Positions 1 through 64,000 of a stretch of 64,000 nt of DNA are shown here, piece by piece. Every line of letters begins with the position of its first letter. The first letter of the stretch is position 1. This DNA is from a virus, in IMG/VR virus record IMGVR_UViG_3300028837_000933, positions 32,001 through 96,000 of that record; one strand, written 5' to 3'. The notes beneath the pieces are model-generated. The model worked only from the letters and a program-made list of their open reading frames with translations. It was not told the DNA's origin and searched no databases. Made by a program: the position numbers and the translations under genes.

Positions 1-2321
1 TCAATGTCTATGTCGACTAGACCACCGATGGGATAGAAGGGGTTGAACTTGTGTGTGACTCTCGAATCCAACTCATAGACCAGCCAGCAGCCCGTGCTTT
101 GCAGCATCTCACGGATTAGGCTCCCCGCCTGCGTCTTCTGGGTGCGGAGTTCCCCCGTGATTTGCCTGCCAAGCGACTCCATGGTGAACTTGTCTTCATC
201 GAGCCCAAACCGTCGAACCAGGATGTCCTTGATAATGGTGCCGGACATCCCGCCTTCCCACGTGGGGTTATCGGGATCATCCGGGTCTTCAATGTCGCCA
301 GTGGCCCCCCAAACCTTGAACTCGTTGAGTTTTACCCTTCCACCATCGGTCATCTCCCGGCAAAGCACCAGCACCTTACGCACCCGCAGCGGCGTAAAGG
401 TCTTGGACCAACGGAAGGTCTTGTTGTTGTGGACGTTGTTGTGCCTAGCCCAATAGTCGACCCATCCTCCCTGGCCAACGCCATCGTCCCATTTAGGATC
501 ATCGGGCATGACCGGTTGGGTCCAATTGGTGATGTATATCTCAAACCGCCTAATCACGTTAGGCTCGTCAGTGGCGGCGGTCATCACCGCTTTCCGCAAC
601 ATCTCCCACCCATCCACAAGGTGAGTCTTGTACGGCCATTCATTCTCGAACTGCTCAATGATGCTCCCCTCCGGATGCACATCAGCCGGCGTGCCGTGTC
701 GTGCCCGAGTTAGGGTAAGCAACTTATTGTTGATGTCGTCCCGTTCCTCATAGGCTATGATCTCGGAGTCTATCTTCACCTCGCCCGATCTGGTCAAGCC
801 GTACGTGCTAGTCACTACGATTTCATCGACCTCGTCCACTGCGAGTTCTGCGTCAAGTTCGATCCCCATCTCGTCGAGTGTAATGCAGAACCACTCGGGT
901 TCTCCAGTCATTTGATAGCCGGGCGTTGGCGTTGACTCTGGCCAGAACCAATCACTAGCCCTGTTCGGCTGGCTTGTCTTACCACTTGGGCTTTTTCGGA
1001 ACGTGTGGTTCCGAGGCAGCGTATCCTCATCGGTCGGAATCGTGCCACCCGTCCAATTGTTCCCACCGCCATCTCCATCGTAGCCATACGGCGTGATGTT
1101 CCCAAACCAGACCTCATCCACATGGTCGTAGCCCCAATGCCGTAGCGCCAGGAAGTCGGCATCCGGGTCCATCACCCAGGAGCCGATGATGCAAGAACGC
1201 CAATCAATGAATAGGTCAGCGTCACTCGTTCCATAACGCTCCAGGTGGGCGGCGCCATTGGAGCATATTACGCAAAACGAACCTTCATCACTCCCATCGA
1301 TCTTGCCGTTTCCCACGGCCCACTTCAGCCCCAAGAAGTTTTCCTTCGGCAGCCTCTCATTGATCGGGTCCCAGCCGGACCATTTGAACGTGGTACGCTT
1401 GTTCGATAGATTATAGGAGCCCACCTTGGCACTACCACCGTACACAAAGAGTTCAATCCAGATGTTGTCCTTCCAGGGCAACCACCAATACGGTCGCAGG
1501 CTCACTTCGTTGATCACCAGTCCGCAGCCTACTGGCGTCTCGGGCGTAACGTCTGGTGTGCCGGCGCTGATCCACAATGTACCCATATCCTCGTCAACGA
1601 TGTTATCGCCATCAAGGCTCGGTGTGCCAATGAACTCGCCACTGCCTTGCTCCTCGGCTGGATAGTCTAGGTAGCTCGACACTTCGACTGAAGCGTTTGC
1701 TGCTAGGTTGACTCGCCCGTAGCGCATCCCCGGAACGTCCGTATTGGCCACATATTGGTTCAGCCCAACGACCGCACCATTCCAGGTGCGCTTTTCGTCT
1801 GAGTCATCCCGGATGCGACAATTCTTGAGGTAGCCCAACCATGCCACTTCCCACGGCGTCCACTTACCTAGGTCGCCGCCCTCGCCCGGTCGGAACCTCC
1901 ATTTTGCCAAGATCGACCGGTCATTCTCAAACAAGAATGAATCGTACTGTTGCCCCCGCATGTTCGCAGACCACGCCACTATCCCGCCATTTTCGCTTAC
2001 GTTTAGGTCGCAGTCGGTGATTCGGTCTGTTACCTCGATCCACTCGGTGACCTCGGCACCACTGGTATGATTGTTAGAGAAGTTCGACCATTCATCCTGG
2101 CGTGTCAAGCCCTGAAAGAGTGTGGTTGTCTTTGCTGTCCAGAGTACCAGTTCATCGAACTCGGAAGCGCCATCGCCAGCAATGATGATGCTCCCCAGCT
2201 CAAAGCCCGTCGTGGACACCACTGGAATCTCAGTATCAGTCTCGTCCACATCCGCCGATAGAGTGGTCAACGCATTGACAGTGTAATCCTGGCCCGTCCG
2301 AATGGCTTGTAGGTTCACCAT
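1..2321 (-). CDS. Minor tail/baseplate-hub-like protein (partial, runs off the left edge)
   Basis: ATG at 2321 (MVNLQAIRTGQDYTVNALTTL...), and the same frame is open at position 1. Absent from the ORF track because no stop lies in the window. Sits two genes after the tape measure. Confidence 0.6.
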   Translation of the reverse strand, partial: MVNLQAIRTGQDYTVNALTTLSADVDETDTEIPVVSTTGFELGSIIIAGDGASEFDELVLWTAKTTTLFQGLTRQDEWSNFSNNHTSGAEVTEWIEVTDRITDCDLNVSENGGIVAWSANMRGQQYDSFLFENDRSILAKWRFRPGEGGDLGKWTPWEVAWLGYLKNCRIRDDSDEKRTWNGAVVGLNQYVANTDVPGMRYGRVNLAANASVEVSSYLDYPAEEQGSGEFIGTPSLDGDNIVDEDMGTLWISAGTPDVTPETPVGCGLVINEVSLRPYWWLPWKDNIWIELFVYGGSAKVGSYNLSNKRTTFKWSGWDPINERLPKENFLGLKWAVGNGKIDGSDEGSFCVICSNGAAHLERYGTSDADLFIDWRSCIIGSWVMDPDADFLALRHWGYDHVDEVWFGNITPYGYDGDGGGNNWTGGTIPTDEDTLPRNHTFRKSPSGKTSQPNRASDWFWPESTPTPGYQMTGEPEWFCITLDEMGIELDAELAVDEVDEIVVTSTYGLTRSGEVKIDSEIIAYEERDDINNKLLTLTRARHGTPADVHPEGSIIEQFENEWPYKTHLVDGWEMLRKAVMTAATDEPNVIRRFEIYITNWTQPVMPDDPKWDDGVGQGGWVDYWARHNNVHNNKTFRWSKTFTPLRVRKVLVLCREMTDGGRVKLNEFKVWGATGDIEDPDDPDNPTWEGGMSGTIIKDILVRRFGLDEDKFTMESLGRQITGELRTQKTQAGSLIREMLQSTGCWLVYELDSRVTHKFNPFYPIGGLVDIDI

Positions 2322-2447
2322 CGCGTGCTTCGGTCCTACAAAGAATCGGAACTCGAAATCAACCCTCGGGGCAGACAGCCGGGTCAATTCATCATCACGT
2401 CGACTAAAACTGTCCAGCAAGATCAGAAGGGTCATGCGCTGAATCCT

Positions 2448-2828
2448 CTATGTACGAACCAGTCGCGTTATCACGATCTCGAAGTTCACATAGGCGCCAC
2501 CCCAAGTTGTACCCGCATGGTCTGGACGGTGCAAGATACCACTGGTGTAATCCACCCAAGCCGGCCCACCTGGCGTGTGTGGGTCGTAAATCACCAAGTC
2601 GCTCACCACCACTGATAGTTCGCGGCCAACAATATCCAGCCACCACTCGGCAGCCGCTCTGGGCATTGGGCTCCATTTGGTCTCAAACATCTCGTAGCCG
2701 ACCGCACCGCAGGGAGTCCCCTCGCCCGATGAGCCTGTCGCTTCTGGATAGACTAGGCGGGACTTCGGCCCTAGGGGAATCCCGCCAGCTGGCGGCGTTA
2801 GGTTATTTATCTTGAACTGCGATGCCAT
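2448..2828 (-). CDS. Small tail protein (distal-tail-like position)
   Basis: 126 aa, directly after the tape measure, with a GGAG SD; assignment by position only. Confidence 0.55.
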   Translation of the reverse strand: MASQFKINNLTPPAGGIPLGPKSRLVYPEATGSSGEGTPCGAVGYEMFETKWSPMPRAAAEWWLDIVGRELSVVVSDLVIYDPHTPGGPAWVDYTSGILHRPDHAGTTWGGAYVNFEIVITRLVRT

Positions 2829-2833
2829 CTCCT

Positions 2834-5800
2834 CTAGTCCCCTCCCATTCTCTCGGCCAGTTTCTCCATGACTATCATCACGATGAGATCGATTAGATCA
2901 TGCTCCCCGAAGCGCTCCTTTACACCCGTCCAGATAGGAGCGACTAGGCCGCGTCCCACCCGTTTTAGGCCAGCGCCCTTGCTCCTGACGAGGTCCTTTT
3001 CCATCGCTGACGCAAACATTTCGGTCCAGGTATACTCTCCCAGCTTGATCTGTATGTCGTGGGTCATCGTTGAAACCATACTCTCTGCGAGCGGTTCCAA
3101 GGTCTCTCCACCGAATTGGATGGCCGTCATCACTCCCGCGATTTTCTGCGAAAGGGTTTCAGCCACGGTCTCGGGCTCCTGTCCACCAAAAAACATCTGC
3201 TCGAACATCGAGCCGCCCACTGCTGCCGCATCTGTTGATAGCCCCGTTCCTCCCGTGTCTGTCGTCTGCATCTGGGCAGACAAGCCTTCCCAAATCAGGG
3301 CCAGCATGTTCGTACCGATACCCCTGACACTTTCCTGCTTCTCTTCAAGGTCGCCTTGAAGAGTGCTGACGAAGCTCTCGGTCCAGCCCACACCCCCTAT
3401 CACATTCTGGAAGCTCAGAGCACTCGCTTCCAGAAACTCAAGGGCCAAGTCGTCCAAGTCTCCAGGCGCGATTTCCAGCGAGCCAGCAGCATCGATGAAG
3501 GCATCCACGAACCCGGACGCTCCTACATCCACGATCTTCTCCCACAGCGGAGTACCTATGCGCTCGCCCAGCTTTTCAAGATCCGTCTTCTTTTTGTCGA
3601 TACTACCCTGGACCGCGCCCGTGAACATCGGCACCCAATCCACGTCCTCGAGGTCGTCCTTGAACCCCGTGGACACATGGCCGCTCAGTTGACCCGCCAG
3701 CGGGTCCACTGCTTCCTTTTTCACCTGCACGCCACCCAGCGCCTCTTCGATTTTCGGTGCCAGATCCTTCCCGGCCTGTTCTGGTGTAGCCCCTCCAAAG
3801 AATGCGTTCTCGAACTCAGAGGTCAGCCCCAGCGCCTGCATCACGTCCTGGCGCGTGGCGGTGATGCCGCGCTTCTTCAGTTCCTCGATGGCCGTCTTGA
3901 CGAGGTTTTGCTTCCCGATCTTTTCCGCAATCCGCCGCTCAAAGTCTCTGGCAAACGCATCCCAATTGATGTGCTCGGGTAGCATCCCCTGATAGAACTG
4001 ACGGATGCGCTCCTCGCCCCAGGCGTTGATCTCCTTCTGGTCGTTCCGCATCTCCATGTCAGATGGCAGTAGGTGCTTCCACTCGGCGGACCCTTGCATG
4101 GCAGCCCGCAGCTGGCGCACATACTCATCCCACTTGTCTTCGTACGTCCCCATGTCCGTCTTGGCTACATCCTCTGCCGTGACCGATGTGGGCGTTAGGC
4201 CAGCCTCCACTTCGCTTTTGAAGGCGTCCCGGATCTTCTCCTGCATCTTGATGAGCTTGTCATTGTGCTCTTCGGCAAGCCGCTCCCTCTCCCGGACGGC
4301 TTCCTTTTCGCCGCTGATCCAGTCAGACCACCATTGGTCATACTGGGCCTTTCGGAAGTCGATATGACGCTGGTCTTGGCCCTCGACTTCCTGATAGAGA
4401 GTGACCAACCCTTCGAGGTAACGGTTCTGCGCCTCCTCGATCTGGGCGGGGCTCATAATATCGAGCAGTCCGTGGAATTGCGCCAGCCCACCACGGGCAG
4501 CCTCCCCCGCCTGAGTCGCCACCTCGCGAGAACTCGGTATGAACTCCGTCACCATCTTGATGGCTTGCTCGATCTCGGACAGATCCCACTCGCCCAAGAC
4601 CAGCCGTACTGTGCCGACTTCCCGCCCGAATATCCTGAGCTGCTCTATGTTTATGCCGAGAGCTTCGGCCAATGAAAGAAGCGCTTTCTCCTTCTCCCAC
4701 ATCTCGGCTTTGACACCCGCGATTTGGATGCGTTGTTCTCTGAGGCGCCTTGCCTGTTCTTCCAGTAGGTAGTTCTCGTACTCCATGGGGTAGGGGTCTC
4801 GCGCTGGACCCCAATCGACAGCCATCCGGGCTTGGAAAGCCTGTTCCCTTATCGCTCGCCTTGCCTCGTTCTGGGCATAGGCTGCATCGGCTCGCGCCTG
4901 CCGGATGTCGCCACGGGTCTCCTCAGCCGCTTTTTGAGACGCAATCTGTAGTTCTTGGAGCCGATTTTCCAAGGCATCGATCTGCGCTTGGACTTCCACC
5001 CAATCGGATTCGATCAGCTTGGTCGAGATCAGCCACTCACCAGCGCCCTTGCCGGTAAACGCCTTGTACTCGTCTGGCACGTCCTCAAACTCGAGCCCCG
5101 AAGTGTCGCCTTCCCAAATCTTGCGAACAGCGACTACGCCCTTCTCAGCATACGCTTCGAGCGCGAGACGCTCCTCCTTGGCCTTCTCAAGAAGGACCTC
5201 GGCCTCAGTGCGCTCCATCTCGGACGCTTCCTGCTCGGCCTCCAGGACAGCGGCCCACTTCTCTTCCTTGACACTGAATAGGTCGTACAAGTCCTTCTCG
5301 GTCGCCAGCGATGAAATAACGTTCCCGACAATCAAAGCCGTCATTACGGCAATGCCGCCTGCCACCACTGCCCCACCAGCACCGCCACCCTTAGCCGGTC
5401 CTTTGGTGAAGAAGCTCGTGCCACCCATCTTGGTCGCGGCCGCATCCATGCCTTTTGCAGCCAGCAAGTTCTTGTCGGCGGCGATTACCATCGCCCTGGC
5501 GGCCTTCCACATGAGGATGTCAGCCGCCATGGCCACCACTTTACCCAGTGCCGTGACCGTTGCACCGATGGCCAAGATGGCGCCGGCCCCTACCGCCGCG
5601 CCACGCACAAGCTCGGGATGCCGCTCCAGAAGGGCGATCAGTGTTCCGAACTTCTCCACGTATTCACTGATGGCTGGTACGATTACGGTGGCAAGTGACT
5701 TCCCAACCGTATCCACGAACGCTGCCCAGCGTGCCTTTGCCATGTCGGCCTGGCCCGTGAGGCTCTCCGTGTACGCCGTCCACTGCTGGTTCATGGTCTC

Positions 5801-7996
5801 CATGGCAGACTGGGTGTGCATGGCATACCCGGTTTGGGCCTCCCTCATGGACACGTAAGTTCTGGTTCCAGCGTCCTCGAGGCCCTCCAGCAAGTTTATC
5901 TCGGCATCAATGGCATCGATGCCCCGCTCGCGAGCCTGCAACTGCATGTCCATGAGCGGGAGCAGCACACGCAGGGCGTTCTGCGTGGTGATGGTGGCCA
6001 GGAACTCTGTGCGCTGCGCTTCCTCCATCTCGCCCGTAGCCTCGGCCAGCACGCGCACGGCGCCAGCTATACCGATGAACTTACCCTCAGCATCGATGAA
6101 GGCGCCTTCCCCCACAACCGCATCGAGTGCCGCCCTTGCTTTGTCCGATGGCGCGATGAGGTTCTCCAGCACGCGGGCCAAGCCACGTCCAGCCCTGCTG
6201 CCACGCTGGCCATACGCCGCCAGGATATTGAGCACCGCGGCCGTTTCCTCGAACGAGACATTCGCCATGTCAGCGAATCCACCGACCATAGAGAATGCCT
6301 GTCCCAAGTCGTCCACTTCCGCCTTGGACCTTGCGGCAACGGTGATGAGCTTCGCCACGACATCGGTCGTTTCGCTGGTGTGTTTGCCGTACATGGAGAG
6401 GATGTCGGTGGTGATCTCGACAGCTTGAGACTGGTCGATGAAGCCGAGCTTGGTCAGCTGCTGAATGGCCTGGCTGTCCACCAGAATCTGATTTAGGTCG
6501 TCCTGGCTCTTTACCTGCGCACCCGTGGCCGTGGCCCATTTGAACAGCAGATCCGCCTGCTCTTCTGGCTTGAGGGCACTCACACTGCCGGCCATTTGCC
6601 GCAGCGCGTAGTCCAGCGCCTCGGTCTGCTCTCTATTGGCCTCTAGGTTCCGGGCGGCCCTTTCGAGCGGACGATTCAGATCCATGTACTCTTTGGCGGT
6701 CGCGCCTAGCCCTCCCAGTGCGGCACCACCGGCCATCATCATCCCGCGCCCGTAGCCCGCCATTTGATAGCCAAAGCCACGCATACCCCACGCGCGTCGC
6801 TGTGCCGCCTGGATGCCTGCTGAGTACTTTTCAATGCCGCCCATCTTCGCCCACTTCTCGGGCGCAACGGTCAATTGCTCGAAAATCTTCTTCTGCTCTT
6901 TGGCGAGCTTCTTCGCCCTTGTCTGCTCATCTTCGACTAGGTCGAACTGCTTTTGCATCGCCTTGTGATGCCGTGCGATTGCACCCGCGATTGACTTGGG
7001 ATCTCTGGCATCGGGTAGATCCTCGATCGTCACTAGGCCCTTGATCTTGGATTTGTCAACATGAACATCCATGGCGCGGGTGAACCGGATGTTTTGTTCG
7101 GTCGCTTTCTTGAAGATGACGCCCCGCTTCTCGAAATACTGCTTGAGCTGGTCGAGGCTGGCCATCCGCCCGCCAAGCGGCTCACCCTGCTCGCCTCGTG
7201 CGCCAGCTGGAAACCTCATCGTGCGGAAGGCTTTCACCATCTCTTCGCTGAGATGCTTGGCCTCCATGATCATGGGATCAAAGGCGCCTTCCTCGGCCGT
7301 TTTCATCGTGTCGATCCAGTGGATAACACCCTCGACCATGGCGGGAATGTAGGAGCCACCGACTACCTGCGTATGCGCTTGGAGTGCGCTCTCGATCAGC
7401 GGTGCGAACGCATCAGCCAACCCAGCCTGCATCGCCTCGGTGGAGGTCTGGATCTGCGCGACCGTTGATGCGTAGGTAGAGGCAACTGACGTTACATCGC
7501 CAATCCAGTCCTGGAGCGTCATGCTCAGCGATTCCCAGCGAGCAATCTGGGACGTTAGCCTCCGCGACTGTGAAGTGGTTTCCGTTCCCAGTTTCCTTGC
7601 ACCGGCCGCCGCTGCCTCGAAAGAGGACTTCAGAGCCCCGGAGTGCCCAGCTAGTTCACTTGACGACTTGCTTGCCATCTTGGCGGCCTCAGCGTACGCC
7701 ACCAGGGGGGCCTGAATGTTAGCACCAGATCCTAGACCTTTGAACGCGCCCGAGAGCGATGTCTGAATCTGTGAAGCGGCGGCCTGCACGCCTGTTGCGA
7801 GTGCAGGCCCGACTTCAGCAGCCCTTGCCTCCAACTGCTCGAACACCTGATAGATATTCTCTGGCATCTGGAGTTCAGGCAGCTTGATCGACTGCGCCTC
7901 TATGACAGCGGTAACGGCAGACGCCCATTTCTGGGCCTCTGCCTGGGCGCTCGAGTGGTCAATTGTCAGAACGAATGCGTGTTTTGCAGCCGGCAT
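2834..7996 (-). CDS. Tail tape measure protein
   Basis: 1720 aa, Ala/Glu-rich and helical, with a TP901-type core (DLGQAFSMVGGFADMANVSFEETAAVLNILAAYGQRGSRAG); lies downstream of the tail chaperones. Confidence 0.9.
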   Translation of the reverse strand: MPAAKHAFVLTIDHSSAQAEAQKWASAVTAVIEAQSIKLPELQMPENIYQVFEQLEARAAEVGPALATGVQAAASQIQTSLSGAFKGLGSGANIQAPLVAYAEAAKMASKSSSELAGHSGALKSSFEAAAAGARKLGTETTSQSRRLTSQIARWESLSMTLQDWIGDVTSVASTYASTVAQIQTSTEAMQAGLADAFAPLIESALQAHTQVVGGSYIPAMVEGVIHWIDTMKTAEEGAFDPMIMEAKHLSEEMVKAFRTMRFPAGARGEQGEPLGGRMASLDQLKQYFEKRGVIFKKATEQNIRFTRAMDVHVDKSKIKGLVTIEDLPDARDPKSIAGAIARHHKAMQKQFDLVEDEQTRAKKLAKEQKKIFEQLTVAPEKWAKMGGIEKYSAGIQAAQRRAWGMRGFGYQMAGYGRGMMMAGGAALGGLGATAKEYMDLNRPLERAARNLEANREQTEALDYALRQMAGSVSALKPEEQADLLFKWATATGAQVKSQDDLNQILVDSQAIQQLTKLGFIDQSQAVEITTDILSMYGKHTSETTDVVAKLITVAARSKAEVDDLGQAFSMVGGFADMANVSFEETAAVLNILAAYGQRGSRAGRGLARVLENLIAPSDKARAALDAVVGEGAFIDAEGKFIGIAGAVRVLAEATGEMEEAQRTEFLATITTQNALRVLLPLMDMQLQARERGIDAIDAEINLLEGLEDAGTRTYVSMREAQTGYAMHTQSAMETMNQQWTAYTESLTGQADMAKARWAAFVDTVGKSLATVIVPAISEYVEKFGTLIALLERHPELVRGAAVGAGAILAIGATVTALGKVVAMAADILMWKAARAMVIAADKNLLAAKGMDAAATKMGGTSFFTKGPAKGGGAGGAVVAGGIAVMTALIVGNVISSLATEKDLYDLFSVKEEKWAAVLEAEQEASEMERTEAEVLLEKAKEERLALEAYAEKGVVAVRKIWEGDTSGLEFEDVPDEYKAFTGKGAGEWLISTKLIESDWVEVQAQIDALENRLQELQIASQKAAEETRGDIRQARADAAYAQNEARRAIREQAFQARMAVDWGPARDPYPMEYENYLLEEQARRLREQRIQIAGVKAEMWEKEKALLSLAEALGINIEQLRIFGREVGTVRLVLGEWDLSEIEQAIKMVTEFIPSSREVATQAGEAARGGLAQFHGLLDIMSPAQIEEAQNRYLEGLVTLYQEVEGQDQRHIDFRKAQYDQWWSDWISGEKEAVRERERLAEEHNDKLIKMQEKIRDAFKSEVEAGLTPTSVTAEDVAKTDMGTYEDKWDEYVRQLRAAMQGSAEWKHLLPSDMEMRNDQKEINAWGEERIRQFYQGMLPEHINWDAFARDFERRIAEKIGKQNLVKTAIEELKKRGITATRQDVMQALGLTSEFENAFFGGATPEQAGKDLAPKIEEALGGVQVKKEAVDPLAGQLSGHVSTGFKDDLEDVDWVPMFTGAVQGSIDKKKTDLEKLGERIGTPLWEKIVDVGASGFVDAFIDAAGSLEIAPGDLDDLALEFLEASALSFQNVIGGVGWTESFVSTLQGDLEEKQESVRGIGTNMLALIWEGLSAQMQTTDTGGTGLSTDAAAVGGSMFEQMFFGGQEPETVAETLSQKIAGVMTAIQFGGETLEPLAESMVSTMTHDIQIKLGEYTWTEMFASAMEKDLVRSKGAGLKRVGRGLVAPIWTGVKERFGEHDLIDLIVMIVMEKLAERMGGD

Positions 7997-8130
7997 TAGC
8001 CTATCTCCATAACGTTACCTTCGGAACGGCAAGGATTCAGCAGCAAGAAACCGCAAAGGAGAACACAATGCTGAGGGAGCCAAGTCGACCAACATACATC
8101 GGTACTCCTTTGCGGCCTCCTGATGCTGAA

Positions 8131-8628
8131 TCAATCCAGCTTGGCGGCAGCTCTCTCCAACGCTTCAACGATCGCATGATCGATCTGCGCAATGTCTTCG
8201 TCAGCCAACAAGTGCATGGGTCGAGGCGGCAGGCGGAGCAAAGTGCTCCCGGTTGTCAGCAAGTCCACATGCGGATGCTCGCTTCCCACCACCAGGATCG
8301 TGAACCCCGCAAACGTGCCCCAGTCCTCGACATGGTCAGAATGCCCTGGATCGGTCCAGGAGTACATCAGATTGCGCGTTCGCTGCAAGATCGGATGCTC
8401 GCCCGGAAAGCCGGCATCGCGCCTCTCCCGAATCGTTCGCGCTGCCAGTTCTGGCCAGCGCATCGGCGCCGGCCCTTCGCTCTCGAACGTGCGGGAGAAG
8501 CCGAACCTAATCCGGTCGGCAATCTGTTTCTTCTCGTCTGCGCCCAGTCTGTTCGGCACATCCGCATACTCGCGGGCGGCCTCCATCAAGGCCACCTTGT
8601 CGATCGCCAGCGTGCGAACTATGGGCAT
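8131..8628 (-). CDS. Mu gpG-like virion morphogenesis/tail completion protein
   Basis: Motif pattern FESEG..WPELAARTIRERR..ILQRTRNL..LPPRP is typical of this family. Confidence 0.65.
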   Translation of the reverse strand: MPIVRTLAIDKVALMEAAREYADVPNRLGADEKKQIADRIRFGFSRTFESEGPAPMRWPELAARTIRERRDAGFPGEHPILQRTRNLMYSWTDPGHSDHVEDWGTFAGFTILVVGSEHPHVDLLTTGSTLLRLPPRPMHLLADEDIAQIDHAIVEALERAAAKLD

Positions 8629-8629
8629 C

Positions 8630-8803
8630 TCATTTCTCCCAGGAGAACGTGTACCTCGGCTCCACGTTGGCCTCGCGGCCCACCAGCTGCACGGCGCCGC
8701 AGCACACCTCTAAAGGACCATCGCTCGTTTGTAGCATTACAACCTTGGGAATCGTCTCCACTTCATCATCCACTTTCCTGCTTTCATCCAAGTTTGGCGT
8801 CAT
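8630..8803 (-). CDS. Small hypothetical protein (57 aa)
   Basis: ATG overlaps the upstream stop (ATGA) and the ORF fills the gap exactly; translated by hand (MTPNLDESRKV...FSWEK). Confidence 0.45.
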   Translation of the reverse strand: MTPNLDESRKVDDEVETIPKVVMLQTSDGPLEVCCGAVQLVGREANVEPRYTFSWEK

Positions 8804-9189
8804 TGGTTCTCTTTCTTGGCCGCTAGTTCGGCCTGAATCCTTGCCACGCGATCCCTGGCCTTCTCGACAGCCTGCACCTCGCGCTCGAGATGGCGCTTGC
8901 GCTGGTCTATGATGGCTATGTCATGCAACCACCACGCAGCTTGGTCCAGCAGCGCACCACCCCAAGGGAGATGGCGCCAATCCAGGATCTCGCAAAGTCG
9001 ATAGAGTTCTAGGCTGACATCGGGACGAACCATTTTGAGCCGTGTCGTAAGCCAGTCTGACTCATCCTCTTCGTCCTCGCGGTCATATTCTTCGTCAGCG
9101 TCCGTTTGTTCCGACCGCAGCCAGGCTTCCAAGTAGGGATCGATTCGCCCCCACTGTTCCCGAAGCCTGGCGGGACTTAGTTTTTTGGG
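8800..9189 (-). CDS. Tail assembly chaperone, -1 frameshift extension (gpGT-like)
   Basis: The -1 frame relative to 9177..9896 is open through the slippery site; the C-terminus contains LPWGGALLDQ, typical of T-extensions. Confidence 0.75.
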   Translation of the reverse strand, partial: PKKLSPARLREQWGRIDPYLEAWLRSEQTDADEEYDREDEEDESDWLTTRLKMVRPDVSLELYRLCEILDWRHLPWGGALLDQAAWWLHDIAIIDQRKRHLEREVQAVEKARDRVARIQAELAAKKENQ

Positions 9190-9896
9190 CCGTCCGCCGT
9201 CTCCACCACCACATCGGATGCCAGCCAGTCTGGCGTCCAATCGGGATTGCAGGCGTACGACTGAGAGAGAACAGGCTCTACGATGTAGTTCGGCACGTTG
9301 ACCCAGTCCTGAATCCTTTGCGGCCACTCGAAGTTTTCCACCAGTGGTTCGCCCTCATCATCGCGAGCGACCGCCCCTATGATCGTAGCGGCGGCAGACA
9401 TCGTTGCCCAGGCTTCCGCCTGCGGACTGGTCAGGGCTGCCTTGAGATCGGCATTGAGCGGCAACTCCGGATCATCTGGATCGAGCCCCGCGTTTTCGAG
9501 ACGCTTCCGCCTCGCCCAACGCTGGGCATCAGCCGCGGCCTGAACCTGTCTCATGCGCCCGGCGAACGTTGCGACCTGCACGGTCAGTACGATTCGGCGC
9601 TCCTTCGCCCGTTTCTTTTGCAGTCTCTCGATGCGCCGCAGTTCTTTTTGGGCGTCCTTCAGCCGCTCCTGCGCCTTTTCTATTTTCGCATCGAGTTTCG
9701 GATCGTCCTCCGGTTCCTTCGGTTCGGTCGGTGGTGCATCCCGCTCAGCGATCAGGGCATCGAGCTGCTCCTGACGTTCATCCACCAGAAGCCGCTTTTC
9801 CCTACGGTCCTGGAGTAGTTCCGTCTCCCGGAGCAGCTCGTCCCCGATCAACGGTCGAGATACCTCGACCCGTACGGTCTGAATCAAGTCTTTCAT
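9177..9896 (-). CDS. Tail assembly chaperone (gpG-like)
   Basis: Lies between the major tail gene and the tape measure; ends GGC CCA AAA AAC TAA. Confidence 0.75.
   Translation of the reverse strand: MKDLIQTVRVEVSRPLIGDELLRETELLQDRREKRLLVDERQEQLDALIAERDAPPTEPKEPEDDPKLDAKIEKAQERLKDAQKELRRIERLQKKRAKERRIVLTVQVATFAGRMRQVQAAADAQRWARRKRLENAGLDPDDPELPLNADLKAALTSPQAEAWATMSAAATIIGAVARDDEGEPLVENFEWPQRIQDWVNVPNYIVEPVLSQSYACNPDWTPDWLASDVVVETADGPKN
9180..9189 (-). other. Programmed -1 ribosomal frameshift site CCCAAAAAAC
   Basis: XXXYYYZ heptamers (C CCA AAA / A AAA AAC) immediately before the stop, with the -1 frame open for about 125 codons. Confidence 0.75.
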
Positions 9897-9928
9897 GGCT
9901 CCCTCTCTTTAGTTGTAGGACTTCATCA

Positions 9929-11692
9929 CTAGGCCACGTATTCGTAAGCCTTGAAGTCCATGTTGTTGACCAGACCGATCATCCAGCCCGTGCTGTCCCG
10001 CTCCAACTCACAGGTGAGATCGCCGTGGACGAGGTCCCCAGCGGCCTGCGGCGTGGTGCGGTTCATCAGGTTGGCCTCATCGGCTTCGAGCCGGAACGCA
10101 AACCTCTCCGTGCTACCGGTTTGGCCGGGCACGACCGTACCGCTGGCATAGAAGAGGTCCAACGTCTTTTCAACGGGCGTGGTCGATGGCGAGTTGCCAT
10201 CAATCGCGCCGAAGAAAATCTCCCTGTAAATCTCACCCTCGCGGGCTCCGAGATACACATCGATGGTGACGTTGCACGAGCGCTCGTTCGGCTCGATGTT
10301 GTACGGCTCGCCCTCGCACTGCTGCGGCTCGACCTGCACGTCCCAGGTCATTTCGATGCTCGAAGCCGCGATGCGGAAGGCGGTGCCGTCCAGTTCGGTG
10401 TGGCCGTAGGCATCCAGGGTGTTGGGTGCTACCACACCTGTCTGCTCTGCCGTGACGTTCAGCGTCTCGGCCTCGACCTGTTTCCAGGTCACGGCCTGGC
10501 CGCTGAAGTTGATGGTGAGTTCGGCCTTGTCGGCACCCTCGATGGTTAGGCTGGACAGGCGGCTCGCCTTGTAGATCAAGTCCAGCCAGGCGGCAGGATC
10601 GACCTGGTTGCGGAAGGTGTAGTGCGGGAAGTCGGCGCCCACATCGATCGGCACGAACAGATGCTTGTTCGCCTTGACTTTCGCGTCATCGGCGGTGTAA
10701 GTGGTGGCGCCCGTGTCATCCGCGGTGAAGCCAAGGTCATCGGAGATCGTGCAGGCCGCATCCGTCCAGTCGATGTCAAGACTGACGGAATCGGTCTCGA
10801 TGGTGTACAGGTTGGTGCTGGTGTCGTAGGTGACGGTATACACCCCATCCAGCGTACCTTGGTTATCGAGCACCGCCTTGAGTGCCGCCCCGACAGAGAA
10901 CGGCGACAGCGGGTAGCGGGCTGTGCAGATGGAGCCCGTACCTCCGATGACGCTCACGGTGAACGGCCCGCCACCATTATCGGTGATGACGATGCCATCG
11001 TTGATGCCAGTGCGGAACCAGTGCTTCGCGGTGACATCCCCATCAGAGCGCTCGTCATCGGCCTCGTAGGTGACGCCGCCCGTGTCATCGGCCGAGTGAT
11101 CGTACCCCAGCAGATTGGCCATCATGGGCGTGGTTGTCCAGTGCAGCGACAACGTGGTCCCGGCGTGCGCGATGGTGATCTTGTCATCGGTCACGCTGAC
11201 GGTGTAGGTCTGAGTGAGGGTCGTATCGGCATCGAGCATGAGCTGCAACGCCGCTGCCACCTCAGTCAGAGTGTAGGGGGTGCCTGCCACCAGTGGTGTC
11301 AAGTACCCCGGATCGATGACATCAAGCAAAGAGATCGTGACCGGCCCGCCGCCGTCATCCGTCACGGAAATCTCGTCATTGACGCCAGCCCAGAACTGGA
11401 TGCCACCGCTCCACGGTTGCATCCCGAAAGCTGCCAGCAAGTGCCCTTGATTGCCGGCGCGGAGGCGTCCGTTACCGGTCAGGTCTACCGCGTCAAAGCC
11501 CAGAATCGGCGGTACGGTCCTGTCCAGCTTTTGCTCGCCCATCTCGGCGGCATCATCGCCACGCACGGGATTGGGCGTGTGGTCAAAGTCGTACAACCGG
11601 AACTTGTACAGCGTCTCCGCATAGGTATCCTCATCGAGTTGAGGCCCCATGGAGACTACTGTGGTTTTGCCCGAAGGCGTCTTGTCAGCCAT
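9929..11692 (-). CDS. Major tail (tube) protein with two inserted repeat domains
   Basis: 587 aa, upstream of the chaperone; internal duplication (G.ND.I..TD.GGGP.T.S ... ADDTG..TY.ADD). Confidence 0.7.
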   Translation of the reverse strand: MADKTPSGKTTVVSMGPQLDEDTYAETLYKFRLYDFDHTPNPVRGDDAAEMGEQKLDRTVPPILGFDAVDLTGNGRLRAGNQGHLLAAFGMQPWSGGIQFWAGVNDEISVTDDGGGPVTISLLDVIDPGYLTPLVAGTPYTLTEVAAALQLMLDADTTLTQTYTVSVTDDKITIAHAGTTLSLHWTTTPMMANLLGYDHSADDTGGVTYEADDERSDGDVTAKHWFRTGINDGIVITDNGGGPFTVSVIGGTGSICTARYPLSPFSVGAALKAVLDNQGTLDGVYTVTYDTSTNLYTIETDSVSLDIDWTDAACTISDDLGFTADDTGATTYTADDAKVKANKHLFVPIDVGADFPHYTFRNQVDPAAWLDLIYKASRLSSLTIEGADKAELTINFSGQAVTWKQVEAETLNVTAEQTGVVAPNTLDAYGHTELDGTAFRIAASSIEMTWDVQVEPQQCEGEPYNIEPNERSCNVTIDVYLGAREGEIYREIFFGAIDGNSPSTTPVEKTLDLFYASGTVVPGQTGSTERFAFRLEADEANLMNRTTPQAAGDLVHGDLTCELERDSTGWMIGLVNNMDFKAYEYVA

Positions 11693-11709
11693 GTTTCATT
11701 CCTCCTGGT

Positions 11710-12141
11710 TTAGAGTTCCTTCGCGTCATTTCGCCAGCCCATGACTCTCTCGTCCGAAACCCCGTAGAGTTCCAGCGCGATCTCATGGCAGCGGTCGTCG
11801 CTCAGGTTTTTCAAGTCATCCACTGTGGCCACACCGAACTCGCGAAGCTGCTGGGCTCTGCCCTCACCGATACCGGGTACATCGGACAACCCGGATGGTT
11901 CAGCGGGCACCACCTCCGCGAATGCGTCTGACCTCTCGGTCGGCTCGACGACCTCTGCGAATGAGCGGCGGATGGGTTCGGCGGGAGTCTCCCATGCAAA
12001 CGCCCCACTTTCGACCAGCTCGTCGGCTAGACCTGCCTCCACATCAACAGCATGTCCGAGCCTCGTGAAGCTGAGCCCGGCTATCCTGGGATGGGTGAAC
12101 GTACCCTCTCCTGCGTAGTAGATCCGTTTCATTGCTGTCAT
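11710..12141 (-). CDS. Hypothetical protein with C-terminal helix-hairpin-helix motif
   Basis: Contains LSDVPGIGEGRAQQLREFGVATVDDL. Confidence 0.65.
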   Translation of the reverse strand: MTAMKRIYYAGEGTFTHPRIAGLSFTRLGHAVDVEAGLADELVESGAFAWETPAEPIRRSFAEVVEPTERSDAFAEVVPAEPSGLSDVPGIGEGRAQQLREFGVATVDDLKNLSDDRCHEIALELYGVSDERVMGWRNDAKEL

Positions 12142-12154
12142 TTCTATGCTCCTC

Positions 12155-12727
12155 TCACCATTTGAGGTCTTCCGTCCTCATCAGGACTTCCCAGACGATC
12201 TCGCCGCGCCAGGCTAGAGTACCCTCGCGAAACAGCACAAACCTGTGTCTGCCCAGTTCGAGATTACCACTGGCCTCATCCTCATACTGTACAGTCGGCG
12301 CGAACGATCGCATTGCCCTCCCGATACGCTGCTTGAGAACCTCGGTACTGGCGTAGCACGCCTTGTAAAACTCCGCCTCTGTGGGTTCCGCCCCATACCC
12401 CATGCTTTCGGGCGTGTATCGGATAACGGCGAAACAGTTCCAGAGATACTCGTAGTCACCTCCCCGCGTCTGGGTGCCAGGTGGTATGTCCTCACGGAAT
12501 AGGTACTGTATGACATAGGCTGGAACCTCGTCATCGTCCCATTCGGCCTGGGGAATGACTTTGCCCAGCCGGCACGTCTTCAATTGTAGGTACTTAGGGA
12601 CAGCGTAGGCTTCCCCCCCACTCGCACACAGGCGATTGACCTCATCACAGATAGCCTGTTCCACATCTGCCAGGAACGAGCCTGTAATGATCCCGTTTTC
12701 CAACGTGCCGTCAACTGTCTCTACCAC
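12155..12727 (-). CDS. Putative tail terminator/neck protein
   Basis: 190 aa with a GGAG SD; position in the head-tail region. Confidence 0.5.
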   Translation of the reverse strand: MVETVDGTLENGIITGSFLADVEQAICDEVNRLCASGGEAYAVPKYLQLKTCRLGKVIPQAEWDDDEVPAYVIQYLFREDIPPGTQTRGGDYEYLWNCFAVIRYTPESMGYGAEPTEAEFYKACYASTEVLKQRIGRAMRSFAPTVQYEDEASGNLELGRHRFVLFREGTLAWRGEIVWEVLMRTEDLKW

Positions 12728-12738
12728 GGTGCGCTCCT

Positions 12739-13995
12739 CTACCAGTCCCCTGCTTCAAAGGACAACGCCTCGTCCTTTGGCTCTTTGTCTTTCGACTGCC
12801 AACGCTCATAGGCCAGTGCCAGCATGATCAGCAACAGCCACCACCAACTACCGCGGTCGCTCGGAATAAAGCCCGCGTCCGGTTCTGGCGGCGGCACGGT
12901 CGGGATCGGCTCCAAAACTAGCCCCATCTGTTGAGAGTATTGATCCATCTCTGGCCAAGGCTCTTCGCCTAGTTGCCATCTCCGGAACCTTTCCTCGAAC
13001 TCCTCGCGAGTCATCAGTTCCGGCAAGAGAAAGCACATGCACAAGATGTGCAACGGTAGGCTCACCGAGCCAACGGGCAAGACCTCACTCACCCTACTGT
13101 TAGGCCAGCCTACGATTTCCTCGCACTCGCAGTCAATGTCTGGCGGGTGTAGGTCGTGTAGGTAGAGCCTCTCCCCAATCACCCACGGGATTGCTGCGAA
13201 GATCCGTCTTAGCGCCGCCTGATGGGCCAGCTGGATCTCGTTTCTCGCCAGCCGGAGCGCATTGTAGGCCACGCCTTCGCTACCGCACACCTCGCCTTTT
13301 ACGAGGCCGGTCGGGTCACCGGCTGCAATTTCAGCCGGCGTCAGCGCCATTCTTGCTTCCGTCCATCTGGGGCAACGTGACGAAGCGCCCAAGTGGTTCT
13401 CAAGCTCGGCGGCGATCTCATAGACCGTCAGCCCACGGCTGAACCCATTCACGATGACTTGCTGGATGGCGGCTCGCCCACCCTGTTCCAATCTCCAGAT
13501 CCGCCCTGAAAGGGTGAAGCCGTCCGAATAGACGTGGTTCTCAAGCTCCCTCAGTACATCTTCCACCTCCGCCATCCAGGGCAACGCGCCTGCAAACGGC
13601 AGCGTCCCTCCGAACTGCTCAATGAATTGGCCGACCGACTGGCCACGTCTCTCGTCCAATTCTTCGACTCCAAAGGCTTCAACGTGAAGCCTCGCCAGGG
13701 TTGCCAGGCCGATCTCCGCGGCCTCTCGCCGCGCTCTCTCAAAGGTAACTCGCCATTGTGCAAATGCCAGGAGCCAGGCCGAGCCAGCCTTGTCGACCGC
13801 GAAACGGTTGCCGAGCACGGTCAAGCGCTTTTTCTCATCGTAGTATCTCGGATTCGACAACACCACCTTGATCTCTTCGTAGATCCATAGCAGCAGCTGG
13901 TGCGTGATGCCAGTCATCCGCACGTGTAGTTTTTCAAGGGCCATCTGCTGATACACGGCCCATTCCTCAACCGGGACCTCGTAAAAGGGTGCCAC
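12739..13995 (-). CDS. Head morphogenesis (Mu gpF/SPP1 gp7-like) protein
   Basis: Follows the portal; contains LSGRIW, ALRLARNE and PLHILCMC (HPNCRC-like). Confidence 0.7.
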   Translation of the reverse strand: MAPFYEVPVEEWAVYQQMALEKLHVRMTGITHQLLLWIYEEIKVVLSNPRYYDEKKRLTVLGNRFAVDKAGSAWLLAFAQWRVTFERARREAAEIGLATLARLHVEAFGVEELDERRGQSVGQFIEQFGGTLPFAGALPWMAEVEDVLRELENHVYSDGFTLSGRIWRLEQGGRAAIQQVIVNGFSRGLTVYEIAAELENHLGASSRCPRWTEARMALTPAEIAAGDPTGLVKGEVCGSEGVAYNALRLARNEIQLAHQAALRRIFAAIPWVIGERLYLHDLHPPDIDCECEEIVGWPNSRVSEVLPVGSVSLPLHILCMCFLLPELMTREEFEERFRRWQLGEEPWPEMDQYSQQMGLVLEPIPTVPPPEPDAGFIPSDRGSWWWLLLIMLALAYERWQSKDKEPKDEALSFEAGDW

Positions 13996-13997
13996 GC

Positions 13998-15380
13998 TTA
14001 GTCCTCTTCGTCCTCTACGTCCTCGTCATCGTCCTCGGGTTCTTCTGCGGCCCAGCCTACCCGTGGCATCCGGATCGGCTGGTTCAGTCGGCCTATCTCA
14101 TCGGGTAGGCCCACTCCCATCTCAGCGGCTTCCTGCTCGATACGGTCGATCTCCGCAGTTGGATCGAAATCCGGGATGAATCGGGCCAGCACGCGCAAGG
14201 ATGTCTCCAGAGATAGCATATTCTGCGCACGCAGCGTTTGGAGTGCTATACTCACCTCCCGCAACACACGGGCGGAAATGGTCTTCTTCGTGCCCCATTC
14301 CAGTTCGTACGGATAGGACTCGTACCAAATGCCCGAAAGCAGCCACTGCCTTTGGAGCAAGGGCACCACAATCTCAGCGCCCATCCATGAGGACAGCGAC
14401 TCGAGAGCGGAATGATACTCGTCCGTCTGTTCCTGCAAGATGTCACGGTTGAGATCCTCGCCATACGCCATGAGACCCATAGGCACGGGGCTTGACAGCC
14501 ACCATGTCGAGATATGGTGACGGACATCTCCAATCTCGCCTAGGCTGGCATCTCCTTGCACAGCCGTAATAGAGCCCTTGTGTGGAGTGAAGAAGTCAGC
14601 TACGGCAGCAAACGAGTCCTGCAAGATCGATTTGTTCCGCTGGCGGTACTCTTCGATCTGCGTGTCACTGGCGCCCTCCAGTACGTGAAGATAGCGCATC
14701 CCTGCCCGTACCTTCCGTCTGATGGCGATGTCCAGTTCGCCCTCCCGCACTCGCTTCCATGGCCCGGTGGCCGTGGAAAACATCGGCGTACCATAGCGGT
14801 TGCCCTCATCGTGGTTGGCGCGGGCATGGACAATCTGCCAGCTGCTGAACCAGATCGAGTCCTCGTTAGGCCCCAGTGACATCCAGGCATTGGCATCCCA
14901 CCAGTAAGCCATTTCGGGATCGTCAAACTTGTCGAACTCGTTACTGGCTCGGTGCATCTCCAGAGTCGGCTTGCGACTTATCTCCCGGATAAGGTTGTCG
15001 GCAGATACGCCCACTTCAAGGAACGAGTCGCCGTCCCTCTCCGTGAGTCGATACCAGGGCGGCAAGGTAGTATCGAGCTCCAACCTCTCGATGAGGGCTT
15101 GGCCCTCCTCCTCCATTTCGCTGTTGGTTGGCACCGACACTCTAAGCCCGCCCTTTGTGATGTCCCTCGAGACTTTGCGCAGAATCCCCGAGCAACGCGG
15201 GTCTTCATCGTACATCTGCCTACACACGCGAACTGTATTGCTCCGGTCCTGTTCCGCCTGCAAACGCGAATACAGTTCATCGTGCCGCACGGGTTGCGCG
15301 TGGGCATCTATGGTTGTCTCGGGGTCGTCATCCGATTGCCTACGCCGGAAGAAGGCTGCGATTCGGTCCGTTAGCGCCAT
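13998..15380 (-). CDS. Portal protein
   Basis: 460 aa; patterns RDGDSFLEV, IVHAR..YGTPMF and SSPVPMGL; followed by the gpF-like gene. Confidence 0.75.
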   Translation of the reverse strand: MALTDRIAAFFRRRQSDDDPETTIDAHAQPVRHDELYSRLQAEQDRSNTVRVCRQMYDEDPRCSGILRKVSRDITKGGLRVSVPTNSEMEEEGQALIERLELDTTLPPWYRLTERDGDSFLEVGVSADNLIREISRKPTLEMHRASNEFDKFDDPEMAYWWDANAWMSLGPNEDSIWFSSWQIVHARANHDEGNRYGTPMFSTATGPWKRVREGELDIAIRRKVRAGMRYLHVLEGASDTQIEEYRQRNKSILQDSFAAVADFFTPHKGSITAVQGDASLGEIGDVRHHISTWWLSSPVPMGLMAYGEDLNRDILQEQTDEYHSALESLSSWMGAEIVVPLLQRQWLLSGIWYESYPYELEWGTKKTISARVLREVSIALQTLRAQNMLSLETSLRVLARFIPDFDPTAEIDRIEQEAAEMGVGLPDEIGRLNQPIRMPRVGWAAEEPEDDDEDVEDEED

Positions 15381-15393
15381 ATCCTAGTCCCTC

Positions 15394-16077
15394 TTAGTAG
15401 AGGCCCTCCAACTCCCACGCTTCAAAGCTGTGGCCGAAGGCTCCTCCGTAACTCGTATCGCTGGTCATGTCCGCCTTGTACCTTTTTGTAAGGTGCTCGA
15501 TCTGTTCTCTCACCACCTTCACTGGGTCAGTGGTGTTCTCGCTGACTCCTTGAATGGTGTGCTTGGTGGCATCGGATGCCATCTGATTGGCGATGATGGT
15601 CAAGGCATACGCCTGGGCCATCTGTGAGAAGATTTCCTCATCAGCATCGGTGAGATTCGCATACACCAGATTGCTGTCAACAGTCGTTAGGACGTGAACA
15701 GACAGATACCTCACTTCCCGTTCACTCCAATCATACACCGGTTCCGGCTGGATGACAAGCGTCTGACCCTGGACCTCGAACCTCTCAGTCCAAGTATCGC
15801 CTATCGGGATTAGGCCCGTCTCGGTGACAAGAACCGTCCGACCCTCAACGAAGAACTCTTGCACCGTAAGCAACTTGAAAAAGTCGCTCGGCATGGCATA
15901 CTCCGCTGTGCCACTCACCACATCGATGGTCGTGGTCTTGAGCATCGGTCGGTCACGGCCATACTTGGCCACTGACCGTTTCACGCACAGTTCGTATTGT
16001 CCCTCATTCGGAACGCGCCCACGCTTCGGCACATCCAGCTTGAGCTGTGCAATCAGCGTTGCAAAATCTAGGCCCAT
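15394..16077 (-). CDS. Putative head-tail adaptor protein
   Basis: 227 aa; TIDVVSGTAEYAMPSDF motif seen in phage adaptors. Confidence 0.5.
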   Translation of the reverse strand: MGLDFATLIAQLKLDVPKRGRVPNEGQYELCVKRSVAKYGRDRPMLKTTTIDVVSGTAEYAMPSDFFKLLTVQEFFVEGRTVLVTETGLIPIGDTWTERFEVQGQTLVIQPEPVYDWSEREVRYLSVHVLTTVDSNLVYANLTDADEEIFSQMAQAYALTIIANQMASDATKHTIQGVSENTTDPVKVVREQIEHLTKRYKADMTSDTSYGGAFGHSFEAWELEGLY

Positions 16078-16092
16078 GCTGCCCTCCCGTCA

Positions 16093-16509
16093 CTATTCGG
16101 ACGAATCCTCAGCCGGCTCGTCCTGCTTCTCTGCCTCTTTCTTTGCCGCCGCCCCTTGCGACCGCGTCGATCGACGTCGAGTGGCCTTCTTCGGCGGCTC
16201 TTCCTTGGTCTCCTCCGCTTCTGGCTCGGGTTCGGGTGGCGGCGTTGCCTTCTTGCGCGGCGCCCGTTTCCGCGGAGCTGGCTTGCGCTTGGGCTTGGGC
16301 TTCGGCGGTGGCTTCCAGCCGGGCGGCTTCTCCACAGGCTGTTCTTCAACGGTGGGCCAGAACCTTTCAAACAAGCCCGGATGGCTCACCGTTAGCCGCG
16401 CCTCTTGTCTCGGCGTGAACTGGTATAGATGGTTCGGATAGCGTAGGTAGCTGTTCACCACCATCGGCATTTGCCCAACGAATCGTACTGTTACCTTTTG
16501 CTCTGGCAT
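16093..16509 (-). CDS. Hypothetical protein with Pro/Lys-rich disordered tail
   Basis: AAGGAGG SD before ATG 16509 (MPEQKV). Confidence 0.6.
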   Translation of the reverse strand: MPEQKVTVRFVGQMPMVVNSYLRYPNHLYQFTPRQEARLTVSHPGLFERFWPTVEEQPVEKPPGWKPPPKPKPKRKPAPRKRAPRKKATPPPEPEPEAEETKEEPPKKATRRRSTRSQGAAAKKEAEKQDEPAEDSSE

Positions 16510-16522
16510 CGTTTCCTCCTTC

Positions 16523-17776
16523 TCAGAAATCAACCATCGATGCTCGCGATGGCACGTCCCAGGTTTCAACGCGGTGACGGATAGCAATCACCTCTCGCTG
16601 TATCTCCGCTTTCGGGCTGTCCGGTTCATTTGGATCGATCAGCTGCGGCGGGTTGGCTGCGAGCAGCCCCGTCACAGGCTTACCGAAACCGTACTTGTCA
16701 TGGAAGCTCCCCCCAAACCAGCTGTCATCTTCCCAGCCGCCCGTGCCGCCCATCCAGGAGTTCGCCAGCAGCCACGGCGTGAGAGCGAACATCCCGTGGT
16801 CAGTGCCCTCAAACATGGCATAGGTCTTTTCAGCCACCTTGATGGGTGTGGTCTGCGGCCACCTATCATCGATGTCATCCCCTGTGCCCGGCCTGTCCCG
16901 CGGGACCCAGCCGCCTTCCGTCATGCACAACGGGATGTCACAGCCCAGAATCTCCTGGGCATAGTACCTCACATTCCGCCAGGCGCCAAAGCAAGTACTG
17001 TCATCCAGAAACGTCTTGTCCGGGTCGGCTAGGTGCGTGCGATACCTATTCATGCGGTCCAGCGGCACATCGTTGAAGGCTGGGTTGTCGTAGTAGTCGT
17101 CAAGCGCGTCTCTCAGCCCATCCTGAGTCATCGGCCAGCCGTGTAGGCTTACGCCGTCCTCTGGATAGTCTTGCGGGCGAGCCTTCCCGTAGAAATGGCC
17201 CGTGAAGCACGCCAAGCCTTCTTCCCACATCCAGCGCAGATCCCGCATCTCATTGAAGAACCATGGCCACTCACCCAGCGGGTCTGGGAAGCCCGGTATC
17301 CCACCGTGTTTCAGGATCAGTTGCGATGACGCTTTCCAGCGCTCCATGAAGTGCTCGGCGGCATTGTCAGGCGCCGTGTCCTGCCTCCATTCCCGGTCAT
17401 CGAAGATTTCGTTTCCATCGATGACAATCGGCCTCATCTGGTAACGCTTGAAGATCGGCACTACTTCCTGGACGAACGCCTCGTTCCGAAACCATCCATT
17501 CAGCACATCAAAGTCGCGGAAGACGGGCACCATCTGGTTCTGGAGTACCCATTCGGCGGCTGTCAGCCCATCGAACTCTTCGAGCGCTGACATCCCGCTC
17601 GTACCCATCAGTACCCACGTGATGTGCATCGCCCTGAGACGCGGCAGCCACTGGCTCCGCTTCTCTTCGTCTCCCAGCCAGCCCCAGTGATACGGGCTGG
17701 CCAGCAGATGCACGCCGCGGTTGCTGTGTGGCCAAGGCGGCTTGCAGCCTACTGGGTAGAGGATCTCAGATGGCAT
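16523..17776 (-). CDS. Putative glycoside hydrolase (clan-A-like TIM barrel)
   Basis: Start MPSEILYP after a GAGG SD; candidate acid/base motif GNE and nucleophile motif MTEGGW. Confidence 0.5.
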   Translation of the reverse strand: MPSEILYPVGCKPPWPHSNRGVHLLASPYHWGWLGDEEKRSQWLPRLRAMHITWVLMGTSGMSALEEFDGLTAAEWVLQNQMVPVFRDFDVLNGWFRNEAFVQEVVPIFKRYQMRPIVIDGNEIFDDREWRQDTAPDNAAEHFMERWKASSQLILKHGGIPGFPDPLGEWPWFFNEMRDLRWMWEEGLACFTGHFYGKARPQDYPEDGVSLHGWPMTQDGLRDALDDYYDNPAFNDVPLDRMNRYRTHLADPDKTFLDDSTCFGAWRNVRYYAQEILGCDIPLCMTEGGWVPRDRPGTGDDIDDRWPQTTPIKVAEKTYAMFEGTDHGMFALTPWLLANSWMGGTGGWEDDSWFGGSFHDKYGFGKPVTGLLAANPPQLIDPNEPDSPKAEIQREVIAIRHRVETWDVPSRASMVDF

Positions 17777-17780
17777 ACCC

Positions 17781-19019
17781 TCAGTCCTCCAGCAGTTCGA
17801 TGATGCGATCCAGCCTCGCGAGAATGTCGGTGGTCGCCTGTTCTCCAAGAATCTTGCCGCCCTCGAGCTTGGCTGCAAGGGCCGCCAGCGTTGCCTGCAT
17901 CGCGCCAAAGTCACGCCTCATGGCCTCTATGGCCACCGCGCAGTCGCACTCGCCCGGCTCCGGTTCGGGATCAGGGTCTGGGTCAGGGTCTGGGTCAGCC
18001 TCCCTTTCCACGAAGGCTAGGTTGAACCAGCGGTCGCCAAACTCTTCGCCATCGGCAGCCTCTACCCAACCAGTTACGGCCACATCGGAATGGCCAGACG
18101 GCTCTCTGCGAATCCACACACGCACGGGCGGCTGGCTGCCTAGCGCGTACTTCCAGAGGTCGTCCATTCTAAAGCAGGCCACCCCGGACGGATCGGTTTC
18201 CACCGTCACTTTCTCACCTGTGTTCATGTACTTGGCTCTTACCTGGATACCAGGAATCCCCACGCAGTCCTGGCCCTGAACCAGCACCGTAAGCGGATAC
18301 GGCTTCTGGTGTCCATTCGCCTCCATGGCCAGCACCTCTGACACCTTGAAGCGGCTTTCTGACTGCGGCTCCACTTCAAACCGCCCAAACTGGTCATTCT
18401 GCCACTCGTGCGTTTTCTCCTCGCCGGCAAAGCCAGACACTCGGTAGTCCTGGTACTCTGGCGGGTCGGGATCTGGGTCGGGATCTGGATCTGGCTCGGT
18501 GGTCCATGCGTATCTGATCATAAAGTGCCTGTGGTTGGTATCAACAAGCATCCCAATTCCGTTGATCACCTCGCAACGCACGCCGCACAGCCAGATCGTA
18601 TGCGGTCCATACGCTGGATCATCATCGTCTCGTTCTGGATGGCTTGGACTGTAGTAGTACGAGCCCCCTCCCCACGTGAAGTGACAATGCCCCTCGTGGT
18701 TGGACCCGTCTAGGTCCGCTCGTGGCTCAATCTCGGTTTCGGGCGGGAGCCCATCCAGTGGCAGATGCTCCGGCCCCCGCAGCGGTGCGCCTTCCCAGTA
18801 TTGGGCAGCGGTGATCTCGTTCTCTGCTGCGCCGTCAACGATGACCTCAACCCCGGACCACGAATTGTATCCCGAGTCTTCCAGCGAGATAATGCGGTAG
18901 CCCTCACCGCCTCCAGGGATCGGGAAAATCTCGAACTCTCCGAACACTGACCGGAACTTGGCCTCAGTGACTTCCTGGATTGCCTGGTGGCCGTCATGGC
19001 CCTTCAGCATAAACTTCAT
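17781..19019 (-). CDS. Hypothetical two-domain protein with (DP)n/(EP)n linkers
   Basis: AAGGAGGGAG SD before MKFMLK; two related domains separated by PDPDPDP linkers. Confidence 0.65.
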   Translation of the reverse strand: MKFMLKGHDGHQAIQEVTEAKFRSVFGEFEIFPIPGGGEGYRIISLEDSGYNSWSGVEVIVDGAAENEITAAQYWEGAPLRGPEHLPLDGLPPETEIEPRADLDGSNHEGHCHFTWGGGSYYYSPSHPERDDDDPAYGPHTIWLCGVRCEVINGIGMLVDTNHRHFMIRYAWTTEPDPDPDPDPDPPEYQDYRVSGFAGEEKTHEWQNDQFGRFEVEPQSESRFKVSEVLAMEANGHQKPYPLTVLVQGQDCVGIPGIQVRAKYMNTGEKVTVETDPSGVACFRMDDLWKYALGSQPPVRVWIRREPSGHSDVAVTGWVEAADGEEFGDRWFNLAFVEREADPDPDPDPDPEPEPGECDCAVAIEAMRRDFGAMQATLAALAAKLEGGKILGEQATTDILARLDRIIELLED

Positions 19020-19121
19020 TTCAGCTCCCTCCTTGCCTTTCCCATGGGAAACGCATAAACCCCACGCTGCACGTCCCAACGGTTGGTCTTGTTGTTCTTC
19101 CTCATGGTTCTGTTCCTGTTC

Positions 19122-19454
19122 TTACCCTTGCTGTTCCTCTTGGCCCTGGTCTTGTTGTTCATCGGGCGGCGGGAGCAAGCGGTACGCATCAACTTTCATC
19201 GTTCGCCGGCTGCCCAGCACCTTGATGCTCTTTTTCACCTGCTGTAGCCTATCCTGCTCATCGTACCAGTGAAGTTCCTCCCTTACCCTATCAACGCTCA
19301 TTTCCAGTCTCTTCGAGAGTTCCTTTGTGGTGTAGATTCCATCCTTGTCTGGTTCAGCTGCCCCGGCTCTGCCTACCTCTATCTCATGCCTTCGACGAAT
19401 GTCGCCTAGTAAATCGACTACGGTGAAATCCGGTTCCACAGGGACTGCATCCAC
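19122..19454 (-). CDS. Small HTH-like protein
   Basis: Contains YTTKELSKRLEMSVDRVREEL. Confidence 0.5.
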   Translation of the reverse strand: MDAVPVEPDFTVVDLLGDIRRRHEIEVGRAGAAEPDKDGIYTTKELSKRLEMSVDRVREELHWYDEQDRLQQVKKSIKVLGSRRTMKVDAYRLLPPPDEQQDQGQEEQQG

Positions 19455-20314
19455 TTTTTCCTTCCTTTCGCTGCCTCAGTGTACGTCTCCCTTGCCAGTT
19501 TGGGATGCCGGAAGCGCAGCCAGTGGACATTGAAGGGCTGCCTCATGGTTCCCAATCGGTCGGGTAGCAGTTCGATGAGCACCATCCCCAGCCATTGGGT
19601 TAGGTATCGATTCGGCCACCGACTCGAGCGAGCAAAAGACGTCTGGAGTTGCATCGGAGGCAGAGCCAACGCACACCGTCCATCCACTTCGATGAAGCTA
19701 CCTAGGTGAGCGTGCGCCCGGATGATGATGTGCGGCATCGACTTGAGTTCCGTCACCTGCCACGCGAACCGTATCTCGCGCTCGAGTGGCATGGTGCGGT
19801 TCACGATGGTAACGCTCTGGTGATGCCCTACATCGGCTATGATGCCCTCGATGTTCAATTCCGGCAACCATTCCCAGGTGTGCCGGCCAAACGGATCGGG
19901 CGTGGCGCCTAGCTGCTGAGCTACCCACTCTTCAGCCTCGCCATTGGGGCCAACGTGATACCCTGACCCCCGAAACACATAGACTACATCAGCCATGTTA
20001 GCAAACGGCTCGATGATCTGATACGCCGCTTCGGCCTGATAGGTCGTGTCCCTCTCTATGATGTACTCGCCATCGTCCTTCTTTTGCTTTCCATCCACAG
20101 AGTCGCCCACCACACCGAGAACGTGGAGGGTTCCGCCCGTAATACGACGAACGGCATCCTCAATGATTTTCGTGTTGGCCAGCACGTATTGCTGTCCCTT
20201 GTTGAGATTCAGAGTCACGCCATTGGACCCAACCATTCCGGGAGGCCAGATGGAAAACGCGCTCCCGAGATGTAGGTCAGACATCCATAACGACCACAGC
20301 CTCCTTTCGCTCAT
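19418..20314 (-). CDS. Calcineurin-like metallophosphoesterase
   Basis: Motifs SDLHLG, GDSVDG, GSGYH, HH and AHAH. Confidence 0.75.
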   Translation of the reverse strand: MSERRLWSLWMSDLHLGSAFSIWPPGMVGSNGVTLNLNKGQQYVLANTKIIEDAVRRITGGTLHVLGVVGDSVDGKQKKDDGEYIIERDTTYQAEAAYQIIEPFANMADVVYVFRGSGYHVGPNGEAEEWVAQQLGATPDPFGRHTWEWLPELNIEGIIADVGHHQSVTIVNRTMPLEREIRFAWQVTELKSMPHIIIRAHAHLGSFIEVDGRCALALPPMQLQTSFARSSRWPNRYLTQWLGMVLIELLPDRLGTMRQPFNVHWLRFRHPKLARETYTEAAKGRKKWMQSLWNRISP

Positions 20315-20315
20315 A

Positions 20316-21605
20316 TCAGTCAGCCACCTTTACTGCCGCGTAGTAAAACGGAGCGCTCGATGTAGCGGTAGTGATATAGCAGTTCAAGGTAAATCCATCC
20401 TCATCCATCGACTTGAATGAAAACGCTTGCTGTGAAACACCTGCTGGCGACATTATCTGGAAACATCTGTTAGTATGAGCGATCCTGGAACCAACCGATG
20501 GTCCTATGCCATTACTCCCGGCAGCATTAGTAGCGAATTGATTACCATTCGCATCCATGAATCCGAGGCCCATCTGCCCTTGACCGTTCCAGTGTATATC
20601 ACGAGCACCGTAATGACCTCCGAAGATCACAAAGTCCGGTTGGAATCCGACACCAGTTACTTGCCATGTACTTGGGAAACCACCGCCGGTGGACCAAACG
20701 GCTCCCTTGATATTCGCTGGTCCGCCGTCAAGACAGAGCGCATGATAACCGTAGGCGTAACCAGGGCTTATTGTCTCATTGATGGTAAATCCATCACTGT
20801 CAAGCGTATTGCAGTTGATAAGTGCTCTCGTACCAGGAGCTGGAGTAGGACTGGCCATACACGCAAATGACCATGTGGAATTGCGGCTGTTCCCTCTCGG
20901 ACCCCACGGACTAACCTGGTGATTGTTGCACTCTGAAACAGACCAATGGCCACCGCTACCGGCCTCAAAACCGACTGAAGCGTACATCGTTGTTCGTGTA
21001 CCAGTGGTAGAATTGTAGATGCCACCACCTAGGTTGAGCAGGATGTTTTCTGGCTGGAATCCAACACCCGTGATCCCAAGGGTGCCTACACTCCCGCGGG
21101 ATAGATACTGTTTTATGAATCTCTCTGCTATATCCGAGCTTCTAAACGCTAGGTAGCCAAAGTATTCGTTGTTGCCACTTATAGTGTCCCAAGTGATAGT
21201 GAAACCATTATTATCGAAGGACTTGATCTTGCCGCGGCTACGGTTTGTACCATCCCAGTAGAATGTGTAGAAGCAATAAGTAGCAGTTAGGCCAGCTCGC
21301 GAGTCCGCCGCTCCTATTGCAGCACCATGCTCAAAGGACCATGACTGCCCAGATTGATAGATTGTCTCACTCGTACTACGACAAGCCATGCCTATTGAGT
21401 TGACATGGTGATTCACAGCAGAGCCAAGTGTAGACACGGCGCTACCAATACACAGGATAACCTGCGGTTTGAATCCAAGAGTTGATATGGCCTGGTCGCC
21501 AGTCGAGGACGGTTCCTGGAAGCTACCGACCTCAACCTGCCCGCCGCCAGCAGCTTCTTCCTCGGCGTACAGTAGTGCCCGTCTAGGACCTGTCAGTAGT
21601 GGCAT
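20316..21605 (-). CDS. Putative virion fibre/receptor-binding protein
   Basis: Three repeats of (T/S)GVGFQP...DGFT(I/L)N; lower GC than flanking genes; start MPLLTGPRRALL. Confidence 0.55.
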   Translation of the reverse strand: MPLLTGPRRALLYAEEEAAGGGQVEVGSFQEPSSTGDQAISTLGFKPQVILCIGSAVSTLGSAVNHHVNSIGMACRSTSETIYQSGQSWSFEHGAAIGAADSRAGLTATYCFYTFYWDGTNRSRGKIKSFDNNGFTITWDTISGNNEYFGYLAFRSSDIAERFIKQYLSRGSVGTLGITGVGFQPENILLNLGGGIYNSTTGTRTTMYASVGFEAGSGGHWSVSECNNHQVSPWGPRGNSRNSTWSFACMASPTPAPGTRALINCNTLDSDGFTINETISPGYAYGYHALCLDGGPANIKGAVWSTGGGFPSTWQVTGVGFQPDFVIFGGHYGARDIHWNGQGQMGLGFMDANGNQFATNAAGSNGIGPSVGSRIAHTNRCFQIMSPAGVSQQAFSFKSMDEDGFTLNCYITTATSSAPFYYAAVKVAD

Positions 21606-21640
21606 CGTTCCTTCGCGTTTCACTCTTCATGTCGCTTTGC

Positions 21641-22975
21641 TCAACCGTGAATCAAGTGCATGGCCAACTCTGGGCCGTAGTTTCCATTGGTCAGCATGTT
21701 CATCTGCGAACCAGCGCTCTGGTACGTCCACGCCTCTATGTACTGGCCCGCTGTCATTTCGTACTGTGTGGCGAGCGCACCATACCCGTAGCCGGCAGGC
21801 GTTGTGTCGAGTTGTGAGATGACAGTAGAGCCCCCGAGCCTTATCTGGTATCGCCGGAGCCCGGTCAGCACATAGGCCCAGTGACCGGAAAAAGTGATGA
21901 TGTACGTGCCATCATAAGGCGCATACATGCGACTGTTGTTGGTGGCTGTATCATGGAAGGGAGCGGCAGCCCAATCCCATCTCTCGCTGTTGAGTTCGAC
22001 AGGTTCCCAAGAATTATGCTGTACGGCCTGCTGTGCATTGTGGTACGCCCTGCATCCAACATTCCCCAGCTTCTCCATCATAAAGGCTGGAGTAGCATAA
22101 CCTATGGACATGACTAGAGGATTGCCGGGGCCAGATGTCTCCATGTTCATCAGTTCCACATAGTCGCCAACACCCAGATAGTAGATCGTGGGCACAGAGA
22201 ATGTGGTGGCATCCCAATAGGCGGCCGGCTGATGGTGTACGGCCAGGAAGGTAGTACCATTCAGCCGAACCCCCAAGTAACGAGATGACCAATAATCGTT
22301 TTGAAACTCCGCATTCCCTATGACTAGGTAGAAGCCTGCCGTTTGCGCTGTCAACCTTGAATTGTTGGTTACTGGATCATGGATACCATCGGTGTCCCAT
22401 TCAGAGACATTGAGGGCAGTCGGTCCCCACACCCCCGCCCCAGCTGCCTGGTTACTTCCGTGCCACGCACCTGCACCGATGCCCCCCACGAGTTTCACGG
22501 CCGCAAACTCAGGCCCCTGCTGAGCCGTAGACTCGAGATCGATGTTCGTTGTAGCGTTCTGGAACACCTGATAATAGGCGTACTCATCTTGGGTGAAGGG
22601 ATAGATACGACTGAACTGCTGGCGTGAACAGTGTGATCCCCCCCTGGTTCGTAGCCTCGCAATCAGGGTAGGGTCGCCAGTTTGGATGTGCGAGTACCTA
22701 GTGTTGCTACTAACTTCCTCCCAGTCGTTGTTAGCCCAAAGGAAGTACCGACCAGTTTCGGGCATGGTCAGTCGGTGATTGTTCGTCACCAGATCGTGCA
22801 TGTTGTACGGATCTGTGCCACGCTCACTGTTGAGTGCAACGGTTGTCATCGTGTTTTTCACGATTTCAACAGTAGTGTCGTGATAGGCGCGGACATGCGG
22901 CACGGGAGGAAAAGCATAGTCCTCTTCCTCGCCGGGATCCAGCAATGCCCGCCTAGGCCCTGTGCGCAATGGCAC
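21641..22975 (-). CDS. Putative virion protein with three C1q/TNF-like beta domains
   Basis: Three repeats of W..HD..TNN.R(L/M)..P..G.Y ... G.Y(V/I)E; start MPLRTGPRRALL. Confidence 0.6.
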   Translation of the reverse strand: MPLRTGPRRALLDPGEEEDYAFPPVPHVRAYHDTTVEIVKNTMTTVALNSERGTDPYNMHDLVTNNHRLTMPETGRYFLWANNDWEEVSSNTRYSHIQTGDPTLIARLRTRGGSHCSRQQFSRIYPFTQDEYAYYQVFQNATTNIDLESTAQQGPEFAAVKLVGGIGAGAWHGSNQAAGAGVWGPTALNVSEWDTDGIHDPVTNNSRLTAQTAGFYLVIGNAEFQNDYWSSRYLGVRLNGTTFLAVHHQPAAYWDATTFSVPTIYYLGVGDYVELMNMETSGPGNPLVMSIGYATPAFMMEKLGNVGCRAYHNAQQAVQHNSWEPVELNSERWDWAAAPFHDTATNNSRMYAPYDGTYIITFSGHWAYVLTGLRRYQIRLGGSTVISQLDTTPAGYGYGALATQYEMTAGQYIEAWTYQSAGSQMNMLTNGNYGPELAMHLIHG

Positions 22976-22980
22976 GGTTT

Positions 22981-23634
22981 CTATCCGTGGTCCTGCATGA
23001 AGTAGAGCCGGATAACGAGACCGTCTGCTGCATACGTCTCGGTGCCCTGGCTCACTCCAGCTAGGTAGAGGTTGTCAACGGCGCTGTCTGCCATCATTCC
23101 CATGCCAACGTTGGGCAGTGGAACGTAGGTCTGATCACCGATGTCGATGTAATCGTCCCCTACTATTTGGATGTAATGGAGCACATCGACAGCTTCGGCG
23201 TCACTCATTGATAGGGCAGCATTGGCCGCGCCGACATTGACGTTGCTGGCAAGCAGGATTAGATCAAAGTCGCCACTGACCTTGCCTTTGTCGAGAACAC
23301 TGATGGAATGCAGGGCGGCGGTTCCGCCATTGGCCCTCACAGCATCGGTGAGAGTCACTGTCGCGAACAGGACATCTCCGACTGCATACGCTCCTGTGTC
23401 AAGCGTTGGCGTCATCTCAAACCCTTTGCCGGGCGTGGCGACAGGCACATCGGTCTGGTCGCTGGCGATGACGGTCGGGAGCGAACTGGCCATGGCTGCC
23501 TGGCCTTTGAGTTCGTTGCCGTCACTGTCGACCAGCACAAGGGGCTGGATCATCTTCCCCCCACCGGTTAGGTAGGTAAGAAAATCATCACCCGATGAAT
23601 CGTTAGTTCTGGTTACGTCATCTGCTGCTCCCAT
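22981..23634 (-). CDS. Hypothetical virion-associated protein
   Basis: AAGGAG SD; acidic, beta-rich composition. Confidence 0.6.
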   Translation of the reverse strand: MGAADDVTRTNDSSGDDFLTYLTGGGKMIQPLVLVDSDGNELKGQAAMASSLPTVIASDQTDVPVATPGKGFEMTPTLDTGAYAVGDVLFATVTLTDAVRANGGTAALHSISVLDKGKVSGDFDLILLASNVNVGAANAALSMSDAEAVDVLHYIQIVGDDYIDIGDQTYVPLPNVGMGMMADSAVDNLYLAGVSQGTETYAADGLVIRLYFMQDHG

Positions 23635-23646
23635 AGCGTCTCCTTA

Positions 23647-24042
23647 TTAGATGCCTGCTACCCAAACATCGACATCGAAAGAAGTGGGCGAGCCCAGCAC
23701 GTTGTCGATATTCACAAAGACATCCCATCCGTTCACGTCTAGATCCCACACATAATCCCCTTCGAGCAGATCGCTACTGCCGTCCCACTCAAGGATCTGC
23801 CACTGGACGATGGGGGTTTGGGCATCCATCGGCTTGAGCCACACGGTGAGGGTACAAGTCGGCGTTGTCCCCCCGGTGAAGTCGATGCTCGCAACAACGC
23901 GACCGACCTTCTGAAAGCCGGGATTTGCCCAGAACGCCGTGTAAACTGGCGTCCCTACATCGGCTGTAGAAATGCTGTCCCGGTGCAACGTTAGTTCTCC
24001 AGGCGTCACACCAACGGCAACGGTTTGTCTTGGCCTTTCCAT
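23647..24042 (-). CDS. Hypothetical virion-associated protein
   Basis: GGAGGGTG SD; 131 aa, beta-rich. Confidence 0.6.
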   Translation of the reverse strand: MERPRQTVAVGVTPGELTLHRDSISTADVGTPVYTAFWANPGFQKVGRVVASIDFTGGTTPTCTLTVWLKPMDAQTPIVQWQILEWDGSSDLLEGDYVWDLDVNGWDVFVNIDNVLGSPTSFDVDVWVAGI

Positions 24043-24105
24043 GTCACCCTCCTGTTCAATAGCGAGCCCCTACTTACTTCTCGGCTCGGTCCTGCCCCCG
24101 TAATT

Positions 24106-24423
24106 CTAGCCGCCACCGGTTGTTGCGGCCACGAAGATAGCGGGGAGCACGCTCCCCAAAAACTGCAAAATGTCTGGTGCAAGAGCGGCCAGCTTGTCCG
24201 TCAGCTTTTCGGCCTCTTCTTCTCTGTTGTGCTGAATGGCCATGCAAAGCTCCTCGAGCACCCGTGTCTGCGCTGGCGTCTTGGCCATCTTCTTGGCAGT
24301 GCTCCAGGCATCCGCGTACTGTGGCATCGGATATTCCGCCCGGCCTCTGATGTTCAGATCCCGCCCTACAATGTTCCCAGACAAGTCTCCCCCGACATCC
24401 AGTGAATCGATTGTAACGCCCAT
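24106..24423 (-). CDS. Hypothetical protein with N-terminal DVGGDLSGNIVGRD motif
   Basis: GGAGG SD; hydrophobic C-terminus. Confidence 0.6.
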   Translation of the reverse strand: MGVTIDSLDVGGDLSGNIVGRDLNIRGRAEYPMPQYADAWSTAKKMAKTPAQTRVLEELCMAIQHNREEEAEKLTDKLAALAPDILQFLGSVLPAIFVAATTGGG

Positions 24424-24447
24424 CTTGGCCCCCTCCTGTGTTTTGTG

Positions 24448-24807
24448 TTACTCGGTTACGTCTCTCCCGGCTATGTTTCCGGACAGGTCGCCCTCTACGT
24501 CCATATCGGCCACGTGGGTTCCGCCCACGCTGACTGAGATGTCGCGTGCCTGTGATGCTAGGCTGCTCATCTGCTTCTTGTCGTCATCCGCCAGCGCCGC
24601 TAGGTACTGGGCGATAATCGTCAGTGCCGCCTCGAGCCGCTCGGTGATGGTACATTGTCTGAGTTGTAGTTCAAGTACTTGGTCGAGCATCTCGCGCAAG
24701 ATCCGAAAATCCGCACGGCGTTCGGTCTCCAATTGCACCTTTCGTTCCGTGGCTTGGAGGAGGTCTCTCAGGTCCTGAAACTGGTCCGTGTCTTGGTGCT
24801 CTGTCAT
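24448..24807 (-). CDS. Coiled-coil protein with C-terminal DVEGDLSGNIAGRD motif
   Basis: GGAGG SD before MTEHQD at 24807. Confidence 0.6.
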   Translation of the reverse strand: MTEHQDTDQFQDLRDLLQATERKVQLETERRADFRILREMLDQVLELQLRQCTITERLEAALTIIAQYLAALADDDKKQMSSLASQARDISVSVGGTHVADMDVEGDLSGNIAGRDVTE

Positions 24808-25465
24808 TGGCCTCCACGATCCTTTCGTAGCCATGGGCAACGCCGTTGATTGCCTCCATTCTTACCCTGTTTGCTTCAATGAGCTTTTCAACCATCTGGT
24901 GCATACAAACGTCAGTTAGGTACATCGCCACGGCTACGAAGTAGTAGGTAAGAATCGTGTACAGCAACTGCGCTCCTCCCAAGAACCACTCGGCCAGAAA
25001 GATCAGCACCGTCTGAAACGCCAGTACAGGCAAGATAGCCTTGGGGGGTAGCACTGCGCCAGCCACAATCAACGCGACCATAAAGTAGATCAGATACCTG
25101 CCCGAACTCACAGCCTCCGCATCGTGAAGTACCATTATTGACATGGCCAGTAACGTGGCGAGGAAAATCACCGCGCTAGTAGGATACCGCAGACCACTCA
25201 CCAAAAGGCACACCAACACGATTAGTTGCAGCGCCCCCGCAGCCAGCAAAAGCCTCGCCTCCTGCCACGTCTCAGCGCCACTCCCAAAGCGCACCACGGT
25301 CACGATGAGAATGCCCACCGAGAAGACAACTGACCAATGAACGAGCACTCGCAGGAGCGCGAGTTGGCGACTGGCGTGCGTGCTCACTTCCAAACAGGGC
25401 GGCCCTGAAGGAAGGAACCAATTGCGCAACTTACTCCGGACTAAAACATACTCAGGAGGCATCAT
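24671..25465 (-). CDS. Multi-pass membrane protein
   Basis: About 5-6 hydrophobic segments; start MMPPEY just after the upstream stop. Confidence 0.6.
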   Translation of the reverse strand: MMPPEYVLVRSKLRNWFLPSGPPCLEVSTHASRQLALLRVLVHWSVVFSVGILIVTVVRFGSGAETWQEARLLLAAGALQLIVLVCLLVSGLRYPTSAVIFLATLLAMSIMVLHDAEAVSSGRYLIYFMVALIVAGAVLPPKAILPVLAFQTVLIFLAEWFLGGAQLLYTILTYYFVAVAMYLTDVCMHQMVEKLIEANRVRMEAINGVAHGYERIVEANDRAPRHGPVSGPERPPPSHGTKGAIGDRTPCGFSDLARDARPST

Positions 25466-25469
25466 TCCC

Positions 25470-25742
25470 CTACCTCTCTTTACAGTCCACCAAGAACGAG
25501 CGATCGTCTCCACCGCCGCCCGTGAAGGTTACGCGATTGGTCACTCGGTACACCTGCCCAGCTGTCCCACCGCTGATCCAAATCGCGGTCGCCGTATCGC
25601 TGTAGGTCGATGACTCCTCATTCAGACCGGAAGGCATTATCCAGGTGCTTCCACTGAGCGTGTCGCTACCCAGCCAGGTCTCCCAATTGAAACCATAGGG
25701 CAGTTCCGCATCCGGGTCTTTTGGAACAATCGGCAGGGCCAT
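25470..25742 (-). CDS. Putative fibre-to-tail adaptor protein
   Basis: KDPDAELPYGFNWETWL motif, typical of small proteins next to phage fibre genes. Confidence 0.55.
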   Translation of the reverse strand: MALPIVPKDPDAELPYGFNWETWLGSDTLSGSTWIMPSGLNEESSTYSDTATAIWISGGTAGQVYRVTNRVTFTGGGGDDRSFLVDCKER

Positions 25743-25746
25743 GGGT

Positions 25747-28731
25747 CTACCTCACTTCAAACACACGGATCTCAGCCGGCACATCGAAGACGCGAAGTTC
25801 AGCCGGCACAAGGAAATAATCGGCCACGTTCATCAATAAGAGCGGAACAGTATCAGGCGTCACGCTCGCGGCGTGTATCAGGGCTGCAAAGTTTGCCTCC
25901 CCCACGGTGAGAACCACGTCATCGGGCGTGCTCGAGACAGCGCTCAGCACTGCGGCTAGGTTCGTTGCTAGGTCCAGATTAGCTGTCGGCGTGGTCGACT
26001 GAGCGGCAATGATAGCCGCCATGCGGAAGATGATCCCCAGCATGGCAGTATCGGGAGTGATGGACCCCGTGGCTATCGCTGCGACATAGGCTCTAGTAAC
26101 CGCCAGCACTACCGTATCGGGCGTGCTGCTGTCAACACCAACCGCCGCGGCTATCGGCAGCACCAGCCCCAGGATCGCATCGGGCGTTGTCGAAACCGCA
26201 TCCAAGGACGCCGTCATCGCCATGACGGCGGTCATGTCTACTGTGTCGGGCGTAGTCGATGCAGCCTCCAGCGATGCGACCATCTCCCGGCTAACTGCCA
26301 ATGGCACCGTGTCGGGCGTTGTGGTCGCGCTATCCAGAGCCGCCGCGAATGACTTGATGATGTCCAGCGAAATGTTGTCGGGCGTGGTGGATGCGGCCAA
26401 AATCAGCGCATCATCGAAACTCGGTTGTCGGTCGAGCGATGCAGTATCAGGCGTTGTTGAGACTGCGTCCAGGGAAGCCGTCATCTTCATGACGGCAGTC
26501 ATGTCTACGGTGTCGGGCGTGGTGGAAACCGCGGCAATGGTGGCCGCGAAAAGAATATCAGCCTCCACGTCCAGTTCCACGGTGTCGGGCGTGGTGGAAG
26601 CCGTATCGATGGCAGCGGAGTACTTCCTGGACACAGCCAGTTCAAACGTGTCGGGTGTGGTTGACACCGCATCCAGGGACGCGACCATCTCCCGGCTAAC
26701 TGCCAATGGCACCGTGTCCGGCGTGGTCGTGGCCGTGTCGATGGACGCAACCAAGCTCGGTTGTCGGTCGAGCGCAACGGTATCCGGTGTGGTCGATGCG
26801 GCTACCGCTGATGCGGCCAGTTCGCAGAACACATCCAGGACTACGCTGTCCGGTGTCGTGCTGGCGGTGTCGATGGTAGCCGCGTACTCGCGAGTGACGG
26901 CCAGCGGCACCGTGTCGGGCGTGGTTGATACAGCCGCCAGGATCGCATCCAGTTCGCAGAACACATCCAGGACTACAACGTCCGGTGTGGTGCTCGCGGC
27001 AGCGGCCAGGGCCGCGAAGGTCTTTATGATCGTCAGCTCGACCGTGTCGGGCGTGGTGGAAGCCGTATCGATGGAAGCCGCGAGCTTCCTGGACACAGTC
27101 AGTTCAAACGCATCGGGTGTGGTGGATGCGGCCAAAATCAGTGCATCATCGAAACTCGGTTGTCTGTCGAGAGAGACCGTGTCCGGCGTGGTCGTGGCCG
27201 TATCGATGGCGGCCGCGAGTTTCCTTGTAATTGCCAAGGTAACGGCATCGGGAGTGGTGGAAACGGACGCCAGGATCGCATCCATCTCCACGAACACGTC
27301 CAGTTCCACGGTGTCGGGTGTCGTGCTGGCGGTGTCGATGGTAGCCGCGTACTCGCGAGTGACGGCCAGCGGCACCGTATCGGGTGTGGTTGAAACGGCC
27401 GCCAGCGTGGCATCCAGTTCGCAGAACACGTCCAGGACTACAACGTCTGGGGTTGTAGTCGCGGCAGCGGCGAGGGCTGCGAAGGTCTTTATGATCGTCA
27501 GTTCGGCGGTGTCGGGTGTTGTGGATGCGGCCAAAATCACCGCGTCATCGAAACTCGGTTGCCGATCGAGCGATGCGGTATCAGGCGTTGTTGAGACTGC
27601 GTCTAATGAAGCCGCAAACTCAATGGTGGCCGTGAGACCAACGTTATCGGGTGTGGTTGACGCTGCATCCAGTGTAGCGGCCAGTTCGATCACGGCGGTC
27701 AGGGCTACGGTGTCGGGCGTAGTCGATGCAGCCTCCAACGATGCGACCATCTCCCGGCTAACTGCCAATGGCACCGTGTCGGGTGTAGTCGCAGCCGCAT
27801 CGATGGCAGCCACGAACTCCCTAGTGACCGCCAGGGGCACGGTGTCGGGCGTGGTCGAAGCTGCGGTGATGACAGCCACGTACTCGCGCTGCACCGCCAG
27901 GGCTACGGTGGTAGGCGTAGTCGAAACAGCTGCACAGACCGCTGAGAAGTTGACATCCTGCCCAACATCCTCGTACAGCGCAGTGATCGCGCCTACCCAC
28001 TCAGAAGAAGAGGAGATCGTACCCGTGACCGTGTCGCCTGTTAGGGCCGTGGCCAGTCGGTACTCCAGCTGAACGGCCACGTTGGATTCGCCGGCGCCTG
28101 CTGTGCCCGACCCGATCGGTGTCCCTAGGTTGGTGTAATCGGCATCTGCGGAGACCGTGACGTTCGTCTTGTTCTGGATGCCCGTCACGTGCAGCATCAA
28201 GTAGTCGCGCTCGGTTAGACTGCTGATGGTCGTGCTTACACTGGTTCCGCTACCATTGGAGCCAGTATCAGCCTCTTCGGTAACGCTTCCAGCCGTGGAG
28301 AACTCCCAGACGCCGATCGCCCGTGCGTAGCAGCTGTGGTGCGTACCCGTGACGGTATCGCTGGCCGCGGTGGTCAGCGCGGTTGTCAGTTCGCTCATCC
28401 AGAGGCTGACGGTCACGCCATCGTTGGCAGAGCCAGATGACCGCGTCCACTCTACGAGTTTTGTGTAGGCGTTGGACTGGTCATCCTGGACCTGCGTGTG
28501 ATCCGTACTGGCACCGCTGGTGGTTGTGTTGTTGTCGGTGACGAGAACAACGATCGCAAGGTCTCCGACCGCTATGTCTGCTGTTACATCGACAGCAGAA
28601 GTAGTGCCGGTGGACCTAAATCCTGCGCCTCCTCGTTCTCCTTGGTAAGCAAATGCCATTTTCTTCGGTTTCTTGGGCTTCTTCGGTTTTTTAGGCTTTT
28701 TCTCCTCGGTGCGACCGAGTGGCGCCCACAT
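25747..28731 (-). CDS. Long repetitive virion fibre-like protein (start may be 28659)
   Basis: 994 aa; N-terminal beta domain followed by about 32 copies of a ~22-aa STTPD repeat. Confidence 0.7.
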   Translation of the reverse strand: MWAPLGRTEEKKPKKPKKPKKPKKMAFAYQGERGGAGFRSTGTTSAVDVTADIAVGDLAIVVLVTDNNTTTSGASTDHTQVQDDQSNAYTKLVEWTRSSGSANDGVTVSLWMSELTTALTTAASDTVTGTHHSCYARAIGVWEFSTAGSVTEEADTGSNGSGTSVSTTISSLTERDYLMLHVTGIQNKTNVTVSADADYTNLGTPIGSGTAGAGESNVAVQLEYRLATALTGDTVTGTISSSSEWVGAITALYEDVGQDVNFSAVCAAVSTTPTTVALAVQREYVAVITAASTTPDTVPLAVTREFVAAIDAAATTPDTVPLAVSREMVASLEAASTTPDTVALTAVIELAATLDAASTTPDNVGLTATIEFAASLDAVSTTPDTASLDRQPSFDDAVILAASTTPDTAELTIIKTFAALAAAATTTPDVVVLDVFCELDATLAAVSTTPDTVPLAVTREYAATIDTASTTPDTVELDVFVEMDAILASVSTTPDAVTLAITRKLAAAIDTATTTPDTVSLDRQPSFDDALILAASTTPDAFELTVSRKLAASIDTASTTPDTVELTIIKTFAALAAAASTTPDVVVLDVFCELDAILAAVSTTPDTVPLAVTREYAATIDTASTTPDSVVLDVFCELAASAVAASTTPDTVALDRQPSLVASIDTATTTPDTVPLAVSREMVASLDAVSTTPDTFELAVSRKYSAAIDTASTTPDTVELDVEADILFAATIAAVSTTPDTVDMTAVMKMTASLDAVSTTPDTASLDRQPSFDDALILAASTTPDNISLDIIKSFAAALDSATTTPDTVPLAVSREMVASLEAASTTPDTVDMTAVMAMTASLDAVSTTPDAILGLVLPIAAAVGVDSSTPDTVVLAVTRAYVAAIATGSITPDTAMLGIIFRMAAIIAAQSTTPTANLDLATNLAAVLSAVSSTPDDVVLTVGEANFAALIHAASVTPDTVPLLLMNVADYFLVPAELRVFDVPAEIRVFEVR
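25850..27930 (-). repeat. Coding tandem repeat, ~66-nt unit (S/T-T-T-P-D)
   Basis: 32 TP-containing units counted by hand in the translation. Confidence 0.85.
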
Positions 28732-28869
28732 GCCTTATAGCCATACCTTTATCCCCCCCAGGAAGGCATGGCGCATCGGCCAGGGCTTACCGCATTGGAA
28801 AACCCTGGCCAGTCCAAGGACTTGCGCCTACCAATTGATGTGTATCCATGCCCAGCCTCCTTGTCGGAA

Positions 28870-29688
28870 CTAGGACATGGTGATGTCGAGATCCCCCGCG
28901 GGGAACTTTGCAGTGTCCCCGTTGTCAACGGCCTGATCGGTCATGCCGTTGTCATAGAAAAGGAGATCCCCGGCCGTCACGGCCGAACAGATGGCCACGG
29001 CTATGATGGTTCCCCAGTTGGCGGTGGCGGTGGTGAAGGTGATGTCATCGTTGTTGTCCACCAATCCAGCAGCGGCATTGTTCCAATCCGGTGCGGCTCC
29101 GCCATTCGGAGTCACTTGCTCCCTGGCGTACGAGCCACCACTGGGCTCGGTGATCGTGGAACCCGTCATACCGTCCGTGACCGGGTTCGTGATGATCAAG
29201 GCCACGTAGGTGTCGGGCGCCGCGTACGCCTGGTTGCGGAACATCAGATCCAGAAGGTCGATGCACAGGCTGTCGGAGATTTCGCCGGCGCTGAAGGTGA
29301 CATCGATCTCGCCGGAGGCGATGGATGGCGTGTTCCCGCTGACGATCGACTTGCCGGACGCGAACTGTCCGTGGGCGAGCATGTTTCCAGTCCCATGCGC
29401 ACTGGCGTCCACAATCGCCCAGTGGGTAACGGTTCCCCAGGAGCCCGTGGCCTCGGGGAACGTCACCGCGCCCGTCTGGTCCACGGCACGGCTGGCCGCA
29501 GCGGCAAACGTAATGGCGGTTCGGGCGTAGGAGCCCGAGTCGGCGCACTCGCTCATCGAGGCGCCCGTACCCGCATCCGTTGGGTCTGCGGTACAGAGCG
29601 CCACATACACTGTGGCAACGGGGCTGTACGCCGCGTTGCACACATGGTCGAGCAACTCAAGTTCTGCGTAGTCTGAAAGGCTTCCCAT
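28870..29688 (-). CDS. Fibre/collar-associated virion protein (duplicated domain)
   Basis: Two copies of LLD..YVAL....SYAR....ITF..AT..WGT(V/I). Confidence 0.65.
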   Translation of the reverse strand: MGSLSDYAELELLDHVCNAAYSPVATVYVALCTADPTDAGTGASMSECADSGSYARTAITFAAAASRAVDQTGAVTFPEATGSWGTVTHWAIVDASAHGTGNMLAHGQFASGKSIVSGNTPSIASGEIDVTFSAGEISDSLCIDLLDLMFRNQAYAAPDTYVALIITNPVTDGMTGSTITEPSGGSYAREQVTPNGGAAPDWNNAAAGLVDNNDDITFTTATANWGTIIAVAICSAVTAGDLLFYDNGMTDQAVDNGDTAKFPAGDLDITMS

Positions 29689-29740
29689 TGTCTAGTCCTC
29701 CCTCTTATGATGGAAGCTACCTGAAAATCGCGTTGGAAGC

Positions 29741-29953
29741 TCAGCGCTTCCTCTTGCGTTTGCGTCTCTTGCCAATCTTCCTCATCTTCTTGGCGAAGGA
29801 CGCTCTTTGCCGGGTCTTCCGGCTCCGGCTCTTGAGACCTTTCGCGATGCAGGCGTTGGTCACGCCTCCGTAGCCCTGCCGCTTACAGTACGCCGTGAAG
29901 GCCCCTGGTTTCTTTACGGCACCTTGAATCCACTTCTTCTTTTTCTTGGCCAC
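29741..29953 (-). CDS. Small highly basic protein
   Basis: AGGAGGT SD and GTG start; reads KKKKKWIQGAVKKPGAF...RRKRKRKR. Confidence 0.65.
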   Translation of the reverse strand: MAKKKKKWIQGAVKKPGAFTAYCKRQGYGGVTNACIAKGLKSRSRKTRQRASFAKKMRKIGKRRKRKRKR

Positions 29954-29964
29954 CGTGTACCTCC

Positions 29965-30262
29965 TAGCTGAAACAAACGACTGGCTCCCTCGCTAGGCGA
30001 CCAACGCGACAGGGCCGCGTGCCCTATGGCACCCGGCCTATACCTTACAGAGAATGAAAGGATTTTGCACTGGGACGCACTGAAAGGCGGGCTTGTTCGG
30101 CCCGCTTCTCAAGCTCGTCACAGCACTCCAGGGCCATCTATCGACATACCGCACGGTCCCTCCCGATGTGCGAAGTGAGCCGGCGACCGTCTGGACTGCC
30201 TGTGACGGTGTGGTAGTGTGACGACCTTTCGGTCGCCGGCTCGCACTAATTCCCCACTAGGG
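29965..30262 (-). ncRNA. Candidate structured intergenic RNA
   Basis: ~300-nt gap with a 13-bp perfect stem (30177-30189/30230-30242), a GAAA tetraloop hairpin and further stems. Confidence 0.3.
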
Positions 30263-30268
30263 GAGGAA

Positions 30269-30697
30269 CTACGTGATAGGCATGGCGTAGATGTAGACGC
30301 GGCCAGCGCCTACGTCATCGCCCGTGTCGTTATCAACGGGCGTAAGGGTCAGGACATCGCCAACATCGACATCCGCATAGGCATCATCGATAGTTCCGGC
30401 TGACACGAGCACATTGTCAGCGCCTGACCAGTCAAACGCATCGGTGATGGCGTTCGCGCCGTTTTTGAGCTGCAACGTATCGGACAGCTCTCCAGCCCCT
30501 CCGGTGTGGATGGCATCGACGCGGAAGATCCGACACTTGAACGCACAAGTCAGGGTCACATCGGCAGCAGCGCCCGATGCTACCTCCATATAGAAGCATA
30601 GCGGCAACTGGCCATCGCCTCTGGCCCCTGACGCCTTTCTTTCTACCTCGCCGGTTTTTGAACCCGCTGGAACATGGACGTGTTTCTTTCGAGCCAT
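30269..30697 (-). CDS. Putative capsid decoration protein (paralog 2)
   Basis: Near-identical to 30758..31189; lies downstream of the capsid gene. Confidence 0.6.
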   Translation of the reverse strand: MARKKHVHVPAGSKTGEVERKASGARGDGQLPLCFYMEVASGAAADVTLTCAFKCRIFRVDAIHTGGAGELSDTLQLKNGANAITDAFDWSGADNVLVSAGTIDDAYADVDVGDVLTLTPVDNDTGDDVGAGRVYIYAMPIT

Positions 30698-30757
30698 TAC
30701 ATCTACCTCCTTAGCCTCAAGACAGCTAGACTACCTCACGCCTCATACAAGCGATGC

Positions 30758-31189
30758 TTACGTGAGCGGCATGGCGTAGATGTAGACGCGACCGGCTCCC
30801 AGATCGCTGCCTGTGTCAAAGTCCACCGGGACTAGGGTCAGAACATCACCCACATCGACATCCGCATAGGCGTCATCGATGGTCCCAGCTGACACAACAA
30901 CGTTGTCGGCTCCCGACCAGTCCATGTCATCCGTGATGGCGTTGGTATCGCCGTTCTGGAGTGTCAGGGTATCGGAAGCCTCGCCGGCGCCGCCAGTATG
31001 GATGGCATCGACACGGAACACGCGGGCCTTGAACCGGGAAGTCAGGGTCACATTGGCAGCAACGCCCGCTGCCACCTCCATATAGAAGACGAGGGGAAGC
31101 TGCCCATCGCCCCTGGCCCCCGCGGCCTTTGCTACAACCTCGCCGGTTTTGGAACCGGCTGGTACGTGAACGTGTTTTGTACGAGCCAT
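30758..31189 (-). CDS. Putative capsid decoration protein (paralog 1)
   Basis: GGAGG SD; MAR.KHVHVPAGSKTGEV shared with the paralog. Confidence 0.6.
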   Translation of the reverse strand: MARTKHVHVPAGSKTGEVVAKAAGARGDGQLPLVFYMEVAAGVAANVTLTSRFKARVFRVDAIHTGGAGEASDTLTLQNGDTNAITDDMDWSGADNVVVSAGTIDDAYADVDVGDVLTLVPVDFDTGSDLGAGRVYIYAMPLT

Positions 31190-31478
31190 TGCAATTGCCT
31201 CCTGGTCTCATAAAAGCCGGGAAGGGACGGACGCAGATTTGGGGGGGTGATGTGCCCGTTGGTTAGGCGGGCGGTGAGCGATCACCCCAACAAACTTTCG
31301 TTCGTGGGAATAGGAGTTTGACACATGCCCGATAGAGATCCACTAGACCCGGTTCCTCTATCGGCCACCACTGGCTGCTGGAGAACCGAATCCGTACAGG
31401 TCATGCAGGAGACTCCAGCGAGCCAGTGCGGCTATGGGTTTGTATGCCATCCATCCCTATCCCGGCAACGGTCCGTCA

Positions 31479-34253
31479 CTAGGACAGCACCACGTGGGCA
31501 GCCTTCTCCGGAACCGGGGAATCCGATCCGTTGAACTCTTCCACGTAGTACTGCTCCGCGGCCACCAGCTTCGCATTGGCTGTCGTCCCGTAGGGGCCGA
31601 ACAGCTGCCAGGGCTGCAAGACTCGGTGATGCACGATTTCGCGGTTGCCAACCACGGCATACCCATCGCGCATCTCGGTGGACTGAATGAGCGGCAGGCC
31701 CTTGATCCTGCCGATGAAGCCGTTGGCGTTGAGCATCGCATCGGCGCGAGTGCCAGCGGCGGTGAAGTTGTCCCAGTTGGACGCGACTTCGGCCTGGGTG
31801 GCGGACATGAGGATGAAGGTGGGGTCGTAGTAGCGGTTGATGATGCGGACCTTGGCTGTCCCCAGCCGTTCGATCAGGACATCGATGGTCTCGCTCGAGG
31901 AATCCCAGGCAAGGCCGGCGTTCGCGGGCACCTGGAGGGCGGCCGCGATGGCCATGTCGATCAGTTGCGCGTCGACGTACCTCTGGCACCGGCGGGTCAT
32001 CATGGCGATGGTGCGGGCGGTGGCGTCATAGCCGAGCGCGGCGCGGGACAGAACCACGGCCTCGCGGCTGATCTGCATGGCCAGCCTGTCGGCAGCCATG
32101 GAGAGCAGCACGAAGTCGAGCGTCCCCTTGCCTCGTTCGATCTCGCCAAGCTCACCCTTGCGGATGGCCCGGTAGGAGTAGTCCAGGTCCAGGTCGGTCG
32201 AATCCCCAATGGTGCCGCCATTGGCCGCGGTGATGGTCCAGAGCTTGCCGTTCCGGGCATCCACCACGTAGTCATCGCCCTCGACGAACGGCGTGCCGCC
32301 GCCGCCAGGCTCGAGAACCCACGTCCCAGGCACAATCGCCTGATTCGCGAGGTCAAACCAGTCGCCCTCGGCCGATGTGACAGTCTCATCGGTGACGGCA
32401 ACGGTTTCACCCGTCTCGCCGGCATACGCCTCGTAGTAGACCCGCGTGTCGGCATCGCTGGTCATCTGGACATCGAAGATGCTCGTTGCAACGAGATCGG
32501 GAACCGCCTCGGCAACGATGGCTCGCATCACGGTGTAGGGAAGGTTGAGGTCGGAAACCTGCTCAGCCTCCTCGAAGAGCCGCGCCTCCTGCACCAGATG
32601 GTGCTTGTAGCGCTGGTCGAAGGCCGCCATGTACTGCTGGGCGAAGCGGCTATTGAGCGGGTTGCTCGCGTCTTCCTTGCTGCGATCCTCGAAGTAGCCG
32701 TGCCTCACGCACGACTCGACAAGCAGCATGGCGGGCTTGGTGAACGCCGGGGCACCGGTCACGCCCTCGATCACGGGACCAAGGACCTCGATCACGGTGG
32801 GATCGCCCATCGCTTGTCGCTTCAGCTGGGACAGCATCTGGTCCGCAAAGGATCTGCGGGCCTTGATGAGTGTCTTGGCTTCGTCGATGCTCTTGGGCTC
32901 GCCGGCCATGACCTCTTCCTGGACCTGCGTCCGCACCCACTCGGGGTAGTTGGCGATGCCCTTGATCTCGCTCTCCACGTACTCCGCCACCTCTCGGGCA
33001 GATGACTCGGTCTCCAGCTGGGCCAGCCTCTCGGCCTGCTCCTGGAGCGCGTTTTCCAGGGAATCGGTCTCTCCCAGATCCAGCTGCTTGCGCAGGGAAG
33101 CCTGGGCTTCATCGATGATTCGCTGGCGATCCGCCTGCTCTTCCTCGATCTCGCGCTCGGCTTCCATGCGGGCAAGCTCGCGCTCGCGGTCGCTCTGGGC
33201 CACAATCGACTCGACCAAGTCGGGTCGCTGGGCCGCGATCTCGGCCGTGGTCAGTTCGGTGACGGGCACCGCGCCTTCCGGGGCCTCTGGTTCTTTCGGT
33301 GTCTGTTCCTGGCCTTTCTTCGGTGGCATAGCTGCAATTCCCTCCTCTTGGGATGTCTGACTTTCTGCGTAAGTGACAGCCGCCTGGGTGTCACTCGGTT
33401 CCAGTACGAGATCGTAACCGGTGATGATGAGTGCCTCCACCACCTCGATAACTTCTCCGCTTTTCTGCTCTTCGCTGACGGAGGTGCCGTATCCGCGCTG
33501 GCTGATGCCAGGTTTCACGCCACCTTTCATCTGGGCACGGAGATCGTGCCCGGCCTGCGTCCCCAGCAGCTTGCCCTCAACGGTCACCTGCTTCCCATCG
33601 AACAAGCACTCTTCCCAGTTGACCACCACCTCATTGAGAAATGGTCGCCTCGTGGGCTTCATGCTCGGATGCTCGACTTCGCCAAGCAACTGCTGAACGC
33701 GGCCCTGTCCCGCGCTTTCTCCCAGATGATCTTGGACTATAGCGACCGCCTCGGCCAAAATCCTACGCTTGTACAGCGTACCGTTGCTGGTCACTTTGTC
33801 GGCTGTGATGCCGATGCCACGAATCGCCCAGGGGCCGTCTGGACTGGCCCCATCACTCTCCACGAGTTCGACCGTACCCGATAGTTCGGCAAACCGCGTG
33901 GCCTGGTCCTTCTCTTCACGGAGCAGCCTCTCCGCCAGAGGTCGGGCCTTGTAGGCCAGTTCGACTACTTCCCAATCCTCTGTTTCAACAAAGACAAAGG
34001 TGTCATCTTCCGCCTCAAAACCCACCTTCCAAAATGACTCGATGGGTAGGCAACGGCAGAAGACGATGACGTAATCCTCGAAGACTTCGTGGACCCATCG
34101 CCCCCAGTCCTGGTTCAGCCACTCCTCGAACTGGACACGGAAAGCTCGCTCCACACTTCTCAGCGTGTGATTCAGTGATCCTCGCACCTCGGAGATTTCT
34201 TTGCCCCGAGCGATCTTCCGCACTTCCATTTGCTCGCTGTTTGGGTCTGGCAT
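31479..34253 (-). CDS. Prohead protease-scaffold-major capsid fusion protein
   Basis: Protease motifs GEVEHP, GISQRGYG and YDLVLEPS, then a coiled-coil middle, then a capsid-like C-terminal half. Confidence 0.8.
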   Translation of the reverse strand: MPDPNSEQMEVRKIARGKEISEVRGSLNHTLRSVERAFRVQFEEWLNQDWGRWVHEVFEDYVIVFCRCLPIESFWKVGFEAEDDTFVFVETEDWEVVELAYKARPLAERLLREEKDQATRFAELSGTVELVESDGASPDGPWAIRGIGITADKVTSNGTLYKRRILAEAVAIVQDHLGESAGQGRVQQLLGEVEHPSMKPTRRPFLNEVVVNWEECLFDGKQVTVEGKLLGTQAGHDLRAQMKGGVKPGISQRGYGTSVSEEQKSGEVIEVVEALIITGYDLVLEPSDTQAAVTYAESQTSQEEGIAAMPPKKGQEQTPKEPEAPEGAVPVTELTTAEIAAQRPDLVESIVAQSDRERELARMEAEREIEEEQADRQRIIDEAQASLRKQLDLGETDSLENALQEQAERLAQLETESSAREVAEYVESEIKGIANYPEWVRTQVQEEVMAGEPKSIDEAKTLIKARRSFADQMLSQLKRQAMGDPTVIEVLGPVIEGVTGAPAFTKPAMLLVESCVRHGYFEDRSKEDASNPLNSRFAQQYMAAFDQRYKHHLVQEARLFEEAEQVSDLNLPYTVMRAIVAEAVPDLVATSIFDVQMTSDADTRVYYEAYAGETGETVAVTDETVTSAEGDWFDLANQAIVPGTWVLEPGGGGTPFVEGDDYVVDARNGKLWTITAANGGTIGDSTDLDLDYSYRAIRKGELGEIERGKGTLDFVLLSMAADRLAMQISREAVVLSRAALGYDATARTIAMMTRRCQRYVDAQLIDMAIAAALQVPANAGLAWDSSSETIDVLIERLGTAKVRIINRYYDPTFILMSATQAEVASNWDNFTAAGTRADAMLNANGFIGRIKGLPLIQSTEMRDGYAVVGNREIVHHRVLQPWQLFGPYGTTANAKLVAAEQYYVEEFNGSDSPVPEKAAHVVLS

Positions 34254-34265
34254 ACATCTGCCTCC

Positions 34266-34457
34266 TTATCGGCGCCTGCGGGATCGTTTTGCCCGCTTCC
34301 GGCGCTTCCTGCGTCGCCTCGATGAGTGCGAGCCAACGTTTATATTGAGAGCCGTGTGGTGCTTCTTGGCCTTCGTGACGGATGGGTGGCACTTCAGCGT
34401 CCGCCACTTCCCGCCTTTCTTGACCTTGACGCACTTGCCGACTCTACGATACGGCAT
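34266..34457 (-). CDS. Small Arg/Lys-rich (protamine-like) protein
   Basis: MPYRRVGKCVKVKKGGKW...RRRRKRRKRAKRSRRRR; abuts the capsid gene SD. Confidence 0.6.
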   Translation of the reverse strand: MPYRRVGKCVKVKKGGKWRTLKCHPSVTKAKKHHTALNINVGSHSSRRRRKRRKRAKRSRRRR

Positions 34458-34469
34458 CAGCCTTGGTTC

Positions 34470-34759
34470 TCTGCGCTTCCTATAGGAACGGCAGGGGGAT
34501 TGTACTCGAACGGCGCGTGCCCGCCCAACCAGCATAGGTTGAGCAGCCACGGATGGCCGTTCACGAAAACAGCAGCGGGGCTGGCCATCTCCCCCCGCGG
34601 TTTGGGAACAGACTGACGACCAGCCCCTTTGATTGGGGTATCCTCGGTTTGGGGCGGGTAGCCACAAATCGCGTCCTGCACGATAGTCCCCTCTCCATCC
34701 TTCCAGGATGGCAACACGGTGCTCTGCTACAACGTGACTCTAGTGGCTCCCGCGTGAAC
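34470..34759 (-). ncRNA. Candidate structured RNA/leader of the capsid operon
   Basis: Begins right after the promoter; stems 34654-34665/34743-34753, 34577-34586/34618-34627 and 34559-34565/34753-34759. Confidence 0.35.
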
Positions 34760-34788
34760 AGTATACCACATCTCGTATAGGGAGTCAA
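34760..34788 (-). promoter_or_regulatory. Sigma70-type promoter for the capsid operon
   Basis: TTGACT-17-TATACT with extended -10 TG. Confidence 0.75.
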
Positions 34789-34849
34789 GTCACGGTATAC
34801 CGAAACTTATACTGCCATGGTTGAAAACTCCATTTTCAACCAAATCGGT

Positions 34850-35272
34850 TCAGTACTCCAGCTGATTCTCTACGGACCGCAAGCGTGCTTGCAAATCGGC
34901 CACCTGTTGTTCCAGTGCCTTGCAGCGCAAGGCCAGCTGCTCAGGCGTCTCTTCGGGCGTGACTGGCCACTCGGCGGGCACCGTCCATTTCCACTCGCTG
35001 CCATCATCGCACCAGACCGTTTCGCCGCACTCGCAGTAGTCGCCCGGCATCGCCCGCTGGAAGTAGTGGATGCCATTCTGGCACATGGGCGTGCAATTCA
35101 TGCCGGTCGAATCCCCTGTGTTGAAATCGGTGCGCTCGCGGTATTCTGGCCCGTCAAAGACATACTGGACGTGCTCATCGGCCGTCACGACTGGCTGCCA
35201 GGGCCAGGATGGCCACCTTCTAGGATCTTTCACGAGCTTATCAGCCCAATCATCCGACCACGTTACGCTCAT
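34850..35272 (-). CDS. Hypothetical protein
   Basis: ATGA overlap with the upstream stop; Cys/His cluster; coiled-coil end. Confidence 0.55.
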   Translation of the reverse strand: MSVTWSDDWADKLVKDPRRWPSWPWQPVVTADEHVQYVFDGPEYRERTDFNTGDSTGMNCTPMCQNGIHYFQRAMPGDYCECGETVWCDDGSEWKWTVPAEWPVTPEETPEQLALRCKALEQQVADLQARLRSVENQLEY

Positions 35273-35664
35273 CGCCTTCGGGTCCAACCCCCTCGTAGAT
35301 ACAGCGCGACTGTCCCAACTGAACACGAACGCGGCAAGCACTGCACCCAAATGTACGGTGTGACGTAGATCCCGGTTAGCTGGCCAGTGTACCAGAACGT
35401 TTTCGACCTCTTACCCAAGAACAGCCATATCGGTAGGCCGTGAATCCAATACTTTCGATACTTGCGGTAGGTGACGCGGACTCTAGGCCCCAGCAGCGGA
35501 CGAACCGTAATCTTGACCTTCTCCGCACCACGGCGCACGACCGCGACTTGTCCTCTGCGGATGGTGCCGGCGCGATTCCACCCCGGTTTGTACGCGGCCA
35601 CGTCTGCGGGGACCGTGGCCGCCAGCAAAACGAGCAACGCCAGTACAGCAATGACTTTCTTCAT
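35269..35664 (-). CDS. Secreted/basic hypothetical protein
   Basis: Signal-peptide-like start MKKVIAVLALLVLLAATVPA. Confidence 0.6.
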   Translation of the reverse strand: MKKVIAVLALLVLLAATVPADVAAYKPGWNRAGTIRRGQVAVVRRGAEKVKITVRPLLGPRVRVTYRKYRKYWIHGLPIWLFLGKRSKTFWYTGQLTGIYVTPYIWVQCLPRSCSVGTVALYLRGGWTRRR

Positions 35665-35667
35665 CGT

Positions 35668-36087
35668 TCACTCTCCTGCGAAGGCTGCCCTAGACAACTT
35701 GGCCGCACTCACCCGCGCCTGTTCCGCTCCCATCGACGCGCGTTGTGCCAGCCTAGTGAGATCCGCGGCTTGCTCCTCCCACGCTTCTGCGAGCTGCATC
35801 AAGATGTGCGCGGCGTCTGCGGCCTCGCTCACTACGCCCCACTCGACTTCGCCGCAAATGCACTTCTGTCCTCGGAATGGCTCGCTCACCGCCCACAGGT
35901 GCAAGTTCTGCTCCTTACGGCAGAGCATCTGGCCTTCTTGGTTCTCTTCCCACCGGACGGTATCATCAGTACTCCCATACTCTCCAGGTTCGAGCGGCGG
36001 CGGCCAGCCCAGTTCCACCTCAAAGGCTTGTGCGGCCTCGTGGAAAGACATGGTCATCGTGTCTGTTTCCTGACCCTCGTCCTGCAT
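35668..36087 (-). CDS. Hypothetical protein
   Basis: GGAGGT SD; tightly packed after the terminase gene. Confidence 0.6.
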   Translation of the reverse strand: MQDEGQETDTMTMSFHEAAQAFEVELGWPPPLEPGEYGSTDDTVRWEENQEGQMLCRKEQNLHLWAVSEPFRGQKCICGEVEWGVVSEAADAAHILMQLAEAWEEQAADLTRLAQRASMGAEQARVSAAKLSRAAFAGE

Positions 36088-36096
36088 TGTACCTCC

Positions 36097-37932
36097 CTAT
36101 CGCATCATGGCTTCCATTTGCCAACGGGGTACAGCCTGGCTGCTGATCCGAGCCACTCGCGGGGCCTCTTCGGCGGCTCTCTGATAGCCTTCGGCATGGG
36201 CGTAGTGGTCGGCGGCGGTGCCCACGTAGACGGCCAGTTGGGTGTGTTGGCGCTCCTCAACGACCCGCACCATGTGGCAAATCTGGTCATAGTAGCCCGG
36301 CACATCGCGCATGTGGGCCGGCAGCGTGTGGCTCTTGGTATAGAAGCCCTCATACATGCGGTCAAGCCCGCGGGTGCGATCTATGTTGATCTCGCCCTGC
36401 TCGGGCCGCCACAGGTACATATCCGGGCGCCGACTGGACGCCGGGCTGCTGCTGTAGTAGGCCAGCCACACAAGCCCCGGTTCAAACTTGGCTTGAAGCT
36501 CTCTGGCCTTCTTGGTCTCGGGCATGGCGTCCACGACCACGCGCTTACAGTTCCAGCGTATGATCTCCGCTGCTATGGCCTCGAAGCTGTCCACAACGCC
36601 GGCCATCCGGAGCGGTTTTTCTCCGGTGAGGTAGTCCTTGGGGCCGCGCACCACGAAATGGAGCACGTTCCCCACGTCAACGCCCATGGTGGTCTCTTCG
36701 GTCGGCATCACACCAAAGGCGTAATCGCGGCGCAATAGATCCAGGAGTTGATTCGTCATCCTACCGCCTCTCGGCTGGTAGGGAAGGCCCAAGTCCTGAT
36801 TGACACACTCTTTGCGTTGGGTCTCGTTGATGACCCGCAAGCGCTCGATGATCTCGAGAGGGTCCTGGCGGGCACTGTACAGTTTGGTGAGGTGGTAGCC
36901 GTGGCGCTTGATGTGGGGAAACTCAGCTATCCACTCGCCCGGCCCCAGCCTGTCCATCACACCATCACACTTCTGACAATGGGCAACGGCCTTGTCCTCG
37001 TCCATCCCATTCCAGATAATCGGGCGCTCGAGCGCATCGTACTCGACAACGAAGTGGTCCAGTGTGAGGTACTGGCGTTTGCCACAGTGGTCACAGCGGA
37101 TAAACCAGTACATCTGATTGGTGAGCACCCATAGTTGCTCGATCCCCATGCCGGGGTACGTGGGCGTGCTCACGGCTCGCATCTCGCCCAGCGAGTCGGC
37201 CCCCAGCCGTTTCTCGGCAATGGGGATGGCCCGCTGGTCCATCTCATCAACCTCGTCCAAGAGCACGACGTCGGCGTCCACCGACTTCAATTGCGGAGCC
37301 CCGCCATCCTTTTTCACGCGGGCACCGCGCAAGTACCAGAAACGGTCTCCCACCCTTTTCAGGGTAACGCGGTCTGCTGCTTTTCGACGCGCGGCCTCGG
37401 AAGATGTCTGATCTCCTCCGGAGACGATCAGCCGCTGAAGGTAGGGTGAAGCCTCGATAGCCGGACCGATGCGGGCAACGCTGAAATCCGAAACGTGGGT
37501 GTCGGTGGGGAACACGTACAGGACGGTCGCTTTCCGGACATCGCACGCGTGCATGGCATAGCTGATGAGAAGCTCGCTGGCTCCCATCTGGGCGGCTTTG
37601 CGCACAGTCATGTGTTCGGACGTGTCGCCGTACAGGGCCACCAGATAGGGGTGTTTCACAAAGTCCAGCGGGCGGTCCGGGATGAGGAACTGGCGATGGC
37701 GCATGGTCCAGGCAAGCAGCCCCAGCGGCGCCTCGTCTATCGCCTCTCCCGCCCTGGTGCTGATCTGCCCTTGCCGTCTCTGCAATTGCTGGGCCAGCGC
37801 GGCAGCCAGCCGAATCTTATCGAGTCGGTTTGCAGCGCCCTCGCCTGGCGTTGGATGCCCCGTGCCGAGCAGTTCTTCGAGCCCTGACCCGGCCGCAGGC
37901 GCGGCTCCCAGTAGTTCGCGAATCTCGCTCAT
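36097..37932 (-). CDS. Terminase large subunit (lambda gpA-like)
   Basis: Walker A KAAQMGASE, Walker B LLDEVD, STPT, CxxC...CxxC zinc motif, nuclease motifs MGVDVG and DHYAHA. Confidence 0.9.
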   Translation of the reverse strand: MSEIRELLGAAPAAGSGLEELLGTGHPTPGEGAANRLDKIRLAAALAQQLQRRQGQISTRAGEAIDEAPLGLLAWTMRHRQFLIPDRPLDFVKHPYLVALYGDTSEHMTVRKAAQMGASELLISYAMHACDVRKATVLYVFPTDTHVSDFSVARIGPAIEASPYLQRLIVSGGDQTSSEAARRKAADRVTLKRVGDRFWYLRGARVKKDGGAPQLKSVDADVVLLDEVDEMDQRAIPIAEKRLGADSLGEMRAVSTPTYPGMGIEQLWVLTNQMYWFIRCDHCGKRQYLTLDHFVVEYDALERPIIWNGMDEDKAVAHCQKCDGVMDRLGPGEWIAEFPHIKRHGYHLTKLYSARQDPLEIIERLRVINETQRKECVNQDLGLPYQPRGGRMTNQLLDLLRRDYAFGVMPTEETTMGVDVGNVLHFVVRGPKDYLTGEKPLRMAGVVDSFEAIAAEIIRWNCKRVVVDAMPETKKARELQAKFEPGLVWLAYYSSSPASSRRPDMYLWRPEQGEINIDRTRGLDRMYEGFYTKSHTLPAHMRDVPGYYDQICHMVRVVEERQHTQLAVYVGTAADHYAHAEGYQRAAEEAPRVARISSQAVPRWQMEAMMR

Positions 37933-38915
37933 TCGGCGGCCTCGGCTGTCTCCACGGCGCTGACTTCCCCTTCCACTACATCGCTGTCCCGGAGATCCGT
38001 CCCCTGGTTTGAGCCATTGTTCCCGGCCATGAGCTGTGCTACGCCTTGGGCGGGATCTACGGCCACCATAAGGTTTCCAATCAGTTGATCAAGCTCGCCC
38101 TCGCTCATCTTGGCGTACTGGGCAGCGGGATCGTTGACGTTGACCTGCTGCTGGGCCAAGATATTGACGTGGGCGCCTCTCAGCTGGATACCCAAGAGGG
38201 CAAGGATCTGTTCCTCGGCCTCCATGACGACCCGTAGGGCCTGCATGTTTTTCGGAGTGGATTTATCGAAAGCCAGCCAGCCCGCTTGCTGTACCGCCCG
38301 GAACTGGGCCACTGACGCGGCCTTGGCCCGATCTATGGTCGGACGCGCCAAGTCCTGCCACAGCACGAAGACGCGGGCGATGTCGCGTTTGGCGGTTCTC
38401 AGCCCACAGTGAATGGCCTGGGCGATCTGGTGCGGTTTCGCCCCTCTCACGATCAAGGCACTGACCAGTTCCAGACGCGCCAGGATGACCGGATCTTTCT
38501 TCCAGTAGCGACTTTGTATGCCCTTCTGCGGTCTCTGAACCAGCCGGCCTTCGGCCTCGGTGAACTGGCGCACGCGGGACAGTACCTCGCCCACGCCGTC
38601 CTCGGCTTGCTGGCCACCGACATCGGCCCACTCTAGGTTCTGGCTTTGCTGTTTCTTTGTCTGCTCAGGGGGATACGCGTCGATCGCAGCCGGCTCCGGG
38701 ACGTACTCGTTCAGTTCAGCGAGCACGTCCTCGGGCTTGAGGTGTTCCACGCCTTCCATCATCTCGCCGTCCTCTTCGTCGATGTCTTCATCGGCAAGTT
38801 CGGCAAGTTCGGAAGGTGTAGCGCCCCAGAGGTTCACTTCCTCGCGCATCCGTTCCAGGGCGTTCCAGGGCTGTTCAACGGTATCTATGGCAGCGATCTC
38901 TTCGTCGGTTTTCAT
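37929..38915 (-). CDS. Putative terminase small subunit
   Basis: HTH-like segment (GAKPHQIAQAIHCGLRTAKRDI); overlaps the large-subunit start. Confidence 0.6.
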   Translation of the reverse strand: MKTDEEIAAIDTVEQPWNALERMREEVNLWGATPSELAELADEDIDEEDGEMMEGVEHLKPEDVLAELNEYVPEPAAIDAYPPEQTKKQQSQNLEWADVGGQQAEDGVGEVLSRVRQFTEAEGRLVQRPQKGIQSRYWKKDPVILARLELVSALIVRGAKPHQIAQAIHCGLRTAKRDIARVFVLWQDLARPTIDRAKAASVAQFRAVQQAGWLAFDKSTPKNMQALRVVMEAEEQILALLGIQLRGAHVNILAQQQVNVNDPAAQYAKMSEGELDQLIGNLMVAVDPAQGVAQLMAGNNGSNQGTDLRDSDVVEGEVSAVETAEAAE

Positions 38916-38948
38916 GTAGTAGGTTCGCTTTCCGGCTCCCTCAAGCGA

Positions 38949-39932
38949 CTAGGTGGGTAGCGCAAGCGGCTCCCTCATCGGCTCATCCACGTCATGTTCT
39001 TCAAGCTCGCCCTTCTCCAGCCGGATCTGGGCTAGGCGCTCCATGGCCAGTCTGGCCATCTCAACCACGGCGGTCGGGATCGAAAAAATCTCACACTCAT
39101 CCCGGACGGTTTGCAGGGCCTTCCGCCAGGAATCGTAAAAGTCACGGTTCGCCATGTACATGCGATCCACATCGACACTCGGTACAATGGCCTCGGCGGC
39201 GGCCACGAAATCATCGTGCTGGGATGAAAGGAACATCAGCAGCACAACGCGGGAATTGCCAAGAAGGTTCACGTCTGGCGGATTGAACTTGACCGGGTCC
39301 GGTATCAGATCGATGATGCGCGGGTCAACGTAGGCCGCAAACTGCTCGGCCACATCGGTGATCGCCCCGAACACCCTGGCCACCAGTTCGGGATCATCCG
39401 AGCCGGCGATAGTGTTGTGGCTCAGCTGCTTGGAGTACATGGCGCTCTTGCTCAAGTCCTCGTAGAGCAGCACAAGCACCACCTTCACGCCAGCCGCCCG
39501 GCCTGCGCGGACGCGGTGGTTCCCGCTGACTATCTCGATCCCCTTATCCGTCCGTACGCACAACGGCACCGACTCCAGACCACCCACGGTGGAGATATTG
39601 TCGACCAGCTGGTCGAACGTTTTCTTGGTCATGGAGCGCGGGTTCACATCCTGTTCGATCAACTCGCTGATGTTCGCCACGAACAGACTCAAATGCTCAG
39701 GGAGCACCATCTTGCTCAATTCCTTGAGCATGGAGTTGATCTGTTCGCGGTCGCCGTGAAGCATCTCGGGGTTGATCACCCCCCGCATGATCGACTCGAA
39801 GCCGTCTACATCCTCGGGGCTTACGCCGGCTGCGTCTGTGGCTTGCGCTTCTTGCGGCCCCTGCGCTTCCTCCCGCGCCTCGACTTCTTCGGTGTCTCCT
39901 GCTTCGGCCTCTGCTTGAACTTCTGATACCAT
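38949..39932 (-). CDS. ParB/Srx-like N-terminal domain protein (start may be 39788)
   Basis: NPRSM, IVSGNHRVRA and HNTIAG motifs. Confidence 0.8.
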   Translation of the reverse strand: MVSEVQAEAEAGDTEEVEAREEAQGPQEAQATDAAGVSPEDVDGFESIMRGVINPEMLHGDREQINSMLKELSKMVLPEHLSLFVANISELIEQDVNPRSMTKKTFDQLVDNISTVGGLESVPLCVRTDKGIEIVSGNHRVRAGRAAGVKVVLVLLYEDLSKSAMYSKQLSHNTIAGSDDPELVARVFGAITDVAEQFAAYVDPRIIDLIPDPVKFNPPDVNLLGNSRVVLLMFLSSQHDDFVAAAEAIVPSVDVDRMYMANRDFYDSWRKALQTVRDECEIFSIPTAVVEMARLAMERLAQIRLEKGELEEHDVDEPMREPLALPT

Positions 39933-40684
39933 AGGGCTAGGGTCTCCTCCCTCGTACGGTCTGCAACGTGCGCCTCGTAGACCAGCTTGTACTCCCCATC
40001 TGATTGTCGCTCGCGGCTCCGCATTGTCATGCCTGTCCCTCGAGCGGTCTTATTCTCTGGGTGTGGGGTGAGCATGGTACTCTGGATCATCTCCGGCACA
40101 CCCCGGATCTGGAACCAACCCAACGCGCCGAACACGTCCTCCCAGAACCAGGCGCTACACATGCTCATCAGGGTCAGTTTGTGCAGGCGCGGCTCCAACT
40201 CCTGCGGCGCCGTGAACGCAAACACAATCTTGGCCGGCAGTTCGCTCGTGGGCGTGCCGGCGAGAACACCACTCCCGGTGCGGTAACTCTGCATGTGCGC
40301 TCCCACGATACCCAGCAAATGCCCATCCAGGAGCACCGCGCAGTAGTTTTCCGCCCCACCTCCAGGCAACCGATGAACGAACAGATCCCGGTAGTAGTCA
40401 CCCTCCTGTTGGGAGATCATCTTCGCCCGGAGTTCCATCCCCTCCTTCACAGGAGCGTGAAAGAGGGGAAAGCTCGATCTCCCTTCATGCAGCTTGGTGC
40501 GCACCATGACGTGCGGGAGTAGTGTCTTGTTGGACACGATCCAGTTGAGCGATGTCAGCCGCGTGTTTCCGGGCCTGTCAGCGAACACCGACCGCCAGGG
40601 CGGCCCCCACGTGGGGGAAGGGTCTTCTCCCTTGGAAGCGTAGTACATGAGCACAAGCGCCTCGGATGCGGCGAGATAGTCCAT
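39821..40684 (-). CDS. DNA-modification-associated protein, probably the C-terminal part of 40694..41332
   Basis: In frame with the upstream ORF and separated by one TAG; YYRDLFVHRL segment is possibly a GNAT-like fold (inference). Confidence 0.55.
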   Translation of the reverse strand: MDYLAASEALVLMYYASKGEDPSPTWGPPWRSVFADRPGNTRLTSLNWIVSNKTLLPHVMVRTKLHEGRSSFPLFHAPVKEGMELRAKMISQQEGDYYRDLFVHRLPGGGAENYCAVLLDGHLLGIVGAHMQSYRTGSGVLAGTPTSELPAKIVFAFTAPQELEPRLHKLTLMSMCSAWFWEDVFGALGWFQIRGVPEMIQSTMLTPHPENKTARGTGMTMRSRERQSDGEYKLVYEAHVADRTREETLALWYQKFKQRPKQETPKKSRRGRKRRGRKKRKPQTQPA

Positions 40685-40693
40685 CAGCCCCTT

Positions 40694-41332
40694 CTAGTCA
40701 CGCTCGACAAACTGGGCCACCTCTGGTTCGTCCCAGTCAAAGATCGCCTCGATGCCCTCGAACATCTTGTCATAGCCGCCCGTGTACCTAGGCGGGTTGA
40801 GCAGGATAGCAGTGGAAGCGTCACTCCGCGGCTCGTCAATCACTTCCCACATATCCTGTGTCTCGTAGTTGATGCCGTCCAGCTGCGCCGCCATGGTCTT
40901 CAACTGCTCAATCAGTTGAGGGACGTAGCTTCCCACGTTTCTCAGCAATTCCTGCTGGTTCTGGATGTGCCACGCCTTCTTGGTCTTGCGCTCGTACTGG
41001 AGCACCCTCAATAGGAACATGATCGCCGCCGTCTTACCCAACGGCCCCTCGTCCAGCCACGGTAGAACCACATCGGCGGCCTCGTGCTTCGGCTCTAATC
41101 GGTAATCTCTGCCCACTAACGCATGACCCAAGGCGTGAGAGTAGACAGATATGTCCGATGCGTAGATGCTCTCCGGCGTAGCTCCGCCGGCGACCGCGCT
41201 CACCGCCAGGCTGAACGTGCCACAGCAAGGCAGAATCACCCGGTTGGGGCGATAGGCTTTGACCATCTGGCTGGTGTAGCCTCGCGTGCGCCCTCGCGGG
41301 ATGCCTTTGAACAGTATGTCAGGATTGGACAT
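40694..41332 (-). CDS. Adenine-methyltransferase-like DNA modification protein
   Basis: Motif-I-like ILPCCGTFS, ASDIS and catalytic-like LLNPPRY. Confidence 0.6.
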   Translation of the reverse strand: MSNPDILFKGIPRGRTRGYTSQMVKAYRPNRVILPCCGTFSLAVSAVAGGATPESIYASDISVYSHALGHALVGRDYRLEPKHEAADVVLPWLDEGPLGKTAAIMFLLRVLQYERKTKKAWHIQNQQELLRNVGSYVPQLIEQLKTMAAQLDGINYETQDMWEVIDEPRSDASTAILLNPPRYTGGYDKMFEGIEAIFDWDEPEVAQFVERD

Positions 41333-41529
41333 AGATGCTACCCATTATGCCAGGACTCCACCCACACACCTACCCAGAGCAGCACGGACAGCACGGCCCA
41401 GGCAAGGAAGCCACGCATCAAGAGCGCAACCGCGAGTTCTAATGTCATTCGGCCTCCTCACGAAAGAAAGCCCCACAGCGGGGCCTCTGCTTGCCACCGT
41501 GCCCAGCCGCTACCCGGCGAACACTCAGG

Positions 41530-41671
41530 ACCAGGGAGTAGGAGTCGAACCTACATCTTCCCCTTGAGAGGGGGCTGTCCTCGGCCTAGGGCCTTGCCAT
41601 CGCTTAGTCGCCTCTTACGGCGAAACCTACAGCCACAGTCAAAGACTGGCGGGGCGTTAGACGATCCCTGG
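41530..41671 (-). tRNA. tRNA-Glu(CUC)-like gene with a 69-nt D-loop insertion
   Basis: Acceptor CCAGGGA/TCCCTGG, D-stem GTCT/GGAC, anticodon arm CCCC-CT CTC AA-GGGG, T-arm GTAGG-TTCGACT-CCTAC; no encoded CCA. Confidence 0.75.
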
Positions 41672-41677
41672 ACCACC

Positions 41678-41706
41678 AGTATACCGCATCCTTCCCGATT
41701 TGTCAA
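41678..41706 (-). promoter_or_regulatory. Sigma70 promoter driving the tRNA and modification/terminase genes
   Basis: TTGACA-17-TATACT ending 6 nt before the tRNA 5' end. Confidence 0.85.
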
Positions 41707-41751
41707 CTTCTACACGGTTCCCTTGGCAATCGCAAAGGTATACACAGATGG

Positions 41752-41780
41752 TTGACGGATGGCACGATTTGTGATAAGAT
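41752..41780 (+). promoter_or_regulatory. Divergent sigma70 promoter
   Basis: TTGACG-17-TAAGAT with extended -10 TG. Confidence 0.65.
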
Positions 41781-41797
41781 GGCACAAAGGAGGCACG

Positions 41798-42256
41798 ATG
41801 TCACCAAGGGATAAGGTGTACGGCGACCCCATCACGTACAATGGCAAGACGCATACGCTAGAAGAATGGGCCAAGCGGTTGAACACCACCTATTCCGTGC
41901 TCGCTCACCGCCTGCGTAGGGGCTGGTCTGTCAATCGCACGCTCTCCACCCCACCTGAAAAAGTCGTGAAGCGTATGCGATTCGATGGACGCAACATGAC
42001 GTACCAGGAATGGGAGTACGAGACAGGCATCAAGCAACGTAGGCTCCGACGTCGACGGGCGGCAGGATGGACAGAGGAACAGACCGTCACAACCCGCGTC
42101 CGCAAATACGGCCGACAAATCAACTACGCGGGCCAGAATAAGACACTCCGCGAGTGGGCAGAAACGCTCGGCATCAACTACAACACGCTCTACTACCGCC
42201 TGTACAGGCTCGGACTCCCGATAGAAGAAGCGTTCACAGCACCCCTCAGACGCTAA
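41798..42256 (+). CDS. Triple-repeat HTH-like DNA-binding protein
   Basis: AAAGGAGG SD; three copies of (I/M).(Y/F).G...T..EW.......L..R...G. Confidence 0.7.
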   Translation: MSPRDKVYGDPITYNGKTHTLEEWAKRLNTTYSVLAHRLRRGWSVNRTLSTPPEKVVKRMRFDGRNMTYQEWEYETGIKQRRLRRRRAAGWTEEQTVTTRVRKYGRQINYAGQNKTLREWAETLGINYNTLYYRLYRLGLPIEEAFTAPLRR

Positions 42257-42559
42257 CACACACACACCCACGGTTCCCATAGGAAGGGCAAAGGGCCAAG
42301 CACCCAACGCGCACAACGGGTTTTCGGGTCAACCGAAATCCGGGTCAAGCCGATTCTGGGTAGGGCCTCACCCCCAGGCACGCCCGCTGTGTCACCCACA
42401 GGGCGAAAACCCAAAAAATCGCTGCGCGGTCGGAGACGCAAAAAAGGCCGACGCCCCCTCTGAGTACGGCGGGCTTATGTAAAGAGGCAAACTCAAAAAT
42501 CCAGTGCGTGGTCGAAATGACCCAAATGGCGAGAAACGCACAGAATCCACCAAAAAATG

Positions 42560-44790
42560 CGCGAAACCGAGTGAACTCGCTTGAACTCCACAGAAGCCGG
42601 ATGAACTCGACAGAACCCGAGGGGAACCCGGTGAACCGTGAGCAAACCGAGTGAACTGTGAGCAAATCGAGTGAAAGTGTAGGAAACCGTAGCAAACGTG
42701 ATGAAACCCATAGAAGCGCGATCAAACCGCGTGATCAGCTCTGAAACCATCGCAAACCGTATAGAACCAGGGGCAACCGTAGCAAAGCCGGAGAAACGTG
42801 TTGAAACCGTAGAAACCCGAGTGGAATCGTGTAGCCGGCTATAGATAGGGTAGAGACCGACAGAAACCGCATGAACCCCGTTGAAAGCCTCTCTTCCTCA
42901 TCGAACCCGTGAGAAATCGTAGGAAACCGCATAGAAGCCCAGCAAACCGAGAGACCAGGCCGGCAACCGTGAGGAACCGTGAGAACTGGTAGCATAGTGA
43001 CAGGAACCGTAGGAAAACGGGAGAGAATAGAGCAACCCGTGAGTAACTCACCGAACCCGTGAGAAACCACATAGAAGCACAGTGAACCGGGAGAAACCGA
43101 GTGGCCGGCGACAGTATGCCCGGAAACCGTGAGAGAATGGCAAGAATGGCAGCAAACCGGGAGAAAGCGACAGAAAGCACAGCAGACGGCCGGATCTCCC
43201 TGGAAACCGTGCGGAATCGATAGGCCGGCACAGCTATCGTGTGAACCCGGTTGGAATCGATAGCAATCGTGTAGTATACGTGCATATCGACAGGAAGCAG
43301 GAGCAACCAGTAGCCGGCGACAGTAACCCAGTGACCGCGTGCGCAATCGGCAGGACTCATAGCAAACCAACAGTAACCCAGTGCAATCACTAGGCCGGCG
43401 CAGCTATCGAGTGACCACGGTTGAACCTCTGCAATTCCGATAGCAACCGCAAAGAAACCAGAGACCCCAAGAGCAACCAGCAGCAAGCGACAGGCGGCCG
43501 GAGAAACCCGCAAACCACGCGAGAAACCGAGAGACCACGCCCCAAACCCACAGGAACCGCGAGCAATCGAGTGGCCGGCAACGATACGCGTGTATATCGT
43601 CAACTATAGTGTGATGGTGAGTGAGAGTGAGTGAGGGTGAGTGAGACCAGCAACAAGCGACAGGTCTCCAGTGACCAGGTAGCAAACCGTGAGCAATCGT
43701 GTGAACTGGTAGCAAACCGAGCGGGACGGTGAGAAAGCGACAGGCCCCGCGAGCAATCGAGTGGCCGGCCGCGAAACCGTGAGACCAGCTCAGGAACAGT
43801 GGGATAACGACAGGTCAAGCCAGCAACGCAACAAAAGAGGCAGGAACCGAGAGAACCCGGCAACCCGAGCACCAACTCGCCCAAACCCGTCACCAACCGT
43901 CAATCCACGTGTGACCGCGTGAGAGTAGCCTTGCCAACCGTCACGAACCGTCAACCTAATAGGGTCAATCGGCCTAATTTGAGTGAAACCGTATAGAACC
44001 GAGAGAACCGTCGACAGTGAAACCGTGTGAAAGCAAACCGTGAGAAACCGTGTGAAACGTGAGAGAGAGAAACCGTGTGAAACGTGAGCGCCAAAACCCG
44101 CGAAAACAAACCGTGTGAAACCGTGTGAAACGTGAGAGAGTGAAACCGTGTGAAACGTGAGAACCAAAACACTCCAAAACCGAACCGCGAGAAACCGTGA
44201 GAAACCGTGTGAACCTAGACCCCTAGAAACCGTGTGAAACCCATAGCAAACCATAGTAGAATCGTGAGAAACCGTGTGAGAACCAAACCCGGTCAAACCG
44301 AACCACCAAAACCCGCGAAAACAAACCGTGTGAAACCGTGTGAAACGTTAGTAGTAGAAACCGTGTGAAACGTGAGAACCAAAACACCCCGGTCCAAACC
44401 GTGAGAAACCGTGTGAAACGTGAGAGAGAGAAACCGTGTGAAACGTAACCACCAAAACACCCAAAAAGCAAACCGTGTGAAACCGTGTGAAACCCAGTGA
44501 ACCGTTTTTCATCTTCTGCCGTCGCCTGAAACCGTGAGAAACCGTGTGAAACCGTCAACCAGGTTGAAACCGTGAGAAACCGTGAGAAACGCAACCCGCG
44601 GACCTCTCACCCAGAAACCGCGAGAAACCGTGAGAAACCGATCACGGTCCCTGGTTGGCATTGAAACCGTGTGAAACGATAGCAACCCAGCTCAAACCGT
44701 ATAGATCCATACAGTCAGACCAGTTTTTTTCCCGCTAGTTATGGGTCAAGTTATTGAAACCGTGTGAAACCCATAGCAAACCCTAGGCAA
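42560..44790 (+). repeat. Strand-biased low-complexity array of AAACCGTG(T/A)G-type units
   Basis: Dozens of AACCG(T)/GAAACCGTG units, most regular at 43980-44770; the ORFs here are repeat artefacts. Confidence 0.85.
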
Positions 44791-44830
44791 ACCATATCAA
44801 AACCGATTGAAAAACGGTCCCAACGCGTTT

Positions 44831-44860
44831 TTGGAGTATCAGCCGGGTTGGTGGTATAAT
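44831..44860 (+). promoter_or_regulatory. Candidate early promoter
   Basis: TTGGAG-18-TATAAT with extended -10 TG; followed by TCTC. Confidence 0.55.
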
Positions 44861-45341
44861 TCTCGCGTAACCTATAGGCCAACGGGACGCACCAACCGAA
44901 CCCTTGACCCTCTCCCTACTCCATCCCAACCCGAACCACTATCACCCAACCCGAACCACTATCACGCGGGACCGTTGACCGAACCGGAACCGGAAAAGAC
45001 CACCAACCGCAACCACCGCAACCACCAACCCAACCCGCACCACGTCAACCGTACATTTCCAACGGTCCAGAAACCGAGAATATAACCTAATCCCTACCAA
45101 CCCGAACCCGAACCGGAACCCTAAACGGTTGGATTATACCTCTCCCTCTCCCTAGTCAGTTTCTATAGCTAGAATACCCGCACCTCTCCAACGTCAGTGG
45201 AACCCAAAACGCGGAAACGCGTTCCCAGTCGCGGAAAACAAACCAACAAACCCGCACCCACAAAAACGGTGGTGATAGGCAAAAATCACAAAAAAATCGG
45301 GACAATCAGCCGGAACACTCGTCAACTCACGTGCGGCATTT

Positions 45342-45371
45342 TTCCCGAACCGGGACCTTGACGGGTATAAT
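45342..45371 (+). promoter_or_regulatory. Candidate early promoter upstream of the first cassette
   Basis: Perfect TATAAT within GGTATAATTCTC, the same 12-mer as at 44853; weak -35 TTCCCG. Confidence 0.5.
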
Positions 45372-45540
45372 TCTCTCATAACTAGGGTCTCTCCCTTGAA
45401 TCACAATCGGGACGGTTGGCCTTTTCCGCGTTTCGCGGGAATTGCCAACGGTCCCTTTTGTGGTGAGAGACCCAACCGCGGAACCGTCCTATTGTGGGTC
45501 GGTTCGGTCGGGTTTCATCACAAAAAGGGAGAGTGATACA

Positions 45541-45654
45541 ATGGAGTTGGTGGAAATGTTGGTCAATATGCAACCCGCGTTTCAGATTCTTCTGGGTGCG
45601 TTCGTGTTGTTGGTGGTTGCGGTTTGTCTGGAGTTGGTTGGTATGATGCGATAG
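45541..45654 (+). CDS. Cassette ORF: 37-aa single-TM peptide
   Basis: ATG after the repeat SD; hydrophobic. Confidence 0.6.
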   Translation: MELVEMLVNMQPAFQILLGAFVLLVVAVCLELVGMMR

Positions 45655-45815
45655 ACCAACCACCAAGACCCACAATAGAATAGAACCGAGAGACCCACAA
45701 TCGGGACGGTTGGCAATTGCCAACGGTCCCTTTTGTGGTGAGAGACCCAACCGCGGAACCGTCCTATTGTGGGTCGGTTCGGTCGGGTTTCATCACAAAA
45801 AGGGAGAGTGATACA

Positions 45816-46199
45816 ATGTCAGATTATAGGTTGTATTGTGAGATTGACGAAACGGTTTTGAGGGAGTTGGTTGCCAGTATTGAAACCGTGTCAATCCGCG
45901 TGCGTGCGGAACCCAACCCTATTCTACAATCGTTGGTTCCACTGGAGATTGTGGAATTGTCGCGGGAACGTGCGTGGTTGACAATCCATCGGATACCCGC
46001 AACCGGAACCGTCAACCGGTATAGTCCAGCCGTCAACGTGGACGTTCCCGGTTGGGTTGACGTGGATCGGTTGGGTTTGTTGGATTGTCTGGACGGTTGG
46101 GTCGGTTGCGGGATTGTAACCCTTTTTTCCACTCACGATGGAATAGGGTATGCTTCTGACGGTTGTTTTGACGTGGACGTTTCCGCGGAAACGTATTGA
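45816..46199 (+). CDS. Cassette ORF: hypothetical protein
   Basis: ATG after the repeat SD; stop at the next repeat. Confidence 0.7.
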   Translation: MSDYRLYCEIDETVLRELVASIETVSIRVRAEPNPILQSLVPLEIVELSRERAWLTIHRIPATGTVNRYSPAVNVDVPGWVDVDRLGLLDCLDGWVGCGIVTLFSTHDGIGYASDGCFDVDVSAETY

Positions 46200-46351
46200 C
46201 CAACCACCAAGACCCACAATAGAATAGAACCGAGAGACCCACAATCGGGACGGTTGGCCTAGGCCAACGGTCCCTTTTGTGGTGAGAGACCCAACCGCGG
46301 AACCGTCCTATTGTGGGTCGGTTCGGTCGGGTTTCATCACAAAAAGGGAGA

Positions 46352-46648
46352 GTGAGGTTCGACTACAATCCCGATGCTATTGGGACGTGTCAACGGGTTG
46401 GTATCTTGGTTCGACTATACCACGATGGGAACCATTATCTTGTATATGACCGTTGGGACGTGATTGACGGTCAATCGCAACCCGTTTTTCTCGCGGGTTT
46501 TGGTGGTCCCGATTATACAAGAAACGGTCAATTGACCTATTCCAGTATTGACCGTGTGACGCGTTTTCTAATGCAAAACGCGGAAAAGGTTGAATTGTGG
46601 TTGACCCATCGGAACCATATTGACGTCAAAACGCACGATCCACAATAG
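46352..46648 (+). CDS. Cassette ORF: hypothetical protein
   Basis: GTG start very close to the SD; stop lies inside the next repeat. Confidence 0.55.
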   Translation: MRFDYNPDAIGTCQRVGILVRLYHDGNHYLVYDRWDVIDGQSQPVFLAGFGGPDYTRNGQLTYSSIDRVTRFLMQNAEKVELWLTHRNHIDVKTHDPQ

Positions 46649-46785
46649 AATAGAACCGAGAGACCCACAATCGGGACGGTTGGCCTAGGCCAACCGTCCC
46701 TTTTGTGGTGAGAGACCCAACCGCGGAACCGTCCTATTGTGGGTCGGTTCGGTCGGGTTTCATCACAAAAAGGGAGAGTGATACA

Positions 46786-47223
46786 ATGTTGTTGGTTGAC
46801 GTACAATTGACGGTTGTTTTCCGGAACCGTCCAGTGATGCGGGACGTGAACGGGAAACGTCAAAAAAACCGGGAACGGTCGACGGGTGATAGGCGTGGTA
46901 TGATGCGGGATGAAACGTGGTTATGTCTCACGTGGAACCATGAAACCGGATTCAAGGTTGCGGATTGGACGTGGTATAGTGGTGGAAACAAACCCTATTG
47001 GAATAGGGAATATGGTTCCGGTGGTCAACGTGCGGTATATTCCTATAGGGACAATCGGTTGACCGCAAACCTAGATGACACGTGGATCACTGACTACCAA
47101 CCACGAAAACCCATCACTGACGCGTCAGTGAAACGGTTGTTTCGGGTTTGTCGAAAATACGGGATGATTGTCGCCTATCTTGGCGACGGTTGGTATACTG
47201 ATTGTGGTGACGTTTCGATATAA
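46786..47223 (+). CDS. Cassette ORF: hypothetical protein
   Basis: ATG after the repeat SD. Confidence 0.7.
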   Translation: MLLVDVQLTVVFRNRPVMRDVNGKRQKNRERSTGDRRGMMRDETWLCLTWNHETGFKVADWTWYSGGNKPYWNREYGSGGQRAVYSYRDNRLTANLDDTWITDYQPRKPITDASVKRLFRVCRKYGMIVAYLGDGWYTDCGDVSI

Positions 47224-47379
47224 CCCGCATCACTGACAATAGAATAGAACCGAGAGACCCACAATCGGGACGGTTGGCCTAGGCCAACGGTCCCTTTTGT
47301 GGTGAGAGACCCAACCGCGGAGCCGTCCTATTGTGGGTCGGTTCGGTCGGGTTTCATCACAAAAAGGGAGAGTGATACA

Positions 47380-47754
47380 ATGTTGTTTTTCGTGGATCGT
47401 GATATACTCGCGGAAACGTTCTATGGTGACGAGTTGGACGATTGGGACCACGTACAGTGGAACGTCAAGTATTGGGGAGAGTTGGTTATAATTCCCTACG
47501 CAAGAATAGGTCAAAAACGTCCCGCGTTCGGTGCGTGGACTATCCCGGTTTCCGTTTTGGAGAGTGCGGAAAACGTCACAATCGATTGTATGGAGTTGGA
47601 TACATTTTTGACCTATTCAAACGTGGAAAAACCCGGTTCGGGTTGTATTGTCGCGTTCCGTTCCGATGGAGAGGGAACCGTTTCCGCGGGTATTGTACGT
47701 CAATCCCGATGGAAACCTATACAAGACCCGTTTTGGTTCGACATTTCACCATAG
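47380..47754 (+). CDS. Cassette ORF: hypothetical protein
   Basis: ATG after the repeat SD. Confidence 0.7.
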   Translation: MLFFVDRDILAETFYGDELDDWDHVQWNVKYWGELVIIPYARIGQKRPAFGAWTIPVSVLESAENVTIDCMELDTFLTYSNVEKPGSGCIVAFRSDGEGTVSAGIVRQSRWKPIQDPFWFDISP

Positions 47755-47916
47755 CACGCACCCACAATAGAATAGAACCGAGAGACCCACAATCGGGACG
47801 GTTGGCCTAGGCCAACGGTCCCTTTTGTGGTGAGAGACCCAACCGCGGAACCGTCCTATTGTGGGTCGGTTCGGTCGGGTTTCATCACAAAAAGGGAGAG
47901 TGAGACGGTCCAAAAA

Positions 47917-48062
47917 TGAAACCGGTGCCGGATACGCTATTTTTCCATCGTTCCGCGATTGACGGTCCCAAAAGGAACGGGACCGAACCCGCAACCGTTG
48001 ACGCGGAAAACCCGCATCGGTTGAAACCCGTGCCGGATACGCTATTTTTCCATCGTTCCGCG
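47917..48062 (+). repeat. 41-nt direct repeat pair flanking a 64-nt hairpin-rich spacer
   Basis: 47917-47957 and 48022-48062 differ at one position. Confidence 0.85.
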
Positions 48063-48220
48063 GGTTGACCAACCACCAAGACCCACAATAGAATAGAACC
48101 GAGAGACCCACAATCGGGACGGTTGGCCTAGGCCAACGGTCCCTTTTGTGGTGAGAGACCCAACCCAACCAACCACGATCCACCAACCCAACCGCGGGAA
48201 CCGTTGACGGGTTGACCAAC

Positions 48221-48369
48221 GGGACCCAACCGCACGCGGGACCCTTGACCCTTTTTCCGGTCGGGACCCAACCGCACGCGGGACCCTTGACCCTTTTTCC
48301 GGTCGGGAACCCAACCGCACGCGGGAACCCTTGACCCTTTTTCCGGTCGGGACCCAACCGCACGCGGGG
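48221..48369 (+). repeat. ~42-bp tandem repeat, 3.5 copies
   Basis: Unit GGGACCCAACCGCACGCGGGACCCTTGACCCTTTTTCCGGTC. Confidence 0.9.
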
Positions 48370-48876
48370 AATCCGCGTCAATTCGGTTGAACGCACCCAC
48401 AACACAAAAACGGGTTACACCGTGCAAAAAATCCCGCACATTTCCGGTCAATTGACCCTTTTTTGGTGAGACCAACCAACCAAAAACAACCGGGTTGACC
48501 GATTTTTGGGTCAATCGTTCCGGTTCCTAGGTCAACGGTCCCTTTTTTGGCCAACCTGGTCGGTTTCCAACCACAACCCTTGGAGCTGGTTCCAACCCAT
48601 AGCGCGAGCGTGAGGGACTTACACCTGGTGGAATCGGGCTGGCGTTTGGAGCCGCCAGCCAAAACGGCGCTAGATTCTACACCAACCGCGGAGCGCGTGA
48701 GCGCACATCTGGCGCATCTTTTCCCACGTTTGGAGTCGATAGCACGGGGCGGTCAGCTGGCCACAGCTGGCGGTCCCTTTTCGGGTGAGAGAGTCGGTAG
48801 TCGGCTCAGGCCGCGCTAGGCTGGAATCGGTCCAGCTTTTCTACGCCGACTCACAACCACAGAGAGGGAGAGTGTC

Positions 48877-49086
48877 ATGGCATGCGGAATCCCGCTATAC
48901 GCGAGCGTGGCGCTGGAATATCCCACGTGCCCGCCAACCACAGCCGGGGACGATGGCCGCGGTTTTCCAGCGGCCGGCGAACCTGGTGACTGGCGAATTG
49001 GCGACCCGCTGGACGATGACGAGATCGGTATCCAGATGGGTGAGCCAATCGGGGTCGAGCACCTGGCTGGTATCGTGCTGGCGTAA
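48877..49086 (+). CDS. Cassette ORF: small acidic protein
   Basis: ATG after the repeat SD. Confidence 0.55.
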   Translation: MACGIPLYASVALEYPTCPPTTAGDDGRGFPAAGEPGDWRIGDPLDDDEIGIQMGEPIGVEHLAGIVLA

Positions 49087-49235
49087 CGCAAGCTGAGCAT
49101 CACAACAGAAAACGAGAGACCCGAATTGGGGCGAACCGGGACGGTCCGGTTGGTCCCTTTTCGGGTGAGAGAGCCAACCACCAACCGGGGTCGTCCCGGC
49201 TGGCCTGGTTCTCATCACCACAGAGGGAGGGAACG

Positions 49236-49583
49236 ATGTACAGCTATTGCGATGTGGAAACCTATTGGGTGCCAGTCGAACATGGTCCAACTCTCCAGCC
49301 AATGGCCGGGATGTTCTTGGCGCCGGACGGCTGGAATGCCCGAACGGTCAAAACGCCGCGACCCCATTGGGGCGGTGAGACGCTGCTGGAATGCACCGAT
49401 TGGGACAAGGCAGCCTTCCGCTTGCCAACGCGGCACATCGGCATCGAAGTCGCGATCAACGTGCGCATCACGGGCCACCGCGTCCACGTGTGGGACGGTC
49501 GCCATTGGGTGAGGACACGGATCACGTGGGTCGGGGACTGCGAGCCGGACAGCTATAGCGGCGGCTGGCTTTGCATCCGCTAG
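49236..49583 (+). CDS. Cassette ORF: hypothetical protein
   Basis: ATG after the repeat SD. Confidence 0.7.
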   Translation: MYSYCDVETYWVPVEHGPTLQPMAGMFLAPDGWNARTVKTPRPHWGGETLLECTDWDKAAFRLPTRHIGIEVAINVRITGHRVHVWDGRHWVRTRITWVGDCEPDSYSGGWLCIR

Positions 49584-49707
49584 AACACAACAACCGAATA
49601 CTCGCGAGAGACCCGAATTGGGACGGCGTGGCCTTATTCCACGTGGTCCCTTTTCGGGTGCCGGCGCCCCTGGTTCGGGCGTCGAGTACAGAGAGGGAGG
49701 GCATATC

Positions 49708-49938
49708 ATGGCAGCAGTATCGTACATGGCGCGTTTTCACTCGGGGCGTTTGCTCCGGCTGGTCGGCAAGCTGGTCATGGTCCAGCTGGCATACGGTGTG
49801 GCCGAGGGCACGCTGTCGGTTGACGGCGAGCTGGCCAATTGCGTTTACACCGTGACCGGATCTGGCACGCATCTGGAGTTCCGCGTGGAGAAGGTGCGGG
49901 ACGTGGAGTACAGCGAGCGCCTGGTGGTGCTCGTCTAG
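49708..49938 (+). CDS. Cassette ORF: hypothetical protein
   Basis: ATG after the repeat SD. Confidence 0.7.
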   Translation: MAAVSYMARFHSGRLLRLVGKLVMVQLAYGVAEGTLSVDGELANCVYTVTGSGTHLEFRVEKVRDVEYSERLVVLV

Positions 49939-50060
49939 CACAACAACCGAATACTCGCGAGAGACCCGAATTGGGACGGCGTGGCCTTATTCCACGTGGT
50001 CCCTTTTCGGGTGCCGGCGTCCGATCTGCTGACGCCGAGTACAGAGAGGGAGGGCATATC

Positions 50061-50444
50061 ATGGATAGCTTGGAATTGGGTGCCACGGCGGAGTTGCGCG
50101 TGCTGGTCAGGGGTTACAAGGGCCAGGACGGGCTCGATGTCCGGAAGTTCTACAATGGCAAGCCAACCAAAAAGGGTGCTTTTCTCTGCATCCCTGGACA
50201 GGCGGAGTTCGCCGTCAAGGCGCTTGGCCTGGTCCTGGCTGGCGAGAGCGCGGAAGAGGCGCTTCCCATCGATCGCGCCGCCAAGGGCACAACCAACCTG
50301 GTCGTGCGGCGCTTCGAGTTCAAGGGGATGGATGGTATCAGCATCCGGAAAGAGGGCGAGCGCTGGGGCAAGGGGATCTGGCTCAAGCTGGCTCAGGCCG
50401 AGTGGGCGTTCGGCGCGATGAAAGCCGCTCTGGCTGGCAAGTAG
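50061..50444 (+). CDS. Cassette ORF: tandem PC4/YdbC-like ssDNA-binding protein
   Basis: Two related halves, YKGQDGLDVRKFY..KPTKKG and FKGMDGISIRK..GKGIWL. Confidence 0.65.
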   Translation: MDSLELGATAELRVLVRGYKGQDGLDVRKFYNGKPTKKGAFLCIPGQAEFAVKALGLVLAGESAEEALPIDRAAKGTTNLVVRRFEFKGMDGISIRKEGERWGKGIWLKLAQAEWAFGAMKAALAGK

Positions 50445-50594
50445 CACGCATCACCACAACCGAATAGCGAGAGACCCGAATTGGGGCGAACCGGGATGTT
50501 CCGGTTGGTCCCTTTTCGGGTGAGAGAGCCAGTCACCCAACCGGGGTTGTCCCGGCTGGCCGCTGGGTCTCATCACAGAGAGGGAGGGATTGCA

Positions 50595-51266
50595 ATGGCG
50601 ATGCACAAGACGGACGAGCTGTATCTGGACGCGCTGCCGCCGTTTCCACACAGCGACGAGGAGTTCTACAAGATGGAGACCACGCGGGACGTTCCGACAT
50701 CGGCGCTGTGGTTCGAGCGCTGTGGTGACCATCTGGACGGTCGCAAGCTGGCAATCTGGCCACGCGAGCGGAGCGCGTGGAACGTGGTCCACAACGTCTT
50801 CTGGATGACGTTCTATCCGGACGGCGCTGTGGTCGGCGGCTATGGCACGCGGATCGAGGGCGTGGATACGCCGTACAACTGGCGCAGTCACATCGAGCAC
50901 CTGGCTCGCCGGAACGGCTACAAGGTGACGGAGCCGGGACGGAACCGGACAATCCGGGTGGACTGGCATCCTGGTGACGTGGTGGCCGTGGTGTTCAAGT
51001 ACATCGAGCGCCGCGAGACGCTGGACCAGTCGGAGTTGAACCGGCTGTACGACTACCGCCAGTTCTGGAACCCGCGGAAGGTGCGCAAGCTGTCGCTGTG
51101 GGTGGGCAGCGCGTGCCCTGGACAGCGCCAAGCTGGGCGCATAGCAACACAACAACCGAATACTCACGAGAGACCCGAATCGGGGCGGCTGGGCTTCATT
51201 CCCAGTGGCCCCTTTTCGGGTGCCGGCGCCCCTGGTTCGGGCGCCGAGTACAGAGAGGGAGAGTGA
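50595..51266 (+). CDS. Cassette ORF: hypothetical protein (apparent C-terminal frameshift; native stop probably 51144)
   Basis: ATG after the repeat SD; reads through the next repeat because of a TGGG duplication at 51099-51106. Confidence 0.6.
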   Translation: MAMHKTDELYLDALPPFPHSDEEFYKMETTRDVPTSALWFERCGDHLDGRKLAIWPRERSAWNVVHNVFWMTFYPDGAVVGGYGTRIEGVDTPYNWRSHIEHLARRNGYKVTEPGRNRTIRVDWHPGDVVAVVFKYIERRETLDQSELNRLYDYRQFWNPRKVRKLSLWVGSACPGQRQAGRIATQQPNTHERPESGRLGFIPSGPFSGAGAPGSGAEYREGE

Positions 51267-51623
51267 ATGATGGACGTCGAGACTACGGTTTGTCGGCTCA
51301 AAGCAACGCTGGTATCCAGCGAGGGTGAGAATCTCAGCGTCAAGGCTCGCGGTGACGGAACGCTGTCGGTGACAGAGCTTGACACCAACAACGCGTTCAC
51401 CACAACGCGGACGCTGGTCGGCGTGATCGTCTACGCGGCGGGCCGGAGCGTGATACACCGGGCTTCCGCGCTGGACACGCTCCGCGGACTGCGTGGCGAC
51501 AAGGCGGTCAAGCTGGTGGACGATGGCGAGGGCGCGTTGATTGGCTGGGAGTGCTCCGGCTGTCCCCATGGTGAGCACTGGCACGATGTGAGCGTGGTGC
51601 CAGCCGACATCACAACCGAATAG
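51267..51623 (+). CDS. Cassette ORF: hypothetical protein
   Basis: ATG after the repeat SD; CxxC near the C-terminus. Confidence 0.65.
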   Translation: MMDVETTVCRLKATLVSSEGENLSVKARGDGTLSVTELDTNNAFTTTRTLVGVIVYAAGRSVIHRASALDTLRGLRGDKAVKLVDDGEGALIGWECSGCPHGEHWHDVSVVPADITTE

Positions 51624-51725
51624 CGAGAGACCCGAAACGGGGCGGTTGGCCGATGGTGGCCGCGGTCCCTTTTCGGGTGCCGGCGCCTGGGGCTTAGGCG
51701 CTGGACAACAGAGAGGGAGGGTATC

Positions 51726-52106
51726 ATGCCGCACGGAATCAGTGGACTGTGTTTCGAGTTGGAAGTTGGCATATTCCGGCGAGCGTTGCTGGCCAACGTG
51801 TCGCGGAGCGTGTCGATCCTGGCTACGCACATCGGCAAGGCGCCAGTGATAATCCGGGACCTGGACTACAATCCGGGGATCGTGACGGAGCGCCGGATCG
51901 AGCGCAGCCAGATCGTGCTGTCGGTTGGTCGCATGGCTCTGGACAGCAGCAAGCTGCTGGGGTTCCTGGCCGGGATGGCCAACAGCGCACGCGTCCAGGT
52001 GGCCTACAACGCGGACAGCGAGCCGTGCATCACCGGGCTGTGCTGGGGCCAAAAGCGATGGCACACAATAGCCGACCTGGAGCCGTTCCAGTCGCCCGCC
52101 AGCTAG
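51726..52106 (+). CDS. Cassette ORF: single sliding-clamp-like domain
   Basis: FELEVGIFRRAL...GRMALDSSKLLGFL...VQVAYNADSEP resembles a DnaN domain pattern. Confidence 0.4.
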   Translation: MPHGISGLCFELEVGIFRRALLANVSRSVSILATHIGKAPVIIRDLDYNPGIVTERRIERSQIVLSVGRMALDSSKLLGFLAGMANSARVQVAYNADSEPCITGLCWGQKRWHTIADLEPFQSPAS

Positions 52107-52228
52107 ACTGGCGCACAACCGAATAGCGAGAGACCCGAATGGGGGCGAGCCGGGACGGTCCGGTTGGTCCCTTTTCGGGTGCCAGCGGCTTAGGGTTAGC
52201 CGTTGAGTACAGAGAGGGAGGGAGTAAC

Positions 52229-52552
52229 GTGAATCTCAGCATGGATACGGTATTGGACATCTGCAAGCGGTATGGCAAGCTGGGTTCGGCTGGTCAGGAC
52301 GTGCTGGAGTCGGCGTTGAACCGGGACCTGGGGTACGAGAACACAACGCCGTCCTTGGTGGAAGAGGCGCGGTCGTTCCTGGAGCTTCTGGCTGTCGAGT
52401 TCCCAGCTGAGGCTGGGGTGGCTTGTGAGGCTGAGTCCACAGCCGAGTACTGCGCCGAGTATCTGGCCAACGAACCGGAAGACGGCGAGGAGTGGGGCGA
52501 GTTGGAATGGACGGAATGGGGATTGGGCTGGAGTGGCGCGAGAGGCGGATAG
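52229..52552 (+). CDS. Cassette ORF: acidic hypothetical protein
   Basis: GTG after the repeat SD; Glu-rich. Confidence 0.65.
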   Translation: MNLSMDTVLDICKRYGKLGSAGQDVLESALNRDLGYENTTPSLVEEARSFLELLAVEFPAEAGVACEAESTAEYCAEYLANEPEDGEEWGELEWTEWGLGWSGARGG

Positions 52553-52697
52553 GACTGTTCATCCCTACCGTTCCCAACGGAATCACAACCGAATAGCGAG
52601 AGACCCGAAACGGGGCGGTTGGCCAACGGTGGCCAGCGGTCCCTTTTCGGGTGCCGGCGTCCGATCTGCTGACGCCGAGTACAGAGAGGGAGAGTGA

Positions 52698-53393
52698 ATG
52701 ATGGAGAGCAAGAGGGAAGTAGTTCACCTGGCCCTGATGGAAACCACGTGGCCGGACGCGCCGCACATCGGGAGGTGGTCGTACACGCTTGGCGACTATG
52801 CCGGGGAGTGCAGCCAGTTGTACCCGACAGCTGACGCGTGCGATGCCGCCCTGGAAGAGCTGATGCCGAAAGCTCGCTGGGACAGGCGGGTTGTCGTCTG
52901 CTGCAAGGTCCACCACGAGAGTGCAGATGTGGACGTGGTGACCGACTACAGCATCGCGGACGGCGAGGTCATCGGCGTACACCGAGTGGAGCCAGGCGGC
53001 TGGCTGCGCAAGGTGCAGCAGCTGCTGGAGTCGGCGGTCAACGCCGACCTGGCCGAAACGGAAGTCCGTCGACAGATGCTGCAAAGCGCCCGGTGGCCAC
53101 GGGCGGCGACCATCGCAAAGTTCTTGTACACCACAGACGGCGAGCAGGCGCTGTGGTTCGCCAACGCCGACCGCACACGGTTCGCGAGCGCCTCGCCGCA
53201 CCACGCGCACAACGTGATGGGGCGGGCCGTCACCACGTGGCACGAGAACGGAGACGTTGACACGCACGTCTGGATGCCCAAACCGTCGCTACAGTTCTGG
53301 GTGACGGGGATGGTGCTGTTCGTCAAGGTCAACTACGATCTCGATCCGGTGAGCCGGGAAGAGGTCATGGCCTGCATCACAGCGCCGGAATAG
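52698..53393 (+). CDS. Cassette ORF: hypothetical protein
   Basis: ATG after the repeat SD. Confidence 0.7.
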   Translation: MMESKREVVHLALMETTWPDAPHIGRWSYTLGDYAGECSQLYPTADACDAALEELMPKARWDRRVVVCCKVHHESADVDVVTDYSIADGEVIGVHRVEPGGWLRKVQQLLESAVNADLAETEVRRQMLQSARWPRAATIAKFLYTTDGEQALWFANADRTRFASASPHHAHNVMGRAVTTWHENGDVDTHVWMPKPSLQFWVTGMVLFVKVNYDLDPVSREEVMACITAPE

Positions 53394-53515
53394 GCGCCAG
53401 TACAACCGAATACAGAGAGACCCGAAACGGGACGGTTGGCCTATGGTGGTCGCGGTCCCTTTTCGGGTGCCAGCGCCAGCGGCTTAGGCGCTGAGTAACA
53501 GAGAGGGAGGGCAGT

Positions 53516-53815
53516 ATGACGGAATACGAGAAGGCGGTCGAGCGCACGGAGCTTGCGATGTTCGAGCTGGGCGTGGACGCGGGGTTCAATGAGCACGCGT
53601 TCTGCATCGGGCGCGATCAGGGCGACACCGAGATCAAGCTGTGGAGCGTCTACACTCCGCTGGCTGGCGGCGGCAAGCGGCGCATCACAACGGTCATGGG
53701 GCGCACGGAGCTTGAGGCTCAGGACAGAGCGTGGGACACGTTGAACCGGCCGGGGCGCGTGGCAATCGCGCTCGAGTGGCGCGACATGGGTTGTCGCGTA
53801 GAACCGAAAGAGTAA
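53516..53815 (+). CDS. Cassette ORF: hypothetical protein
   Basis: ATG after the repeat SD. Confidence 0.7.
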   Translation: MTEYEKAVERTELAMFELGVDAGFNEHAFCIGRDQGDTEIKLWSVYTPLAGGGKRRITTVMGRTELEAQDRAWDTLNRPGRVAIALEWRDMGCRVEPKE

Positions 53816-53917
53816 CACGAGAGATCCGAATCGGGACGGTGGCCAATGGCCGCGGTCCCTTTTCGGGTGCCGGCGCCTGGGGCTTAGGCGCTGGACAACA
53901 GAGAGGGAGGGTGTATC

Positions 53918-54148
53918 ATGGCCGGAAACGGCAAGCCAAGTCTCCGCTATAATCGGGGGCGCCGCGTGCTTCTGGACGCACGCTCAGCGCACTTTCAGCG
54001 GACGGGGCACAAGCGCATCCACGTGGGCTTGAACTACATCGAGTGCGAGGTCTGCAAGGCACACGCGCACCTGGATCGGTTCGCCCGGCAGCTGCTACAG
54101 CATGGCCGAGTGGGGCCGCTGTACCAGATTCAGCCAGCCGAGTTCTAG
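53918..54148 (+). CDS. Cassette ORF: small basic protein with H/CxxC motif
   Basis: ATG after the repeat SD. Confidence 0.65.
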   Translation: MAGNGKPSLRYNRGRRVLLDARSAHFQRTGHKRIHVGLNYIECEVCKAHAHLDRFARQLLQHGRVGPLYQIQPAEF

Positions 54149-54284
54149 CATCGGCGGCGGGACAGTAGCACAGAGAGACCCGAAACGGGGCGGTTGGGGT
54201 GCCGCAGAGTCATGGTCCCAACGGTCCCTTTTCGGGTGCCGGCGCCTGGGGCTTAGGCGCTGGACAACAGAGAGGGAGGGTATC

Positions 54285-54587
54285 ATGCGGAGAGTGTTCA
54301 AGGTCGCGGAGAAGGACGGCGACGAGATCAACGAGAAGGCGCTCCGGCTGGCCGCCAAGGCGCTCCGGCGTGAGCGTGACGGCGGTGCTCTGCTACGTGT
54401 CGGGCGGGACTACGAGCCGATGGAAGTGGAGCGGATCAACGTTGGCACGGAGTGCCGCGGGCTGATGGGGCGCACGCTGTTCCTGGAAGTCGTCGACGGG
54501 CGCAAGCGCGTACACAAGGTAGCCGCCGAGATGGTTCGGGGCGTCTACGTCTACGGCGGGACACGGACGGTCGAGACAGTCGAGTAG
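54285..54587 (+). CDS. Cassette ORF: hypothetical protein
   Basis: ATG after the repeat SD; the TAG overlaps the next repeat. Confidence 0.7.
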   Translation: MRRVFKVAEKDGDEINEKALRLAAKALRRERDGGALLRVGRDYEPMEVERINVGTECRGLMGRTLFLEVVDGRKRVHKVAAEMVRGVYVYGGTRTVETVE

Positions 54588-54673
54588 AGAGATCCGAAAC
54601 GGGACGGTGGCCAGCGGCTGCGGTCCCTTTTCGGGTGCCGGCGCAACACGCGCCGAGTACAGAGAGGGAGGGA

Positions 54674-55087
54674 ATGATGGAGACGCTACACTTTGCTATC
54701 GTGAGAGTCTCGCACAAGACGGACGGCGCTGTGGAGTGGTGTGCTCTGGTCATGGTGGAGCACACGAGCGCATGGGACCGTCCAGCGCGGTTCGAGTGGC
54801 AGGGGATCTATCCCACGCTGGCCAGCCTGGAGCGTGGACTCGCCAAGGTGTACCCTGGCTCAGAGTTGGGCAAGGGCCGTGGCCTAACGTTCATGGTACA
54901 CGTGACGCGCCACGACACCGACACCACCGACCGCATCCAGCGCTATCTGCTACCGCCGCCCGATGGCCGCGAGGTGGAAGTGCCGAGTCATGGCAACGAT
55001 GCCGAGATCACGATCCAGTCCTGGCTGCTGGACGAGGTCGTCCAGCGGAAGGCGCTGGCCTTCGATGCGGCGCGGAACGCGGAGTAG
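54674..55087 (+). CDS. Cassette ORF: hypothetical protein
   Basis: ATG after the repeat SD. Confidence 0.7.
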   Translation: MMETLHFAIVRVSHKTDGAVEWCALVMVEHTSAWDRPARFEWQGIYPTLASLERGLAKVYPGSELGKGRGLTFMVHVTRHDTDTTDRIQRYLLPPPDGREVEVPSHGNDAEITIQSWLLDEVVQRKALAFDAARNAE

Positions 55088-55187
55088 AGAGAGACCCGAA
55101 ACGGGACGGTTGCCACCGGCAGCGGTCCCTTTTCGGGTGCCAGCGCCAGCGGCTTAGGCGCTGAGTGACAGAGAGGGAGGGAGTATC

Positions 55188-55409
55188 ATGGCTGAGGAGT
55201 TGAAACGGGCGGAGCGGGTGTTGCGGACGAAGCTGGCTCGAATGTACAGAGTCTACGGTGAGGCTGTCATCCGGAAGGTCGCGGCCGTGGAGTTCTTGGG
55301 CGTGGTGGACGGGTTCTACCAGTTCCAAGTGGAGTTCGAGCGAGAGTTGCTTCCCCAGTTCTACGAGGTGCGCTTGTACGCCAAGAGCGCCAGGGTGTAC
55401 AGCGCCTAG
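55188..55409 (+). CDS. Cassette ORF: hypothetical protein
   Basis: ATG after the repeat SD. Confidence 0.7.
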   Translation: MAEELKRAERVLRTKLARMYRVYGEAVIRKVAAVEFLGVVDGFYQFQVEFERELLPQFYEVRLYAKSARVYSA

Positions 55410-55501
55410 AGAGACCCGAGATGGGACGGTGGCCAATGGCCGCGGTCCCTTTTCGGGTGCCGGCGCACTGCGCCGAGTACATCACAGAGAGGGAGGGTAT
55501 C

Positions 55502-56269
55502 ATGGGTAGACGCGAGATGCTCAAGAGGGACGCGGGCGTCCGGTTCCTGTATCTGGTCTCCGAGAAGATTCTGGAGACCTACGAGATCAAGCACTGGCCA
55601 AGCGTCATGCGGAACCGCAAGACCAGTCTACACCGACGCCGGAACGGGACGAGCCAGCTGCTGTTCAGCTGGTCCAACGTCCAGCGGCAGTGGTACTGCG
55701 GAGCCAGGGAGTACAAGACGGTGGCCAGGGCAATGCGCGAGGTCAACGAGCGCTCAGAGCCTGGCTGGCACGCACTCCGGCAGGTCCTGCTCCACGAGTG
55801 CGCCCACGCGCTTCAGTATGAGGTGCCGAACGGGCGGACGCGGGGCAGCATCCACAACGAAGTGTTCATGGCCGAGTACCGTGCTCTGCTGGAACGCTAC
55901 GATCTGGATCGGTGCCTGACGATGGCTGGTCTCACGCTGGACAGCAAGCCGCCGTGGGAAGAGCCGAAAGTGGAAGAGCCAACCACCGCACAGACATCGT
56001 TCATCGCACCCAAACCGCAGACAGAACTGCTCATCGGACGGATCAAGATCAAGGAAAAGGCGCAGTTCTGGTCAGCGAGACAGCAAAAGGACGGCAAGAT
56101 CAACCTGTCGTTCGGCCGCAAGTACTACGCTAAGATGACGTCGACGGAGCGCCAGCTGCTGCTCGAGTACTGCATGGCCACGATGCGGAAGTCGCTATTC
56201 CGCGTGCCGATCCCGCCCGACCTCCGCGGCCAGTACCTGGCGCTGAGGCTGCGAGTGGGCGGCTGGTAG
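55502..56269 (+). CDS. Cassette ORF: SprT-like zinc metalloprotease
   Basis: VLLHECAHALQ...HNEVF (HExxH plus a downstream H). Confidence 0.7.
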   Translation: MGRREMLKRDAGVRFLYLVSEKILETYEIKHWPSVMRNRKTSLHRRRNGTSQLLFSWSNVQRQWYCGAREYKTVARAMREVNERSEPGWHALRQVLLHECAHALQYEVPNGRTRGSIHNEVFMAEYRALLERYDLDRCLTMAGLTLDSKPPWEEPKVEEPTTAQTSFIAPKPQTELLIGRIKIKEKAQFWSARQQKDGKINLSFGRKYYAKMTSTERQLLLEYCMATMRKSLFRVPIPPDLRGQYLALRLRVGGW

Positions 56270-56369
56270 AGAGACCCGAGATGGGACGATGGCCCGGCCT
56301 GGGCTGTGGTCCCTTTTCGGGTGCCAGCGCCAGCGGCTTAGGCGCTGAGTAACAGAGAGGGAGGGCAAT

Positions 56370-56678
56370 ATGGAAACGGCGGACTTGGGGTATGGAACCG
56401 TGCTGGCGCTCAAGCCAACGGGACGGCACGCGGACGTGTTCCAGCAAGTCATCTTGATCAGCGATGGCAGCGCTGTGTTCCCGCGAGGCGAGGAGACGCG
56501 GTTCTTCGGTCTTTTCGTAGACGACTACGAGCAGCCAACGAAGTATGGGTTGGCCAACGTGTACGTCCCGGAAGAGGCGGAAGAGCGTGTCGGTCAAGTC
56601 GAGGAAACGCAGGTGCCGATCATGGTCGTTGATGCCGGCTTTGGCTGGCCTGGACGACTCACACCGAAGGAGGGCTGA
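56370..56678 (+). CDS. Cassette ORF: hypothetical protein
   Basis: ATG after the repeat SD. Confidence 0.7.
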   Translation: METADLGYGTVLALKPTGRHADVFQQVILISDGSAVFPRGEETRFFGLFVDDYEQPTKYGLANVYVPEEAEERVGQVEETQVPIMVVDAGFGWPGRLTPKEG

Positions 56679-56679
56679 G

Positions 56680-56841
56680 ATGGCATTCGATCCGAGATAC
56701 AGACCGCGCCCCGAGAACTGGGGCAAGCTGCACACCGCGCTCAAAGCTGGCGATGAGGCCAAGGCTGAGCGCATCCTCCGCACAATCGAGGCCGAAACCG
56801 AGCTGATGATACGCGAGGCAGAGGCGTACAAGGGCGACTAG
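56680..56841 (+). CDS. Second ORF in cassette (53 aa)
   Basis: AAGGAGG SD; ends at the next repeat. Confidence 0.6.
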   Translation: MAFDPRYRPRPENWGKLHTALKAGDEAKAERILRTIEAETELMIREAEAYKGD

Positions 56842-56930
56842 AGAGATCCGAAACGGGACGGTGGCCAGTGGCCGCGGTCCCTTTTCGGGTGCCGGCGCAA
56901 CACGCGCCGAGTACAGAGAGGGAGGGAGAT

Positions 56931-57341
56931 ATGGTTTTCCATGTGAAGCAGTACGTCTTGATGCGGCTGCTGTCGAATTGCCGCGTCAGGGCGCCGTGGA
57001 TGGACACGATCCGTCTGCACGCCATGCACCCGCAAGACCTACATCTGGTGAGGCTGGATCTGTTCGTGGAGGACGCGGGCGGCAACGTGGATGGTATCGG
57101 CATGATGCACACTATCGAAGAGTGCTACGACACCGTACACGTTGACAGTCCTGGCGCTGTCCTGGTCAGCTTGCACGAGCTGGGCAACGTGGTTCGTCAC
57201 CACGCACCCGACCAGTACGTGACACTGGCGCTGTACGAGAAGGGCGAAGAGCGCGTCATGGTGAGCATCGGCAATGGCCATCCGAAGTATGTGGCCCGCA
57301 TCGATGCGAGCACGCTCCGCACCTTGCCAGATGCGGAGTAG
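56931..57341 (+). CDS. Cassette ORF: single sliding-clamp (DnaN domain I)-like protein
   Basis: MVFHVKQYVLMRLL...PGAVLVSLHELGNVVRH. Confidence 0.5.
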   Translation: MVFHVKQYVLMRLLSNCRVRAPWMDTIRLHAMHPQDLHLVRLDLFVEDAGGNVDGIGMMHTIEECYDTVHVDSPGAVLVSLHELGNVVRHHAPDQYVTLALYEKGEERVMVSIGNGHPKYVARIDASTLRTLPDAE

Positions 57342-57444
57342 TAGGAGAGACCCGAAACGGGACGGTTGCCACCGGCAGCGGTCCCTTTTCGGGTGCCAGC
57401 GCCAGCGGCTTAGGCGCTGAGTAACAGAGAGGGAGGGAACAGTC

Positions 57445-58089
57445 ATGGAGATGAAGTGGAGTCACGAGATGTCCAAGCTGACGCTGGTCATCGAGACGGA
57501 ACAGGGCGCCATCACAGATCCCGATGAAGTGCTACGCGCCGCCGAGGTCATCTTGATGACGGCGGTCAGCCATCTGGAGCCGGACACGGCGCCCGAGATC
57601 GTGCAGCGCGTGATCGATCACGTCACCACCACCAACGATGCCATCGAGAGCGGCGACTGGAGTGGCGAGGCTGGACCAGACGAGTGCGACACGTGCTACA
57701 ATCTGCTGGACAGCCACGATGGGTGTGTGTTCTGCGACCAGGACGAACCCGATCCGCCGCCACGCGAGTACCGCAAGGTCAAGCAAGGCGACACGGTGCG
57801 GTTCGCCCACAAGCTGGGCTACGAGGTGACGGCTGTGGTGGTCGGCAAGCGGTTCTACGCACACGCAGCGGACGCGTCCAGCATCACCGTGTACAGCGCT
57901 GACCACGGCACGCTGTACGGTCTCTCGCTGGGCGCTTACGAGATTCTCGCACAGCCGGACGATGCGACCCGCGAGAAGAAGTTCGTGGAGGCGGACGAGA
58001 ACTACAAGGCGCATCTGAAACAGTACGGGATCTGGGCGGCCAGATTCGAGCAGGAGCCCGACTACCGATTCTTCGAGTGGGAGGGCTAG
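57445..58089 (+). CDS. Cassette ORF: hypothetical protein with CxxC..CxxC zinc ribbon
   Basis: CDTC...CVFC. Confidence 0.7.
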   Translation: MEMKWSHEMSKLTLVIETEQGAITDPDEVLRAAEVILMTAVSHLEPDTAPEIVQRVIDHVTTTNDAIESGDWSGEAGPDECDTCYNLLDSHDGCVFCDQDEPDPPPREYRKVKQGDTVRFAHKLGYEVTAVVVGKRFYAHAADASSITVYSADHGTLYGLSLGAYEILAQPDDATREKKFVEADENYKAHLKQYGIWAARFEQEPDYRFFEWEG

Positions 58090-58188
58090 ACGAGAGACCC
58101 GAGATGGGACGGTTGCCACCGGCAGCGGTCCCTTTTCGGGTGCCAGCGTCCGATCTGCTGACGCTGAGTAACAGAGAGGGAGGGTATC

Positions 58189-58734
58189 ATGGGTAAGAGG
58201 TATCGAACGATCAACCTGGGCTGGGGCGCGGGTGAGCGCCGCTACGTCCGCCATGCGCTGGAGTCGACCGAGACCGGAATGCTCCGGCACCAGTTCAAGG
58301 TGTCAGACGAGGAGTGGGCCGCCAAGGTGAGCCCGACACCCGCCAGCGTGCGCCGCTTGCTTCGCGTGCTGGTCAAGAACGGCTGGAGCATCTGCGCCGA
58401 GGGAATGCTCAAGCCGGAAGTCGCCAAGGGCCGCGTGTGCGGCAACAACGCGCCCCGCTACGTCCACGTTGACTACAACGACTACGATGGCCGCGAGCAG
58501 CTGGTGCCGCCGCGCTGCTACAGCCGGACACCACCGCCCTGCGTCCACGAGGGCGTCCACGTTGACCAGCCCCGCGCCGTGACGGAGTTCGAGAACGTCA
58601 CCCAGGCATCCGTGGGCCGCATCCTGGAGCTTCTGGACGAGGACGATGTGACAGTCTGGGCGGCTGTGGAGCCGTCCGTCACTCGCGTCCAGTTCCTTGG
58701 CTACGTGCCAACGGGCGAGGAAGAGGACGCTTAG
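58189..58734 (+). CDS. Cassette ORF: hypothetical protein with internal duplication
   Basis: KVSPTPASVRRLL and NVTQASVGRIL; a similar ITDASVKRL occurs in 46786..47223. Confidence 0.7.
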   Translation: MGKRYRTINLGWGAGERRYVRHALESTETGMLRHQFKVSDEEWAAKVSPTPASVRRLLRVLVKNGWSICAEGMLKPEVAKGRVCGNNAPRYVHVDYNDYDGREQLVPPRCYSRTPPPCVHEGVHVDQPRAVTEFENVTQASVGRILELLDEDDVTVWAAVEPSVTRVQFLGYVPTGEEEDA

Positions 58735-58821
58735 AGAGACCCGAAACGGGACGGTCAGCCTAGCTGGCGGTCCCTTTTCGGGTGCCGGCGCAACGCGCCG
58801 AGTACAGAGAGGGAGGGAGAT

Positions 58822-59199
58822 ATGCTGTTCACAGTGAGACAGAACTACCTGTTCCGTATGCTGGCGGATGCCCGCCGTACCGTGCCGTTCCTGGAGCGGG
58901 TCACGCTCAGCGCGGAGTACGTTGGCAACGGACGGGCAAAGCTGACGATGACGTTTCTCGATGACGAGATGAGCTTGTCGCACAAGTTCTCGACTGAATG
59001 CACCGTGCGCATCGAAGTGGAGGGTGCGTGCAGCGCGGACGTATCGGAGCTTGCCGACTTTGTCGGCCAGTGCAAGCCGACTGAGCACATCGATGTCAGC
59101 TTGCTAGGCAGCGATGCCGGCGACCGCCAGGTGTTGGTGTCCTCTGGCGGCTACGGGAACGCGATCAAAGGCGAGCGCGTCATGCTGATGCGTGACTGA
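58822..59199 (+). CDS. Cassette ORF: single sliding-clamp (DnaN domain I)-like protein
   Basis: MLFTVRQNYL...PFLERVTL...LTMTFLDDEMSL...EGACSADVSELADFV...VLVSSG. Confidence 0.6.
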   Translation: MLFTVRQNYLFRMLADARRTVPFLERVTLSAEYVGNGRAKLTMTFLDDEMSLSHKFSTECTVRIEVEGACSADVSELADFVGQCKPTEHIDVSLLGSDAGDRQVLVSSGGYGNAIKGERVMLMRD

Positions 59200-59296
59200 G
59201 AGATCCGAAAACGGGACGGTTGGCCTAGGCCAGCGGTCCCTTTTCGGGTGCCGGCGCCCCTGGTTCACGCGCCGAGTACAGAGAGGGAGGTGTGTG

Positions 59297-59635
59297 ATGA
59301 TGAAAGTACGTGTTCGCCAGAAAGCGCTGGTCGCTGCTCTTGCAGACGCGGCCAGTTCGAGCCACGTCCAGCTGGAGGCCACGCGTCCGCATCAGCTGGC
59401 CGTGACGGGGCCGGAGGGTGACGTGAGGTACATCGGGCGATGCTTCTACGAGTGTTTCACGGAGCGTGTCGGTTCCGTCACCGTCTCCGCCAACAAGTTG
59501 CTGGCCGTGCTCGATGAGTGGATGCGGTGGGACTACGTGACTCTGCTCGCATCGCCAGTGCTGGGCGGTTGGATGCTCGTGAGCAACGAGCAGACCAACG
59601 AGGCCAAGGCCATCAAGCTGGCCAGCTACAGCTAG
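59297..59635 (+). CDS. Cassette ORF: single sliding-clamp-like protein
   Basis: MKVRVRQKALVAAL...GSVTVSANKLLAVL. Confidence 0.55.
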   Translation: MMKVRVRQKALVAALADAASSSHVQLEATRPHQLAVTGPEGDVRYIGRCFYECFTERVGSVTVSANKLLAVLDEWMRWDYVTLLASPVLGGWMLVSNEQTNEAKAIKLASYS

Positions 59636-59744
59636 GAGAGATCCGGAATCGGGCGTGTCAGTTCAACGTTAGACTGATAGGCCCGTTTTCGGGTGCCAGC
59701 GCCCGCTACCACGGGCGTTGAGTATCACAGAGAGGGAGGGTACG

Positions 59745-59948
59745 ATGGAAGGGCATGAGCATGACGACACGGACCTGTGCGCCTGTGGCGCGGATCTGCT
59801 CGAGGCCATCACCAATGGCTACGCGCACTACGCCTACACCGAGGGCACGTTCACGATCGAATGCTACGAGTGCGGCCTGGAGATCGAGGTCGAGGCCGAG
59901 GCGCACGTCACGTTCAAGGTGACGGTTCCGAAGGAGAGTGCGACATGA
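59745..59948 (+). CDS. Cassette ORF: acidic zinc-ribbon protein
   Basis: CACG...CYECG. Confidence 0.7.
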   Translation: MEGHEHDDTDLCACGADLLEAITNGYAHYAYTEGTFTIECYECGLEIEVEAEAHVTFKVTVPKESAT

Positions 59949-60307
59949 GAGAGTTTCTCAAGAGAGAGGTGAGGGGTGAGCGCCCCGCCGAGGCGCCCGA
60001 TGGCTGGATCGTCTACAACGCGCCGCGTCCCATCTGGGGCCACACGAAGTGGCAAGGCGACTTTGTGACTGGCGTGTTCTACGCGGCTGTAGATCCCGAG
60101 ATGGACGATGCGGACGAGATGGTCGCCCACAACCAGCTACAGCACGCGGCCGAGCTGACGTTCATCAGCGAAGAGGAATGGCGCCGGCGCGTCGAAGAGT
60201 ACGGTCGAAAGATGTCGGCGGAGTACGAGATCAACCTGGACGACTTCGAGTGGGCCGACATAGAGGCCAGCTACGCCAACTGGCTCCGGCAGGAGCACGA
60301 AACGTGA
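59945..60307 (+). CDS. Second ORF in cassette: acidic hypothetical protein
   Basis: ATGA overlap and AAGGAG SD. Confidence 0.65.
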   Translation: MREFLKREVRGERPAEAPDGWIVYNAPRPIWGHTKWQGDFVTGVFYAAVDPEMDDADEMVAHNQLQHAAELTFISEEEWRRRVEEYGRKMSAEYEINLDDFEWADIEASYANWLRQEHET

Positions 60308-60384
60308 GAGATCCGAACCGGGACGGCTACCCTGTCAAGGGGTGGCGGTCCCTTTTCGGGTGCCGGCGCAAGACGAGTCGCCGC

Positions 60385-60412
60385 TTGCCGTTCTGCACGT
60401 TTTGTGTATAAT
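60385..60412 (+). promoter_or_regulatory. Sigma70-like promoter embedded in the last repeat copy
   Basis: TTGCCG-16-TATAAT. Confidence 0.55.
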
Positions 60413-60461
60413 GGACACGGTTGGCGCGGAGCGCCGAGTAATCACAGAGGGAGGGAGAAAC

Positions 60462-60659
60462 ATGACAAGTCGCAAGTGGAGTGGAGTCGGAAAGCTAGTG
60501 CTGTACGCACTGGTCATCGCGGCCGCGGTAGCACTGTCGGTCGCGGTGGAGGGTGCCGAACGCACGGTCTCGCTGGTCGTGTTCGCCGCCATGCTCAGGA
60601 CGCTTCTGCTCTTATACAGAGAGAGCGCAAAATGGGCGGAGGCGTGCGTCTATGACTAG
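60462..60659 (+). CDS. Small two-TM membrane protein
   Basis: ATG after the repeat SD; two hydrophobic segments. Confidence 0.6.
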   Translation: MTSRKWSGVGKLVLYALVIAAAVALSVAVEGAERTVSLVVFAAMLRTLLLLYRESAKWAEACVYD

Positions 60660-61248
60660 TGAGGAGTACGAAGAGATGCTTCGTCAGGAACAGATGGCGA
60701 GTGAACGCGAGTCCCATCGCAGCCGCTCAGGAGTGCCGGGCTTGGCCGTGGCGCTGTTCGTGGTGATCGTGATCCTAACGTTCATCAGCGCCGGCTGGCA
60801 GTACGGCTGGTTCGACAGGTTCCCGTGGCTCCCCGCAGCCTTTGCCCTGGTGGTCGCTCTGTTCCTGCTGAGCGTCTGGAAGGGCTACCGAGAGGCACAA
60901 CGCGAGGCGCCGCTCGAGCCGGAACCTGGAGAGCAAGTCTGGTACTACAATCCCGACTGGAGACCAGCAGAGCCGCCAGACGCGATCCCGATGGCGGGCG
61001 GCGGGCTGCTGCTGGAGCCAGTCCAGAGTCCGTACCCCGAGTCAGAGGAAGAGCCGTTCATCGTCCAGCAAGAGGTGATAGCGGAGGGCGAGACGGTCGA
61101 CCGCATAGTGGTGCTGCTGCATGGCATAGCACCGATCAAGATCATCGTGCCGAGAGAACAGGCAGATGCAGTCATCCGACTGCTGGACCCCGACGATGTC
61201 GGTCCAGTGCAAGCAGAGATCCGTGTCGAGACCGTCCCCGCCGACTGA
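60652..61248 (+). CDS. Membrane protein (two TM segments)
   Basis: GGAGG SD; overlaps the upstream stop. Confidence 0.65.
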   Translation: MTSEEYEEMLRQEQMASERESHRSRSGVPGLAVALFVVIVILTFISAGWQYGWFDRFPWLPAAFALVVALFLLSVWKGYREAQREAPLEPEPGEQVWYYNPDWRPAEPPDAIPMAGGGLLLEPVQSPYPESEEEPFIVQQEVIAEGETVDRIVVLLHGIAPIKIIVPREQADAVIRLLDPDDVGPVQAEIRVETVPAD

Positions 61249-61262
61249 GGCGAGGGCGCGAG

Positions 61263-61295
61263 AAGGCCAGGGCATCCGCCCTGGCCTTTTGTTTT
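61263..61295 (+). terminator. Intrinsic terminator ending the cassette region
   Basis: AAGGCCAGGGC-ATCC-GCCCTGGCCTT followed by TTGTTTT. Confidence 0.85.
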
Positions 61296-61710
61296 GCCCG
61301 CGCTCGCTCTGGCCGGTCTTTACGGTTTCCGTCGCGCGTCTGCGCGTTTTTTTGCCCGAGAGGGGGAGGGCGAGCGCCGCCGCCGAGGCCGCACACCTGA
61401 CGCGCAAGCGTGGTGTTTGGAGTCGCTCAGAGCTATTGCGGAGGCATGATATTGCCGCGCCCATACACCTAGGCGAATGTGCTGGTGTTTGGAGTCGACC
61501 GAGTGTTATGCTGTCACGCTTACCGCGAGCGCCGTTTGTAGGCGTGCCTGTTACCGATGTCTGTCACAAAACGCGATCGCCGTAAGAGCCTATGCCGTTC
61601 CCAAAGGAGTGGCACTGAACTCGCCCCGAGATGTGCCCTGACATAGTGACAATCGTTTACTCGATTCATGCGTTAGATAGGGTACAATCCTTGTTCGATG
61701 GAGGGAGCCT

Positions 61711-62229
61711 ATGCACGAATTACCAGAAGATCGCATCCCCGACCACTGTCTTGCGAGTGGCACGGCCACGTTCAGCATCGAGGAACTCAAGGAGCATCCT
61801 CACAATGCCATCCCTGGCACACGCTGCGTTGAGTTCAGGCTGTTTCGGAAGGTCGTGTTCCGCCTCTTGCTTTTCCCGCGGCGCTACGAAAAACAGGTCT
61901 TGGGCCACAGGACACTTGTCAGAGGTCCAGAGGGTGGCAGTACGCTTGTCAGTGATACGGGCTGGCAGACCAAGCGCGTCACCACCAACCGGCGCAAGCC
62001 GGTTTGCTTTATGGCGCTCCGCCCAGATGGCATGTGGTTCCAGATTCACACCGCCTGGAGCTACGTCAAGGAGTATCTCGAGCAGCGCGGCATCATCGCC
62101 GCGGCCATCGAGAACGTCTTGCGCGAACTGGGTTGGGGCAACGTCATCGTACCCGACCAGCCCCAGACCATCCCCGACTACGTGGTCATAAAGACCGAAC
62201 CCGAACAGGCCGAGGGCCATGACGGATAG
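61711..62229 (+). CDS. Hypothetical protein
   Basis: GGAGGGAG SD; starts an overlapping operon. Confidence 0.65.
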   Translation: MHELPEDRIPDHCLASGTATFSIEELKEHPHNAIPGTRCVEFRLFRKVVFRLLLFPRRYEKQVLGHRTLVRGPEGGSTLVSDTGWQTKRVTTNRRKPVCFMALRPDGMWFQIHTAWSYVKEYLEQRGIIAAAIENVLRELGWGNVIVPDQPQTIPDYVVIKTEPEQAEGHDG

Positions 62230-62707
62230 ACAATCGGCTGACGATGCGGAATGGCCCACCGTCTCAATGCAGCCTTGGGGTGTTGTAACCCACGCGTGTC
62301 TGTACAGTGACCGCGGACTAAGGTGGTGGGAGCGCCCTCTGATCTGGCTCAAGCTGATGAAGGACCCCCGACTTATCGCAATATGGCGCTTCGAGGTGGA
62401 AACGATGCAACCGAATACATGGAGGGTAGCAAGCATGGAAAAGAAGTTGAGGGACGGCAGCACCGTTCAGCTGAGGAACAGCGGCTCAGTCCCGTACTCG
62501 TACATCGACATTGTCTCACCAGCCGGCGAGTGGTTCACGGGCGTTGCCCACGTCGAGCATCCGAACACGGACAGGCCCACGCTTACGCTGAATCGCCCGC
62601 TCGACTTTCAGCACGTCCAGGCTATCATGGATCTGGTCGCGAGAGACGCCGAACTCAGCGGCGTGTCCCCGGCCCCTTGGCTGGAGCCCGTAGCGGATGG
62701 AGAGTGA
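62219..62707 (+). CDS. Hypothetical protein
   Basis: Overlaps the upstream gene; GAGG SD. Confidence 0.6.
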   Translation: MTDRQSADDAEWPTVSMQPWGVVTHACLYSDRGLRWWERPLIWLKLMKDPRLIAIWRFEVETMQPNTWRVASMEKKLRDGSTVQLRNSGSVPYSYIDIVSPAGEWFTGVAHVEHPNTDRPTLTLNRPLDFQHVQAIMDLVARDAELSGVSPAPWLEPVADGE

Positions 62708-62710
62708 GCA

Positions 62711-63403
62711 ATGACGCTATCACTGTCCGAGATCGATTCACTCGATGCCAACGAGGTCGCGGAGCTTCTCGACACGCCTTGGCGCCCATCCTTTCCATCC
62801 GGTCGGCTCGCCCACGGCTGGCTGTCCGAACGCCGCCCGCTTTGCCAAAAAACGCTCATTTGGGATGACGATGACACCGAAGAAGGACGCGAGCGCTGTC
62901 AGATGTGCGTTGACCGCTACTCCCGTCTACAGCACCGTGACTTTCTGCTCAACCTGGACGTTGAGGGCTTGAACGAGGTCCTCAACAACGTGCGGTGGCA
63001 CTTTCCCATGAGCATGATGGTGCGCCACGCGTTTTTTGGCGGAGACCGCACCCTTTGCGGCGTCCCGTTCGAGCCAGGGCAACACGAATGGCCCGGCCGG
63101 CATTGTAGTCGGTGCATGGACGTGGTCGAGGAGTTACGTTTCCGGCTGTCCGATCTGCTGACGCAACGCGGCGAGGTAGTCGCCGTGGTACTGGCCGCTA
63201 CGATAGCACAGGGCCAGATAATCCGCAGCTTGATCCCCGCTGAACAGTGCTGGAGTTGCATGTACCGCTACAACCATGTGTCCGGCCTGAGCTTTTGCGA
63301 GAAGGGATTCGCGGGTTGGCTCCATCCAGGCGCCAACTGGAACCATCCCATCCTCAACTGTACCGACTATGAGAAAGAGTCGGTAGACCCCTCTATGACC
63401 TAG
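62711..63403 (+). CDS. Cys/His-rich protein with duplicated zinc-finger-like domain
   Basis: H..LC..CxxC occurs twice, plus a C-terminal CWSC..C..C. Confidence 0.65.
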   Translation: MTLSLSEIDSLDANEVAELLDTPWRPSFPSGRLAHGWLSERRPLCQKTLIWDDDDTEEGRERCQMCVDRYSRLQHRDFLLNLDVEGLNEVLNNVRWHFPMSMMVRHAFFGGDRTLCGVPFEPGQHEWPGRHCSRCMDVVEELRFRLSDLLTQRGEVVAVVLAATIAQGQIIRSLIPAEQCWSCMYRYNHVSGLSFCEKGFAGWLHPGANWNHPILNCTDYEKESVDPSMT

Positions 63404-63511
63404 CGGGGAAAGGAGTCCGCGTATGCGCTAGAATGGCTGTACTCTGTGAGGGAGCCGGGGCCGATGTTCCTGGGGGGACATCGGCCCCATCACACCAAAG
63501 GAGAGTGAGAG

Positions 63512-63784
63512 ATGGAATGGACAATCGAGGCGACCGTGTCGTTCGAGCTGTATGACGAGGACAACACGCCGCAGGAGTGGCTGGACAACGTGGCCTGCGT
63601 GGTGAAAACGCGAACCGTAGACGCCGAGGACAAGGTTTCGGACTTTGTAGGCCAGGTTCTGGATACGGCTCCGAATCTGACACCAGCAGAGCGCTCGCGG
63701 CTCCGCTGCGAGGCCATCCGGCGTTTTCAGCAGAACAAGGCGCATCTGATCGAGGAACAGGCGAAGGAGGAAGGCCGTGGCTGA
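63512..63784 (+). CDS. Hypothetical protein
   Basis: AAAGGAG SD; preceded by a strong hairpin at 63457-63488. Confidence 0.6.
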   Translation: MEWTIEATVSFELYDEDNTPQEWLDNVACVVKTRTVDAEDKVSDFVGQVLDTAPNLTPAERSRLRCEAIRRFQQNKAHLIEEQAKEEGRG

Positions 63785-64000
63785 CAAGGACGAGGTCAAA
63801 GGAGACGAGTCTCAGTTAGCAGTTATCATCCTCAAGTCGGGAATGGTTCTGTCGAAGGAAGATATTCGAGAGAAACATTTGGTCACCGACCCTGAGTGCG
63901 ACTGGTGTCACAAGAGCTTGTACGAGCCCATCGAAGCTATCTGGCATGAGAAGTGGCAGAAAGGATGTAGGCGTTTTTTGATCGAGTGTCCGCATTGTGG
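63777..64000 (+). CDS. Hypothetical CxxC protein (partial)
   Basis: AAGGAGG SD, GTG start, CDWC...CPHC; open to the window end. Confidence 0.55.
   Translation, partial: MADKDEVKGDESQLAVIILKSGMVLSKEDIREKHLVTDPECDWCHKSLYEPIEAIWHEKWQKGCRRFLIECPHC

Follow-up and report, generated by a model that had tools for sequence, protein, structure and literature searches.

Mosaic structured elements at the gene junctions of an early ORFan array in an uncultured marine-sediment phage

The means by which phages acquire, discard and rearrange their numerous small early ORFans have long been in question; host-takeover and anti-defence functions arise from this pool of genes. Direct support for the linker-sequence idea has come mainly from the PeSLs of T4-type phages. 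The array described here is an unusually clean second linker case, in an unrelated uncultured phage: a structured element stands at every gene junction, 30 in all, and past exchanges are recorded in the markers inside each one (apex, P2 and spacer). The question it raises is what was exchanged, and where; an initial annotation had proposed crossovers within one invariant core, moving whole gene cassettes.

The record (IMGVR_UViG_3300028837_000933) is an orphan tailed-phage contig of 121,820 bp from marine sediment, uncultured, siphovirus-like and 87% complete; the window analysed here is a 64,000-nt stretch of it, and coordinates refer to that window. The array (45398..60461, + strand) lies in the rightward (early) arm and consists of 30 co-oriented intergenic elements of ~100 nt each between ~30 small ORFs, mostly ORFans: among ten array ORFs tested, eight lack a Pfam family and all ten lack a PHROG. 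Orientation is 30:0, with a stop codon upstream and a start codon downstream of every copy. The core GGTCCCTTTTCGGGTG has 34 matches at ≤3 mismatches, against 0.72 expected from shuffles; the 30 on the + strand are the element copies, and the four on the − strand reflect the hairpin's 5' arm, which is complementary to the core. When the whole record is scanned with a P1 covariance model, exactly 30 copies appear, all on the + strand at 45398-60363. REP/REPIN/MITE-like selfish repeats are dispersed, occur in both orientations and often have a transposase somewhere; with 30 + and no − copies in a single 15-kb array and none elsewhere in the genome, the element does not fit that class. Searches for relatives found the element in no other phage, and the sequence is present in four DNA runs of one study and in no RNA run.

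Each element comprises, from 5' to 3', the hairpins P1 and P2, an extended Shine-Dalgarno (SD) motif and the start codon. P1 is a three-tier hairpin of 19 bp, spanning roughly two turns of helix and broken by conserved interruptions; its 3' arm, which contains an invariant UUUU, is what the initial annotation had called the invariant core. P2 is a hairpin of 7-10 bp, after which come the unpaired extended SD and the start codon; 21 of the 23 forward genome copies of the SD motif, AGAGAGGGAG, fall within the array. Standard pairs fill 95.4% of 437 P1 cells, with double-sided changes in 8 of 19 pairs (45 cells), a level of covariation reached by none of 500 shuffles, and in the early family CCCGAA/UUCGGG has become CCACAA/UUGUGG. 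The P2 stem is 98.6% paired, with two compensated pairs. The stems are thus maintained by compensatory change while apex and loop sequences drift. The wobble pairs observed are G.U on the + strand, and the + strand folds more stably than the − strand in 29 of 30 copies (mean -53.7 vs -44.6 kcal/mol), with z-scores of -3.5 to -5.5 and the SD left unpaired. Together, the covariation and the G.U asymmetry indicate that the element works as a sense-strand RNA. It is a new RNA motif with strong covariation, and its putative function (processing, termination or leader) is directly testable. An intrinsic terminator would have a GC-rich hairpin with a U-rich tract directly after it; in the element, P1b and P1c (11-13 bp) are followed by the invariant UUUU and then CGGGUG, and of those U's two or three are themselves paired, with an A tract upstream.

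The early family opens the array. Element 1 (45398..45540; 45.8 bits with the covariance model) has a long apex and lies ~50 nt after a TATAAT, with no upstream gene to terminate; element 2 (45690..45815) combines core TTTTGTGGTG with the compensating CCACAA 5' arm and a long P2; element 3 (46234..46355) has TTGACC-N18-TAGAAT in its leader; and in element 4 (46660..46785) CG at the core start closes a G.G mismatch. Elements 5 (47254..47379) and 6 (47782..47903) follow, then element 7 (48103..48154), which is P1 alone; the non-coding DNA after it contains a tandem repeat of 42 nt (48220-48368). Element 8 (48738..48876) has a divergent P1 (26 bits) and a long P2. Elements 9 (49116..49235; apex AACCGGGACGGTCCGGTT, AGAGAG at the P2 start) and 12 (50471..50594) belong to a middle family. 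GC3 is 0.46-0.53 in the early-family block (one ORF 0.66) vs 0.73-0.86 in the main array. A scan with an E. coli-like consensus places promoter-like hexamers in four early-family leaders (45652, 46196, 47745 and 48065) and in the P2 loop of element 30 (60308..60461), which has grown by ~60 nt and holds a sigma70-like TTGCCG-N16-TATAAT (60385-60412); the same scan finds none in the leaders or hairpins of other main-family elements. A weak match (TGGACA-N16-TATCAT, 10/12; 53892-53919) runs across the SD, spacer and start codon of element 18.

In the remaining elements, P1 apexes (classes a1 to a9) and P2 inner segments (classes b1 to b6) occur in mixed combinations. All those listed in the initial annotation are present, at coordinates that mark the 5' ends of elements to within a few bases. 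Apex GCGTGGCCTTATTCCACGT (a1) pairs with P2 inner CCCCTGGTTCGGG (b1) in element 10 (49608..49707; 49645 below) and with TCCGATCTGCTGA (b2) in element 11 (49961..50060; 49998), whose flanks are both identical to those of element 10, P2 alone being swapped. Apex GTTGCCACCGGCAGC (a5) pairs with CCAGCGGCTTAGG (b4) in elements 21 (55091..55187; 55124) and 25 (57347..57444; 57380), and with TCCGATCTGCTGA in element 26 (58094..58188; 58127), where b2 forms a patch within a b4-type outer P2 stem (CCAGCG...CGCTG). Apex GTGGCCAATGGCCGC (a4) pairs with CCTGGGGCTTAGG (b3) in element 18 (53821..53917; 53854), and with a short CACTG in element 22 (55411..55501; 55444); class a4 also occurs with b6 in elements 20 (54589..54676; CAACACG) and 24 (56843..56930). 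Class a2 occurs with b3 in element 14 (51627..51725), b2 in element 16 (52600..52697; 52638) and b4 in element 17 (53417..53515). Element 13 (51170..51266; 51207) joins an a1-like apex to b1, with GGGGC/GCCCC compensated in P1b, and shares its SD-spacer with element 16; element 15 (52130..52228) joins a middle-family apex (a3) to a main-type P2 (b5). Elements 19 (54175..54284) and 23 (56271..56369) are a6, a long apex, with b3, and a7 with b4. Element 27 (58736..58821) is a8 with a b6-like P2 (CAACG); it shares spacer AGAT with element 24, and the ORFs downstream of the two are paralogous. The early-family apex GTTGGCCTAGGCCAAC returns as GTTGGCCTAGGCCAGC at 59235, in element 28 (59200..59293; early-family-like apex a9, b1-like P2), and element 29 (59638..59744) is divergent, with CGGGC/GCCCG compensated in P1b.

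Among 20 main-family copies, all four multi-copy apex classes are found with two or three P2 classes, and apex and P2-inner distances are uncorrelated (Mantel r=+0.12, p=0.17). Pairs sharing both classes number 2 against 1.23 expected with strict classes (p=0.34) and 5 against 1.66 with broad hand-made classes (p=0.02), so that the earlier description of the hairpins as assorting independently is slightly overstated. P2 inner segments identical over 13 nt are found beside three different apexes and in two different outer stems. A PHI-type test (61 informative sites, 19 copies) gives 0.61 against 0.845 for permuted data (p=2e-4); P2-inner sites are incompatible with spacer sites (1.23) and compatible among themselves (0.18). 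The copies are therefore mosaics that need exchange between copies.

Two explanations would dispense with such exchange. That a few ancestral copies diverged by independent point and compensatory mutation, or converged on a few functional loops, is very unlikely: several differences are single steps (GTGGCCAATGGCCGC / GTGGCCAGTGGCCGC / GTGGCCAGCGGCTGC; GAAAC / GAATC), the stems are clearly selected for pairing and the strict apex-P2 association does not differ from random, but identical P2 inners and identical complex spacers in differing contexts are not plausibly products of point mutation, the PHI-type result speaks against it, and four-gamete combinations violate a tree-compatible history of the multi-nucleotide modules. 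Less probable still, indeed barely credible, is that the mosaics are chimeric metagenome joins at repeats. The contig was assembled from short metagenomic reads, Logan contigs are interrupted at nearly every element (28 of 67 X1 records fit two places), and the window is not identical to the runs everywhere: a 29-nt indel at 51101 separates it from X2, and it differs from X1/X2 near 46356. The ~23 nt from apex to P2 inner nonetheless lie inside any read or 31-mer, and independent k=31 X1 contigs span whole elements with 0 differences (record 7, 58119-58822; record 4, 55438-56337). In addition, 95% of sampled words of 49600-59300 are present in X1, a match that is not independent support because X1 is possibly the source sample.

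The proposal of the initial annotation, that PeSL-like or integron-like cassettes (P2-SD-ORF-P1) are excised and re-inserted through recombination in GGTCCCTTTTCGGGTG, reshuffling P1 and P2, does invoke exchange, and we regard it as doubtful. Across 19 copies, a mismatch/switch Viterbi analysis infers 23 junctions. Their most frequent single site is the tract that holds the core (7 of 23, and 9-10 of 24 forced parent switches), which is also the longest exact tract common to most copy pairs (median 22 nt); to this extent crossovers do fall where they had been placed. Scattered breakpoints, which had been named as counting against the proposal, are seen in part: three junctions lie right of P2, in the P2-3'-stem/SD tract (17-22 nt), and the P2 stem (at GCG or CG) and the 5' arm of P1 (GGGACG) hold others. 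For 13 of the 23 the three-way identity tracts measure 0-6 nt, and ordinary mutation, or an artefact of alignment or gaps, may account for several of them instead of exchange; in the P2 outer stem, the lone G/A and C/U differences could likewise be compensatory mutation rather than a patch border, because the two form a base pair. Element 49998 takes its flanks from 49645 and its P2 from 52638, and 58127 its flanks from 55124/57380 and its P2 inner from 49998. One parent on both sides of P2 and another inside make a patch, not a single crossover, although cassettes cut out and put back at two separate tracts would leave identical mosaics in a single genome. Nor is P2-SD-ORF a stable unit, since P2 is discordant with the adjoining SD-spacer: CATATC is common to 49645 and 49998, and GGGAGAG-TGAATG to 51207 and 52638, and in both cases the P2 differ. 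The claim that cassettes move as P2-SD-ORF-P1 units is not supported here. Linkage of upstream P2 with downstream P1 is weakly seen (4 shared pairs vs 1.55 expected, p=0.055), no better than linkage within elements. That the ORFs are mutually unrelated and the elements alike fits ORF capture between elements, and the GC3 of the early block suggests import from another phage with the same kind of element; but the sole paralogous pair among 35 ORFs (26% identity, E=3e-8) retains an almost identical upstream P2-SD-spacer with P1 apexes that differ on both sides, which implies separate histories for elements and ORFs. PeSL-mediated shuffling and mini-circles are documented in T4-type phages, as outlined in PMC2839356. 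In the present record (87% complete) we found no integrase or resolvase, no tyrosine recombinase (PF00589, 0 matches in 121.8 kb) and no serine recombinase. Nor does any contig of the four runs carry a deletion or duplication joint within the main array, which is weak evidence because contigs drop rare variants.

We consider it probable that the elements are cis-acting sense-strand RNA expression cassettes in the gaps between early genes, made mosaic by short-patch exchange between copies together with selection on structure. From the anatomy, P1 would most likely delimit the preceding message at its 3' end, whether as a site of processing, a stabiliser or a leaky terminator, and P2 with the SD would be the 5' leader of the message that follows. 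Several identical tracts (GGGACG, the 16-23-nt core tract and the ~20-nt P2-3'-stem/SD tract) are common to the 30 direct repeats, and through them homologous exchange has repeatedly copied short patches between elements, mostly as short-tract gene conversion and possibly with unequal crossovers, leaving the leader/5' arm, apex, P2 and spacer each with a different nearest relative; selection for RNA structure adds compensatory change. Homologous patch exchange between copies is largely shown. The distribution of junctions fits best with exchange that is fine-grained and tracks available homology, not one hotspot, and the core is presumably the commonest junction because it is the longest identity tract rather than a dedicated crossover site. 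The record (87% complete) yielded neither a RecT nor an ERF single-strand annealing protein, and it contains no RNase III gene. A more ambitious reading, to which we give little weight, makes the array an integrase-free phage gene-cassette system in which the structured element supplies both the expression signal and the homology linkers of each ORFan. If so, three or four conserved tracts would let leader, apex, P2 and whole ORFs swap inside a phage or with its relatives; the low-GC3 early block would be an import of this kind, and the few recurrent P2 loop sequences would be regulatory classes of early genes.

Several known systems invite comparison. As in integrons, co-oriented promoterless ORFs each have an imperfect palindrome behind them, its outer arms conserved, its centre variable and some bases unpaired, and, as for attC, strand-specific folding matters. 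An IntI-type tyrosine recombinase would be expected beside such an array, and the 121.8-kb record (87% complete) has 0 matches to PF00589; the arms, judged by eye, are not recognisable as attC boxes, and the element also bears the next gene's SD and a second hairpin. T7 has an RNase III site ahead of its first gene, as element 1 precedes the first array gene. In both systems a polycistronic early transcript carries internally interrupted hairpins of about two turns between its genes; P1, with 19 pairs and three interruptions, corresponds to the ~22-bp interrupted duplex outlined for RNase III, whose cleavage can leave 3' hairpins that stabilise the message (Nicholson 2013, PMC3867540). T7 has five such sites vs 30 elements here, where cleavage is putative.

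The closest analogues are the ESAS/SAS of cluster K mycobacteriophages (Pope et al. 2011, PMC3203893) and the promoter-early stem-loop (PeSL) cassettes of T4-type phages (Arbiol et al. 2010, PMC2839356; Comeau et al. 2014, PMC4122927). There, as described in PMC3203893, and likewise here, a conserved SD-containing motif right before the start codons of non-structural genes is often preceded by imperfect ~17-bp inverted repeats around a variable spacer, nearly all in one orientation. ESAS is one inverted repeat with a 4-13-bp spacer, whereas here the spacer is a variable mini-hairpin and a second hairpin follows; SAS number 11-19 per cluster K genome, against 30 here, one per array gene junction. 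The motifs here match neither the 13-bp SAS consensus nor the 17-bp ESAS half-site consensus, and they differ from the SAS sequence given in that source; the likeness is one of architecture and not of sequence. PeSLs are defined by a strong sigma70 promoter inside the cassette, and here the E. coli-like scan places hexamers just in four early-family leaders and the element 30 P2 loop, bar the weak match at 53892-53919. The array element combines a three-tier P1 with a second hairpin, its phage is siphovirus-like rather than a T4-like myovirus, and mini-circles and between-phage indels are shown for PeSLs, whereas the array is known from a single genome. Both systems nevertheless consist, by the account in PMC2839356, of tens of ~100-bp conserved intergenic cassettes in a plastic early region, mostly before ORFans, reaching from the upstream stop codon through a stable stem-loop to the next gene's SD and start, and PeSLs too have been proposed as homology for gene shuffling (PMC2839356; PMC4122927).

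The element separating the small ORFs of this phage is a roughly 100-nt repeat with two hairpins, three-tier P1 on the left and P2 on the right. Its 16-nt core, GGTCCCTTTTCGGGTG, lies in the 3' arm of P1 and has 34 matches at ≤3 mismatches against 0.72 expected; 30 are plus-strand copies, and the four on the minus strand come from the P1 5' arm, which is complementary to the core. A covariance model of P1, run over the whole record, found exactly 30 plus-strand copies, all at 45398-60363 of the window, scoring 46-72 bits except for one divergent copy at 26 bits; reverse-strand readings scored 13-33 bits. Every copy fills the entire gap between stop codon and start codon. In the 5' to 3' direction, an optional leader is followed by GAGAGA(C/T)CCGAAACGGGACGG, a variable apex mini-hairpin, CGGTCCCTTTTCGGGTG (core and P1 3' arm), the P2 hairpin CC(G/A)GCG-inner-CGC(C/T)G, then AGTA(A)C and AGAGAGGGAGGG, and a spacer of 1-8 nt before ATG. 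Three families can be distinguished: early (7 copies, 45398-48154, with core TTTTGTGGTG and a long P2), middle (3 copies, at 48738, 49116 and 50471) and main (20 copies, 49608-60461). The extended SD motif AGAGAGGGAG is nearly private to the array, which holds 21 of its 23 forward copies in the genome. In the last element (60308-60461) the P2 loop is enlarged by about 60 nt and contains a sigma70-like TTGCCG-N16-TATAAT (60385-60412); the loop appears to have received a promoter by insertion.

The source record (121,820 bp, linear, CheckV completeness 87%, with the window at bases 32001-96000) belongs to a tailed phage. Its minus-strand genes, to about 41 kb, include head-morphogenesis proteins, the tape-measure protein (2834-7996) and the large terminase (TerL, 36097-37932); DnaB, a pol III beta clamp, ParB-like proteins, a C5 methylase and an amidase are encoded elsewhere in the record. 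Homologues of the terminase reach at most 54% identity, some bearing the source label of Chloroflexi or Anaerolineae MAGs. Only four sequencing runs contain the array region, all of them DNA from one marine-sediment study; no RNA run was among the runs containing the sequence. The plus-strand array of small ORFs begins after a non-coding gap between the two divergent arms. This gap holds 31 plus-strand copies (≤2 mismatches, 42903-44770) of the iteron-like 15-mer GAAACCGTGWGAAAC, some of them part of a 73-nt tandem unit, and AT skew there is very strong (0.44 at 42-44 kb); the repeats are probably an origin or a regulator-binding array.

The hairpins are well supported by covariation. P1 comprises the tiers P1a (ACCCGAAA/UUUUCGGGU), P1b (GGGAC/GUCCC) and P1c, the variable apex, together 19 pairs with three conserved interruptions. 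Among 23 distinct P1 sequences, 95.4% of cells hold standard pairs, and double-sided changes occur at 8 of the 19 pairs (45 cells). The early family has CCACAA/UUGUGG in place of CCCGAA/UUCGGG. None of 500 shuffles reached the observed values and slid controls collapsed; MAFFT mis-registers the 5' arm of the early family at a cost of 6 cells, and the pairing figures hold regardless. The P2 stem has 7-10 pairs, is 98.6% paired and has two compensated positions, while the SD is unpaired on folding; fold z-scores range from -3.5 to -5.5. The UUUU of the P1 3' arm never varies, not even in copies with changed partner bases. The wobble pairs observed are G.U on the plus strand, and the plus-strand RNA fold beats the minus-strand fold in 29 of 30 copies (mean -53.7 versus -44.6 kcal/mol). 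These wobbles and this fold advantage, combined with an orientation of 30:0 and a location from stop to start codon, point to an element that acts as sense-strand RNA, not as a DNA cruciform.

The initial annotation had proposed that left and right hairpins assort independently between copies, and its four statements on which P1 accompanies which P2 are all literally true at the places given. We marked off modules within each of the 20 main-family copies (leader, 5' arm, apex, core, P2 5' stem, P2 inner, P2 3' stem, post-P2, SD and spacer) and found no correlation between apex and P2-inner distances (Mantel r=+0.12, p=0.17). Among leader, 5' arm and apex there is mutual correlation (r=0.22-0.36, p<0.005), and all three also correlate with array distance (r=0.31-0.45); P2 modules correlate little with array position. 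All four apex classes with more than one member pair with two or three P2 classes. Copy pairs alike in both apex and P2 number two under strict classes against 1.23 expected (p=0.34), and five under broad classes against 1.66 expected (p=0.02), a weak residual linkage. In a PHI-type homoplasy test on 61 informative sites in 19 copies, with the last element, 60347 (elements are named here by a position inside them), left out because of its 60-nt insert, the observed value was 0.61 against 0.845 permuted (p=2e-4). Sites of P2 inner show little incompatibility among themselves (0.18) or with post-P2 sites (0.21), against high values with apex sites and with spacer sites (1.23 each). The observation is thus confirmed: the copies have exchanged pieces, and there is effectively no linkage of P1 to P2.

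Where the exchanges fell was located in two ways. A minimal parent-switch count over modules gave 24 switches, of which 9-10 lie in the interval containing the core and the P2 5' stem, eight between P2 3' stem and spacer, four in the P1 5' half and two between P2 inner and P2 3' stem. A nucleotide-level Viterbi path, with one switch costing three mismatches, gave 23 junctions: seven in three-way identical tracts of 15-23 nt containing the core, three in tracts of 17-22 nt that start in the P2 3' stem and extend into the SD, and 13 in tracts of 0-6 nt. Several of these short-tract junctions are probably gap artefacts; the clean ones include GGGACG in element 55444, GCG in 58127, and CG in 49645 and 51207. 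For most copy pairs the longest exact tract in common is the core with its flanks (median 22 nt), and 22 of 190 pairs share a tract of at least 30 nt. The core is therefore the favoured junction, as homology length predicts, and other junctions exist too. The proposal that crossovers occur at the core stands as far as the main junction is concerned, and fails for the sole one, since the SD tract, the P2 stem and the P1 5' half were used as well.

Nor would a single crossover account for all copies. Element 49998 equals 49645 on either side of P2 and equals 52638 in P2 only; element 58127 equals 55124 and 57380 to the left and right, down to the outer A-U pair of P2, with the inner 13 nt of P2 being those of 49998 and 52638. 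Matching one parent on both sides and another in P2 is decisive against a single crossover in these two elements. Complex SD-spacers are likewise found beside different P2s (CATATC in 49645 and 49998, GGGAGAG-TGAATG in 51207 and 52638), and thus P2 is not tied to the following gene start.

This discordance bears on the further idea that crossovers move fixed cassettes consisting of P2, SD, ORF and P1, which did not hold. A given upstream P2 class and downstream apex class occur together four times against 1.55 expected, a weak link (p=0.055) from a weak test on one genome, and the ORFs between the same pair of classes are unrelated. The only paralogous pair among 35 ORFs compared (56931-57341 and 58822-59199, 26% identity, E=3e-8) has almost identical P2, SD and spacer, and differs in the apexes on both sides; ORF 59297-59635 has no detectable paralogy to 58822-59199. 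Array ORFs are otherwise mutually unrelated and mostly ORFans. The histories of elements and ORFs are therefore separate. A tandem duplication of a two-cassette unit, suggested by alternating apex/P2-inner classes (a4/b6, a5/b4) at 54.6-57.4 kb, was rejected because the ORFs are unrelated.

Some ORFs have individual features. For ORF 52698-53393, a search of 5.8 billion proteins gave no match other than the ORF itself. The C-terminal ~100 aa of ORF 57445-58089 form a small domain with 19 distant cluster representatives, stand-alone proteins of 100-140 aa at 32-43% identity, and its N-terminal half is unique. Of ORFs 50061-50444 and 55502-56269, one has a PC4-type ssDNA-binding domain (E=1.8e-7) and the other a weak SprT-like HExxH match below the Pfam cut-off; the remaining eight array ORFs tested hit no Pfam family. 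Composition differs along the array: GC3 is 0.46-0.53 behind early-family elements (45541-47754; 0.66 in one 37-codon ORF) against 0.73-0.86 in the main array (48877-60659) and 0.69-0.78 in structural genes. Two element subfamilies track two compositional gene classes, and the lower GC3 suggests that the early-family block came from another phage using the same element type, the best, if indirect, hint of between-phage exchange. The two blocks are divided by a non-coding stretch of about 600 nt, which contains a 42-nt tandem repeat (48220-48368, 3.5 copies, 97% identical) that includes TTGACC, possibly as a second promoter or operator region.

The contigs assembled from the four runs are broken at the repeats. 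They confirm individual P1/P2 combinations (e.g. records 4 and 7 of run X1) and contain no deletion or duplication joint in the main array, where uncovered or joint-free parts prove nothing. Contigs of X1 and a second run, X2, do join 45544-46356 and 45546-47904, with 12 different letters inserted at one of the joints. Each joint falls on the 3' edge of early-family elements that are nearly identical to one another; the joints are either a population variant or an assembly collapse of perfect repeats of 100+ nt. In the window, ORF 50595-51266 has no in-frame stop ahead of element 13 (51207) and reads through it; an X2 contig has 29 extra bases behind 51101, which bring TAG at 51142 into frame just before that element; a small deletion or an assembly error in the window is probable at 51101.

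No element-bearing relative was found in GenBank phages, IMG/VR, JGI metagenomes, GTDB genomes or the distant TerL loci searched. Megablast of 49000-60500 against GenBank phages gave no match; exact-pattern scans of IMG/VR gave seven matches for the core, three for the left arm and four for the SD motif, all single-copy and due to chance; the JGI metagenome scan gave one, a chance match on script check, and the GTDB scan seven single matches in unrelated taxa. A search by TerL found no close relatives. Of 80 distant TerL loci, 22 whole records and 58 shorter ones, the P1 model was run on the 22 whole records and matched none, and a k-mer screen of the 80 and one whole 109.6-kb record found no dispersed repeat family, the only repeat being a 24-bp tandem array in one locus (L089). 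A pattern search built from a smaller alignment of ORF 57445-58089 relatives gave seven matches, none confirmed. Rfam has no family reaching gathering thresholds in the element. RNase III, RecT, ERF and tyrosine and serine recombinases were not detected in the record (87% complete); T7-like RNA polymerase was not detected either, a result without weight as control genomes were equally blank.

As to function, the UUUU after P1b and P1c gives them a resemblance to a weak intrinsic terminator. Two observations argue that P1 is more than a terminator for the upstream gene: element 1 lies just after TATAAT with no gene ahead of it, and the outer stem past the U tract is kept by compensatory change. 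RNase III substrates are described as spanning about two helical turns, single-strand cleavage at such sites can leave stabilising 3' hairpins, and the T7 early transcript is cut at five RNase III-type signals (PMC3867540); P1 has about the same two-turn length. We favour P1 as a boundary element that would serve processing and stability, possibly acting as an attenuator too, and P2 with the extended SD would form the 5' leader of the next message. A scan with an E. coli-like consensus found promoter-like sites in the leaders of four early-family elements and in the last element's P2 loop, and none in most main-family elements.

Two known systems come close. In concept, the nearest are the PeSL cassettes of T4-type phages, described as ~100 bp reaching from stop codon to SD, with a stem-loop, ahead of ORFans, and as demonstrated mediators of indels and mini-circles (PMC2839356, PMC4122927). 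In architecture, the nearest are the ESAS/SAS of cluster K mycobacteriophages, reported as inverted repeats flanking a variable spacer, then a conserved SD-containing motif, in one orientation within the non-structural arm, their function being given as unknown (PMC3203893). The array element belongs to neither, since it lacks the promoter and is unrelated in sequence. Recombination between such repeats is already a known idea; new here are the design with two hairpins, a record inside the elements of fine-grained exchange at several tracts, and the presence of one element per gene over 15 kb, and both the RNA motif and the cassette-array reading deserve experimental study.
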